The notes under the pieces are model-generated. The model was not told the origin of the DNA. It searched no databases and saw nothing but the letters and a program-made list of their open reading frames with translations. Below are positions 1-64,000 of a DNA stretch of 64,000 bases, in pieces (position 1 is the stretch's first letter; each line of letters starts with the position of its first letter). The translations under genes were made by a program, and so were the position numbers. Source of the stretch: Takakia lepidozioides (Eukaryota; Plantae; Bryophyta); assembly GCA_030704615.1 (NCBI GenBank), contig CM060732.1, forward strand, positions 51,584,001-51,648,000, in the 5' to 3' direction.

Positions 1-80
1 CTGTGTGGGCTGTGACGACTGTGACAGGCTGTGTTGGCTGTGTGGGCTGTGACTGCTGTGTCGGCTGTGTGAGCTATGTA
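1..80. repeat. Short degenerate ~9-bp tandem repeat (CTGTG-based)
   Basis: ctgtgtggg/ctgtgacga/ctgtgacag/ctgtgttgg units repeat at the window start. Confidence 0.6.
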
Positions 81-789
81 ACCCCCCTCTACAGTGCGCT
101 GCTGTCACCCCTAAGGTTCCTGTTTGTCTCAGTCTGTGCAAAAATTAAGGGTACCCTACAGATCCCGTATAAGTGTCTAAGTCCCCTACAGTCCTCTAAC
201 AGAGAGACCCCACATCCAGACCGCGGCGGAAGCTGAAGGCTTTGTACTACGGGCGACATCCAACCTCTCGCATGGGCCAAACTTAAGCTCCAGCAGGAGA
301 TTCCATTGTCTTGCTCACAACCCGCGCCAACTGAAGCCGAGCACTCTTAGGCAAACCACTTCCTCTTTCGCTTTGTGTAACACGTGCGGTTTTCTTCGTT
401 TTTTGGTTTGTTTTCGCATCTTCAGCCTGGCAGCCCTGGAAGCGCATGGTTGCGTCGCAAAAGCAGGAGTTGTTGAGAAGAATGATCAAGGTCAGAGTGG
501 TTAGAAATGAGCCAGGTCGTTGCTGCATTCAGATTTGCAACAGGGTGCACACCTCGCTGTAGATAACAGGTTGCATCTCGGAATTAAGGAAATCCATGCT
601 AAGCTGAGAAGATGGTCTGAGCAGATGAAGTGCCTTCAAAAACATTTCACCCTGTTTTCCGTCTTATGGAATTCGTGTTCATTTGTTCATCGTGTTTCAT
701 GTTACTGGTTGAGTGAACCTTAGATAGTTTGCAATGCGATGGTGGTTTTCATTGCGATGTTGGTTCTCACGATTTTTGGGGATGACAGA

Positions 790-3700
790 GTGACGACGAG
801 CCCGACACGCTAGTGGTATCATCGACAGCTCCAACTGCTCGAGTAGTCACTCCAAAAGCCGCTACTCATCGCATGTTTGGATCGCCCAACTTGGGGCGGG
901 AGGGCAAACTAAAACCTTTTGTTGGTGGACGGGAGGACCTGCAGTGAGAGTACGACAGAATAGGCATTGGGGAGGTTGGTGCAGGCGGCATGGCAGGTGA
1001 AGGGCATTGGATGAGGACAGCAGATCCGGCAATGGAGGATGTTGATGCACATGCAGTAGGGCCCGCCCTCGCAAAGAAGAAGAAGAAAGCCAAGCACATG
1101 CAATCCCCAGCGAGAGAGCCGTCACGGGCTGTGGAGGGGGGAGTGAGCAGGGCGCGCGAGGGTGTCAGTTCGCCTCAATCAAAAGTGGTCATCCTGGAGG
1201 GCTCCCCTGCTGTTACCCCTAGTAAGAAACAGAAAGCCCGTGAGAGGGCAAAAGAGAGGGCAAAAGAACAGGCGAGACAGAAGGCTAGCCAGGAGGAAAG
1301 AGAAAAGGCCACTAAAGAGGCTAGGGGTGTCGAAATGACATATGCCCATGTAAGCGAGGGACGCACAGAGACGGTGGATCCCTCCAAGACACCACAAAGA
1401 GGCAGTAACACACCGGTTACACCATTGCGGGCAGGAGCAGCCCCCACAATTACCCATACGGTGGAGACTGGAGGAGGGGAAAGAACACCACAAAGAGCAC
1501 GGATTGTGCAAGTTCGAGGTGAAGCCGGGGAGAGGGCAGTAGAGAGGGGGAGAGTGCTCGAGGTGGTTCCGGTGGTGGTTGACCATGTTGAGGACGACGA
1601 GAGGGAGCTTTCAGACCAGGATGACATCCTTCCGGACATCCCTAGGCCCCAAACCCGGAGCATACATGCTGGATTTGGCGGTCCGGGTGGGCTGCCGGAG
1701 AACCCCCCTGCAACAGACGTCATGTCAGAGGCGGATATGAAGTTGGCTGCTGCCAAGATGTTGGAGGCAACCCACAGCAACATTGGCAGGGTCCTAGGGG
1801 GCATGGTGTACCCGGCCAAGCTTCGGATTCCCCTTTGCCGCTTGGTTTCATTGCAGGTGGTCACACCTGCCCTCCCAGGCGATATCGACAAGTTGAAATT
1901 CTCTTTCCGGGAGGGATATCGAATGGGGTCTGCCGCGTTTTATGTTTCCATGGAGAACGACCACGGAGCTTCTCGTGCCCACACTTCCGATGAGGTGGAC
2001 AAATGGGGTCCCCATTGGCAAAGGCGAAATGAGGAGTTCGAGAGATTGATTGCTACTGATCCTCTTTTCCAGCACTTGTCCGGAAAGATGTTTTACGTGT
2101 GGGACGGCAATCATCGCCTCCTGGCATGGATAGCCCAAGCCCACCCCAACGACCTAGATTGGCATTTCGCCGTGGAATGTGTTGTGCTCAAGGTTGCGGG
2201 GCCCAAAGATCGCAGTCTGCTCAAAGCGGCAATGGCAGACATCAACTCGTAAGTTACAATGCTTCTTGCTTTGGAACTTTGAATTTGAAACAGACATTTC
2301 ATTGCCAATCGTCATATTTGTTGCAAATTCTCATTTATGTATTATTTAATGGAAATGTGGCATTGCAGGGTGACTGAGAATGCCTTCATTGCCACCAACT
2401 TGTCCCATATGCTCTTCCGAGTGAAGGATGTCGGGAAGCAGGGGGTGCAAGAGTTTGCCAATTCGCTCAGTGCCGACCCCCTGCGCAAGTCGGAGGCAAA
2501 GGCAGACAGAACCTGGTATAGGCTGAGCATGGACGCCATGGTGGACTACATATTTCGGGTAAAGCTCCTCACTATTTTGTTGAGCTAATCTGTCTCTCCT
2601 CCCCCAATAGAAGAAAAAGTGTTGAGCAGGATCTCTAATCTTATGTGCGCATTCTTGACAGACAAAAATTCAGCAGGATTTGGCACATGTGCGGAGGTTC
2701 TACATGGAGTCAGAGGAGAAGAAACTAACCCTCCCGGCACTGGAATCGTATCTCAAAGCTACGGAGGTGAAGGCCCGCATCAAGTACAAGTCGCGGATGG
2801 TGAAGTACGTGGCCATAGCTGATCCCGCCCTTGGTGCCGATTTTCTAGTGGAGGTGGGGAAGCACTACTCCCGCGCTCTGAAGCCCACAATGACATTGGA
2901 GAAGCTGCATCCTCTAGCCACATCATGTGTGGATGCAACAGAAAAGGTTATACATTCTTAACCAAATTGTCGTGGCAACAATTCGTTTTTGTGGTGTTTG
3001 GCGCTTACTAATATGCTGGGTGGTTGGACAAACCCGGTGGCTCCAAATCTGGAATGGTTCCCAAAGTACAAGAGACATGTGGAGCTTCCCCAAACCCGAC
3101 AAACTGTCCGACCCCACATTCGACATGTGGATGAACCGCATGACATGGTGGTTTCAAGTACTTTCCCACGCTTCATTTGGGGCGTCTACTCTTGTATCGG
3201 ATGGATTTATTGTATTTTTTGAGGAAAACGGTCTGATGGAGAATCTCCACAGGTGACGACGAATGCGCAAGAGCAGCTTGACACACAAGCACATCAGTTC
3301 AAGCTGGAGATTTCTGGTGAAGCTGAGAGCCTACGCGACTATGTGACGAGGTACTTTCTGCTCTACAAAACCGACCTATTCTTTCGAGAGATACCCCATG
3401 CCCGCCGGAGCCACGAGTTCACCGACCAGCCGAACGCGGACAAAGCGGCAATGCGCCTTCTGTACAGGTACATACGCTGTACCTTTCTTTTTAGTCCTAA
3501 CATTTCCAGGATGTAAGAGGCCCTATGTGGCGCATGAAAATTAGTTGTGGTCCCAGGAAAAATGGCGCCGAATTTCCGAATTCGGGCCCTGGGGGATGGC
3601 TGTCTAGGGGGTGCCTGGCACTCAGTCTGGAAATTTGGTGCCATTTTTGTAGTTTCAGGCCCAGTCAGATCTGGGACTTAACCATTCTCGGCCCCAACCT

Positions 3701-6700
3701 GGGAAAATGGCGCCAAATTTCCAGTTGAGGGCCCCAAAAATGGCTAGGTCCCTGGGGTGGCTGGCACCGAATCTGGAAATTCGGCGCCATTTATCCAGAT
3801 CAGGGCAAAATTAGCTCTGGGACTTAGCCATTTTCGGGCCCAACCTGGGAAAATGGCGCATAATATCTAGTGCAGGGCCCCGAAAATGGCTAAGTCCCTA
3901 CAGTGGCAGGCACCGAAACCAGAAATTCGGCGCCATTTTTCCAGTTCCGGGCCCAGTCAGTTCTGGGACTTAGCCCTTTTCGGGCCCAACCAGGGAAAAT
4001 GGCGCCGAATTTCTAGTGAACGGCCCCGAAAATGGCTAAGTCCCTTTAGAGGCAGGCACCGAAACAGGAAATTCGGCGCCATTTTTCCAGTTCCGGGCCC
4101 AGTGAGTTTTGGGACTTTGGCATATTTGGCCCCAACCTGGGAAAATGGCACCGGTTTTCCAGTGCAGGGCCCCGAAAATGGCTAAGTCCCTACAGTGGCA
4201 GGCACCGAAACCGGAAATTCGGCGCCATTTTTCCAGTTTCGGGCCCAGTCAGTTCTGGGACTTAGCCATTTTCGGGCCCAACCAGGGAAAATGGCGCCGA
4301 ATTTCCAGTGAACGGCCCCGAAAATGGCTAAGTCCCTTTAGAGGCAGGCACCGAGACATGAAATTCTGCGCCATTTTTCCAGTTCCGGGCCTAGTCATTT
4401 TCATTCCCTAAAATTTACCTCGTTCCCGGGACCTCATTCTGTGTGTTTCTTGAATGCAGGTACTGCAAGTTCTCCCTTTTGGAGAAATGACATCTGTCCT
4501 TCGAGCCGCCATTCTTCCTCGCATGGAGGAACCCTGGGGCTGACTCCATGTGCACTGACGTTATCGTGAAGGAGTGGCATCTAGAACATTTGTGCGACTG
4601 CCCTTGGTATGTGGACCTTCCGCCCGGTTCGCTCGACCCATCCAAGTTTCAATTGAAGCTGGATGCTGAGGCTCGACGAAACCGGGCTCCGCTGCTCCGC
4701 TGCTCCGCTGGGTCCAAAGGAGGCGAGAGCGCTTTCCCAGTCCAGGAAAGCGGCAGAGCTTGCTCAGGCAGGTATTCAAGAGAAATTGAATGAGAAGAAT
4801 AAATGACAAAAGAAAAGGACACAGAAACAGGGGAGTACAGTAACCCCCAAAAAACAGAAAACCACCGGGGCACCAGAGGAGGCGCAGGAGGGGCCCCAAA
4901 GGAGTGACTCCGACAATGACTTTGTGCAAGGTCCTGCGACTGCTGCTGCTACTACCAAGTCACCGGTCGTCCGGGTTCCCAAGTCAGTTCGGTCTGGGAC
5001 TGGCTCTGCCAAGAAGTTGGCATTTGAGGGCGAGCCTACACGGCGGTATTCGGCGGTGACGTTTCCGAAGAGGCCAAAGCTAGAACCCCCAACCATCATC
5101 CAATGTGTCAATGAGAGCTTCCTTGACGCTCTGGCTGCCGGGCGAAGAAGGTGGCACACAACAAGTCTGTGGAAGAGCAGAAGGGGAAAGCCAAGAAGAG
5201 GGCTCCCAGTACAGAGCCTAAAGACACCCCTGGTTTCGAATCCATGATGGAATTCTTCACGGCTGTGAGCACGGATTGCAAGAGCACTCGGGGTGGGGTT
5301 GAGGTGGAGAGAGCCTGCGATATGATTCTCCTCGATATTCCAGATGGGGAGCTGCTGGAGGGCCTGGATGGTGTGCCCACCTGGAACAGGTTTACTGAGG
5401 ACTACTGGAAAGCCGGGTTTGGGCTGGCGGGGATGCTCCTGGATGACGGTGGATGTATGGTGGTCCTTGCCACAACAGGGAAGACCATAGACAATGCTGT
5501 GGCAAGGTGGACACCGAAAAATGTGACCCCGGTCCTCCTCAAAAAATGGTTCTGCATCAATACGCAGGGGTTGCGAACAGAGGGCCAGAGTGTAAGTTAT
5601 CAATCTATTGCATTCACTTCATATTGTGGTGTATCTGAACTAGACCCTGGAGTTGATCCCTCTTTTGTTGGATGTGCAGACATTGGTGTTTGAGGCATAT
5701 TGTTTTGTGAAGAGAGGGTCTACGTTCAAATTCTGCAACGACGGTCGTCTTGTTGATGCCGCTATGGACCCTGTTACCTACGATGTCCTCTACAACTATG
5801 TGCCCCACTCCAGTATGCCGAAGGACACAAAGACAGGCAAACCGTGGCGGTACAGCCGGACCCGGAGCCCTGCTTTCATCCAAACCCTCATGGAGACGTG
5901 CTCGGATGTCCAAAGGCGGATTCTTGCCCTCACATGCGGCACGGGTAAGCCTTCACGTGCACAGTTTGTCCCCTGGCCCGATTGCAATTGCATGCCGCAT
6001 GCTACTAACCGCCCGTTTTGTCCCTCAGGTGCCTCAATGTGGGCGACGTTGTCCGACAGGCATGTCTTCGCCTTCGAGCCAGATACTGCCCTCCACAACT
6101 CCGAACTTGCAGCGGCTGAACGTCTGCCGAAAGAGGAAGAGGCATCCTCGGAGGATGAGGAAGAATCCGACAAGGAGCAGGGGGAGGTACAAGTTGGGAT
6201 CGAGGCCGAGGAGCCCCCAGTTTACGAGTGAGTGGTCGCATTGTAAGTTGCCTCCTGATTTCGTGAGGCACCTCCCTTCGCACTCTTATTTCATTGAAAG
6301 ACCATTTTTTGCTTCTGCTGGTATTGACATTCTTAAAGTGGATTTGTTCTTACTGCAGGATGCCAAGTACTGCAGGAGGGACGTCTACACCGCAGCTCAT
6401 GGGCAGGAGGAACGTGCCTTTTTTTGCCAGGGGGGATTTCATGCCTAGTCCAGAAGGGACTACATCCTTCCTACTTATGCTGCCCGGCTTGCTTCGGTGT
6501 CCATTAGGAGGTCTTCCGAACCTAGTCGTGTACAGCAGATTTTAGATGAGGCAAGCCTCAAGAAAATGAAGATGAGGGAGGAGGCAGCAGCTATTAGAGC
6601 CCGTCAGGCTCGTAGATTTGTCTTGGATTCTGCTGAGGAAAGTGGGGGAGAAGAGGCAGAAGATTCCCAGAAGGTGAGGTGGACAGTCCCCCAAGGAGAG

Positions 6701-6817
6701 GACGGAATTTTTGAGAGGCATAGTGGAACTGATGCATCACAGAGCTCGGAGGATTGGGGGGATGAGGGGGATGAGGAGGAAGGCGGGGCAAGTTCCTCGG
6801 AGGGTGTAGGAGAGTAG
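790..6817 (+). pseudogene. Multi-exon, disrupted gene: low-complexity N-terminus, ParB/Srx-like (DGNHR) domain, and C-terminal beta-class N4/N6 DNA methyltransferase-like domain; probably TE-borne
   Basis: GT-AG-bounded exons at about 790-2248, 2370-2558, 2662-2946, ~3031-3157, 3254-3467, 4460-5591, 5680-5944, 6029-~6227 and 6359-6817. ParB-like motif KMFYVWDGNHRLLAW at ~2085-2130. MTase-like motifs in beta order: CDMILLDIPD...W...LLDDGGCMVVL, then PWRYSRTRSPAFIQTLMETCSDVQRRILALTCGTG|ASMWATLSDRHVFAFEPD. In-frame stops (~945, ~4488) and frameshifts in the 4460-5591 exon. Confidence 0.65.
3530..4400. repeat. Intronic tandem array, 146-bp unit (~6 copies, 292-bp dimer), internally palindromic
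   Basis: cgaaaatggctaagtccc recurs at 3881, 4027, 4173 and 4319 (146-bp spacing). Units contain the inverted pairs gaaattcggcgccattttt / aaaatggcgccgaatttc and gggacttagccattttcggg / cccgaaaatggctaagtccc. Confidence 0.9.
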
Positions 6818-7029
6818 TGCCCATTCCGGCTATGGCAGTTACGACACACTTGTATAGATGTGGCTTGCCACAAAATTTGCAATAAAATGTTGCATTTCAT
6901 TGTTATGACGAGTCCACTGGTGCCAAATTCCAACTTCATATGACCCTATTTCCGTGCCTCCTAACCCTATTTCCGTGGACACACAATGGTCCGCTCATGT
7001 TTTTTTTTTTCCGCTCATGCTCATGCTGC

Positions 7030-9230
7030 TCATGAAATAGCAACCCCCGTTTTGAGGTAGAACCCGTCAAGTAGGCTTAAAGAGGAGTAGTTAAGGCCTC
7101 CTTGCCGGGAGTAGTGATGATCCGCCGGGATGTATCTTAGGTCTAGTTGCTGGGTGAAGCGAGCCCATTCGTGATCCTCAGAGGATGGTGGTTTGTGGGT
7201 TTCCGTTGTGGGAGTGCCCCAGCAGGGCAATGTCTCTGTTGAAATCACCTGCTAGGATGACGTGATGGTGTTGGTTATCTGGGTGGGTAATTGTTTGGGA
7301 GATATTGTGTAGTATGTATGTTATGAGGGGGAGGTCCTCAGGGTGTGAGGGCATGTATAGATGTATCATGGTGATAGGACAGAGTGCTGGGGGGTGTAGC
7401 TGGATAATTTGAAGGTGCGACCGAAGGGGGATGGGAACCGGGAGTTTTGTGGTGGTGTTGGGAGAGTGGTGTGTGCGTTAATACCTAGTGCAACGCCTCC
7501 CCTGGTGGGTTTGTATGGAGTAGAGCGATGAGATAGGCATTGCTGGGCGGTTAGAGGAGTACCGTACAGTAAGTAATAGTCCGGTAGAAGCTTGTTTATG
7601 TATGAACTGCTAGTATTGTTCGTGTGTAACTTGGTTTCTTGGAGGAGGAAAATATGTGGTTTAGAAGAGTTGGTGAGGAGAGTGAGAAGGCTTTGTATAC
7701 TAGTAGCCAGTGACCCTACATTCCAAGAAGTAATAGTTAGTGCACAGGTGTGGATGTCCGAGGACGTGATAGGGGTAGGGTTGGGGGAGGGTGTGACCAA
7801 TGACGATTCCGCGGTTTGGGTTGCTGAGATCGGGGGATTGTATCTAGGTATCGAACTAACTGCGGTGAGTGTGGAGGTGAGGATGTCAGTGGAGAGGAAG
7901 CGAAATTTGTGGGTGGCCTCGGTAAGGTCGGTATCAGGAGCGGTTATGGTAGCGAGATGGTCGCCTAGGGTTTTATGTATAGCAACTGGTTGGGATTGCA
8001 GCAGATTGAGAGATTCATGGAGTGTGGATAGAAGGTGAGGTGGGGCTAATTAGTTGTGCGGATGCGGTGGCAACCTTTTTAGTTGGAGGAGGAGGGGGTG
8101 TAGTTGGGAAATGGAGTGGGCGTGGAGGAATCCATTACAAGCTTCTGGCAGGGATGAGATGATGGTTATAAGGGAGAAGAGAAGATGGGGCTGTGGGAAG
8201 GATTTGAGTTTTTGTAGTGCTTTAGAAAGTGCTGGGTAACGGCTAGGGGGGAACCCGAAGGTAGTGATGATTTGTGTGGGTGTGCGGACGGCGGAAGAGT
8301 GTGGCGAGAAGAAGGGCGTGAAGTGGTCACCAATGTGTCTATAGTTGTGCATGAGCGACAAGGTGTCCGGCTGGAAGTATAATGAGTATCTGTCTTGCGC
8401 GTCGGCCGAAAGATTCTGAATAATGTCGTTAATATATGTTGGCCCAGGGTTAGGTGTATGTCGCCACAACGTAGTAATATTAGGTGTAGGCATGCATTCA
8501 TATACGAGTGAAGTGACTTGGGAGGGTGGTGGTAGTAGTGTTTAGATTTGTCAAGATAAATATGGTATCGTCCGTGCGGGCCATGTGTGTGGAGAGGCGG
8601 TCGGTCAATGTAGTGCCGCACCTTGGGGTGGGGCAATCTGATGGGGGGGGGGGAGAGTGTATGGGCCGCGAGTTGCGGGAAGGGGTGAGGGCTGGTGCCG
8701 TGTGTGGGGACGAGGCAGCTAGGTGGGCTATAGTGGGGATAGTGTGGTGGGGGTGTTGGAGAGATACGCTGTGCTTGCAGTGGGTGGTGAGGAAGTGATC
8801 GGTAGGGTGGGTAAGTAGTGTGGGGGCTATGCTGAGTTATATAGTGAGGGGTGGCGGTAATAGAACTGGCATGCGAGGTGTCCATGTGTGCTAGGATTAG
8901 ATCGGGGGCTGCGTAGGGGAATAACAATGGTGGCAAGGCAACGAGTTACGCCTGGCGGCTGCCAGCAGCTAGCCCTGGTTATGGCAGTGATTAGGATGTT
9001 CCTGATGATAAGGATTGGTAACAGATACATAAAGAGGTGAGTGATTTAAAGATCTACAGTGATGAGGGTGGCAGTGATGAGAATGAATCTGGAGTTATGA
9101 ATTTTTAACAGATACGTGAAGGGGTGGTCCCGTTAACGAGCTGCAGTGGTGAATAAAGCGTGATGTGTAGAAGTAGGAGGTTACCGGGCCATCCAGGTGT
9201 TTGTGTATGGTAGACCAGCGGGTAGTAGTG
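7030..9230 (-). mobile_element. Truncated, frameshifted non-LTR retrotransposon (LINE) fragment with APE endonuclease
   Basis: APE motifs LTITSWNVGSL, HIFLLQETKL, LYMPSH and HVILAGDFNRD across ORFs 7366-7800 and 7178-7369. Upstream LLRCGDIH(x)NPGP motif at ~8440-8490. No RT visible. Confidence 0.75.
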
Positions 9231-10139
9231 AGGGGCCCGCATCATTGATGTTTATTAGTGCAGTGTGGAGAGAGTGGGAGGGTGCAGCTGCATTGGCATA
9301 ATTGTGTGTGGGCCCTGGACGGGATTGTGAAATTGGGAGGCCAATAGATGGCAATGTGGGGGAACACTCTCCAATGTGATTGGTGCTGGTCTCATATGTG
9401 GAGTCCACAGTAATGCTGCAAAGAAAGTAAGTTGCTGCACATCTTAGAGTTTGAAGGACAGAACTCATTAGAGTGCACTTCCATACTCTGGTTTCCCGTG
9501 CACCAGAGGGAACTTGAAACACAGAACCCACGAACCCTCATTTTGTGATAAGCAAACTTGCTCTAAATACTAGGATGACTATAAAAATGATTGGCAGCTT
9601 GCACGTTACATGAGGGGACTGTTGCCTTACCTTAAAGGAAATGATATAAAAACCTCCAAACAACATGATCAAGTCCAGGAAAAATGTAGTTGCTCTTGGC
9701 TTTAAATGCAACCGACATAAATAAACAGGCAGAGTAAATTGCAAACTAATGCATTCTCTTTCCATAGCAGCAGCACAATCATCAACTCAGATGCAAGCTG
9801 TGAATTTCTAAAAAAAAGTCTGCCCCCGTATTTATCCAAAACAAGTTGAGAACTAGCATGGATGGGGTTGAGCTCCTGGTCCAGCAAAACTGAAGTGTTA
9901 TCCACTGCATCCGTTGCAAATCCAATGCATATACACTTCCCAGGATGTGTGATGTGCATACCATTTTTGCCAATATAAGTGTATCATTCCCATTGCCACA
10001 TGTAGCATAGTGCCTAACACACCACTTTATCCAAATGAGTTGGGTGTTTTGAGAGAACTCACCTCTGACACATTAGCCTTTGCCTCCCCAACTAACCTTT
10101 CATGTCAATCACAATAAATCCTACATGACGATGCTCATC

Positions 10140-11700
10140 ATGGCCTCAAAGCTAGCAGCTGATGATGACAGCCTAGATTTGTTCTAGGAAACACCCAACT
10201 CAACTTCTCACACTAGTTCCTATGCTCAATTGCATCTTCTAGTACTCTCTATAATAAAACAGGCATTACCTACTTCCCAGGATTGTCCGGCCACCATTGA
10301 CTGGGAAAGAAAAGTATTCATTCCACAGCTTCTCCTCATCTCTGTTACCTGTTTCTGAATACTTTCCTGTTGTCACATTAGCAGTATCATGTCAAAGTCA
10401 CTCCAAACTATCAAAGGTTCACTCAACCAGCTAACTTGCAAAATTCAACATGGAAACCTAGGGTCGATTCTGATATGAAGGAAAAACAGGGAGAAATGTG
10501 TTGAAGAAGGTGCCTTCATTAGCAGTGCCTGATTTTATCAATTCCGCCGCTGCTGCTGAGCTTCCAGTTGACCATCTACCCATGCAGGTTGCTAGTAGCT
10601 ATTGATCCATAGGGAATCATACATAATCTGGAGCTTGAAGTCCGGTCCTCTTCAATGAATGTGGACCCACACTCTATCCCTGCTCCTTCAGCTATCCTTG
10701 CCTCTGCCCAAATCATGCATTCACCCTTGCCTTGCTGCTAGCAACTAACAATGAAAGCCTCAAATTGTTCTAGGAAACACCCAACTCAACTTATCACACT
10801 AGTTCCTATGCTCAATTGCATCTTCTACTCTCTGTAATCCAACAGGCATTCACCTTTTTGCCTTGATTGTCCCACCATTGACTGGGGTCAGTATTCATTC
10901 CACAGCTTCTTGTGGTCTCCATTACCTGTTTTTGGAGTCTTTCATGTTGTCACATTGTCAAAGTCACTCCAAACTACAAAGGTTCACTCAACCAGCTAAC
11001 TTGCAAAATTCAACATGAAAATTTAGAGCCGCTACTGATAAGAGGGGAAAAACAGGGTGAAATGTGTTGAAGAAGGTGCCTTCATTAGCAGTGTCTGATT
11101 TTATCAATTGTGCCGCTGCTGTTGCGGCTTCCAGTTGACCATCTACCCATGGATGAATCTGGACCCACACTCTATCCCTGCTCCTTCAGCTATCCATGCC
11201 TTTCATGCATACATCCTTGCTTTGCTGCTAGCAGCTGACAATGACAGCCTTGAATTGCTCAAGCAAACACCCCAACCCTACCTATCACGCTAGTTCCTAT
11301 GCTAACTTGCGTCTGCTTCCAACGTGCATTCACCTTTTTGCCTTGATTGTTCCACCACTGACTGGGTCGGAAACGTATTCATTCCAGAGCATCTCCTCGT
11401 TTTTCGATACTTTCCTATTGTCACATTGGCAGTAACATGCCAAAATCACTCCAAAACCACCATAGATCGGTCACCAATGAGCTAAGAGCCCACATTTGCA
11501 TGATGGACAAACATCTTCACATCGTACCTTAAGAAAAATCCACACCTTGCGATTGCGGTTGTCCCACCATCGAGAAGGATCTTTATAAAACTCATGCCAG
11601 CTCTGCTCCGTGCTGCAAATTCAGGGCCGAGTCTGATGAGAGGGCAAAACAGGCTGAAATAGGTCGAAGAAGAAGGTGCCCTCACCACATTGTCCTCGAC
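10140..11700 (-). pseudogene. Degenerate tandem copies of OSB/pTAC9-like PDF-motif exons
   Basis: Minus-strand translations: SWHEFYKDPSRWWDNRNRK|gt (~11545-11610), EEMLWNEYVSDP..QWWNNQGKK|gt (~11328-11400), KLWNEY..PSQWWDNQGKK|gt (~10850-10912), EEKLWNEYF..PSQWW (~10270-10340) and GPDFKLQIMYDSLWINSY*QPAWVDGQL (~10560-10650). These match the W..F..P..WWDNR..K / PDFK...LWI...P.WV pattern. Frameshifts and stops are present. Confidence 0.7.
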
Positions 11701-11769
11701 CTTGTGTCATGACCTATGGAGGATTTGATTGATCATGAACCAAGAGGACCTCTTGTGTGTGCTGCTTGT

Positions 11770-14656
11770 GTCTGTAGTCAACGCTGCCAGGCTTGCACAA
11801 GCATTGCAAATGCAAACAAACATGATGTGGCCGGGCTTCACCCCTTCCCCCATCATTTCCTCATAGGTCTCCAAAGCCTCCATCCCACGTCCATGCATCT
11901 CGTTCAGCCATAGTGTTGAACACTCCTTTTGCATCCTTGATGCACCCACATTTTGCAAACATGTCAACCAGGATATTGTTCAGAATGACATTTGGTACAA
12001 TTCCAGCTCTGAAGATATCGCCATGGACCTGTTTCCCCTTCTCTAGAGCTGCCAGGGCAGTGTTCAGACTCACATTTGGTACAATTCCAGCTTTGATGAT
12101 ATCCCCATGCACCTCTTTGCCCTTCTCCAGGGCTGCCAGGCTTGCACAAGCATTGCAAATGCAAACAAACATGATGTGGCCGGGCTTCACCCCTTCCCCC
12201 ATCATTTCCTCATAGGTCTCCAAAGCCTCCATCCCACGTCCATGCATCTCGTTCAGCCATAGTGTTGAACACTCCTTTTGCATCCTTGATGCACCCACAT
12301 TTTGCAAACATGTCAACCAGGATATTGTTCAGAATGACATTTGGTACAATTCCAGCTCTGAAGATATCGCCATGGACCTGTTTCCCCTTCTCTAGAGCTG
12401 CCAGGGCAGTGTTCAGACTCACATTTGGTACAATTCCAGCTTTGATGATATCCCCATGCACCTCTTTGCCCTTCTCCAGGGCTGCCAGGCTTGCACAAGC
12501 ATTGCAAATGCAAACAAACATGATGTGGCCGGGCTTCACCCCTTCCCCCATCATTTCCTCATCGGTCTCCAAAGCCTCCATCCCACGTCCATGCTGTGCA
12601 TACCCTGCAAGCATCACTCCACGACACCACATCTCGTTCAGCCATAGTGTTGAACACTCCCTTTGCATCCTCGATGCACCCACATTTTGCAAGCATGTCA
12701 ACCAGGATATTGTTCAGAATGACATTTGGTACAATTCCAGCTCTTAAGGTATCGCCATGGACCTGTTTCCCCTTTTCTAGAGCTGCCAGGGCAGTGTTCA
12801 GACTCACATTTGGTACAATTCCAGCTTTGATGATATCCCCATGCACCTCTTTGCCCTTCTCCAGGGCTGCCAGGCTTGCACAAGCATTGCAAATGCAAAC
12901 AAACATGATGTGGCCGGGCTTCACCCCTTCCCCCATCATTTCCTCATAGGTCTCCAAAGCCTCCATCCCACGTCCATGCTGTGCATACCCTGCAAGCATC
13001 GCCTCCACGACACCACATCTCGTTCAGCCATAGTGTTGAACACTCCCTTTGCATCCTGGATGCACCCACATTTTGCAAACATGTCATGTCAACCACGGTA
13101 TTGTTCAGAATGACATTTGGTACAATTCCAGCTCTGAAGGTATCGCCATGGACCTGTTTCCCCTTTTCCAGAGCTGCCAGGGCATTGTTCAGACTGACAT
13201 TTGGTACAATTCCAGCTTTGATGATATCCCCATGCACCTCTTTGCCCTTCTCCAGGGCTGCCAGGCTTGCACAAGCATTGCAAATGCAAACAAACATGAT
13301 GTGGCCGGGCTTCACCCCTTCCCCCATCATTTCCTCATAGGTCTCCAAAGCCTCCATCCCACGTCCATGCTGTGCATACCCTGCAAGCATCGCCTCCACG
13401 ACACCACATCTCGTTCAGCCATAGTGTTGAACACTCCCTTTGCATCCTGGATGCACCCACATTTTGCAAACATGTCATGTCAACCACGGTATTGTTCAGA
13501 ATGACATTTGGTACAATTCCAGCTCTGAAGGTATCGCCATGGACCTGTTTCCCCTTTTCCAGAGCTGCCAGGGCATTGTTCAGACTGACATTTGGTACAA
13601 TTCCAGCTTTGATGATATCCCCATGCACCTCTTTGCCCTTCTCCAGGGCTGCCAGGCTTGCACAAGCATTGCAAATGCAAACAAACATGATGTGGCCGGG
13701 TTCACCCCTTCCCCCATCATTTCCTCATAGGTCTCCAAAGCCTCCATCCCACGTCCATGCTGTGCATACCCTGCAAGCATCGCCTCCACGACACCACATC
13801 TCGTTCAGCCATAGTGTTGAACACTCCTTTTGCATCCTTGATGCACCCACATTTTGCAAACATGTCAACCAGGATATTGTTCAGAATGACATTTGGTACA
13901 ATTCCAGCTCTGAAGATATCGCCATGGACCTGTTTCCCCTTTTCTAGAGCTGCCAGGGCAGTGTTCAGACTCACATTTGGTACAATTCCAGCTTTGATGA
14001 TATCCCCATGCACCTCTTTGCCCTTCTCCAGGGCTGCCAGGCTTGCACAAGCATTGCAAATGCAAACAAACATGATGTGGCCGGGCTTCACCCCTTCCCC
14101 CATCATTTCCTCATCGGTCTCCAAAGCCTCCATTCCACGTCCATGCTGTGCATACCCTGCAAGCATCACTCCACGACACCACATCTCGTTCAGCCATAGT
14201 GTTGAACACTCCCTTTGCATCCTCGATGCACCCACATTTTGCAAACATGTCATGTCAACCACGGTATTGTTCAGAATGACATTTGGTACAATTCCAGCTC
14301 TGAAGGTATCGCCATGGACCTGTTTCCCCTTTTCCAGAGCTGCCAGGGCATTGTTCAGACTGACATTTGGTACAATTCCAGCTTTGATGATATCCCCATG
14401 CACCTCTTTGCCCTTCTCCAGGGCTGCCAGGCTTGCACAAGCATTGCAAATGCAAACAAACATGATGTGGCCGGGTTCACCCCTTCCCCCATCATTTCCT
14501 CATAGGTCTCCAAAGCCTCCATCCCACGTCCACGACACCACATCTCGTTCAGCCATAGTGTTGAACACTCCCTTTGTGTCCTCGATGCACGCACATTTTG
14601 CAAACATGTCCACCAGGGTATTGTTCAGAATGACAGTTGGTACAATTCCAGCTCTG
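11770..14656 (-). repeat. Tandem array (~8 units of 349-391 bp) of PLS-class PPR-coding sequence, out of frame
   Basis: Repeated VVSW..MLAGYAQHGRGMEAL...GVKPGHIMFVCICNACASLAALEKGKEVH...NNILVDMFAKCG.I.DAKGVFNTMAERD. Unit spacings are 349, 349, 385, 391, 391, 385 and 390 bp, mostly not multiples of 3. Confidence 0.92.
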
Positions 14657-14998
14657 AGTCTGACTGCAACACCTGCAGCTGCTTTGCAAGCCCATACCCC
14701 ACTCAACCCACAGACCCTATATCCTAAGACCAAAATGATTCCAAGAAAATCCTTTGCCCTCTAGGCGAAAGCCAAAGTGAAGGGGCAGTTCCAACAAAGG
14801 CTGGTGATTGTCAATCACGATAAAAATGGGGCAGAACACATGCAGGAGTACTTTCAATAATTGAGGGACTGAACAAGCTGTCACTTCAAGTAGGAAAATG
14901 CAGCAGCGATGTGGCTCCTTTCCGACCCCTTAACAGATGCTGAAACCCATGTGGGGCTTGAACCCACTGGCATGCCCAGCCAATTCAGGCTTGCATGT

Positions 14999-17900
14999 GG
15001 GTGAAATGTTAGGGCAAACTGCAAGTACTATGAACTATTGCTCGGACAGTCCATTGTACTTGTCCCCCTTTAGGTGGCATAATATGGATGCAATGGATGC
15101 AAATGGACCCGCGAGCAAATGGATGCAAATGCAAATGCATACACATACACAACCCCTTTGTACGCCTAATCGTCGTTTGAATCCAGTGCTGCAATTGCAG
15201 CCCTTACCCCATCTTCATCGTATTCCGGCAACTTATAAACCATATCATTCCCTGCAACCCTGTGATCAGCTGGAACCATAGGAAACTTGATGGCTCGTAC
15301 ATGTTCCGAGTGCATATAGACCACCTGCGAATTCCTGAGAAGGACATAAGTGTCCTCCCCTGTCCCCCACTTTTGGTAGTATTTTCCAGCGACAACATGT
15401 CTCCTTGTACAAACTCTGTGCCCCATGCATCAGTGAATGGGTTCTTCACTGCATGAAGAGCAGCAACACAACAAATGACATAAAAGTCAACACCCTCATC
15501 GTTCTCTTCCTCTGCATTTATGGCAAAATTGTCTCCTATGTCAATGAGGGAGGCAAGGTAATCACCATTGACTCCAAATTGATCCCAATCCTCGTCAGCC
15601 ACTTCTTGTATGGCATGCCGCACTGCAGCAGTGTTTTTAGGGATCAAAGTTTCCAGCTCCCACTGTCCAGTCCAAGCTGCATTCACGCAGTTTCTCCACT
15701 GTGAATCAAGGCAAAAACAGCAAAAGCATGCCAAGTTTTTTTTCATCAGCTTGTTAGTATCTCCACTGGCAACAGAGCGTACCGAATGTAGTTTCTTTGA
15801 TCCCTTTACAGGATCACAATCATGTGCATTATGACGATTGACATCTCTTTCTTTCACATTCCAGAATACGCGGCACACATCTCGTTTCACCCGAGTATGA
15901 AGTCTCAGGCCTTGAAGACAGATGCTCTTTCAGAAACTGAACCACATCTTCTGCATTTTGCAGCTTTGGACCTTGCGCATCTAGTTGATGGTAGCGAAGG
16001 AATCTTTTGATAACTGCACCAGCCCCATCGTGAGGGCCCTTGCCATGCCCTGTACCAAAGAAGCTCCAAAGCAACACACACCCTCCTGTGAGAAAAGGGT
16101 ATCTACTGACAAAATACCACGGCACCTTGCTCTTGAATTGGGCAGAGCACCCATCACTCCATATCCAGTGTTGCGTAGGGCGAAACAATGTAGTGGTCAC
16201 ATGTTCCCAATGTAGCATCATGCAAAATAATTGTCATGTACTTTGTCGTCGGAAATAAAAAAATGGTACTCCATCAAACTGTCAGAGGCAGGGTCAAGTA
16301 CATCTTGTTGGGGATTTTGACGCCAAGATATTAGAACCAAAATAGTGACTTGGTATGAATGCCAGTGCATGCTTTGCACTTCATTCTGGACTTCAAAACT
16401 ATAATTTGCAGAAAAGTCCACAACTGAAACCAATACTCAGCTGGAAAATTCTTCAAGCATTCCTTGAATTGTTTGTCTTGCCATTGAACCACGAAATTGT
16501 GACGAATGAAAAACTGGAGTTTAGGCTTCAAATACCATACTAACTCATGAGGTGGTGTCCGCTTGCACATGGAGAGTCAGTTTCTTTCTCTCTTGTCCCT
16601 TCTTCGTAACGATTGTTTGCAAATCGAAGTGCTTCCACTCCACAATATGTTGTGAGGAACCATCCTCCTCGATTGGACAAAGAGGGAGATTATCAGCACC
16701 ACACATTAGACACTCTCCATACATACACTCTCTCTCTTGTGCCATTCCGCATACTCCTCCTTAGGGCACACCACGGACTCCCACATAAGAGTAAGTCTAT
16801 CAAAGGTGGTGAATGCACCCATGCAGCCATTCACACCATTCCATTGGCATACATCATCACAGTCACATTCACATTCAGCAATGAATACCCGACTTTGTTC
16901 GCATGTTATTGAAGCCCAACCGCAACTCCTCCATTTCCACATGGTAAATGCAACAGCATACATTTCTGTCTTTCATTCGTTTCACAAAAAAAGGTTTCAA
17001 TGCATCAAAGGAACGTTTCCCTATGATGGTAGTCGGGTTGGTTCTTTGAAATCGCAAATAAAAGTCCATCTACACAGGCAAAACAGTTATTAACAAAACA
17101 ACATGGTTGCAACTCCAAAAATTGACAATGAATAAAAAATACTCCAAATACAATCCAGAAACCTCCACAGCTGCAATTACTCCCTTATTTTCCACATACA
17201 TACCATGCCAATCACTATGAAGTCCATAGTTAGTCCATGGCAAGTCCATATGAAGATGTTGCATTCACAAACAACACATACACTCCATGAATACTCCACC
17301 AACAATCCAAGACATTCCAGAATTTGAACAATGAACTGCACCATGGATAGGCAGTCCCCATTTTTCAACATGACTAGGCACACACTACTACAAAGGTCCA
17401 AGTGTCTCCACAACAAATCACTATGAATGTCATCACTCCCATGTGAACCTGCTACATACCCAAAAACAGCAATGAGAACCTCCTATATTCCCCAAAATGA
17501 TAGAGAATTCCAGATTTCAAAGTAAGGGCAAAGTGAGGGATTGAATGCAAGGTACACACCTGAGGCTCCATGAGGTAGTGGGTAGGTTTTTCATCGTAAT
17601 GAAATGCTTTCAGGCGTTTTCTGGTGACATCCTTTCGATTAGGGCTAACTCGTGTTTGAGACACCCACCAGGAAACCACCAACGTTTTTGTTGCCTCTGA
17701 AAGAATGTCACATCTGGGCTTTCTTAAGAACAGAGTCCAGGGAATGTGAGCAGTTGAATCCACGAGTTTTTGCCGCTCCACAGCCAAAATGACGTTTCGA
17801 TGGTGGATACCAAGCACTTGAGCCTTAGATCGTAGGGAAGTTCCAGACCCGCCTCTCACAACAGCATTCAAAAGCGCATGCTTGCTGGCCAAAGTATCTG

Positions 17901-19344
17901 CTGATTTTGCCATTTTCAGCTCAGACAGGGACTTTATCAGTCCGTCTATGACCTCCTGTTGTGCTTCGACAATCTTAGGATCTTGAACATAAGCAGGAAA
18001 CAAAGTGGAGACTGACGGGTGTGAAAGGACCTTCTCCAAGACGAGCTTCTTGCTCGCAAGTCCAGGGAATATGCACAATGTTTTCGAAATGCACTCAGTA
18101 ATACAGTGTGCAGCCCTTCTCACTTCCCTTTCCAAGACAACTTCGTCCATATTGCCAGTACCCCTGCAATTGCTATGAATAGGGTTCGGCTGAACTGTTC
18201 CAGCTTGTTTGCGGGCCCTATAACGAGACTGAGTCAGTCGTTTCCGCTCATTGAAAGCACGAAGTCTTTCCACTTGCAAAGCGGCCTCCTTAGCTCTTTG
18301 TTTGGGCCCAGGCCGAGATGGTCCTCTCTGCTGAGGAGCCATTCTTCTACGCTTGAATCGTAAAACCTGCACATGTACCACTTGTCGAACATAAGGGCAT
18401 GCAGTAAGCAAGACAACCAGCAGACCTTGTATAGAATAAAATCACCTTCTCGAGGCCCATCAATACAATACCATGGAAGAGGTTCTAGAGGAAACTTAGG
18501 CTTTGGCTGGAAAGGTGCATATGAGGCATTTCCACATATGCTCAAATGTGTCATAGCAAAGAACAGAACTTCAAGTTCGACATCCTCAGCACTGAAGTAT
18601 TCTTCATCGTTATCAAGAATCCGCATCGCGATGATTAAATAAAACTCACCCAGAGTACACACTCAGGCTGTATACAACAGAGCGCACATGAGAACAGTAG
18701 AAGAGAGAGAGCTCGAAAGCACGCAAGTTTTGCAAAATTCAAAATCGCGTTTTCACATTATTATTTAAACAAAAATAAAACAAAAAATAAAAAACCGACA
18801 CGTCAGCTGGTATCGACCCAGAGTTTTCCAACGGATTAGTCCATGTAGCAACGGGCCATTGTACAACATCCTCTTTTACACCCTTTTAGTAAAAGGAACC
18901 ACCCCTAAAATAAAAAACACAATCCACCATGGACTTTTGCAAAAACCTCCATTTTTTGGACATATATTAGTCCATAGGTGTCAAATGGCAAATGATTTTG
19001 CCACTTCAAAGTTATATATATAAGTTCTCCAAAATGGCCCTCTTATGTCCAAATTTCAATGGAATTCATCAATGGCACATATACATTTTTTAGTTCATGT
19101 GTTTCCATCCGCTGTGGAAACAGTCCATCGTTGTTGTCCTCAAAAGTCCATAGTGTTCTCATTTTTTATCGGATTGTCAATTGGATAGTTGCCATAGGTA
19201 GATATTGAAGCTAGGAATCCAATGCCATATATATTTATTGGTATTAGTGATAATATTGAAAAAGTATTGAAGTGGCATCAATTGCAGTCACAAAAAACTG
19301 TGCCGGTAACGTCCATTTTGGTCCAGTCAACCCTGCATTCACCC
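14999..19344 (-). mobile_element. Sola2-like DDD DNA transposon, copy 1 (decayed)
   Basis: Transposase fragments 18662-15166 with VVDFSANYSFEVQNEVQSMHW, WSDGCSAQFKS, GTGHGKGPHDGAGA and a Cys-rich CCCIYH...CECDCDDVC region. Candidate imperfect TIRs gggtgaaatgttagggcaaactg (14999) and cagtcaaccctgcattcaccc (ends 19344). No matching TSD is seen, so the boundaries are approximate. Confidence 0.7.
15166..18662 (-). pseudogene. Intron-containing Sola-like transposase with multiple frameshifts
   Basis: Collinear ORF pieces 18234-18662, 17452-18411, 16875-17069, 16706-16963, 16545-16745, 16331-16570, 16218-16433, 15829-16221, 15204-15890 and 15166-15426, homologous to 36277-38405. Confidence 0.8.
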
Positions 19345-19819
19345 GACACTTGAATGGAAACGGTTCGGGCAGTCGGCGGAAGAGGGTATATGGAACTTCC
19401 AAACGCAAACTGGAACATGGTACATGACTATATTACTAGAGTGTCGGTTCTGTTATCAATTCTGGACATTTTTTCAGATGCAGGCAACAAAAAAGAAATG
19501 ACGTTTTACATTCAAATGTGTGCGTTTGCATCCTTAATGATTATGTGATCCCCTTGTTCAACCTTTTTTGGTAAAAAAACTTTCAACTCCATAACATGTT
19601 TCCTGTGGAAGCTGGTAACACCTAGCTTCCACAAATGTTGTACTCCAGCTGTTGATTGATGTACGCGGATGGTGATCATCACCATGAATAAATCAACACT
19701 TTGCCCCAATAAGACTTTCCGCGAATTTGGTGCTCCAGCAGTTTGAAGATGTACACAGATGGTGACTATCACGGGAAGCTTCATTGCAGGGGAGAATGAA
19801 TCACCAAACAGCTGAAGTA

Positions 19820-22045
19820 TTGGATTGCAGGGTGTGTTAGTCCCAAAAATATACCATGGGAGAAGACTTTGATAGATATCTTCAGATGTTTGAGGTCATT
19901 TCTAGTGTCAATGGAGTGCCTGAGAATTTCAAGATGATGATCTTTAGGATGAGCATGAAGGGACCGGCTCGTGATTTACTGATCCCAGCCTCAACTGGGC
20001 AACTCTGGTGGAATGGGCAAAGACCTTGTTCAAACCTCCTGAGAGTCCTTTGGATTGCTTTACCAAGTTTTCTGCCAGGACTTACCAACCTGGGGAATCC
20101 TTGTGGAAGTATTACATGGATCTTAAATTTGCTGCTGTTGAAAATATCATAGACCCGGCGGAGAGGGATTGTATGGTTAAAAGGTATTTTCTCCTTGGGT
20201 TGCCTTCCAATGTTCAGAATTGGGCTCAGCGACATCATTTTGTCAATGACAAGACTATGTTAGCAGAAATTAATCTTAAAATGACAGACTTGGCTGACAG
20301 CAATTCAATGCAACATCATGCCAAGTTTCAAGCTCCAATGGGCTCAGAGCTTGGCATGTCTGCAACATCCTCACCCTATGTTCCTCCTGCTATGACATAC
20401 AAAGTTGATGATTTTACTCTTCAGGGATTGGCTAATACTATGGGAAGTCTTAGTGAGTCTGTGGCCACTCAGTTTGCTGCCATGCAGGCTCATCAACAGA
20501 GGTAGCAGCCTCGACATGGCCAAGGACCAACAGGTGGTAACAATAGAGGTCGAACCCAGACTGTACAAGCCTATGAGGGTAATTGTGCTACCTGTTACAT
20601 TTGTGGGTCATTTGAACACTAGACGAAGCATTGTCCAGACAGAGCAGGGCTACCAGAGCTGATCAAGAACAAGAAGACAGCTAGTGGCTCATCCCCTCTT
20701 TTAAACTAGAGAGATCTCTTAGGAAGGGGGCAAGAGGTCCATCATCTACCAACCCTACTTCTTTTGTTCCGATTCAAGCTGTTTTATCTACTAACTTTAA
20801 AGCTTTGCATTGTCCTCTCAGTAGACAAACTGCTGGCCAGCAGATCAGTCCCCTCATGGCCCAATGCCATATCCACAAGCTCGGCTTTCCCTGTGTGGTT
20901 GATACTGGATGCACTATATCTGATATACCTTTAAGTGTTGTAAGAGTTCTTGGTCTTAAACTATGCCCTGCCACAAGTATTGAGGTGCTTATTGCAGATG
21001 TATCTAGGTATGAGCCCTTAGGACTAGTCATTGTTCCCATCAGAATTCATAAAAAGGAGGTTGTGGTGACCTGCATAGTCACCATTGGAGATCAATTCAT
21101 TATAGGCCTTGACTAGATGACTGGAGCCGGTGCCACCATCAGCTTAGCAGACTACTCCCTTCGCTTTAACAATGGAGAAGGGCATGAAGTAGTGGTTCCC
21201 TTGAAAGCAGTGAAGATCAAGGTTGGGTCTGCTACAGCCAATTTGTCCAGAGTCCAAGCCCTGGTAAAGGAGGTACAGCAGAACTCTCACTCCAACCTCA
21301 ATTGGAATGATTTCTACGAGTTTCAGCCTGATCTTCAACTCTTATATCAGTGGCATGTTCCTGGTGCTAGGGATAGGACAGGGGTACCCATAGCTATTCC
21401 AAAGAATTCTACTCTAATTCGTGCACCTCTCAACATCACCATCCCTGCCTTGATCCAGAAGGTGGTCAAGTCTAGTCTGGCCTTCTTGTGTCCAGGTGCT
21501 CATTTCCTAGAAGTTGAAGGATGGAGGAGACTGACTACCCTTAAGCATTGTCTGGTGGCACTGGTGTTCTAGATAGAGGATATAGGCAAGGAGTCAAGAT
21601 TCTGATTGCTAATCCCAAGCGCTTCCCTGTGACTATTAAAAAGGGGCAGGTTCTGGCTCGCATCACTGTTCTACCCATTGCTGAAATACAAGAGGTGCAA
21701 GCTGGCTTTGGACTTGAAGCCATTGACATCCAACATGGCCCCTTAGATGAGGTTGTTGTTTTTGCTGCAGTTGCACCACCACCTCTCCCTGATCTCAGCC
21801 TAGAAGGTAAGACGGCCCTCACCAAAGTTTTATCTGAAATCAAGTTGGGCACAACTCTCTCCTCAAGACAAAGGAGGAAAGTAAAAATGCTAATTGCAAA
21901 AAATCTAGATGTTTTCAGTTTGGGATCCACTGATTTATGGCACACTCCAATTCTTCAACATGACATTGTCACTGAAGCGGCTTCTATTAAACAATTTGCT
22001 TACCGAGAGAGTGTCAAGGAACGTGTTGTTATCCAAGAAGAAGTC
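19820..22045 (+). mobile_element. Ty3/Gypsy element A, 5' piece: gag, Zn knuckle, protease, dUTPase-like domain, start of RT
   Basis: Gag EDFDRYLQMFE...; CYICGSFEH*TKHC knuckle (~20593); protease VVDTGC; dUTPase-like GVLDRGYRQGVKILIANP...IKKGQVLARI; pre-RT region IKQFAYRESVKERVVIQEEV, cut at 22045. Confidence 0.85.
20700..20760 (+). promoter_or_regulatory. Putative -1 ribosomal frameshift site at the gag-pol junction of element A
   Basis: TTTAAAC heptamer (20700-20706) followed by TAG, then a stem gatctctt...aagaggtc enclosing a purine-rich loop that could pair with the downstream ccctactt. Confidence 0.55.
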
Positions 22046-22393
22046 TGTCGTGCGCATACGTATCGCTACACAACTACATCGCTGTCCAAACCACACCACA
22101 CATATATGCACAATAAAGTAGTCTACCACAATCGCCCCCCTAGCTGGTGGATAGGTCCCTCTGCCTCCAGATAGCTACAAGATGTAATAGCCACAGCCGT
22201 ACTAAGTCCTCTATCACTGTCCCTATGGCACTCAAACTCTATAGACCAAGAGGCCGGGTACAAGAATAGCCCCATCGTTAGTCGCCGTCTTGCAATCTGT
22301 GAACCTGAGCCAGGATCTCGTGTGTTCAAGGTCTCCTAGTAGCTGGGCCTTGCGTTGCTTGTTAGCCTTCCATGGTTGTATCCACTCCCACTA

Positions 22394-22535
22394 TCCAATG
22401 CAATGTGGACATAACCAATCCCCATCTGGAATCATCTCAAGAGGTGGAGTCAAGCATCCCATATGCCAACCTCTAGAGCATCGATCGCACACCAGCATGG
22501 TGGCTGCCCCTTTAGCAGATCCACACAACATGCAC
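22394..22535 (-). CDS. PHD finger at the integrase C-terminus of element B
   Basis: CMLCGSAKGAATMLVCDRCSRGWHMGCLTPPLEMIPDGDWLCPHC is a complete C4HC3 pattern. Confidence 0.9.
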
Positions 22536-25500
22536 CTCAAACCTGCAGATACCACTGCCAAGTTTGGGTCAATCCTGCCATCGACATTCGGAAGGTGACA
22601 TGGCGCACAATTACGCACATGGTCCTTCCAAGTTATGCCATCCCGACCCTCCAAGACCAAGACGCCTGAGGGCAAGACCTCTCGAACCCTCAAAATAACA
22701 CGTCCTGCAGTCACATCCAGGGTCGTAGGAGCAGTCTGCTGCAGATAGACATAGTCACCAGGGTTGAATCTCCGAACCCCAGGACAATAGCCCCCACCAC
22801 GTATGGTAGCATACCTCAACGTATCACGGTGTTGTGCAATGGCAAGGTTCTCGAAAGCCATGGGCATGACTCTCTTGAACAACTCTGCACGCTGCTCACA
22901 TGCACGTGCCCAAACGTCCGGATCGTCAAGGTTAAGAACTGTAGCAGCTTCTCTGCCAATGGATGTAGGCAAATCCGGCTCTCGGCCAAAGAGAAGAAAG
23001 TATGGTGAGAAGGAGGCAAGTGATGCTTGCTTGCTGAACCTGTAGCGCATGGCTAACCAGGGTAACTGAAGGTCCCAATCTCCTAGGTGTCCCTTCTGCA
23101 AGCCATACTTGCGCAAACCCCTCTTTACTGTCTGAACAACTCTCTCTGCCAAGCCATCGGCCTCAGGATGATCCCGAGAAGTGGTGCGGTGGTCTATCAA
23201 GGCCTTGTCACACAAAGCCTGAAACTCCTCCAAGAACTCTCTTCCTTGGTCCGTGAGTACCTCAGCTGGAGCACCGAATCGGCTAAGCACACAATCCAGG
23301 AATGCATACGCAGCTCCCTCACTAGCCTTATCAGGCAATGGAACCAATTCAATCCACTTGGAGAAGTGCTCCACCATCACCAACACGTACTTGTTGTGGC
23401 GCATGGTCAGTGGCAACGACCCTGCGAAGTCAAGACTCCACCTGTAGCCCAATCCCATGATTGGAAGAGGGTGCAATTGTGGAGTAGGGGCGTTGAATGA
23501 AGCACGCACCTTGTCACACACCATGCACCTAGCCACAAATTGTTGCACCTCTGTGTGCATACCACGCCACCAATACTGCCCCTGCAGTAGACTATGAGTG
23601 CGTCGCACCCCAAAATGCCCCAACTCCTCATGGGCATGCCGCACTAACCGTGCCCGCTGTGTTGGGTGAGGCACAATCCTCACTCGACCATCCTCCCACA
23701 CTTGGAGCAGGTGTGTCCCCTCCCACTTGAACCTCTTGGCTCGTTGTAGGATCCGATCCCTCTCTTTGGCAGTCACAGTGGCTGCCGTGTCTCCAGTGCG
23801 GAGGTAGTCCAACACAGCTGAATCCTCATGTATATCTTTGGTGCCACCTTGCTCATTGTTGGCCTCAGGGTCCTCAGACACTTGATCTATAGTCATCCCT
23901 ATTGCAGGTCCAACCTGACCTTCCGCTGCCAAGATACACAGAAAATGCAGATGCATGTCATCAAGGCACCATCTCCTCGTCCGTCTCACCATGCCACCGA
24001 GCTCTAGTGTCATCCTGCTGACTCGTGCATAGATTGCGATTCAACCCATCTGCATCACGATTGACCAAACCCGGTCGATGCACAACTTGAAAGTCATACT
24101 GTTGAAGGATGAGTGCCCACCATGCAAACTTCCCCGTAAGCTTGTCCGACTCCATCAACCACTTGAGTGGTTGGTGATCCGTGACAAGGGTGAAGAGATT
24201 GCCGTATAGATAGCACCTGAAGTGTGCCACGGCCCACACTGCAGCTAAGCATTCTCCCTCATATGAGCTATACTTAGCCTCTGCAGCGTTGTTCGAGCGA
24301 CTGACATAAGCCACTACGAACTCTCTTCCCTCATCATCCACCTGTGTGAGCACCGCTCCAAGCCCCAACATGCTCCAATCTGTATGCAGCTGAAAAGGAC
24401 GCCCCCTGATAGGTCGTCTCAAGATGGGCGCCGAGGTCAACCTCGCCTTGAGCTCTTGGAAACTCGTTCTTGCTTCCCACTGCCACTCTTGGTCCACCTT
24501 GGTCAGCTTGGTTAGAGCCTTTGCAATGGCACTAAATCCCTTGACAAACCGTCTATAATAGTTTGCCAACCCCATGGAAGCTCGAACTCGGCTCACATCC
24601 GTGGGGCATGGAATCTGTGCAATGGACTCTACCTTAGTTCGCTGTACCCCCAATCCTCCAGGATATATCATGTGACGCAGATACTCAATTTGGTTGTGGA
24701 AAAACTTGCACTTCCCCGGATGCAACTTCAATCCGTGCGCCCTCAAGCGCTCAAATATCACCTGAAGGTGTCTCTCACGCTCCTCCACCGTAGCACTAAA
24801 GATGATGATGTCATCTATGTAGCACTGAGCAAACTCCACCCCTGCTACAATCCTGTCCATGACTCTCTGAAACTCTGTCGGAGCGTTCTTAAGCCCAAAT
24901 GGTAAAAACAGCCACTGGTATAGGCAATCCTTCCCGTGCTCATTGATCCCCCAGAATGTCGTCTTCTACTTATCCGCCTCCTTGATCGGCAACTGGTGAT
25001 ATCCGGATCGTAAATCCGAAGTGTTAAAGACCTTGGCATGCCCAATGGCATCAAAGATCTCCTCTGGTGTCGTGGCATACCTATCGGACTTGGTCTGACG
25101 ATTTACAGGCCGGTAATCACTGCACATACGTCTCTCCGTCCAATTGTCATAGACATCCTTCTTGGCTGGCATCACTGTGGCTGAAGCATACTCTCCCCCA
25201 GATAGCTCCACCAAACCAGCCTCCCAAAGGTCCTGAGTTCTCATCTGAATCAAGGACCTCTCCATGTCACTGTATCTATAGGGTCTCCGAAAGATTGGCG
25301 TGTCAGTAGTCAGTTCAATGCGAATCTCTTGACCCTTCAGTGCTCCTAAGTCCTTCAAACTGAAAGCAAAGTAGTTCTTGTAAGCCCTCAAGGACCGCCG
25401 TATACGTCGTCTTTCTCCTCCGGTGACTATAGGTCCAATATCAGGCTCCCAGTTGTCCTCCGTGACTTCAACCTTGAGTCCAGCAGGCTTAGAGGTAGAA

Positions 25501-25819
25501 GACGCGTTCCGTGGTTGCTATGCTGTAACCTCTTGAGCAGTGACCACTGCCTCCTCTGTCAGTGACAATGTCTCATCCTGCCCCATCATCCCATCCTTGA
25601 GGACCTCCTCAACCCGAGAAAAATCCCTAACCTGATCCATCACTGCCGCCGTGGCTGCCAACTCCTTCTGAATCTCGAGCACCTCCCACGTGTGCCATAG
25701 ATGCGGCCTGCACCTCGTGGTCCTCACCTGTTTGCCCCCACTCGCTGCCTGTACCGTCTTGGTAGGCAAAGAGACTATCAAGGGAATTGTACTGCATATT
25801 CTGCGCTGCTCAGCCATAG

Positions 25820-26770
25820 CCAAATTGATAATCCATGTCAAGCAATTGAGATCCATGGCTTGTCCCAACACCTGACGACGTGATGCCTCATAAAGAGATG
25901 GCACCACCGTGGTACCAGTGGTAAACCCATTGCCCGCTCGCGCTCGTCAGCATTGGGCTCCACTAACTGCTGCAATTGGCTATCCCACAAGAGGCCAGGT
26001 CCACCATCCTGGAAAGCATGAGATCATGGAAAGCTGAGCAGTGTAGGCAATGCTGCTCGTGGGTGACCCACCTTATTGACCATTGCCAAAGGTGATTGGT
26101 CATCATGTCTCACACGCTGAGACTACCTCCCTATGTCCAAAATGCTATCCACAGTCAGGTTTGGTGGCCGCTGCACCCCATCAAATGCACGCTTGAGCAA
26201 TGCAGGTAGCATCAAGTTGGTCCACCATAGTCGTGGGCGATGAGCCCGTGACCCCACTGCAGCTCCATCCAGCAACACTACTGACCCAAGCCAAGACCGC
26301 ACTTGATGTACATTGGCCATCGCCTTGGCCCGAGAATCACCCATCAATGGCACATTCTCCAAGATATATGCCGGAGAGTCTGTCTGCTGAAGTTGTAAAT
26401 AGCGCAGGACCCTCAATATCTCCCAAAACAGGCGTGACCTTGAGTCTTGTAACCCATTGCCATACCCAGCTGATGAAAGCCCTTGGCAGGGCCAACCTGC
26501 CACTACTAAGTGAATAGGGCCAACCCGCTCCAAATCATGCGCCCCCAGCAAGGAGATGTCTGCTGGCAAGGCTTGTTGGAATCCACGAACTGCAGACACT
26601 GGCAATAAATCAGGGTACTGCTACACCAACTGAGCAACATGGCGCAATGAGACGCGTCGTGCAGTCTCATCCCTCTCCACATATAGGTAACATCGAACTC
26701 GTATACCTGCCTACAGCACTACAGCCAATCCAGTGCTAATTCCGCCAAACAAGTCCAGAAGGCATATGCC
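25820..26770 (-). pseudogene. C5-cytosine DNA methyltransferase domain within the Gypsy polyprotein
   Basis: Motif I LLDLFGGI, II YVERD, IV VVAGWPCQGLS, V SRLF, VI YILENV, VIII AHRPRLWW, IX EPNADERERAMG and X RQVLGQAMDL. Interrupted by TAG stops (26711, ~26621, 26123) and frameshifts. Confidence 0.9.
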
Positions 26771-29700
26771 TCCATCCGGGCACTGCCACACAAGAGGTGT
26801 TGTGTCCAATGGCGAGGTGGTCATGGTGCAATCACCGCACTCTCCTCCTCTCCTGACGGTACAAAGGCCTTTACCCATGCTTGTTGCAACCATCTATCAG
26901 CAGCATGCTGCAAATCCTTGCTCGTACCCCACAATGGAATGTGAGCAACCATGGCAGGCAACTCCGCCGTACCATGTATGTCATCCTGCTCTGCTGGAGG
27001 TGGCACATCCTCTGCATGGGCATTGCCCTCCAGTAACTCTCTAGGCCAACTAACTGCAGCTGTGAAGGCTGCTAGTGTTGGCATTTTGCCCCGTTGGACA
27101 GCAGCAACATCCCCAATGAACGTCACAGGGAGCTGTACACGACGACCATCCCCTGACTGCCATCCAGGCCTGTAGGATGCTGACTCCTCCCAAAAATCCA
27201 GGGTGAAGCCCATGGGATACAACACTGCCCCACCAACGAGGATATCGTAAGAGACTGCGTCTATCACAATAGCCTTGGCTCGCATCACTGAGCCATCTAT
27301 AGGATGATCCAGCTGTAGTCTAATGGCCAACACACGCCGTGTCATGCCCCGAGCCTGCTCTGATCCTCCCAGAGATGTCTGTATCTGGAGGGGACAAGGC
27401 TCCATATTCGCCTCCATGAGGCCCAAACCTGCAATAGCGGTTTTGCCCAACATCAGTGGCTGAGCTCCCGAGTCCAACAAGACCCACAGTGGCCGGTACC
27501 TCTTGTCTGCCGGTCCACTCAAAGAGAAAATATCATCCTGGTTATCTAACAAGACAACTCCAGGTGTCACCATGGCGCGCTCAAAGGCTGGCCTAGCTGG
27601 CAGCTCCGTCAACCTGGCAGCTGCAGCTTGCCATGGCGTAGCCGTGGCAGTCTTGACCCTCAAATCCGAGGATCCCTCTGCCACTACACCTTCCACTAAC
27701 TCCGCAGAAGATGAAGTGACATCTCTACTCTCACAGAGTATTGCTGCTAGTCTGAACACTGCAGCTGATCTTACCCCCGGCGTCGCAATCATGGTTGCCA
27801 AGAACAGTGGGGCTTGATACACAGAGGTGGCTGCCCCCAACAACACACTGGATGCACTAGCCTTGGCAGCAGGTGTCAATGCTACACGTGTAGCTCTCCC
27901 CAATGGCACAATAACGGCCTCCGTATCTGTCGAGCGAGAACTAGGTGCCATGGATATCGTCGCCACTGTCTCCCCCAAGATGAATGATTGAGGCAACCTA
28001 GCCTGTCGGCTTGCCTCCCCACGCTGTGGATCTAGCTCCACCTCTGCACCTCGTGGCTCAGGAACTCGTGCTGCTCCTCGAGTGACAGCTGCAGCAGACT
28101 CCACCTGCACTAGTGGTAGTGCTGCCCCACACATAAATCCCATGTCTCCCATGTCTCCTCCATCAAGATGACGCTGCTGAGGAGGAACAGGAGGTGGACC
28201 CTTAGGTCTTGGAGTTGGTACCACCTGAGCTGTGGCCATGGCAGCAAGCTTTTGCTCTAGTTGCTGAAGCCGGTTGACCATGCCTTGGTCAACGCCCTGA
28301 CCTCCACGTCCTTGGCCATATTGTGCTTGCCCTCGTCCTGCACCTCGTGCTTGACCACCTTGTCCTCTCTGAGGTGCTCCACCTTGCCCTCGGCCACTAT
28401 TGTTCCCTTGGAACTGGCCTCGCCGCAACTCAGGGTGTAAGTCATAACACTGGGCATCTCCATGCCCATACTTGCCACAATGCCCACATTGTAACTGTGC
28501 AGGATGTGCTTGTGCCAGCCCTTTGTCACTTTCTAGGCAATCTTTCTTAACATGGGGTCGTCCATATGTCCAACATACCACCCCTGGTTGCTGTTGGCCT
28601 GCAAAAGAAGCTACTGGCCTCTGCACCTGAGATCCCCTGTAAGCTCCATGGAATTTGGGTTGGGCAACCTTGCCCCCCTGACCACGCTGTTGGGCAGTCC
28701 CTTGTACCTGTTGGCTGGCAGCTACGCCTCGTGCAGGCATGTCCTTGCCAAATCCAATGGTAACAACTCGCTCCTCCACCATGTTGAGCTCAATCCGCTC
28801 AGCCAGCAGAAACACATCTGCTAATGTGAGTTGGGGCGCTTGTAACAGGGTTGCATCCCGCACCCTTCTCCTGAGCTCTTTGTCCAAAATTCCATACCAG
28901 AACTGGACTGCCTGAGCTTCAGTAACCCCTTGGGTCACACTTATCAAGCGCCTCATACGAGCGTAGGCCTCTCACAAGCTCTCACTAGATTTGCGCTGGA
29001 AGTCTTGCAAACTTCGCAGCTTCTCTATCCGTACACCTTGGTAGTTCCTCCGCAACTCCTGGAAGAACTCCACCACCGGATTGAATCTAGGCACATGTGT
29101 TGTCGTGGCAGGAGGAGTAGTAGCACCTTTTGAACTGGTACCACCTGCAGAAGTACCGGCACTACTTGTTCCACTACTAGTGTTGGCAGTGGGAGATATT
29201 GGTGCTGATGCATCTACTGGTCGCGTCGTGCCTCGAGTAATGGAGACGTAGTCAGGTGACCAATACATCCTCCACTCCTCAATCTCTGCTTCATGTCCTC
29301 GCCTGAACTCGTGGTAATAGTCCATAGGCGAGCCTTCCAAATGCTGGAACAGTCCCTTCCACGCCATGAATGGGGTGAACAGCTGTGGATTGCGCATCTG
29401 CTGCAAATCACACCAGCTGTCGAACTTCTGGATAAAGTCATCCAGCTTGATTGTGCCCACAGCTCCAGAGTACCTACGAGGCCCCTTAGTAGCTCCATAC
29501 ATCTCCTCCACGTCGTCCCACAATAATGGCGAAGAAAACTGCACACCTGTTGATGAAGCCACCGGGTCTGTGTCAAACTCTACAGTAGTTGAGGGTGGAG
29601 GTGAAGGTGGTTTGAACCGAATACCTCGTCTTGTGAACCCACTCTCACTGCGACTGCCTGTAGCCGTACTCCCCTCAAAACCCTTGGGTAACTCTGTGAT

Positions 29701-31074
29701 GACACTCACAACGTGCACCTCCCCTACGGGACACTATAAGGCTCTAATACTAATTCTAATAGTGACACGGGTGGGCACCTGTTGCAGTTTAAGGGTCATA
29801 TCCCAGTGGCTCAGGGCACCTGCACCTCTATCCACCGCAAGAACTCATATGGTTGGCTGGTCATCAACCCAGTCTCACCATAGAAGAAACACTAGTGGTC
29901 TTGCTGGTCATCACTCCAGCCTCACCACCGACAACATACTCTAGGATTGACCGGTGATCAAATCCGGCCTAATCCCTATGAAAGCAAGCGCCCACATAAA
30001 ACCAACATGGCGCACAGTCAAGCATGCATGCGTTGGAGGGGATCCAAACACAAGAAATCAAAACATCAACACCCCCACACCAAAATCCATCTGCAGTGCT
30101 GATCCTGCAGAATATCCCAGCCCAAAACCCCGGACTGACTGGCCTCCACCAAGAGAGGCTTTGGCAACTACAAGTACAAAGTAATGGAAATGGTAAAAAG
30201 AGGGAGGGGAAGAATAGAGGCCCGACCAAGCAAGATCTAATCCTGATCTATGCTATCAACTGCCAGACTTCTCTCAAAGTGCCTCGCTCTGCATGATGGT
30301 AAGGTGTAAGAGGTATATCTATGTCCAGAAACCTGCCACTGACCTTGTCCCAAGCTACAGTAGCTCGCTCTAACCAACCCTCCTCCTCTTTCTACCAGGT
30401 AGAGACAAAGCAATACTCCCCTATCTCCCGCTCACTGAACACTAAAGAAAATAAAGGTAGGGTCTGACAGTCTCTCAACTCGAAAGCTTTGAGACGGTTG
30501 CGGGTGTCCTCATTGCGAATGACTGGATCTCCTTCAAGTAGAACAAACTTTTCGTTGCTAATGAACCCCGCTCGTGGTTGCCCCGTGTAGCAAGGCAAGG
30601 ATGTATGCTTGATTTGTGCAGAGACATGGATAGCTGAAGGAGCAGGGATATAGTGTAGGTCTAGACTCAGGTGTTTCCGCCTTGGCAAGTTGCTCAGTGA
30701 CCTTCCCTGATAGCTTTGGAGTATAGTGAGTGTCTCACAATGCAATGTTGGTTGGTGCATCTTATGCGAGAACTTGGAAAACAAACAAATGTCGTTTTTC
30801 GGAGCTTTAGGCTGAACCTTTGTGCTGGGCTGCATTGTGCAGCCTGGCCTCTGCCTCAAACTCAAACTCAGACTCAGATCTTTGATCTCAGACTCAGACT
30901 CTTTGATGTCAGACTGAAGTGTATTTGGGCAATGAAGCACTTATGTAATTTTGAATTATCGTTGCATCTGCTCATTCTATCTGTTGTTCTGGCCATGCTT
31001 AGTCAGTTCTTCATGTCATGAGCAGGTTGTTGTCGTGATGCTTTGGAATTATGTTTAGGTGTCTTTAGATCGTG

Positions 31075-31633
31075 ATACTGACCACAAGCAACCTACGGTG
31101 AACTGTGGTATCCTCCACATTTATGTGGAATGTCCTACAACGTAAGCCGTAGTATATTTCACACCCGCTATGGTCTTCTCCACAGTTATGTGGAATGACC
31201 TACAGTATAGGCAGTAAAATACTCCACACCCACACCAAGAGTTGCTCCAAAATATGCCACGTGTTGCCTTGACAAAAATACACGTGGTGCCCATACCGTT
31301 GCCCAGATGTCGTCAAGCCATGGTGACAGGCTGTCGCATAATTTTCCCATAGGTGTGGACAAGTCCACACTCTTTGTACGTCTAGAATCCACGTGGCGGT
31401 GTTCGCCAAAGCACACATCGCCCGTGGAAAAAACCATTCACCCCGTGAAAAAAGCCACCTGTAGATTTAGCCACCCGTGGACTTTTCCACAGGGCCACCC
31501 GAGAGCCAGGCCGTCCACGGGGTGTCCGAAAGCACTAGTCGTTTCTTACACCCACGACAGGTGTGGATTGCGGCTGATTCCACAGCAAAAAGTGTGGAAA
31601 AAACCGTGGAAAAAACCGGTTTATCTTCTAGTG
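31075..31633. mobile_element. CACTA-like terminal fragment with subterminal repeats
   Basis: Dense ccgtgg/ccacgg/gtggaa motifs ending in ...cttctagtg at 31633 (CACTAG on the minus strand). The other terminus was not found. Confidence 0.5.
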
Positions 31634-33623
31634 AGAGCGTGTCCTGCTGCAACCATGTCTGATTGCACAAACTTGTGTAGCTCCTGCTCCTCTACTCTAG
31701 TACACCACGGCCTTGTGGTTGAACACCTTGGTCCCCGAGGCTGTCTTTTGCTGTGTTCCAAGCCTAGCTTCCACCCACTTTGGTATTTCACCTACAGCTA
31801 CAGAACTGCTTGCTCCAACAGAGTTCTGACTGTCCAAAGCAATATTGAGGCCCTCAACGCCCACTACTGCAGTTTGTTGTCTGTTGCTAATGCTTGACTC
31901 CCAGTATGCAATCAACTCGTCCAACTGCTCTCCACTCAAATCAGTCTGAGTTCCTTGAGAAACATAGATCTTGTCCCCTTGTGTGCACAGGCTAAGAGAA
32001 GAGACCTGCCCTTCAATTACGTCCTCATTTCCCCTAGCCATACAAAGAGGACGTCCACAAATTTGTCTCTCATGTAAACCACAACAGGTTCTAGAAACAG
32101 AATTGTGGATCTTTCATAGCACCCTCATACTCTCACTCACACTCAAAAAATTCCATAGAATTTTAGCAGAGTCCAAAAAACTAAATCCAAGGTCTAGATA
32201 GGTAGATTTCCCCTTTCTACAGCTATCCCCTCAAAAACTGTGTCAAACGGAGCTCATATGACAAAGATATGGCCAAAGAGGCTCTAAATCATTTAAATTA
32301 GATCATAGGGTTATTTATTTATTTATTTATTTATAAATTTAACACCAAAACGTTCTCACCATTAAAAACTGCTCCCAAGTCATCTACGAGTTCCCAACAC
32401 GTCCATGTAGTTCTCACAGATTCCCTGGATTTCACCTACAGGTGTTTCAAACATACACCGGTGAACTGCTCTGCTCCAGCCAAGATCTATAGCTATGCCG
32501 ACTCCGGGGCTTTGATCCTTCGCATCCACTCCATCTAGCACACCCTTCCATGCCACACTTGACGTGCACATGATTACAAAGAAATACCGTGAGGAACTCG
32601 GTTCCTCGAGCCTCCGATGAAGCCTGATCTTCACACCAACTTACTACCAGAAGGAAGGATCTCAGCAACAGAGAGAGGGCTGGGTGGCGAGAACCAAAAC
32701 CTCCACCTTCCTCCTCGATCCAAGGCCCATCAAATTGGCTGCATCGTGTCCCATTTTAGTTGCCCTCGATAGTAACTCGGCCCTGGCTGCTCAAAATTGA
32801 CTCATTCGCGTAGTAACTTTAGCTTGTCCATGTGATAGTGCTTCCAAGAACTATTTTGTTTTAAGGAATGGAGATCTCCACCTTCCAAACGCTACAATGG
32901 TTCGGCCTGGGGACGGAGAGAGCTGGGCACTGCTTGCCACCCTCTCTGCCTTTCTGCCTCCTTCAGCTTGACGGGCGACTCAGGTAGCATAGAGAGCGAA
33001 GCAAATTGACCCCAAAATGAGAGAGGTTGTGTGCCATTACAGGTCGTTGTCTTTGCGCCCACTCATGACGTACAACTGATGAAATTTAACAGCTGTCCTG
33101 AGCTCAGCTGAGAAGAGGTAGAGTCACCGCGAGTTCTTCAAAATTATTCTCCCACAGTTCATCAAGAGCTCATCCCAATCTCACATTCTTTCGGATGCCC
33201 TACAGACTTGCAGATTGATGCAACCCTGCACAAAACCTCCGCATGTCTACACCGTCTGCAATAACTACCTCTCTTTCGGAGCGCATGCGTACAAATCAGT
33301 GCGACTCCCTTAGTCTCTCAGTGAGAAAAGAAGAAGTCTTCACAGTCTCTGCTCGGCATCCGCCTTCCTTTGCCCACAAGGTATGAATGCTTCTTTCTGT
33401 TGTCTTCCAATGAGATACTTTGCGAGAGTTTAGTTTCTCCTTGCTTAAAGAGTAAGAAACGCAGCCCGCAGTTCACAAGCACTAAGCTCGCCACATAAGA
33501 CAGAATCAGTTTCAAGAAACATGGCATGAGAGATACAAGACACTGGTCTTCGATTCAAATGTCGGGGCACTGCTTTTTCTTTGCTCGAAAGAGCTCGAGT
33601 AGAGGAAGAAACGAGAACCCACT

Positions 33624-33900
33624 TTACCGCTGCTGGTGCTGGATTCCAATGAGCACCTTTAGCACGTCCTGCATGGAGGGGCGTCTATCAAGCACCTCGT
33701 GTGTGCAAAGCATGGCCACATCCATCAGCTGCAGCAGCTGCTTGTCAATACCTGTGGTCTTCAGCAGTTTCACATCAAGAACTTGCCTGGCCAGCTCTGG
33801 CTTCGCCAATGCTTGCCGCACCCACTGTGAGATGTTCACGCCCTCACTGACCAGAACGAAGGCTGCTTCCCCGCAATATAGCTCCGTCCTGCCCCGGCGG
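33624..33900 (-). pseudogene. Isolated C-terminal fragment of a receptor-like kinase domain
   Basis: VNISQWVRQAL...VLDVKL...LLQLMDVAMLCTHEVLDRRPSMQDVLKVL corresponds to RLK subdomains X-XI (C...RPSM..V). No upstream kinase subdomains are visible. Confidence 0.75.
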
Positions 33901-34147
33901 CCTCATGCCAGAACCAATGCTATCCTCAACCAGTGGAAAGACCAATTCTTTGCCCCTGCTTGAGATGCAGCCTGCCTCCATGGACCATCTCTATACCCAG
34001 AAACCAGAGATGATCGAAACCTGCATGTTTTTTTTTTTTTTTAAGCTTCTCAAACTAAGCACTACTTACGCACAGGTAATCATACAAGTGCTAACCCTCA
34101 ACTCCTACCTTGCACTCACAGGTAAGAGCTCATCTCTCTTGAGTGAT

Positions 34148-34498
34148 TGTAAGAACTAAACTCACATGTCTGATAACAAAGAAACATAAAACACAACACA
34201 ATCACTCGTTAAACTAAGAGTCGAGCCAGGGGCACCCCAAGCTATGGGGACTCCACCCCACAACATCCTATGCTCCCTTCATAAGCACACTCAGATTCTA
34301 AGCAGCGAAGGAGCTCGGTCGTGCAGGCTCAACACGAGAGAGATGAGCTGCACGACTGACGAGCTCGTGAAGATAAGATGGTTCAGGTGTCAAGCTAAAC
34401 TTGACACCTGACTTAACACTTGAACTAATTCCAAGTGTTAAATACAAATAACTAGATTTATTCTAGTTAGTTTCACAATGTGTTTATTTAACTTGACA
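34148..34498. mobile_element. LTR-like segment (TG...CA) forming the right end of the 12.45-kb insert
   Basis: Starts tgtaag and ends ttgaca, immediately before the AGTC duplication and the resumption of element A RT. Confidence 0.45.
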
Positions 34499-34502
34499 AG
34501 TC

Positions 34503-35565
34503 CAGAAAATGCTTGATGCTGGTGTGATTAAGCCTTCAGTTTCTCCTTGGGCCAGTCCAATTGTCCTGCTTGGTAAGAAAGATGGCACCACCCGCTTCTG
34601 TGTTGACTTCAGGAAGCTGAATGACATCACCAAAAAAGATGCATACCCACTACCCAGGATTAATGAGACCTCGGATCAATTGCATGGTGCTACAATTTTC
34701 TCCTCTCTTGATCTTGCGTCTGGCTTTTGGCAAGTTCTTCTTACTATAGTAGCCAAGGAAAAGACCTCCTTTGTGTGTTGCCTGGACAAATACCAATATG
34801 AGACCATGCCTTTTGGTTTGTGCAATGCCACCTCTACATTCCAACGCCTCATGGACATTGTCTTGGGCAATCTTCGCTGGGAGTGTGCTTTAATTTATGT
34901 CGATGATATCAATGTTTACTCAGCCAATTTTGATGCTCACTTAGCTGATTTGCAGCGTGTTTTCAGCAAATTGCACACTGCAGGTCTCAAAGTAAAGCCC
35001 AAGAAGTGTGAGTTGTTCATGCCTGAGCTGCACTTCCTTGGTCATATTTTGTCCAAAGATGGTTTGTTTCTTGATCCTGCCAAGCTTGAGTCTGTTTGGG
35101 GCTTTCCTATCCCCAGGGATAAACATTGCATCAAATCCTTCCTTGGTCTGGCTTCTTATTATAGGCGCTTCATAAAGAACTTTGTCAAGCTTACTCACCC
35201 TCTGACCAAGGTATTGTGTAAAGATGTCAGGTTTGAATGGACCTTCTCCCAACAGGCTGCTTTTGACACCCTTCGCAAGGCTTTGTGTTCAGCTCCCATC
35301 CTGACCCAACTTTGAGTTACCCTTCTTGCGTCAGACTAATGCATCAGATGTTGTCATATCTGCAATCTTATGTCAAGTTGTAGAAGGCAAGGAGCATGTA
35401 ATAGCTTATGCATCCCGTCGTCTAGATCGTCATGAAAGGAATTATTCCATATCTGATAAGGAGGGTCTAGCCCTGGTCTTTGGTGTGAAGCATTTCAGGC
35501 AATATTTACATGACAGCCAGTTTGTGGTAGAGACTGATCATCTTCCACTAAAGGCTCTTGTTAAG
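34503..35565 (+). mobile_element. Ty3/Gypsy element A, middle piece: RT and RNase H
   Basis: QKMLDAGVIKPSVSPWASP...DFRKLN...LDLASGFWQ...MPFGL...YVDD...; RNase H TNAS..., ETDHLPLKALVK. Continues in frame from QEEV at 22045. Confidence 0.92.
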
Positions 35566-36276
35566 GGGTCAAAGCATGCTACGGTCCACCCAAAATGGAC
35601 GTCCCAAGCTCTCTGCAAATGCAGTGCCACATAGAAGGACTGACATGGATGTTGGATATAAGTGCATTTTGAAAGCTTAGACATGAATCATTGATCCTTA
35701 TTCTGTGCTGAAAACAATGGTGGTTTTCTTTTTGGAATCCATGGAGATTTGAGCATTGAATGAAGTCCAAACGTAAAAGTATGTATGATGTCCAAAGTAA
35801 GGTTGTGGACTAAATGGAATCAATTGGAGTGGTGGAAAACTTCAATTCACATTGGGATTTTATTGTCCAGTAGGAAGGTCACCGTTATACGTGGAAACCA
35901 CAATGTAGCCCTAAGAATTAGTTTATGAGATATGTGAGAAATTTTCAAAATATATCATTTTATCTTGGAACATCCTAATTCATTAGACCTTCTTCCATTC
36001 ATTTTCATGCTATGGTCCTTTCATAAGAAGTGTAGCTTTCAAGACTCCCTAAGGCACTTTACAATGATATGGAGGTTTTTATGAAGGAATGAACTGCTTG
36101 ATGATTTTTCATGAAGAGAGTTACATTGGTGTATATTTTGGAAAATCTAGAAAATAATGTAACATTCACATAAGGGCAAAGGGGTTGCAGGAGACACTAA
36201 AGGTTGCTACGTATGCCATTTTGGTGAAAAAAACTAAGTCGTTCGAGCTACCTACCGTGAGATATGGACTGCGCGG

Positions 36277-38405
36277 ATGCGTCCGCCATGGATGCTGCAT
36301 GAAAAGCTTCAAGCTTGTAGGTCGCGTGCACTTCAATCGCAGCTACTTACAGCCTGCGCATTACCTCCATCTAGAATAATGTTAATCTTCCCTCAAGTTG
36401 AGTCAGAGGATGTACTATGCGTTAGTTTGGATAGGTTCTCTATCCAGGGCTCCCGCCACCATAGCAATCTCATGCCTTATCGTGCTCATCCTGTTTTTGA
36501 GTGGGAACCCCTACCGGCATATTGCATTGACTGCCCTATAGCAGGAGACTTGATTATATACAGGGTCCCTCTCAAGGTCCTGAAGGATCGTAATGTTTGT
36601 TGCTGCAAATATCATGTGGAGATGGCGGAGTTGAAGGATGGGTTCAACAACATGCGAACTGCCGAGAGGGGTGTCCACTCTCCATCATCATGTACTTGTG
36701 ACTGTAATATTTGTCGATGTGGACCAGTATTAGATGGTGAAGCTGGTTGTCAAGCGAACAAGCACCCCTACAAAGGAGTGACTTGGCTTTGGCAAGAAAT
36801 TGTTTGTCCCAAAGGGGAATTGGATGAATGGCATCGGCGAGACTGTCTCATGGGAGAGTGCTTGAGGTGTGGCTCAAGTAAGTTATCTATTTGTCCCGTG
36901 GAGGCAAATGGTTGTGATTTGACAGTGCAGTGGAGATGCTATGCAAAAGAGAATGTTGGGGAGAAAGATGGAGCCCCTAGAATGAGACCGAAACTCCAAT
37001 ACCAAACGACTTTCTCTGTTGAATTCTTGTCGTACTTCAAACCCAAGCTACAGGCTTTTGTTCGTCATAACTTTGTAGCCCGATGGCAAGATGCTCAGTT
37101 TAAAGCCAGTTTGAAATCTTTGCCAGAGAATACAATATTGTTTGTTGTTGACTTTGCTGAAAACTACACTTTTACGGTTCAGAATGAAGTGCATGAGATG
37201 CACTGGCACAGTTTCCAGATCACTATATTGGTGCACATTACCTACCGGTGGAATCCACACCCTGATGTGAATGATCCCGATTCCAAGGTTTTGAAAGAAA
37301 TGCACTTTTACATTTCTGATGACAACAAGCATGACACGCTGTTCGTACAACATTGCTTTCGGTTTCATTGGAATTACCTTGCTGAAGCAGGGTTCAGACC
37401 TGAATTGCATTGGGTATGGAGTGACGGTTGTGCTACTCAGTTTAAAGGTGCTCGTCCTTGGTATTTTGTTAGTAGGTACCCCCACATCACAGGGGGTTGC
37501 ACAATGTGGTGGAACTTTTTGGATCAGGGCACGGGAAAGGTGAGCACGATGGGGCTGGTGCTGTGATCAAGAGGGCTTTACGAGCAGAGCAGTTAAACTC
37601 AAATGGTGTGAAGCTGCAAAATGCTGCTGAGGCAATAGCTTTTTTGCGCAAGAACCTATCCACCTGACCTCCTTCTTCGTACTCTAAGATTAGAACAACA
37701 GTGAAAAGACATTTTTGGCTTGTTGGTACAGAAGATGTTGACCGTACACAAGAGTGGGATTGCAAGACCGTACCTGGAACTCGGTCTTTACATTCCATTC
37801 TTGGGAGGAACAAGTCAGACCCAACCAAACTTATGGTTCGAGACTTACCATGTTTTTGTCCGCATTGTTTGGATCTTGATTGGGACAAGTGCATCAGTAT
37901 TGCTCATGCACAAAAATGGAAGTTGCAAACCCTACAACCTACAAATACAACTGCTGTCCGGAGGCAGATTGAAGAAGAAGGGGATGAAGAACAGGAGTTT
38001 GGGGGAGATGGGGAGGACTTGGCCTCCTGCTTGGATGCAGGGGACAATTTTGCCTGCAATGCTGAAGCTGGAAACTCAGAAGGGGTGGACTTCTACTTGC
38101 TCTGTTGTGAAAGGCCGGTTCACGTTGTTATGGAGACATTCACAGATGGGTGGGGAAGTACTTTTGACCCTGGCGAGCATGTGGTTGTAGGGAGATATTA
38201 CCAGTTGTGTGGAAGAAGAGATAAGGCTTACAAGTTCCTATCTGACCAGCCTTTGGCATTTCTGTATTCGCATTTGGTGAGGGCTATCAAATTTGCTATG
38301 CCTCCAGCGACATATCGAGTCAAAGGCAAGGATGCAGTCTTCACCTTGTCTGCGGATGCATTGGAAGGCATCAATGAAGCTCTAGCAGCAATGGAAGATC
38401 GCTAA
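36277..38405 (+). pseudogene. Sola-like DDD transposase (frameshift near 37520, stop near 37666)
   Basis: FVVDFAENYTFTVQNEVHEMHW, WSDGCATQFKG and GSGHGKGEHDGAGA. The C-terminal ...HLVRAIKF region is shared with copy 1. Confidence 0.85.
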
Positions 38406-40377
38406 GATGGCATGTTGCAGGCCAATCCATGGTTGACGGGCAACTTCCCTTATCGGGATGGGGTCCAATTCTCCCTTGGGTTATGTAACTCAAATATGTA
38501 GCAATGTGAATTACAAGTTGCTTGTGAGCTGAGAGATTGTTTTTGGAATTTGTATGTATGTAGCTTTGTTATTTGGCCGCAGATTATAATTCATAATCTA
38601 TAATCTATCTTGCAAGCTATGGCTGAAGAGGCTGTGGCTGTGGCCAAATTTGTTACTGTTCAATTGAATGTGCCTGGTGACTAGAATTCCCGCACTAGTG
38701 TTGTGGTGTATCACTTCACAAGGCGGGGAATTCCAATTTAATGTGTCTGGTTTTCTTTCTGTGATTGGTTTCTTGTTATTTGGAGTGTGTCTGCCTTCCA
38801 CTCTGATCACACAATCTGTTGTCCTCCCCCTTCTCATACCAACTGGTTGGCAAAGGTGCCTGGCTACGAAGATATGACAAAACCTCATCATAAACCCTAC
38901 AACTTGTCATACTTCCTGGTCCTTTCAAAGTTCCACACCCTCGTTTTGGATAAGAAAGTGGAGAAGATCATAGCTGTAAAAATAAGGCACATGTTCCTCA
39001 AGGCACATGATCCTCAACACGCTGAAGCCGGGCGCCATTCTAGTCTGAGTTACTCATAGCCTTCCAAACACAGTGGGACAATCAAGTGGAACAGCAGCAG
39101 ACCTGCTATCATACTGTCTTGATTCCCTCTTCAAAGTTAAGCCATCCTTGCATATTGAACTGCATGCATTAAATCATACACACAAGTAATTTTTGGGCTT
39201 GGATAAAGTTGAGAGATACTATCAAACTCTCTGAAGACTTAGGCAGGCACAACTACATTTCTGTGCTCAATTGAGCGAAGGTAGATTGCTTAGAGCTGCT
39301 CATTACTGAGGTATATTCTGTTTAGTGAGTTGATTAGTGTCCTGACTTGGGGTACAGAACCAGCTTGTCTCCTGTAGAGAGGGAATGATGGGAATGCTGT
39401 CTGTTGGCCAGGCTTCGGTCCGCCATACCAGGGATCTTCACCAAGGAGCTAGACTAATTACCATTGAGAGATGGAGACTTGTATTGTTGGTGTTCGATTG
39501 CAGTTTTGTAAATGAACTATCAGAGTCAAGCAAAGGAGGATAGAGGTACGCAACCGGATGTAGCCATACCATCCACCAGTTAGTCAAATTTCAGGCACAG
39601 ACTCTGTTAAACCCACGCATGTTGGAGAATTGTAGCACAGGCAGGAAAAGCAATGGGCCTTTCAAAGCCATCTTTCTCACATAGAATGAATGACAGTAGA
39701 CTGCCTACAGGAAGGTATTCTAGCAATTCCTATCAGAAACAGATAGCAAAATAGAGTGCATTGTTTTCAAAAACCACTGTCATGATATTGCTGCCTTACT
39801 CAAACATGTACAGCATACCTATCAGCAGAAAATGAACAAAGAACAGTAATGTGCATGCCCTCAATCCATGTCATGTGTCCATTGTGAGCTACTCGAGAAA
39901 CCACAAGGGCAAATCCACATCACATGACTTGGCTGGGCACCTAATGGTAACAACTAACACATCCTCTGCCAGTTCTAAACTGCTCAACATTGACATATCG
40001 TGGCACCAACCTCTACCCCATCGATGAAAGACTAGCCTTTGCTTGGTGCCTGCCTCCCAAAGTGGCCATGTCATAAATGAACAAGTACTGATGAAGAGAC
40101 GAGACCTGTCCCCACAATGACAGCAGCGAGTGGTAAAGTCCTCATAGGGGCGGTCTGCTAATCACATGCCCTGCATTGCCACCCACAATGCTTCAAGATC
40201 TTACTATACTTCTGTCTCATAATTCAGCACTAGACGTATACCAGATGTATGTCCTATATGTCATGCATAGAGGAGTTAAATTGCATCAGAAACTTGAGCA
40301 TGAATTGGCAAAATAACAACCAAGAGTTATTCTAACATTAGTGATAAAAGCATAAGTGTACAATACTCAGCTTGTAC

Positions 40378-41625
40378 CTAGTTGATATGTTTTCTTTTCT
40401 TCTTCTTAGGGCCTGCACCAGAAGAACCTGCATCCATCTTCAAGTTAGGTGGGGTCTTGACAGTATTGAGGGACTTGACAACAGGCCCCCGAGTGGTCAA
40501 GTTGGGAGGAGTCTTCACGGTGTTCAGTGACTTCACAACAGGGCCCCGAGCGGCCTTCACAACACCGTCCCGTGGGATTGAGTTACTCTTATCATGGTGG
40601 CTCAGATCATTGTCTTCATTCGTATCCAAGGGCTTGTGCACAACTCTCTTTGATGAGGGGGTACTTTCACCTGGGCACTTGTCCATATCCTTGTCAATTG
40701 ATACCTTAGAATCCGCCCTTGTGGTGGGCTTCTTTGCATACTCTGCACTCAATGCCTTGCGAGATCTCTTTCGTTCTCGTTTACGCTTCCCTGTTGCCTG
40801 AACATGTGGACTGACAAGGGCTGCAGCTGGGGGGTTCAACACTGGTCCAAGAACAGGAGGGGTTCTCGCTAAGGCATGAGGTACATATACTACCATAGGT
40901 AATGGAGAACCACCATCAAATTGAGCTGGAACTGCGGGAATGGATATTGGCGGAGCAACAAGGGAGGTAGCAACTGGTGGAGTGACATGAAATATAGGAT
41001 CTGAAACTTGTGAGGGGCCTCCACCTATGGTACTGTGCAACACAACTATATCAGAATCAGACTGGGAGTCGGCCCCAGCATCAGTTTCAAATCCCTGTGA
41101 CCCCAATTATGAGTCTGATGAGAGGGTTGCCACATGTCCAGTATTTTGGGCACCATCTCTTTCAACCTTCACATCCACATAAGGAGGAACAACAGTGGAT
41201 GGGATTGTCAAGTCCACAACATCTTCATGTGTACTTTGTAGCGTATGTGTCGTGACAATCTCTGGAACAAATGCAACATGCAGTGGAGATCCAGGAATCT
41301 TCTTTGGTGGAGAACCAGGAATGAGGAACTTCTTGACATAACCCTTTCCTGAAGCTGAAACCTCTTGCATGATGGTATCAGGTGTCACATCAACCTAGGG
41401 TTCAACGGATCACCAACAATTGGTGCAACGATCCCCGGCCGTGACAGCCCCAAAGGTGACATTTTGAAGAGTTGACGAGCTTGGAGTTCGAGGGAAGTTT
41501 TGGTTCACAGCACTACCACCATGTCCACTTTGGCCTCCACTGTAGTTGGTGGTGAATGCGCTATAGTTGGTGGTGGCCTGAGATGGAGGTCCTGGTCTTC
41601 GTTTGTTGGCATCAATGAACACCAT
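40378..41625 (-). pseudogene. Second, convergent ORF of unknown function inside the Sola-like element (P/S/K-rich, NLS-like KRKRERKR and PKKKKRK)
   Basis: ORFs 41410-41625, 41107-41388 and 40378-41106 are nearly contiguous on the minus strand, with an internal 60-bp duplication (RGPVVKSLNTVKTPPNL x2). Further exon-like pieces are probable down to ~38800. Confidence 0.45.
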
Positions 41626-44600
41626 TACAACTGGTTTGAGAAGGCTGAATTATCACTTGGTGCCTAGTGTCTACCAATACAACATTAACTGTAATTTGAG
41701 TCTAGACAAGTCATTGTAGTCCTTACCATTGGCCGAAGTCCCAACAGTTGGACTACAATAATTATGTGTAGAGTGCACAGTCCATCATAATGGACTTTTT
41801 GTCCCCCATATTAGACTTCCAAGTTCTATGCAGCTGATGATGGGACTACAAGCAAGATTCACACTCCCTAATTAGGACTCACACTCCATCTGGGCCACGA
41901 CTCAGATTCCAAGTTGAGAGCAAGCTCCTCAATAAGGACTCGCATTCCACATCCATTATTTTGCAGTTGGACTCACACTCCACATGATTAAGCACATGGA
42001 TTGACCCTCCACAGGACTCTGATTCCAAACTGGAAATCAGTGGAAATCATTAAGGACTCATTCTGCACACTAGAAAATAGGTTACTGTCCAGGTCTCCAA
42101 AAATGGGATCCGCTTGCCCCCCTCACTATAACACAAAAAGGGTAGCTCGTTGGAGAGTAGTTTGAAGTCATAACAACAAAGATAAGTGACACAAACTCAG
42201 GGGTCTGTTCACCTGTTTGAATAGACTGGACTTGGTACCCACTACCAGTGTGACAAACTTTACATTTAGCTACCTATGCTACATCTGCTACTCTTCCCCT
42301 GCCTCGCTGATATCGTCCCTTTTATAACAACGACCACACTTGGTACAAGCCATATACAAATGCAACTTGACAAAAAAAGGGCATGCACTCTCACTTGAAA
42401 CCAGCCAGCGACAACAGTTCACAAGTCTGCATGGTAGGCCAGATTAGGCCAGATCCCCTCATCCCTCCCCACGATCATTAAATGCCACCATTGTGTGCTC
42501 CCTTCCAGCACATATCTTGCTGTGGAGTTCTCCTCCAGTTGTAACTGTGATGAACATACACAAAACAGGTCAAACAACTAAACACAAACTTTGGATATTC
42601 TCACTCAAATGTTTCCACTGCAGACGGATTAATACTGAAGTTACAACGACCATGTTGGCCTACCTTGGAGTAGGCATTGCCATGTGGGAGAGCAACTCCA
42701 ACCATGCCTAAAACTTTAAATCCATTCAGCTTTCGGTGCTCAAAGAGAGCATGTCAGCGTGCTCTACAATAGCTAATGCGGCTGTTCAAGGCGAGTTTGG
42801 CGCACCACCCTCAAGCTCTCAAAGTCATGAGTTAGTTCAAGGTCAGATGGTGGGCTTAGTGCCTAATACCAGATACCCTAAGATGACAGACTCTATTTCT
42901 TGGAAGCAAGACCGTCCTGTTAAACAGGCTAAGTCATGTCAGAAAAATGTAGAGGAGATGTTTCAAGTACCTGAAGTTTGGGCAGGAAGAACTGACCCTG
43001 TTGGATGAAGCTCACTTGGAGGCTGAAGTGTCTAAAGCCACGTCGGAAGCATGAATAATGCTTGAACAAAAATAAGTTAGGAATAAACATCCCTGAACTT
43101 GTTTCCAGTTTGTGACATGGGTGAACCTTAGGCTGAAAGGCCTACCTATCCTTAGCATTAAACTACAATTTAACCCCAGGGCGGGGGGTCAATTCTTGAA
43201 CAAATAACACATGCAGAGAGGAAAGGGAGATTGTCAATGCTCGATGTGTGGGCGCGCTGAAGGCAATACCCATTTTCTAAAACAGTGTCTCGGGTATTCT
43301 CATCAGAGAGCCACCCTCTTCAGGACCGTATAGTGCTTGCACCTCTGCTCACCAACTTTCAAAGTATCGATTCTGAGCCTAAAGCCCTGGCCCTGTTGGG
43401 GTCTAATTGCTAGGTAGCTCAGACACAGCAGATTGATGCAACCAATTGTTTATATCAAGGTAGCTCCAACTACTGGAGTGAGCCCCTCACAAAGGTAATA
43501 GTAAGCAGACTTTTGTGATCAATCATCGTGCAGTACCCTCACCGTAATGGTCACATACAAACTGTCATGTATGAATGACTGTGCAGCCTAAATTTTTAGG
43601 GTTTTACAACATGAATTGCTAGCAGGTAGCTCCAAAATTAGCTCAACTAGACTCACTAACAAGACATAAGTATATCCTTCTCTGGGCAGGGAAAAAAATG
43701 GAGAAATACCAACCCAACAAGGAACACACCATAGAGAATGATAAACAAAACAGGCATCACTGTCAAGATTCAAGAAAGGCAATTAACCACTGTGTTCAAA
43801 TGCACAATGCAAGAAGTATAGAATCAGGCATGAAAGATCGCAGTGGTGGCTTGTACTTGTAGAGTTCAAGTGGAAAGTTACTAGTCACGATCATCATTTG
43901 GATGGCAATCTGCCATCTCTTTCCAGGCGCTACGACAGAAACATTCATGCTTGCAGGAACCTAATTCCAGATATGCCGCACACCAAATCGACTGGCCACG
44001 AACTTGAACGAAACTTACCAAGGGTAGAGTCAGGCAACAATTAAGTGCTTTTCCAGCGATGGCACACCCGAGCACCCCCGCCCAAGCTCCTCCTCTACTC
44101 CTCTACCCTCGTGCCTCTGCTGCTATGGCAACAACACACAATGTTGCACTTTATAAGCTCTGCTCGCATCGCCCGCTTCCTTTGCTACCACCACCCAAGC
44201 GCGCCCATAGAAACACAGAAATGAAAATGAACTTCACGCATGCGTAGAGTTGATGAAACAATCACAAGCTAAACCCTAAAAATCTTACAAAATGGTAAGC
44301 AAACTTTTGTGATCAAACATTCCCAATCTCTTCCCAATCTCTTCACATTCCCAATCCCAATCAACTCGTACGTCCTAGCTAGCTTCTAGTTGCGCATCGT
44401 GCGTCATACATGGCAGCTCGTCGTCCCCGCGCTTCAGTCTAGCCCAACGCGACCAGCCATCTTCCAGCCACCCCCCGATGAAGGCGACCTCCAATCGACG
44501 GTAATAACTTGATGTACAAAAACAATCAACGGCTACAATAAATTCAACTTTTTCCGACTTCGTTCCCGCGTGCTGCGTTTTCTACTTCATATGTCCATTT

Positions 44601-44656
44601 TTTATGGACTGCAAGTTGCCGCTTTTGGATGGCCCATACCATGCTTCTTCCCTAAG

Positions 44657-46540
44657 CCAATGGAACTTCATGGCGCCAGACTTGCTAGATGGGCTATGTA
44701 TCTACAGGAATTTGACATGGATATAGTCTATAAGAAGGGCAAGGAAAACACGAATGCTGATGCACTCACACGGATTGATCCTCCTGTTAGCAGGCCTATG
44801 CTCACCTTGGATGACCTTGTTGCTGCATGCTGCCCCTCCTCCTGATCTTGCCTCTCTTCTCAACCTTCTTTGTGCAGATCATCAACCCTTGGCCCTAGAT
44901 TCGCATGGCATATTGGCTGCTTGGGGCTGGTCTAGCCTATTAGATGAGCCTAGTTTGATTTATTCGTGTGTTAGTATGTGTGGTGGATCTATCGCTTAAC
45001 GAGAATTCGGATGGTTTGGTGGAAGTTCCTTGTTGTGTTTCAGCCCTTCTCTTTCCTAGGCCCCCGAGTTTGTTATGATTCGGCTGCTGCACTCCGGTGT
45101 GACTATTGGCTTGAGCCTCAAGGCCTGATTTGGTTATCCATGAGTAGTAACAAATGAGGTAAAGGTATCCCTGGCTGGAGATCATAGGTGCAAGCACTCC
45201 AGACCACCTTCTCTAAAACCCATTGTCTACCTCTTATGTACAGTGCAGTCATGGATGATCAGCTACATGCTGCGCTACTCCAACGATGCCAATCAGGGCG
45301 TTCGCCAGCTGGCCTTTCTGAGTCTTTGCGTAAACAAATTCTCTATCATGTGTCTACTCACCGTTTTATGGGTGATAAACTTTTCAAGGAGCTCACTAGA
45401 GGAGGAGTGCCATGCTACTTGGAGGTGCCACCACGGAGCCAGCTGAATGCTTTATTGGAGCGTTTCCATTGTTCCTTGTATATAGGTCACATTGGTATCA
45501 AGAAAACTGTGGCCCGCATCCAAGAGGTATACTATTGGCTGGGAATTCACCGAGACGTCACCGAATTCATCTCTAGGTGTGAAGGTTGTCGTGCTAACAT
45601 TGCTCCCCCTAGGACCCGGATCTTGTATGAGCTGCAGCCTTTGCCTGTCACCCATGCTTTTGCTCGTGCTGGCATTGACTTGGTAGGACTCCTCGCACTC
45701 ACATCAAAGGGTCGAAGCTACCTTTGTGTTGCTACCGACTACTTGACTAAGTGGGTAGAAGTCCGGCCTTTGTATTCCAAGGCTAGTGATGTTGTAGCCC
45801 AGTTCTTCTTCAATGAGATCCTTATGCGGCATGGGTGTCCTCGGGAGATACTAACGGATCAGGGCAAGGAGTTTTGTAACCAGCTCCTCACGGTGATTTG
45901 TTTCAACTTTGGTGTTAAGCATTCCACCACCACCCCATACCATCCCCAGACCAATGGCCTTACGGAACGCTTCAACCAAACTCTTTGCCGAATGTTGGAG
46001 AAGAATGGCGCACTTACCAGGGAGTGGGATACCTTTCTTTCCCCTATTCTCTTTGCTTATCGCACCGCCGTGCATGCTAGCACCAAGAAGACTCCTTTTG
46101 GTCACAAGTGTGTTTCTCCTTTGCATTCTACCCCTCTTATTTCTACTGTTGCTGATCTGGTTGATCTTGAGACCTTTGTTGAGGATCTTCATGCTCAACA
46201 TGCGGTGTCTATCCATGATGCCAAGATGAACATTGGTAAGGCTCAACTAATCCAGACCCGTAATTTTAACAAGCGTGTCAAGTATTCTAACCTGGTTCAG
46301 GTGGGACAGACCGTGTGCGTTCGATTACAACATGACAAGCAAGCATGCAAAGCTAAGCTCAAGATCGATGGTCCATACTTGATCTATCAGATTTTACGTG
46401 GGCGACGTGCTCTCCTTCTTCCACAAGGCTCTAATACTGAAGTGCGGGATGAACCTATTTCCTTGACAGACTTGGTGCATTCCGAGCTAGTTTTTGATCT
46501 TACATGTATCAGAGGGGTGCACGGTGGGGTAATGTCTTGA
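44657..46540 (+). mobile_element. Ty3/Gypsy element A, 3' piece: end of RNase H and integrase
   Basis: LARWAMYLQEFDMDIVYKKGKENTNADALTR; integrase H..H..C..C (FHCSLYIGHIG...CEGC), GIDLVG, TDQGKEF, YHPQTNGLTERFN and a GPY motif. Confidence 0.92.
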
Positions 46541-46769
46541 TCTTCTTAGCTGATCTACTTCAGCTTGATCCACTTCTCTTCTCAACGGCTTAGTCTTAGT
46601 TTGCGGATGATGACTCTTGGGGTCCTAGGACTTGACCTCTCTAGGACTTAGAACATTCTAGTTTCATGGCATATCACCATCTGTACTCCCTGCACGGTTT
46701 TCGTAGCCAAGGGTTTTGTCCTCGGCCCAACTTGCAGGTGCCAGGTTTTCTCTTGCTAGGTTTTTCACC

Positions 46770-47425
46770 CAGCAGTGGAGGGTGATATTTTCCTATTATT
46801 TGTTTTCCTTCGCGGAGCTCAGGACTTTTCGTGGGGGGTAGGCTTCACAACCCATATTTGCTTAGCCTGGAAACAAAACGGCGATATACATCCATAGTAT
46901 ATTTTTTTGGCGTATAAAGCCGTTAAACCGTTACAATGATATCTAGGTTAGGGTTAGTTTTTGCTGGTGGCTCGATCCTGATCCTTCGCCAAATCTAGGG
47001 CTACAAGGCGGCGCCATGGGCTTTGGCTTGTGACATCTCGCTACGCGGCGGGCCACTACGGCTAGGGCTTTTGTATAAAGACGACGCCCTGACACAAGGT
47101 CAGGGCGGTGTACTGGGGTGTTAGTGTATATGTGATATTTGGTGTACAAGCTTTGGATGAGAGCTGCTTTGTGTCATATCCGTGTGTTTGATCCTCCTCT
47201 CGCGCATTGCTTGCTCTTTCCGCTCGCCCCTTTGTTGTGCAACCTTGCTTCTTGAGAGGAAAGGAGTATATGCTTCAGGCTGGTTTTAAGGCAAGGCTTC
47301 AATCTTCCTTTTCCTTAAAACATTTTCTATGGGCGTGCTCTTGAAAGTGAATGCTTCTGTCCGTGCTTCTTGCAAAGCTGAATCTACTAGCAAACCCCCT
47401 ACCCCCTTGAATAATACACTATCAT
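46770..47425 (+). mobile_element. Probable 3' LTR region of element A
   Basis: Purine-rich gtggagggtga downstream of integrase, a TATA-like tataaag near 47073, and an end near ...actatca. No 5' LTR partner was found to confirm it. Confidence 0.35.
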
Positions 47426-48129
47426 TGCGGACACTCCTAGATGGAAAAAGTTAGCTTCACTAAACGGGCTGTTGTAGGCTGTAATCGCTACCAGTCCAGC
47501 TATCAATTAGAGACAAGTACCGTTAAGTATAACATAACAGGCCCACCTGTTGGTGCGGCGGGGGCCTTAGTTAGTTAGTTAACTGATCAGTAACTAACAG
47601 ATGCCTAACTGCAAGTGGGCCCTTCAACATGAACATCCTCCTTCAAAGATAATCTCACATTCAACAGCCTGCAGACTTTCTCGAAAGACTTTCCTAGTAC
47701 TTACTTGGAGCAGGCCTGGCTGCCCGCCAACTTCCTTTTGGCATGCATATCCATAATCTGACTGGCATTCAATAGAGAAAAGACAATGAGAGACAGTTTC
47801 TCAGTCTTCAGATAAAGAATTTCAGAGAGAAGTGGCGGTCCACACCTTCAACTCCAAGCGTGCGGCTCCTTACTCCCTCGCTATAACCCGCTGCTCGCCC
47901 TAATTATGTTCGCACTACCTGCAATCCCATAATTCATGGCTGCATTATCCTCTTGTCAGATCACTCTGCCCCAGCCCCCTTTATTCTATCATTTCCTAAT
48001 AACCCACACACTTTATCTTTTCTTTCTTTATCTTTATCTTCGTATCAAAAATAAAAACATAAAATAATAATAATAATAAAGGGCTATTTGTTTTTCAAAT
48101 TATGAGGGCAGGAAATAAGCTCTTTCTTA

Positions 48130-48260
48130 GTAACCTCGCCGAAAAAACAAAAAAAAAAAACCTCGCCGAGCACAAGGCTCATGGGACATCGCCCAGTGGA
48201 AGGAAGAAGACCACACTCGACAAGGTAGCAGGGTTCGAACCTGGGTGGCAACTCTTTTTG
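48130..48260 (-). repeat. tRNA-derived SINE-like element (B-box-like GGTTCGAACC, oligo-T tail on the minus strand)
   Basis: An A-run plus cctc, then acactcgacaaggtagcagggttcgaacctgggtggca; similar to 53760-53870. Confidence 0.45.
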
Positions 48261-49445
48261 TTTCAGCAACACAAATGAAAAACAATAAAAATGAAACTTC
48301 CGCGAACCAGTTAGTACCTTATGGTTTTAATGATAATAATATTTTAAATAATAATAATAATAAAGCGAGGGTGGGCCAGGAAATAGAACCCACAGCGCGT
48401 TCAGTCAGAACGTAGGGACCACCGGCCGCTGCATTAAATAGCCGCAGTCTACAAATGTCAAGGCGTATGCTATGCGGCCACGTGTCCCCGACAGTGGGAA
48501 AGTGTCTCATTATGGGGCGCAGGATCGATGAAAAACGTCTAAACGGATGAGATGTGTGGATGAGAAGGTATGTTCCGGCTGTTTGACCTGATCTCGGGTG
48601 CAGAGTGAAGGGTGTGGGGAGGTGCATGATTGATTACTGTGCGGGCGCAGTTTGACTTTGTCGTTGGGGGCGCAGTGAAAAGCCTGATTTTACGACAGGC
48701 GTATTAATTTTGGGTCGGGGGTGAAAATGTGGAGTGCACGAGTTCAAAGGGACGTAATTACCACGGATGTACATCCATCCGGCGAGAGGTCCGCGCGTGC
48801 GAAGCTGCGACTGGGGCTGCGAGTCTGTGGGAGAGAGAGAGGTCTGAGGGAGAGAGAGAGAGAGGGAGAGCACAGAGATGCATTTCTGAGCGTTGGAGTG
48901 GGAATGATAGGGCTTCGGATCGGATTTGGAAGAAGGGGGCGGAAAGGCGTGAGGGGAATCCGGGTAGGTAGAGTGAAGAGTTTGTGGTGAGGGAGAAGAG
49001 TAGTGTGGGATTTGGTAGACAGATTGGAGGTGAGAAAGAAGGATCAAGCGCTGACAAGTGCATTGGCATTGGGGAAAGAACGAGAGGAGGGAGGAGGTGG
49101 CGTGGTCCGTCGCTCGTTTCGGAGAGGGATTGAGGGGAGAGGAAGAGACGGAGGGAGGGGGATTATTAGGGGTTTAAGAGCTGACGAGGCCGGAGAGGCG
49201 CGAAAAAGAGCGGGATGAGACGGGGGAGGGACGAAAGAAACAACACTGGAACGTCATTCATGTGCGTGAACTGAGGCAGGGATTGTGATTCAGGAGGTAG
49301 CTCACATTTTCGGTGTTGTGGAGCCGAGTTCGAGGCTGCACAATGCGCTTTTTCTTGCTCCTACAGCGTCTGTAGCGGTTTTCTTCATTCTTTCACTATT
49401 CGTGACTGCTTGTTACGTCACCGACTTAGGGGCCTGTGGAGTGCG

Positions 49446-51827
49446 ATGGAAGCTGCTCCAGCAGGCGATGTGGAGCTGGTATGTAAGACTCTACAGGTGG
49501 AGCACAAGCTATTCTACTTTGATCTGAAGGAAAATCTGCGAGGGCGCTACCTGAAAATTTCTGAAAAGACCTCCGGATCACGGTCCACCATCATTGTCCC
49601 CGTTGCAGGCATTGTCTGGTTTGTGGACTTGTTTAATTACTATGCGAATGGCGATGATCCCGAGCTGTCCAGCAAGGAGCTGCAGCTTGACACCAAGGTG
49701 ATTGAAATTTGTTGACATTTTAGTGCAAATGTCTTCACTGCCAGAGATGACAGCAGGACAAAGGCGGATACAATGCCCTAGGTTTGGTTGCAATTTCAGC
49801 TTTCATGGAGTGTTATAGGCAACTTTTACCGTCCCATGTTCTGTGTCCTCTTATCAGGAGAAACCACTGCTAACAATATGGAAAGGTCCTCTTAAGATGG
49901 GATAGAAAACTTGGCTGTAACACTGTAGGAAATCCTTTGTGCAATCAAAACGAGGGAATGGTTTCACCTTTGGTCCCGATAATTTTTTCTGATATGGACA
50001 CAGATAGGTTCTTCTACAGTCTACAAACGTAGTTTTATGGTGCAATGCTGACACAATACATGTGCTTCCTGATTGAAAGCTTTGATGGAGGAGTTTTGAG
50101 AAGCAAACCATTACACTTTGCCAGTGAATGGGATGATTATTTTCGGGATTGATGGATGAGTACAGGTGTTCTACTTCGATGTTGGTGAAAACCAGAGGGG
50201 TCGCTTTCTGAAGGTATTGTCTGATTGACAAGTCAAATAAGTCTTGTGGTTGCCCTGATGTCCATAAAACGAAAAATTCTGGAGCAAACACTTTGTAGGT
50301 GTCACCATTGATTGCAAAAAGCAAGGATTGTAACGGTTTCTTTAAGATGATATGCCTTAGGTAGAGTTCTGTGTTCTGATCAAACCTTTTTCGAAGATAG
50401 AAGCTACACTACCGATTTCCGTATCATGTAAGTGGACAGTGTACAGTATATGCATCTGCTTGTGGTTTGATGTGATTCGGTCCTATCATAATAAATGAAT
50501 CCAGGACTTGAGCTTCAATGCAGGGGAGTGATCATTGACTAAGCCTGCAGTGCTACTAACACAGCTAGGGTTCTGGTTTAAGGGCATTACAGACGGTAGG
50601 ATGCTTGGCAGGACTGTTGCTCAGCCTATTTTATACGTTGCACATGACATATCCAATCTCTGAGTTCATTGAAGGTGGTACAGGTCTCAGAAGCATCAGT
50701 GACACGCAGTCGCAGCACGATTATTGTGCCTGCTGGAAATCCAGAGGACGATGGGTGGGCTGCATTCCGTAATATTCTGGTTGAGATACATGAAGCTTCA
50801 CAGGTTTTGCTCCCGCCACCATCCGGTTCTGGATCTCCACAGGTATCATCCTAGGATGCCTTTCTTACTTGACATCTTGCTGAATCTTTCCGATTTACTG
50901 TGGCATGGTAAAGTGCCTAAGGTCTGGCCTGAGCCCTAGTTTGTACGTTTTAGGGTTTTGTTTTTCCCTTAATTCTCTGATTCAGACCACCTAAGTATAC
51001 ATTCAACTTGTCAGAGTTGCTGTTGTGATTCAGTCATTCGCCCGCTCTATTATTTTATGTTGTCAATTCCCTCTCCATACAGATTCTAACGGAGGTGAGT
51101 TGTCATGGTGCAGCAAGCCCTAGCTTCTTTGGAGCATGTGCCGGGTTTGTCGGACACTGTAGGAGTTGGTTTCCTTCCAAGTAGCAATTCTCCTCCCATG
51201 TCCTCAGGTAGTTCTATGCCCGATGGCCCACTCAACGTGCCATCTTCAAGCACGGAAAGAGGAGGAATGGGTGCTGCCCGGGTGATACGAGCTGAGCAGA
51301 AGAAGTTTTTCTTTGACCTTGGCAGCAATGCACGGGGCCAGTACCTTCGCATCTCAGAGGTGGGGTATTCTTGTCAGTGAGATTGACCTGTAGTCTCCGG
51401 CTTCAATGTGTGCCGGATTGCCGTCCAACATGTGAATGTCTCATAGTTTGAAATCACAATGGTGCCGCCTAGTTTTTGTGATGTACATGTATGTGATGGC
51501 TGGCAATTCTATATCTCATCATTTTATGCCCTTCACCAGCAAAGACGAAGAAGAAGCAGCCCGTCCTTGAACTGGTTTCTAAACCGGACCAGGCCGTCCC
51601 CCCCCCCCCCCCCCCCTCCCCAAGAGAATTTCCATTCATCTCATGGGCTTTGCTTGCAGGTGACGGGAGCGGACCGGTCTGCTATAATTCTACCTGCTTT
51701 AGCGTTGGAACAATTTCATGAAACACTCGGCCAGTTTGTAGAAATGGTGAAAAGCCAAGGTCTGTTGGGTACAGGGGTGGCCAATGTCCGGACCATTGCA
51801 CCCGCTCGGAAAAGATCCGAGAGCTAA
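49446..51827 (+). CDS. PURA1: Transcription factor Pur-alpha 1 homolog (PUR-repeat ssDNA/RNA-binding protein), 5 coding exons
   Basis: Exons 49446-49697, 50166-50213, 50684-50842, 51114-51359 and 51660-51827 with GT-AG junctions. Three PUR repeats: ELVCKTLQVEHKLFYFDLKENLRGRYLKISE, SKELQLDTK|VFYFDVGENQRGRFLK|VSE and RAEQKKFFFDLGSNARGQYLRISE|VTGADRSAIILP. Confidence 0.95.
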
Positions 51828-53164
51828 GCCATGAAGTGCATTCTACACAGAATCAATAACATTCAAATAGCAGCACCTGATATTGGTGTTGCTGTGCGGG
51901 AGGGGCTGCAACACTGAAACTCCATGAGCTGCACAAATCCAGTAGCAAGGGACTTGGAATCTCTGGTGCAGGAGCTCCGTGAGGGCAAGGTTTGGCAAGC
52001 TGGGCTGAGTGGAGGTTTCAGGAATGATAATTTTCCAGACCATGGAGATGGCATCAGATAGTGGATGGTGTCAGTTCTCCGCTGTAAGGTGGCCCCAACA
52101 TGCCCACTGACACAAGCTCTGTAGGTTGCCGAAAGCCATGGTCAGCACGCAAGTACCAGAGTGCAGATGGATACAGCTTTTGTATGACTTCTAGCTTAAC
52201 TTTTCTCTCTGGGGTTTTGCCAACCCACGTGGTTTTTAGAAGCATCTGAGCAAGAGTAAGATGCAGGGGCTCGCTATTTGCATACAACACTGCAGAAGCG
52301 CTGTTTTGCAGGACACTATATCGAGATTTGTGCGGAGGCCACCAAAGAACTTGTTTTTGAATTGTGTGTCAGTTGCAAGTACTCAATAGGTAGGCATTTT
52401 AGTGTCAAAAGGGTTAAAGCCAGCATCTGGAATGTAAGCACTCCAATGACCATCAGCACCCATTACTTTTTGCAGCTGTACACTTGGATGCTGCTGCACA
52501 TATACTCCCTACCAATAAGGACTGGTGTCATTCATTGATAGCAACCATGATTGGATTTCATGTGAGGGAATCATATCAGATGTCCTCCACTGGTGTACTG
52601 GATGCTTGTGTGACAGAAGATGCTGTGAGAAAGTAATGGTTTGATCACAAGCTTCCTTCTGTGAATTCCAGAAGCAAGAAAACCTTGAGGAATCCGGTAA
52701 ATGACCAAGAGGCACTTTGTTGAGGGACTCTGGAGATTGTGTAGACTTGTTTGAGTTGCTGTTGGATAGCTTTCTGTATGGAGGAAGGGGTTTTGTTGCA
52801 TTGATATGGTTCAGTTAGAACTTGAATCATCTGCACTCAAACCTAAGTTTCAGAGCAATGGGTGTGTGTTTGCTCTACCTAGTCGGTACTCGCATGTAGG
52901 CTTTTTGCAACAATCTCAGAAGCTACAGATACTCTTGTGACTGGTGGGCCAATGATAAGCAGCAAGTCTACTCTATTCTCTTTTTCTAGTGATGTGTATA
53001 GCCAGCCATCGGTCCATTCCAACCTATATGTCCTTTTGGTGAACAGTAGGTGGCTATTGTCAACCGCACCTTGGTGGACTGTTAGTTCTTTTTTCTTTTT
53101 TCAAAGGAGCGGCCCCTCACAAATCAGGCCCCTTAATTATGTGAGAGGAGAAAATAACCTGTGT

Positions 53165-53736
53165 TTGGTGGTTATTTGATTTTTTTCATAACCAGCGGTT
53201 CGGTTGCTTCAAATTTTAGGAAAACTATTAACCTGCGGTTGCGGTTACGGTTATTAATAATTTTATGGCTAGATATAACGATATAACCTGCAGTTGTGGT
53301 TACTTGCAAAAACCTCAAATAATCGGCATTTTTCATCAAATATTGCGGGTATTTGGCGGTAGGTTCTTTAAAAGTTTCTTTGCTTGGTTATCCAGTGTTT
53401 GGTGGTTATTTAATTTTTTCATAACCAGCGGTTCCGGTTGCTTCAAATTTTAGGAAAACTATTAACCTGCGGTTGCGGTTATTAATTTTTTAATGGCTAT
53501 TTATGACGATATGACCTGCAGTTGCGGTTAGTTGCAAAAACCTCAAATAACCGGCATTCTTCATCAAATGACCCCGGGTATTGGGCGGTTTAGGGTTCTT
53601 TGCTCGGTTATTTGAATGCATGACCTCCGCCGGTTCCTAACTGGACCGATTACGTCATATTTTCGCCACCATCTGTTATACATATATATAACCGGATAGG
53701 TAACCGCCAGAGATTAGAGACAACCGCCCAACACTA
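53165..53736. mobile_element. Non-autonomous DNA transposon (MITE-like) fragment with an internal ~232-bp duplication and AACCG/CGGTT motifs
   Basis: ttcataaccagcggtt..ggttgcttcaaattttaggaaaactattaacctgcggttgcggtt occurs at ~53185 and ~53418. Many aaccg/cggtt motifs; ends aaccgcccaacacta. Confidence 0.55.
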
Positions 53737-53759
53737 AAAATAACCTCCCAGGTGTTTCC

Positions 53760-53870
53760 CTTTGAAAAAAAAAAAAAAACCTCTGTCGTACTAATAACCT
53801 CACCACGAGGCGCTCTACACCCGACAAGTTAGCAGGATTTGAACCCAGAATCACCTGGGTGGCACTCCTT
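53760..53870 (-). repeat. tRNA-derived SINE-like element, second copy
   Basis: An A-run plus cctc, then acacccgacaagttagcaggatttgaaccc...ctgggtggca, matching the 48130-48260 element. Confidence 0.45.
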
Positions 53871-54630
53871 AAAAAGCAATTTCAGGAACAAAATAAGAAA
53901 TAACAAAAAATAAATAAAGTCCGGGTAGCTCAAATAGTCCAGTGAGGGCACGCGTCTGGACGCCTGGCCTCCCCACAGTAGGAGCCTGCCATACCGACGA
54001 GTGTCGCCTTAACCCACGGTTACACCGCGACGACCACGTGGTGCAGTAGGGGATAAGAAGGATAGTGCATATTAGCCGGGGGTTTTGAATGCTGTTACTC
54101 AGTCCTCGCCAAGACAAGACAGGGGACTACTGTGAAGCGTTGGTGAAGCGGCTTGAAGGTTGCAGGACGTCAACGATTTGTGCTCGATCGGTCTGTTGCT
54201 TATCAGTTATCTGGAAATCGGCAAAGCTTTGTTCTATTGATTCTGGTAATTTCTTGGTCTGGCGTTTCCTGCCACTTGCTCCCATGCCAAGTTTCGGATT
54301 CTTGCTAAATTTCAAAAACAATTCTAGGTATGGTGAAAAGGTAGACAGTAGAAGAGTACGATAATTCTTTACGGAACGTGGTTGAGGCCACACAAACATG
54401 TGGTTCACCCCTTTGAGGAGTCACAGCTCAAATGATGGTCCACCGTTTCTATGCGTTCAAGTGATAAGGATATAGTGAGTGGTATCAAGTTTTTTGGTAT
54501 GCAATAAGTGAATGGACATGTTTGATGGATTGCAGGCTACATTTTCTGCTTCTGTTTCTCTTCAATTCCAGCTTTAATTCCAGTAGGAGATAAACTCATC
54601 TTGTTTGCAGGTTGCATTTTGGTTGAAAGA

Positions 54631-57600
54631 ATGGCGTCAGCGATTCGTTGCGGTGGTGCTGAAAATGGAAAGCGGGAAAGCTCAGACGTGGGAGTGGTGA
54701 AGGGGACGGGTGAAACGGAGGTGCCGCAAGAAAGGTTTGTTTCTCATTTTTTCAACTCCTGCTGGTTTATGGTTTATTTGTGAAAAACGCGAAGGACGTC
54801 GAAAAGACCGGGTGCCCTATATGTATATTTTTTATGTGAAGGAAATTGAGCTAAGATTGATATACGGCTTTTGTGTATGAACTGTCTCTGTCAGATCATT
54901 TGGGCATTCTATGTTGGCTCCCTTCACTGGAGCAAAGACAGAAATGGAACCCTTAATCATTCAAAAGGGGGAGGTATTTGAGTGTCCTTTTGTCTCTTAG
55001 ACAAGGAGTTTTTGGAGTTTAATTCATGTTTCATGAACTGTTTGAGTTGAGATGTTTTCACGAAAGAAGTACCATGCACTTGATTTTGTTTTTCGATGCA
55101 CAGTTGTATTTGTTGCAAGCTATGGAATGAACTGATGGCATCTTCCACCTGTTGAGCATCTGGCAATGTTTGACAATGCAATAAAGGATGCCTTTAGTGT
55201 ACAATTGCCACATGAAACGGATTTCACACCACAGAGGTTGTCTCTATTCAATTGTTTATTTGCCTGGTGTTTGTCATTTGGCCCAAGAAGGGCTTGCTTT
55301 GTAAGAGATAAGAAAGTAGAAATCCACACTTTCACACTGCTTTGTCTGTTGCCTGGTATCTCGGGTTTGCAGAGGATCTATGTCTGGGATAACAAGGGTA
55401 ACAAATACATTGATGCTCTGGCAGGCCTCTGGTGCACTTCTTTAGGTTATAAACCTCCACTTGACCTCGTTTCTCTGGTTCATTGTTTCTATTTCACTTT
55501 TGAACTTCTTACATTATGCTACAGAGAGGAGAGTGGAAAGTACTCTCTGCGGAGGCATTTCCAACTGTTTCAGGATTGTTTGGTATAAGAGGTGCAGATC
55601 ACGTCAAGTTCAATTGTCCATGGCTTGAGTGTCTTGGGTATACATTGTGCAGTATGTTTGAAATTTAATTGCCTATGGTGCAGTAGCTTGGTAATGAATG
55701 TTGTGATGCAAGCCCTGAGATTGTTTTGGTGGTTGACAGGATTCAGTGAGAAGCGCCTAGTAGATGCAGCTGTGAAACAGCTGAATACTCTGCCATTTTA
55801 TCACTCTTTCTGGAATCGTACTTGCCAGCCCCCTCTGGTACGGTCCATTGACCCGAGTCTGAAGGTTCACACTTGGAAGTACTGGGAAGCTTAATTATGC
55901 ATTCAAGTTGAGGTATGGTGGTCAGTTCGTTTTCTGAAGTGAGATACATCTGTTCATGACGACATGAATTGGAAAACCCGTCGGTTTGAACGCAAGAATA
56001 AAGGCATCATCTGTTATCATTAAGTAGTTTCTGTGGGCGGCTGTAGGATCTGGCACAGGAGCTAATTGACATTCTCAAACCTGTCAATATGGCCAAGGTC
56101 TTTTTCTGCAATAGTGGGTCCGAGGCCAATGATACGCAGGTATACCACTTGATTTTTCTGATGCTGTGATCATTCGGTGCAATGGAGCCACATGTGTTTT
56201 GGCTGTTTTTGTGCATCGAAGTCTCCTTGCTCTTCATGTTTTAAGTGGGCGCAGTGGGTTTATTACACTAACTGGTTGAATTCCGTTGCAGATGAAGCTG
56301 GTTTGGTATTATAACAATGCTTTGGGAAGACCCAACAAAAAGAAAATTATTGCTCGCCAGAAAGGGTAATTTGCTCATGCCCACCAACTAGATTCCTGTT
56401 TGTGTCTTGTGGGATTGGCATGGAAGCAGGAAGTCCTAAATGTTGCAGATGGAGGCCTTGATCTGTAGGATCATTGCAATCTGACAAGTTTGCTTGATGG
56501 GGGTTGGTGATGTAGTTGGATGTTTGTTTAACATCTTTGTATGACTGTTGGAAATAAATACTGACCCCTTGTTGAATTGTGCTTAGAAAGGAGATATTTG
56601 TTCACATTTCTTGCATTATTATTCTGCATACACTGTTCTGCATCTCATGACGAGGTATATCAACCTCAAAAGTGTCAAAGTTGCACAAAATATGAATACC
56701 GTTCGCAAGAACTCTTAATACTATTGTGGGGCTCTGTGGCAGTTACCATGGTGTCACATTTGCGGCTGCCAGTCTTTCCGGGTATGTGACTCTTCAGGAA
56801 GTCATATGACAAATGTCTTCTTGGAAAGCAAGATGTTTTGCAAACATGCAGTGTATGAGTGAGAAGTTTTATGAATTCACGCTGCTTCTGGGTGTAGCCA
56901 TGCTTTATTTCTCCTATCCATGAAAGCTCCAAATTATGGTGTTGTGCTCAAAGTGGAGAGACATAAAGGTTTGGTGTGAGCTTTGTTTTAACAGTATCTA
57001 GGGAATTCTTGTGTGGGGCAGTTTGACATCACTCCATCAAAGCTTTGATTTGCCGGGTCCTATGGTGGTCCATACTGACTGTCCGCACTATTGGCGCTAC
57101 CATTTACCAAGTACAGACTTTCCCTTTCCCATATTGTTGTACATGTCACATGCAATGTTGTATATTGGTGTGATGGGAAATTCCATCTCACAGCAACATT
57201 GGGAAGAGTTGAGGCACAGGGAGGCACAGATCCTTCTTCCAAGATCCTTGTGTCCTCATACATAATGAGGCCCCTGAAAGGCCATGGGGTGTCACTATGA
57301 CCAGTGGTGAGTGATGTCAAGTTAGGTTATTTTGAGTGCTTCGGAGTGAAGTGTCTCGCTGGTGCCAGTGTTGTATTTGATGGTCTATAACAAATGGAAC
57401 ATCTGTTTCAGATGAGAGCGAAGAAGAATTCTCATCGAGATTAGCAGAGAACTTGGAGAAGTTGATCCTGAAGGAGGGGCCTGAGACAGTAAGTGCCTAC
57501 CAACGACGATTGTATGTGAGAAGTGCCAGCAGTGCAGCATGAGTTGTGACGTTATGCATACTGTATGGTTTGTGGTCACATAGCATGGTTATGACTACTA

Positions 57601-60600
57601 TGATATACTATGTCCAGCAAGTAAGCAATTGATATTGGACTGTGTATTCTGCCTTCCAATGCATGGGTAACTTGTGCTGTCGGTCGGCAGTATATAGTTT
57701 GACCCTAAAACCATAAACCCATGGCTTTGGAGGGTATGCCGTGTATGCGGGACATAATCAACTGACACAGGATGAATGTATGGTTTGTCTGCTTGGGAAC
57801 TGTTAGATGCTAGTATTAGGAGGTCTCTGCACACCTAGGGTACTAGATCTCTTTCCTAGTCAGGAAGAGAACTAATTCGAAAAGGTTTGATCTGAGGACC
57901 TTGATACAATTTAGATGTTGTTTGACCCTAAGGCTGTGCCAGTATTGTCTGGGGATAGAATCAAGGTATGAACAAGGGATGAACGTATAGTTTGTCCACT
58001 CACAAACTGTTAGATGCTAGTATTAGGAGCTCACTGCAAGGTGAGAGTGGGTTTAGGATTTGTGGGTTTAAACCCTAGACTTCACTGCAAGGTGAGTGGG
58101 TTTTTGGGTTCCTAGTCAGCAAGAGAACTATTAGAAAAGGTCTCATCAGAGGAGGACCTTGAGAAACATTCAGATATGGCAGTTACAGATTAGACTGTTA
58201 GGACACTCTCACGCAAGCATGTACAAGAAGATTTGAAGAAACTTCTACGTGACTGTAAATTCAGATCGAAGGTTTTCAGATCCTCAGGCAGGGTTTCCTT
58301 TCTGGCAGTGTCCAATTTAACAGCATATCATGTCAAAATATAGCATCGGCTCTACTGTGCAGATTGCCGCCTTCATTGGAGAGCCTTGCATGGGTGCCGG
58401 TGGTGTCATACCTCCTCCTGCTACCTACTGGGACAAGGTTTTTCACCGCCTCTTCTATACAAGTCATGCTCCTCTCATCAAACTTCGATATCTTCGATTA
58501 AATCGCAGGAAAAATGGTGGCCATCATATCTTCTAGTCTGCATTGAGGTTAACTTTGGCTTACTTCATGATGTCAAGTTTCTGATCTCATATTTTAGGAC
58601 GTTAATACGCTGGTTTTACAGATTATGACTTGATTTGCAGATCCAGCCAATCTTGAAAAAGTATGACATTCTTTTGATTGCTGACGAGGTATTTCATCTT
58701 TTCACCAGTCCCAGTGACTGATGTTTTTCAAAGTCTTAGCTGATAACTTTTCAAGCAGAATCAGAATCCGATTTACTTGTATATCAATCTCATCAAAACT
58801 TTGTACTGTGCATCTATCTGGTCCAATCCAGATGGGTGGTTTCAAACGGAGAGAGTGTTTAGCACTGGTGAAAATCAATTTGCGTCTTTGGGCATGGTAG
58901 GTAGTCTGTGCTTTTGGAAGATTGGGATCCATGTCTGGGTCTGAGAAGTACAACATCAAGCCTGACCTTGTGTCAGTAGCAAAGGTGAGTCCTCACTCTG
59001 CTGCTATACTCTGAGGATGGCTGGGGTGTTTTAATGGTCGATGCCAGCTGAAATCTTTATAACTAATGAAGTTCAGTCTTTATTCTATTAGTGTGTCAGG
59101 CATAATATCCTCCTCAAAGTTGCATTTTATTTTGAAGTCTCGTGACTGAATTGGACTTACAACTTGAAGTGCACAGGCATGTATTGTGGGAATAGCTGCC
59201 GACTCTTTTAGTGCACAGCTTGCTTGAATATACCATTGCCTGCCTCACCCATTGGTTCGTATGTACTGGTTTGATAGGCCTTGTCTTCGGCTTACCAGCC
59301 AATTGGAGCTGTTCTCATGAGTCAGAAGATTTCTGATGTAGTGGCCAGTCAAAGTAACAAAATTGGTAAGCTTGCTCTGTCCTTTCAAAACTCACCTATA
59401 CATGAAACTTCATGGATGTCTTTTAAAGAGTTTCAACGCTTACTTTAGCGGTGGAGAATTGGTTGTTATGGACGAGTTCAGACTGGACATTAGGGCAGTT
59501 AATCTACTGATGTTATACTGGACTGGAGACTTGTATTTCCTACTGTATTAACAGGTAAACTATCTTACATCTGATAGGCCTTTTCAATCATGGATTCACA
59601 TACTCGGGTCATCCGGTGGCATGTGCGGTGGCCTTGGAGGCGTTGCGGATTTACAAGTATGTACAGCCATTTTGTATTCAGTAGCTCTCTTGATTGTCAA
59701 TCTGCGGTCTGTTCAGCACCGACTGATACATGGAGAGCAGGGAGAACCGCATATCTGGCGGATGCAAATGGGATGTCTGTCAACTGCATCTTCTTAGGTG
59801 TCCTTCCCGTAATTCCTATGGAAGTTTGAATTATAGCTATTTTCTGGAAATAGGTTTATGGTGTGGCTGAGTTATTTGAGAAAGGTTTGTTTCATATTAC
59901 GGGAAATTTGTGCTGTGTGCAGGGAACGAGATATAGTGGCGCAGGTGAATAAAGTTGCACCAGCATTCCAGAAAGGCATGAAGGATCTTGCAGACAGTCC
60001 TATTGTGGGAGAGGTTACATTCACAATACCATTATAATTGTTATTCAATGCTGCAGCTTGTTTTCCCTCGGTGTGTTTGGTTCCTTTCTCAGTGTAAGAT
60101 GGAGTTACTACCCTCCTTTAGGTACCTTCTAGGAATCACAGACAGTAATTTTTGGTTAGATACTTCTTGTCCTTTGTCCAGAGATTGCCAGAGATGTGTC
60201 TAGAGATTGCCTCTTCCTGTCTCTAAAGACTAAAAGAGTAGAATGTTCATCAGAAAAGGGTGCTTGATGTTTGTGAGCAGGTTAGAGGAGCAGGATTGAT
60301 ACTAGCTATAGAGTTTGCTGCTGATAAAGAAAAGGCTACGGCTTTCCCCTCCGACTGGGGTATGTCACTTGTCTTTCTCTCTTGGGGATATTTGCTGGTA
60401 CAACCACTGATTGTCCACTGCTGAAAGTGATTAAATGAACCTTATTTCAAAGGGATGATGTGTTCTTGAATGTATGTTTGATGATTTTGTAGGTCCATCA
60501 GTTGGTAATGTGTGACTCTTTACTGACCACCAAAGGCAGGCAGTATGATCAGCAATGCACGTATTCTCTCAGTATGGGGGGAGAAATAGGGAATGAGGTT

Positions 60601-61242
60601 GGATTGCTATTGAAAAGCAGTTAAAATTAAAAATATTTATTAGTGCTGAACATTTTGTTGTTGCTTGGGTCCAGGGGTTGCGACATACTTTGCGGCGCAG
60701 TGTGCAGCTTTAGGCATGCTGGTGCGTGTATCTGGTGACATAATCATGATGTCTCCTCCCCTCATCATTACGAGTGAGGAAGTCCACAAGGTTGGTTCAT
60801 CCGGGTTTTATATTACCAGCCATTCTGTACCTGCAGTTATAGACACTCAAAATGGGACTAGCAATAGAGAGGCACAGGCAGAGATGTGAGGTGGATGAGG
60901 AATGGTTTGACAGGAGTAGACATCTTTCCAGAGCACTTACCAAATAGCGATTATGATTGCAAAAGCCTGTCTTCTTGGAAGTCATGTCACACTGTTGGTT
61001 GCCCTTCCACCCTTATGCCCCTGCCTATAGGGATGTCATTACATTGACCGGCAAGGGGCATTTGAGGAGTACTTGTATAGTGAAGGTAAGCAAGACATGG
61101 AGCAGGATTATCTTTGGTTATCCTAATTCTGTGATACTTCTTGGCACAGATGGTTAAAATAGCGGAACTGGCATTGAAGGCGACCGAGAAAGAAGTTGCT
61201 GAGTTGCAGGCCAGCAAAGCAAGTGGCAATGAGCAAGCTTGA
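54631..61242 (+). CDS. POP2: Gamma-aminobutyrate transaminase (class III PLP aminotransferase), ~18 coding exons
   Basis: Exons encode [105 protein letters not shown]|[29 protein letters not shown]|[17 protein letters not shown]|[22 protein letters not shown] and [19 protein letters not shown]. Stop TGA at 61240-61242. An upstream exon (UTR or transit peptide) is possible, since there is an acceptor at 54610. Confidence 0.95.
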
Positions 61243-61769
61243 AATGTGAAGCTAAAGTTCTCACCACCATGCAGACTGTATGTGGCAGTGGCCAACCTGA
61301 TCTGGTGAGAATACCATGCATCATGATTGCTGTGTTTCACCTGCTGGAGACTGGCCCAAAGTGTAGTTGGAGTTTCAAAGTCAGGTGAAAAGACGAGGGG
61401 GTGGGGGAGTATTCTAGTCTGCAATATATTGTTGCATGGAGAACTTCACTATCCTTTGAGCACCCATATGATTCTCTTTTGTCAGTGTAAGAGAATTTGT
61501 AGAACAATCTGCTGCAGTGGGGCTGTACAGGGGGAGTTGTACCTCAGTTGCACCTCCAGTGGTGGGAGTGGGCAAACAAACATGACCGGTACATATACAA
61601 GTCTATCAATAAAATGATTTGGGCATTTACTAAGTAAATGTCAAAAGCTATTTGTGTATCATGTTTTGAAGAAAACTTGAGGGACAGTTGCACATCCTTT
61701 AAGTGGACCTCCTTTTGGACCCTACGCAATATGGATGTGGCTTCATTTTATTGCAAGCGTGTGAGCTGA

Positions 61770-63290
61770 CGAGTATGGCCCGGGAGGTACAGCAGGGGAC
61801 CTGTGCTCCGGCAGCCTCGGCCAATGCCCCATGTCAAATCATCCCCACCCCCTGACTGCGCGCCCGCCCGCCTGGGACCCTGACCCTTTTTGGCCACGCG
61901 GCGCCCCACAGCACCGCCTGATCTCCATCCCCTCATTGGGTTGATCCCCCTCCTAGTGCTGGAGGATCATCCTCCACCCCCATCTCCAGCAACTTGGTGC
62001 TACCCGGAACCATCGATCCCCTCCCCATCCATCCAACCTCAATTAAATGGATGACGGCTGGATGAAGGCCCCATGATGCGCTCATCGCCATGTGGCGCTC
62101 CCGTCGCCGTCAATCCCCTCTTCCCATCCACGGCGCGCTCCCCCAGACGTCGCCGCTCCCCCCCACGCGCCTTGATCCCCCTTCCGGACCGGTTGGGCTT
62201 GATCCCCCTTCCGGACCGGGAATGATCCCCCAACCCTAATCGCCCGCCACGTGCGGCTCCACCGGACCATCGATCCCCTATGCATCCATTCAACCTCACA
62301 AATAATGGATGTTGTGTGTCATCCGCCCCTCATCCCCCGCCATCCTCCCGAACAAGGAATGGACGACAGCCGGATGAAGGCCAGATGACACGGAGAGGCC
62401 ACGTGCCGCTCCCCCCGCCGTCGATCCCCTCTTCACATTGACGGCCCGATCCCCCGACACATCGCCACCGATCCCCCAACCAATGCGGTGACTGATCCCC
62501 CTCCACCCATCGGACGGCATGTGGCGCTCCCCCCCCCCCCCCATCCCCTCTTCCCATCCACTGCGCGATCCCCCGACACGTCGCCGCTCCCCCCGACCTA
62601 GCTTGATCCCACTCCGAACCGGCAGTGATCCCCCACCCCTAATCGCCCGCCACGTGCTGCTCCCCCGAACCGTCAATCCCCTGCTCATCCATCCAACCTC
62701 AAAACAATGGATGTTCTGGGTCATCCGCCCCGCATCCCCCGCCGTCGATCCCCTCATCCCATTGGAGGCGCGATCCCCCGGGCCATCGGGGTCCCCCCCC
62801 CTCATTTGATCCCCCGTCCAATGCGGTCACTGATCCCCCTCCAGCCATTGGCCGCCACGTGATGCTCCCCTGAACCGAGGATCCCTTGCGCATCCATCCA
62901 ACCTCAAAATTGGGTCATCCGCGGTCCCCCGACATTCGATCCCGTCCTCCCATCCACATGGCGATCCCCCAGGCCGCGACCCCCCGCCTCGGTTGATCCC
63001 CCGTCCAAACCGGGAATTGATCCCCCTCTCGTCTTCTACAACCACATGGCGGTCTCCGTAGCCGTTGATCCCCTCATCCCATCCAAGACCCGATCCCCCG
63101 AGCCACCGCTCCCCCCGCCGCCGCCATGCCGGGTGTCCACCCTTGACCACCCCCCCCGTGCGTCAACGGCGGAGCGGGTGATCGTTCCCCCACCATGGCG
63201 GTCCCCTCTCCGTTGATCCCCCACACCACCTGGAGTGATCCCCCATCTTTCCGCTCCCCCCCCCGGGAGCGATCCCCCTTCCACGTGTCA
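61770..63290. repeat. C-rich GATCCCC-motif repeat region with degenerate longer tandem units; probable transposon terminal or subterminal region
   Basis: Dozens of gatcccc motifs. The block catccatccaacctca...atggatg recurs near 62026, 62283, 62686 and 62891. Confidence 0.7.
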
Positions 63291-63579
63291 AATGTCAGGG
63301 CTGTTTGCACGTGGCTATCATTCTGTTCATCTATGTCGTCTTCCCCCATCCAACGGCCATGCACGTGTCTGTGAGATGAACGGAGTGGATGTATTGAAAT
63401 TTAGGATTTTCGGCTGCTCGCAGATTTGATCCTCTTTGCACGCGTGTATGCTGCACTTGCGCGTGTAGTTTGCTGCTATGTACTGTTTCTGCAGGACGCG
63501 TGTGGTCTGCGGATGTGTACTGTTCCTGCAGGGGTGCCGAGCATCATGACTAGATCTTCGAAGTTGCGCACGTCATTCC

Positions 63580-63820
63580 TTCTATCACATCTGCGTGACA
63601 CGTTGCAAATCCCCCGAATGGTTCCTTCAACCACAGGTCGTTTATATGGACTCCAACTATTTCAAGTGGAGGTGGACATCGTGTATATACGGATGTTTCG
63701 GTCATTCCTTGGAGCAGGATCAACGATTTTGTGAGAGGGGAGGAAGAAATGGCAGAGGCGCCCACTCACTTCAACATAAGTGTGCCTAAAAATGGAAAGA
63801 TGAGGAGGGCAAGCTCTTAG
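63580..63820 (+). pseudogene. N-terminal exon of a SWIM zinc-finger/MULE-related transposase-like protein
   Basis: Translation VANPPNGSFNHRSFIWTPTISSGGGHRVYTDVSVIPWSRINDFVRGEEEMAEAPTHF resembles the recalled NP...F...W...IP..RV.DFVRGE...PT.F N-terminus of plant SWIM-finger proteins. An in-frame TAG follows near 63818. Confidence 0.55.
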
Positions 63821-64000
63821 CTCCAAGGGCCAATAGTTGCTCTCTTGTCATAAAGTCCGCCTTCACCTTTGTGGTTTCTAGATGGTCTCTATGTGTTCTT
63901 TGTAATGGCATGCTGCTTGTTTGCATTGTTTGCCGCGCCGTGTTCCTCTAGCAGGGGCATCGAGGGTGTCCTCTTGATAGAAGAAAATATTCCGGGGCTG

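Follow-up and report, generated by a model that had tools for sequence, protein, structure and literature searches.

A dead Ty3/Gypsy copy of the KnitGypsy-Dnmt3 lineage with a DNMT3-type methyltransferase, a PHD finger and a split LTR

The element and its coding domains

The 64,000-nucleotide stretch of DNA analyzed here (the window) holds a decayed, dead copy of an abundant Ty3/Gypsy family belonging to the KnitGypsy-Dnmt3 lineage. It lies on the minus strand at 22046-34498, limits set by a 4-bp target duplication whose identical copies (AGTC) flank it at 22042-22045 and 34499-34502; the extent given in the original prediction (22046-30300) was too short. The domain order proposed there, gag-PR-DNMT-RT-RH-IN-PHD, is correct, with all quoted motifs in place and Pfam in agreement. 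As had also been proposed, the copy is inserted into another transposable element. An outer Gypsy on the plus strand is cut at the start of its RT, with gag, PR and a dUTPase-like domain to the left (19700-22045) and RT and RNase H, in which the interrupted frame continues, to the right (34499-36000), and contigs of this outer family join across the element. A single nested insertion is insufficient to show a target preference.

From the 5′ end of the element, gag (28400-29730) carries two zinc-knuckle-like motifs (28462-28488 and 28552-28575) and an in-frame stop at 28974. The aspartic protease (27100-27600) was recognized by the motifs LLDSGA (27463-27480) and ILVGG and by matches in relatives. 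It is followed by an unpermuted DNMT3-type C5 cytosine methyltransferase (25850-26824), with four stops and a frameshift in the window copy; by RT (YIDD at 24804-24821) and RNase H (23961-25517), with one in-frame stop at 24968; and by an integrase (22540-23940) with an H2C2 zinc finger (23615-23638) and a D-D-E core (23420-23437, 23243-23257 and 23141-23155). A C4HC3 PHD finger (22394-22537, motif at 22400-22534) forms the integrase C-terminus. Pfam returned DNA_methylase (E 1e-11), RVT_1, RT_RNaseH, Integrase_H2C2, rve and PHD (PF00628, E 2e-10), all above the curated cut-off. The frameshifts of the window copy, near 26820, 25920 and 23940, are absent from contigs of other copies.

The 5′ region contains, within 30230-32113 (minus strand), a broken additional ORF, interrupted by a later insertion at 30589-31633 (contig joint 30588-31634). 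The Pfam search of this ORF gave no match, nor did comparison of the 5′ region with 80 loci. Further upstream lies a low-depth segment (32523-34025, limits being those of the depth bins) containing a receptor-kinase C-terminal fragment at 33627-33902 (BAK1, E 5e-4). At the opposite end of the element, a single presumed-RNA contig, given no weight as a sign of expression, covers 22052-22310.

Membership in Ty3/Gypsy is indicated by the PR-RT-RH-IN order, a Gypsy-type RT whose best structure match is Ty3 Pol (E 6e-46), a DDE integrase, TGTC...GACA termini (TG...CA), the 4-bp duplication, a polypurine tract (PPT) and a candidate self-priming PBS. Two full direct LTRs are not present at the ends; instead, a single LTR is split into a piece V at the 5′ end and a piece U at the 3′ end. 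Repeat finding and self-BLAST detected no LTR pair for the window element, so the LTR dating that had been suggested is impossible for this copy. We rejected a DIRS/PAT tyrosine-recombinase identity on the basis of the DDE integrase and the 4-bp duplications.

KnitGypsy-Dnmt3, a Gypsy with a DNMT3, was described in Klebsormidium nitens by de Mendoza et al. 2018 (PMC5890265). Our family shares with it a DNMT3-type domain within the Gypsy polyprotein region and homologous DNMT, RT and IN (44%, 40% and 58% identity, respectively) in the same order, PR-DNMT-RT-RH-IN in KFL_009030040. The KnitGypsy repeats are described as DIRS-like A-coding-B-A-B (PMC5890265), a layout that we found in locus L012 and in host contigs, the window copy being a short A-coding-B form. 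Our family differs in its land-plant host, its high copy number and a conserved stop that divides Gag-PR-DNMT from RT; this stop is in frame, so readthrough would restore a single ORF. The text and text supplements of the KnitGypsy-Dnmt3 study mention no PHD, and a Klebsormidium IN-PHD protein exists; the description in its text offers no palindrome, self-priming or integration mechanism (PMC5890265).

Methyltransferase, conserved stop and PHD finger

The claim of a C5 methyltransferase was borne out, and the enzyme falls in the DNMT3 class. In the window copy, LDLFGG (26741-26758), GWPCQ (26483-26497), ENV (26351-26368), HRPRLWW (26222-26242), ERERAMG (25925-25945) and LGQAMD (25851-25868) are all found on the minus strand, so that motifs I, IV, VI, VIII and X occur in order. 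The predicted fold of the DNMT from a stop-free relative (pLDDT 92.8) matches DNMT3A/B, with a TM of 0.80 over DNMT3A. Among 57 matches, many of them partial or decayed, G-x-PCQ is kept in 43 and ENV/A in 39. Between lineages, dN/dS of the DNMT was 0.11-0.16 in the three of six pairs with estimable dS, the other three being saturated, while close moss-like copies gave 0.57-0.86, the level of dead copies. In the host runs, read depth over the DNMT bins is similar to that over the gag bins. According to these results, the DNMT is a family-wide, DNMT3-type domain under purifying selection. The plant host enzymes PpDNMT3a/b of non-seed plants also have an unpermuted DNMT3-type catalytic domain, but differ by a DUF3444 and introns (PMC6453930); Pfam found no DUF3444 match in the element. 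Viral contigs gave weak partial matches only (27-58%), to phage and virus methyltransferases.

Other retroelements with their own DNA methyltransferase are SymbioDIRS-Dnmt3, DAM-LTRs and EpiLTRs, which are described with tyrosine recombinase or chromovirus backbones (PMC5890265; bioRxiv 10.64898/2026.05.21.726589). In EpiLTRs, a DNMT4-related enzyme is combined with DAM and a chromodomain (bioRxiv 10.64898/2026.05.21.726589), whereas our family pairs a DNMT3 with a PHD.

The Gag-PR-DNMT frame is closed by a TAG followed by CAA CCA, a CARYYA readthrough context (25518-25526, minus strand). A TAG or TAA occurs at this one position behind the DNMT in 27 of 30 distinct copies (TAA in 11 of the 27) and is followed by CAA in 26 of 27. 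Apart from the window, just one of 27 moss-like copies has the full CARYYA hexamer, most reading CAA CCC instead, and no stop is present in the annotated Klebsormidium protein. We consider the stop likely to be leaky, with the DNMT made at Gag level and RT-IN through readthrough. We rejected reinitiation at an ATG downstream of the stop, as this ATG is missing in the window and in locus L002. The DNMT does precede RT, as had been stated, but it does not simply lie inside Pol, given the intervening stop at 25518-25520. Similarly, the methyltransferase and the PHD, proposed as a writer plus reader pair, are both present, but the stop places them on different translation products.

As the original prediction had it, the PHD stands where chromoviruses have a chromodomain, at the integrase C-terminus; Pfam gave no chromo match. 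Readers of the H3K4me0 type lack the aromatic cage and carry an acidic residue after the third Cys. The window PHD has no aromatic-cage Trp; the cage position is Gly in 98 of 111 sequences and Trp in one, and Asp follows the third Cys in 104 of 111. PDB matches were CHD4, KDM5, ATXR5, PHF21A and UHRF1. By sequence, the PHD has the marks of an H3K4me0-type reader without an H3K4me3 cage. It is no land-plant novelty, since Klebsormidium and chlorophyte relatives carry a PHD too.

Split LTR, internal palindrome and proposed cycle

The strangest feature of the element is its split LTR with an internal palindrome, which the original prediction overlooked along with the conserved stop and the likely self-priming. 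Piece V (34144-34498, minus strand; inner limit 34144 or 34171) starts with the right half of a GACA-GC-TGTC palindrome. Piece U (22046-22130, minus strand), the first 85 bp of the predicted LTR, ends in its left half and is preceded by the PPT and a 2-nt spacer (22131-22142, minus strand), a tract also found before U in moss-like loci. Copies begin and end at this LTR-internal palindrome, with the central GC lost. Every one of the 15 distinct left ends opens with piece V (14 with TGTC, one with TGAC), and the six copies with both ends (five loci and the window) all have matching 4-bp duplications that abut TGTC and GACA directly. Read depth drops ~400-fold at 22043, where contigs run into piece V (joint 34498-22045) or into unlike flanks. 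Locus L012 is a complete V-coding-U-GC-V-U. Among host contigs, 33 (in X1) carry the U-GC-V junction, and 35 have U running out into unlike flanks. In L074, a distant algal-type element, the identical 10-bp palindrome recurs 64 bp beyond the PPT, and L070 has a CA-GC-TG palindrome 201 bp beyond its PPT. Only 2 of the 10 B-type or control loci scanned, however, had the palindrome behind a PPT-like tract, the rest being cut short or having none. Since the copy ends lie at a mid-LTR palindrome, integrase likely cuts the cDNA there rather than at its termini; the 'DIRS-like' repeats of KnitGypsy would then be accounted for.

The candidate PBS (34127-34143, minus strand) is complementary to 34335-34349 inside piece V. 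The pairing is exact over 13 nt, whereas none of 2000 random 20-mers paired over more than 10 nt, and complementarity is kept in differing sequences (13 nt in the window, 16 nt in L012, 11 nt in L071); in L012 the complementary stretch lies 28 nt behind a TATA box. Of 15 moss-like left ends, only 7 keep exact pairing of at least 9 nt at the expected register. Priming is likely to be Tf1-like self-priming. Tf1, Tj1 and Tcn1 also have a PBS that pairs with the predicted 5′ end of the RNA, and in Tj1 gag and pol are separated by a stop, but these elements are described with ordinary paired LTRs, a chromodomain instead of a PHD, and no DNMT (PMC4600332; PMC6317226).

We give a probability of about 0.6 to the following reading: a Gypsy of the KnitGypsy-Dnmt3 lineage, with a leaky stop behind the DNMT and an LTR-internal palindrome cut by integrase. 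The RNA would start in piece V, its 5′ end pairing with the PBS as self-primer, as the complementarity suggests. Gag-PR-DNMT would be the bulk product and RT-RH-IN-PHD would arise by readthrough. Reverse transcription would give U-GC-V at each end, and a staggered integrase cut, GACA^GCTGTC, would leave a CA-3′ end with a 2-nt overhang, like normal 3′-processing; insertion would then duplicate 4 bp of the target. Of this scheme, the copy ends, the missing GC and the duplication are observed. Cutting of both palindromes, or of a 1-LTR circle, would produce the short V-coding-U form seen in the window, which has no terminal redundancy and would be a dead end. An end-joined copy cut only at the 5′ palindrome would yield V-coding-U-V-U, a form able to replicate again.

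A precedent for an internal cut is HIV-1 integrase, which cleaves the palindromic 2-LTR junction (PMC1905944). HIV-1 and foamy-virus integrases are likewise DDE enzymes making a restriction-like cut at a two-att-site palindrome, but there the palindrome arises from joined cDNA ends and serves a side route (PMC1905944, PMC4372172, PMC1180852), whereas in our family it is LTR-encoded and marks the ends of all copies examined. Against our reading, symmetric cutting of a 2-LTR circle also predicts V-U-V-coding-U, found at 0 of 15 left ends; collapse of short reads could hide such forms. One could argue that the split ends arose with no internal cut, by post-integration recombination or deletion, or during reverse transcription, where a DIRS/PAT-like template jump would produce A-coding-B-A-B with the palindrome halves as true cDNA ends. 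A directional template mechanism fits the absent V-U-V left ends, A-coding-B-A-B is the layout of tyrosine-recombinase retroelements (PMC5890265), and U-U recombination can turn the long form into the short one. The duplications lying directly at TGTC and GACA exclude, however, that ordinary copies were shortened by deletion after insertion. The PPT- and PBS-marked ends differ from the inserted ends, and the V-U joints vary between copies as end-joining would give (one extra base in L012, a PBS remnant in L015 and L016, two bases in L070). No tyrosine recombinase was seen in the element, and the integrase D-D-E is intact. We therefore regard an origin of the split ends without internal cutting as quite improbable.

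As the final step of the proposed cycle, the packaged DNMT would likely methylate the new cDNA, and the PHD would likely bind unmodified H3 tails and favour TE-rich chromatin. The same element and route could instead be joined by a DNMT that acts elsewhere (target-site chromatin, other TEs, the host genome) or is a low-activity DNA-binding module. In yeast, no methylation by the Klebsormidium DNMT was observed, a result its authors call inconclusive, while SymbioDIRS-Dnmt3 methylates CG there (PMC5890265). A DNMT at Gag level could also act in trans. In moss-like copies, decay at CG and CHG (0.16 and 0.19, vs 0.055 at CHH) is what host MET1/CMT would be expected to cause, and so is no demonstration of self-methylation. 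The kept catalytic motifs and purifying selection speak against this alternative, and a DNMT fused behind Gag-PR would sit in the particle beside the cDNA; we find it rather unlikely. A further, speculative idea, to which we give little weight, is that the attachment site of a green-lineage Gypsy clade moved into the LTR-internal palindrome, making end-joined copies the productive intermediates, and that the DNMT3 supplies the modification activity in a system resembling restriction-modification. By methylating CAG/CTG and CG in and beside the palindrome, it would shield integrated master copies and host look-alike sites from the element's own integrase, or select which palindrome is cut.

Distribution, host and meaning

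The family has relatives in Marchantia, Calypogeia, Sphagnum, Klebsormidium and chlorophytes. The presence of the DNMT-bearing lineage in land plants is upheld by 17 Marchantia, two Calypogeia and two Sphagnum proteins among the 57 matches. In trees of RT and of DNMT (the latter without host DNMT3s), the window groups with Marchantia and moss-like copies with FastTree support of 0.995 and 0.999, respectively; the Klebsormidium row of the RT tree is long and nearer a chlorophyte-type group, its placement being approximate. Synonymous divergence between the window and the moss-like copies is at or close to saturation, which gives no support to recent horizontal transfer between them. Transfer among bryophytes may have occurred, as the RT branches between Marchantia and the moss-like copies are short.

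The window also holds PPR repeats, a receptor-kinase fragment, a GABA-transaminase-like gene and an intron-bearing PUR-alpha gene. In a PUR-alpha tree of 27 rows, without a named liverwort, hornwort, lycophyte or fern, the window branches from an open fork, apart from the seed plants, from the mosses sampled (86/86) and from the charophytes (96/98), which makes a non-seed land plant the likely host. Nothing spoke for a one-off insertion of the DNMT, which is refuted, or for a chimeric or algal contig, which is extremely improbable. The identical domain order recurs in dozens of loci, in a 5-kb contig from a second organism (X9, ~93.5% identity) and in bryophyte proteomes; the element's ends are clean, with the AGTC duplication inside the outer Gypsy; and PUR-alpha lies outside the sampled charophytes and seed plants.

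Our literature search, which lay outside subscription journals, figures, Repbase and bioRxiv supplements, found no land-plant Gypsy-DNMT3 and no internal-palindrome Gypsy. DNMT3-carrying retrotransposons are extended from one alga to liverworts, mosses and the host of the window. DNMT inventories of bryophyte genomes are confounded by such high-copy DNMT3 ORFs. The split ends suggest an integration route invisible to LTR-finding tools, in which end-joined cDNA, usually called a dead end, would be the productive form. As the hosts include the tractable model Marchantia, genetics and methylomics can be used to test why a transposon should carry a silencing enzyme.

Structure and setting of the element

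On the minus strand, from about 29730 to 22394, six-frame translation and motif mapping revealed, in this order, gag, protease, C5 methyltransferase (DNMT), reverse transcriptase (RT), RNase H, integrase and a PHD finger. DNA_methylase, RVT_1, RT_RNaseH, Integrase_H2C2, rve and PHD each exceeded the Pfam cut-off, while gag and protease, for which the Pfam search of the element gave no match, were identified by motifs and by matches in relatives. The domain order of the original prediction (gag-PR-DNMT-RT-RH-IN-PHD) was therefore confirmed. This copy is dead: it shows in-frame stops at 28974 (gag), at four places in the DNMT and at 24968 (RT), as well as frameshifts near 26820, 25920 and 23940, where small indels distinguish the contigs of other copies.

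Regarding its extent, the 22046-30300 initially proposed was too short. The insert covers 22046-34498, starts with TGTC, ends with GACA and is flanked on both sides by an AGTC duplication. It interrupts a plus-strand Gypsy (19700-22045 and 34499-36000) that stops at the start of its own RT and picks up again 12.4 kb further on. Contigs of this outer family join 22040 to 34498, in agreement with the predicted insertion into another transposable element, and depth at 22043 in X1, a host sequencing run, goes from more than 600,000 to less than 1,900. In the outer Gypsy, protease and RT are separated by a dUTPase-like domain (Pfam PF00692, E 2e-5), an arrangement more familiar from some retroviruses.

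The 5' region contains a later insertion of 1,045 bp (30589-31633) that is skipped by a contig joint, and whose first 81 bp are an inverted match to a repeat at 10656-10736 and 11154-11226. A broken extra ORF lies upstream of gag on the minus strand (30230-30588 and 31634-32113), in a high-depth part of the element, with no Pfam domain and no counterpart among 80 metagenome loci. A low-depth segment (32523-34025) carries a receptor-kinase C-terminal fragment at 33627-33902 (BAK1, E 5e-4); other contigs show internal deletions, and the segment is possibly a captured piece of a host gene in a small subfamily.

One could argue that the host is an alga. The intact, five-exon PUR-alpha gene (49446-51827, 80% identity to Sphagnum) falls outside the sampled charophytes, and also outside seed plants and the sampled mosses, in an open fork of the tree. 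PPR repeats, a GABA-transaminase-like gene (read by eye) and the receptor-kinase fragment fit a land plant, and the host is likely a non-seed embryophyte. Besides, the window holds a tandem array of ~385-bp units, each a PPR gene fragment (11700-14760), and two related sets of transposase-like ORFs without Pfam domain (15200-18440, minus; 36238-38402, plus), likely DNA transposons. Other stretches (3617-4500, 7000-9200, 44400-46600 and 61900-63300) hold a 146-bp tandem repeat, part of a LINE endonuclease, a further Gypsy integrase and an array of degenerate, C-rich repeats.

A methyltransferase-carrying family in bryophytes

Searching longer proteins with the DNMT gave 57 matches: 17 from Marchantia (51-73% identity), two each from Calypogeia and Sphagnum, one each from Klebsormidium (KFL_009030040, 44%), Cymbomonas and Monoraphidium, and the remainder environmental, with no vascular plant named among them. 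The bryophyte proteins bear out the suggested presence of the lineage in embryophytes. A broader DNMT search yielded 349 representatives at E ≤1e-10, and an integrase-tail query gave 115 matches (PHD pattern in 80), including Marchantia, Calypogeia, Sphagnum, Klebsormidium and Haematococcus.

We also looked for signs that other copies lack the DNMT. It was present in dozens of relatives, and most of the 80 metagenome loci kept from 103 confirmed have the domain order of the window. DNMT-bin depth was close to gag-bin depth in the host runs (X1: 428,000-491,000 versus 491,000-660,000, with low-depth bins at 287-529; X5: 513-737 versus 3-4), values that show an abundant family but are not usable as copy number. 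A second organism gave one 5,009-bp contig over 22124-27069, with 324 differences. Judging by these sequences, the DNMT is part of the family and not of a single copy.

Two layouts recur among 200 proteins: PR-DNMT-RT, as in the window, and RT-RH-DNMT-IN-PHD, complete in 17 of them, with two chlorophyte proteins showing RT-RH-DNMT. The DNMT hence occupies two different places in related elements. Carriers of the second layout are the proteins P0040, P0041 and P0070 and the loci L064, L065, L070-L074 and L076, with relatives in Cymbomonas and Monoraphidium. In FastTree trees of 50 RT and 59 DNMT rows, picked from the matches by length and layout and including algal elements but no host DNMT3 or reference clades, the window clusters with copies from bryophytes, and the two layouts are set roughly apart. 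Loci grouping with bryophyte proteins in RT and DNMT were labelled 'moss-like', a label that does not establish their host. In the RT tree, Marchantia and moss-like copies are separated by short branches (0.05-0.11 each), a possible sign of horizontal transfer within the bryophytes. The element is genuine and decayed; it belongs to a known kind and shows new features, and we put the probability of its family membership at about 97%.

The closest solved structures to the DNMT are DNMT3A/B/C (E 1e-11 to 5e-9), well ahead of DRM2 and M.HhaI, and the predicted fold of L006, a stop-free relative, (pLDDT 92.8) gave a TM of 0.80 over the target against DNMT3A. Between lineages, DNMT dN/dS was 0.11-0.16 in the three of six pairs with estimable dS, the other three being saturated; among close moss-like copies it was 0.57-0.86. 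That the enzyme would methylate the element's own cDNA is an even bet. The available text of PMC5890265, which describes the Klebsormidium element, reports that no activity of its DNMT was seen in yeast.

A conserved stop and the PHD finger

Between DNMT and RT, a TAG (25518-25520) is followed by CAA CCA, a CARYYA context, described as a readthrough promoter in plant viruses in the accessible part of PMC4132726. An in-frame stop occupies one position in 33 of the 36 loci spanning the interval. Once merged into 30 distinct copies, 27 keep it there, one has it 6-9 nt off and two are deleted or shifted. Of these 27 copies, 26 have CAA directly 3' of the stop, one (L002) has the whole hexamer, and 11 have TAA as the stop codon. 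Three proteins from Marchantia, one from Calypogeia and an environmental one stop 88-94 residues past motif X, the window doing so at 110 codons; the Klebsormidium protein as annotated is continuous. From the conserved stop and its CAA context we infer that the DNMT is likely made together with Gag-PR, and that RT-IN-PHD would probably be produced by readthrough.

The solved fingers closest to the PHD are those of CHD4, PHF12, KDM5, ATXR5, PHF21A, DPF3 and UHRF1. Of 111 PHD relatives, 98 carry Gly where H3K4me3 readers have their cage Trp. This residue somewhat favors, as the predicted ligand, the H3 tail in its unmodified state, which is also what the ADD domain of animal DNMT3 reads.

Copies end at an internal palindrome

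Neither end of the insert is a copy of the other. Piece U (22046-22130) follows the polypurine tract (PPT, 22131-22142) at the 3' end, and piece V (34144-34498) forms the 5' end; host contigs link 34498 to 22046 through two extra bases, giving GACA-GC-TGTC. At 22045-22046 in X1, at least 33 contigs run on into V and at least 35 exit into unlike flanks (agreement 0.37), while the PPT-side start of U is joined to the end of V in at least 12. V came first in all 15 distinct left ends of moss-like loci. Among their 10 distinct right ends, six end with U, two run on as U-GC-V, one is rearranged and one is undetermined. L012 is complete as V-coding-U-V-U, and L005, the other U-GC-V right end, is cut by its contig. 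Matching 4-bp duplications flank all five loci with both ends. According to these results, the LTR as set by the PPT and the candidate primer-binding site (PBS) is U-GC-V, yet insertion uses its middle, and the copies end at the internal palindrome. L074 has the palindrome again behind its PPT, and so does L070 in the form CGTCA-GC-TGACG; both loci show the RT-RH-DNMT-IN-PHD layout. In the rearranged right end (L015/L016), the V-U joint retains part of the PBS, like imprecise end-joined cDNA.

Cleavage of the palindrome by the integrase is strongly favored. If each strand were cut behind CA, in a staggered way, the chemistry of the termini would resemble that of processed retroviral DNA, and GC would be lost on repair. 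HIV-1 integrase cuts a palindromic 2-LTR junction, as stated in the available portions of PMC1905944 and PMC4372172. The long form (V-coding-U-V-U) equals the 'DIRS-like' A-coding-B-A-B layout of KnitGypsy-Dnmt3 in the accessible text of PMC5890265. The lack of V-U-V among the 15 distinct left ends counts against the simplest circle model, although short-read collapse of the 450-bp repeat may hide such ends.

The bases behind V are complementary to a site inside V. The pairing covers 13 nt in the window, against a chance maximum of 10 in 2000 random 20-mers, 11 nt in L071 and 16 nt in L012, where it begins 28 nt past a TATA box. The paired sequences differ across lineages; seven of the 15 moss-like left ends pair over at least 9 nt at that register. 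For the window, the pairing puts the inner limit of V at 34144, and contig joints put it near 34171. Such pairing is given as the signature of Tf1-type self-priming in the consulted part of PMC4600332, and this mode of priming is quite likely for our element.

Methyltransferase cargo of Gypsy elements has been known since 2018. A 'streptophyte' Gypsy-DNMT3 is cited by PMC12344493 and bioRxiv 10.64898/2026.05.21.726589, whose available text names no land plants, and the accessible portions of PMC6317226, PMC10952607, PMC11244446, PMC6453930, PMC5408684 and bioRxiv 10.1101/2022.06.16.496473 describe no land-plant Gypsy-DNMT3. Our literature search, with most subscription journals and Repbase outside its scope, found no report of a land-plant Gypsy-DNMT3 or an internal-palindrome Gypsy. 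Specialists would expect neither the range in land plants nor the integration route, and both can be tested in Marchantia.
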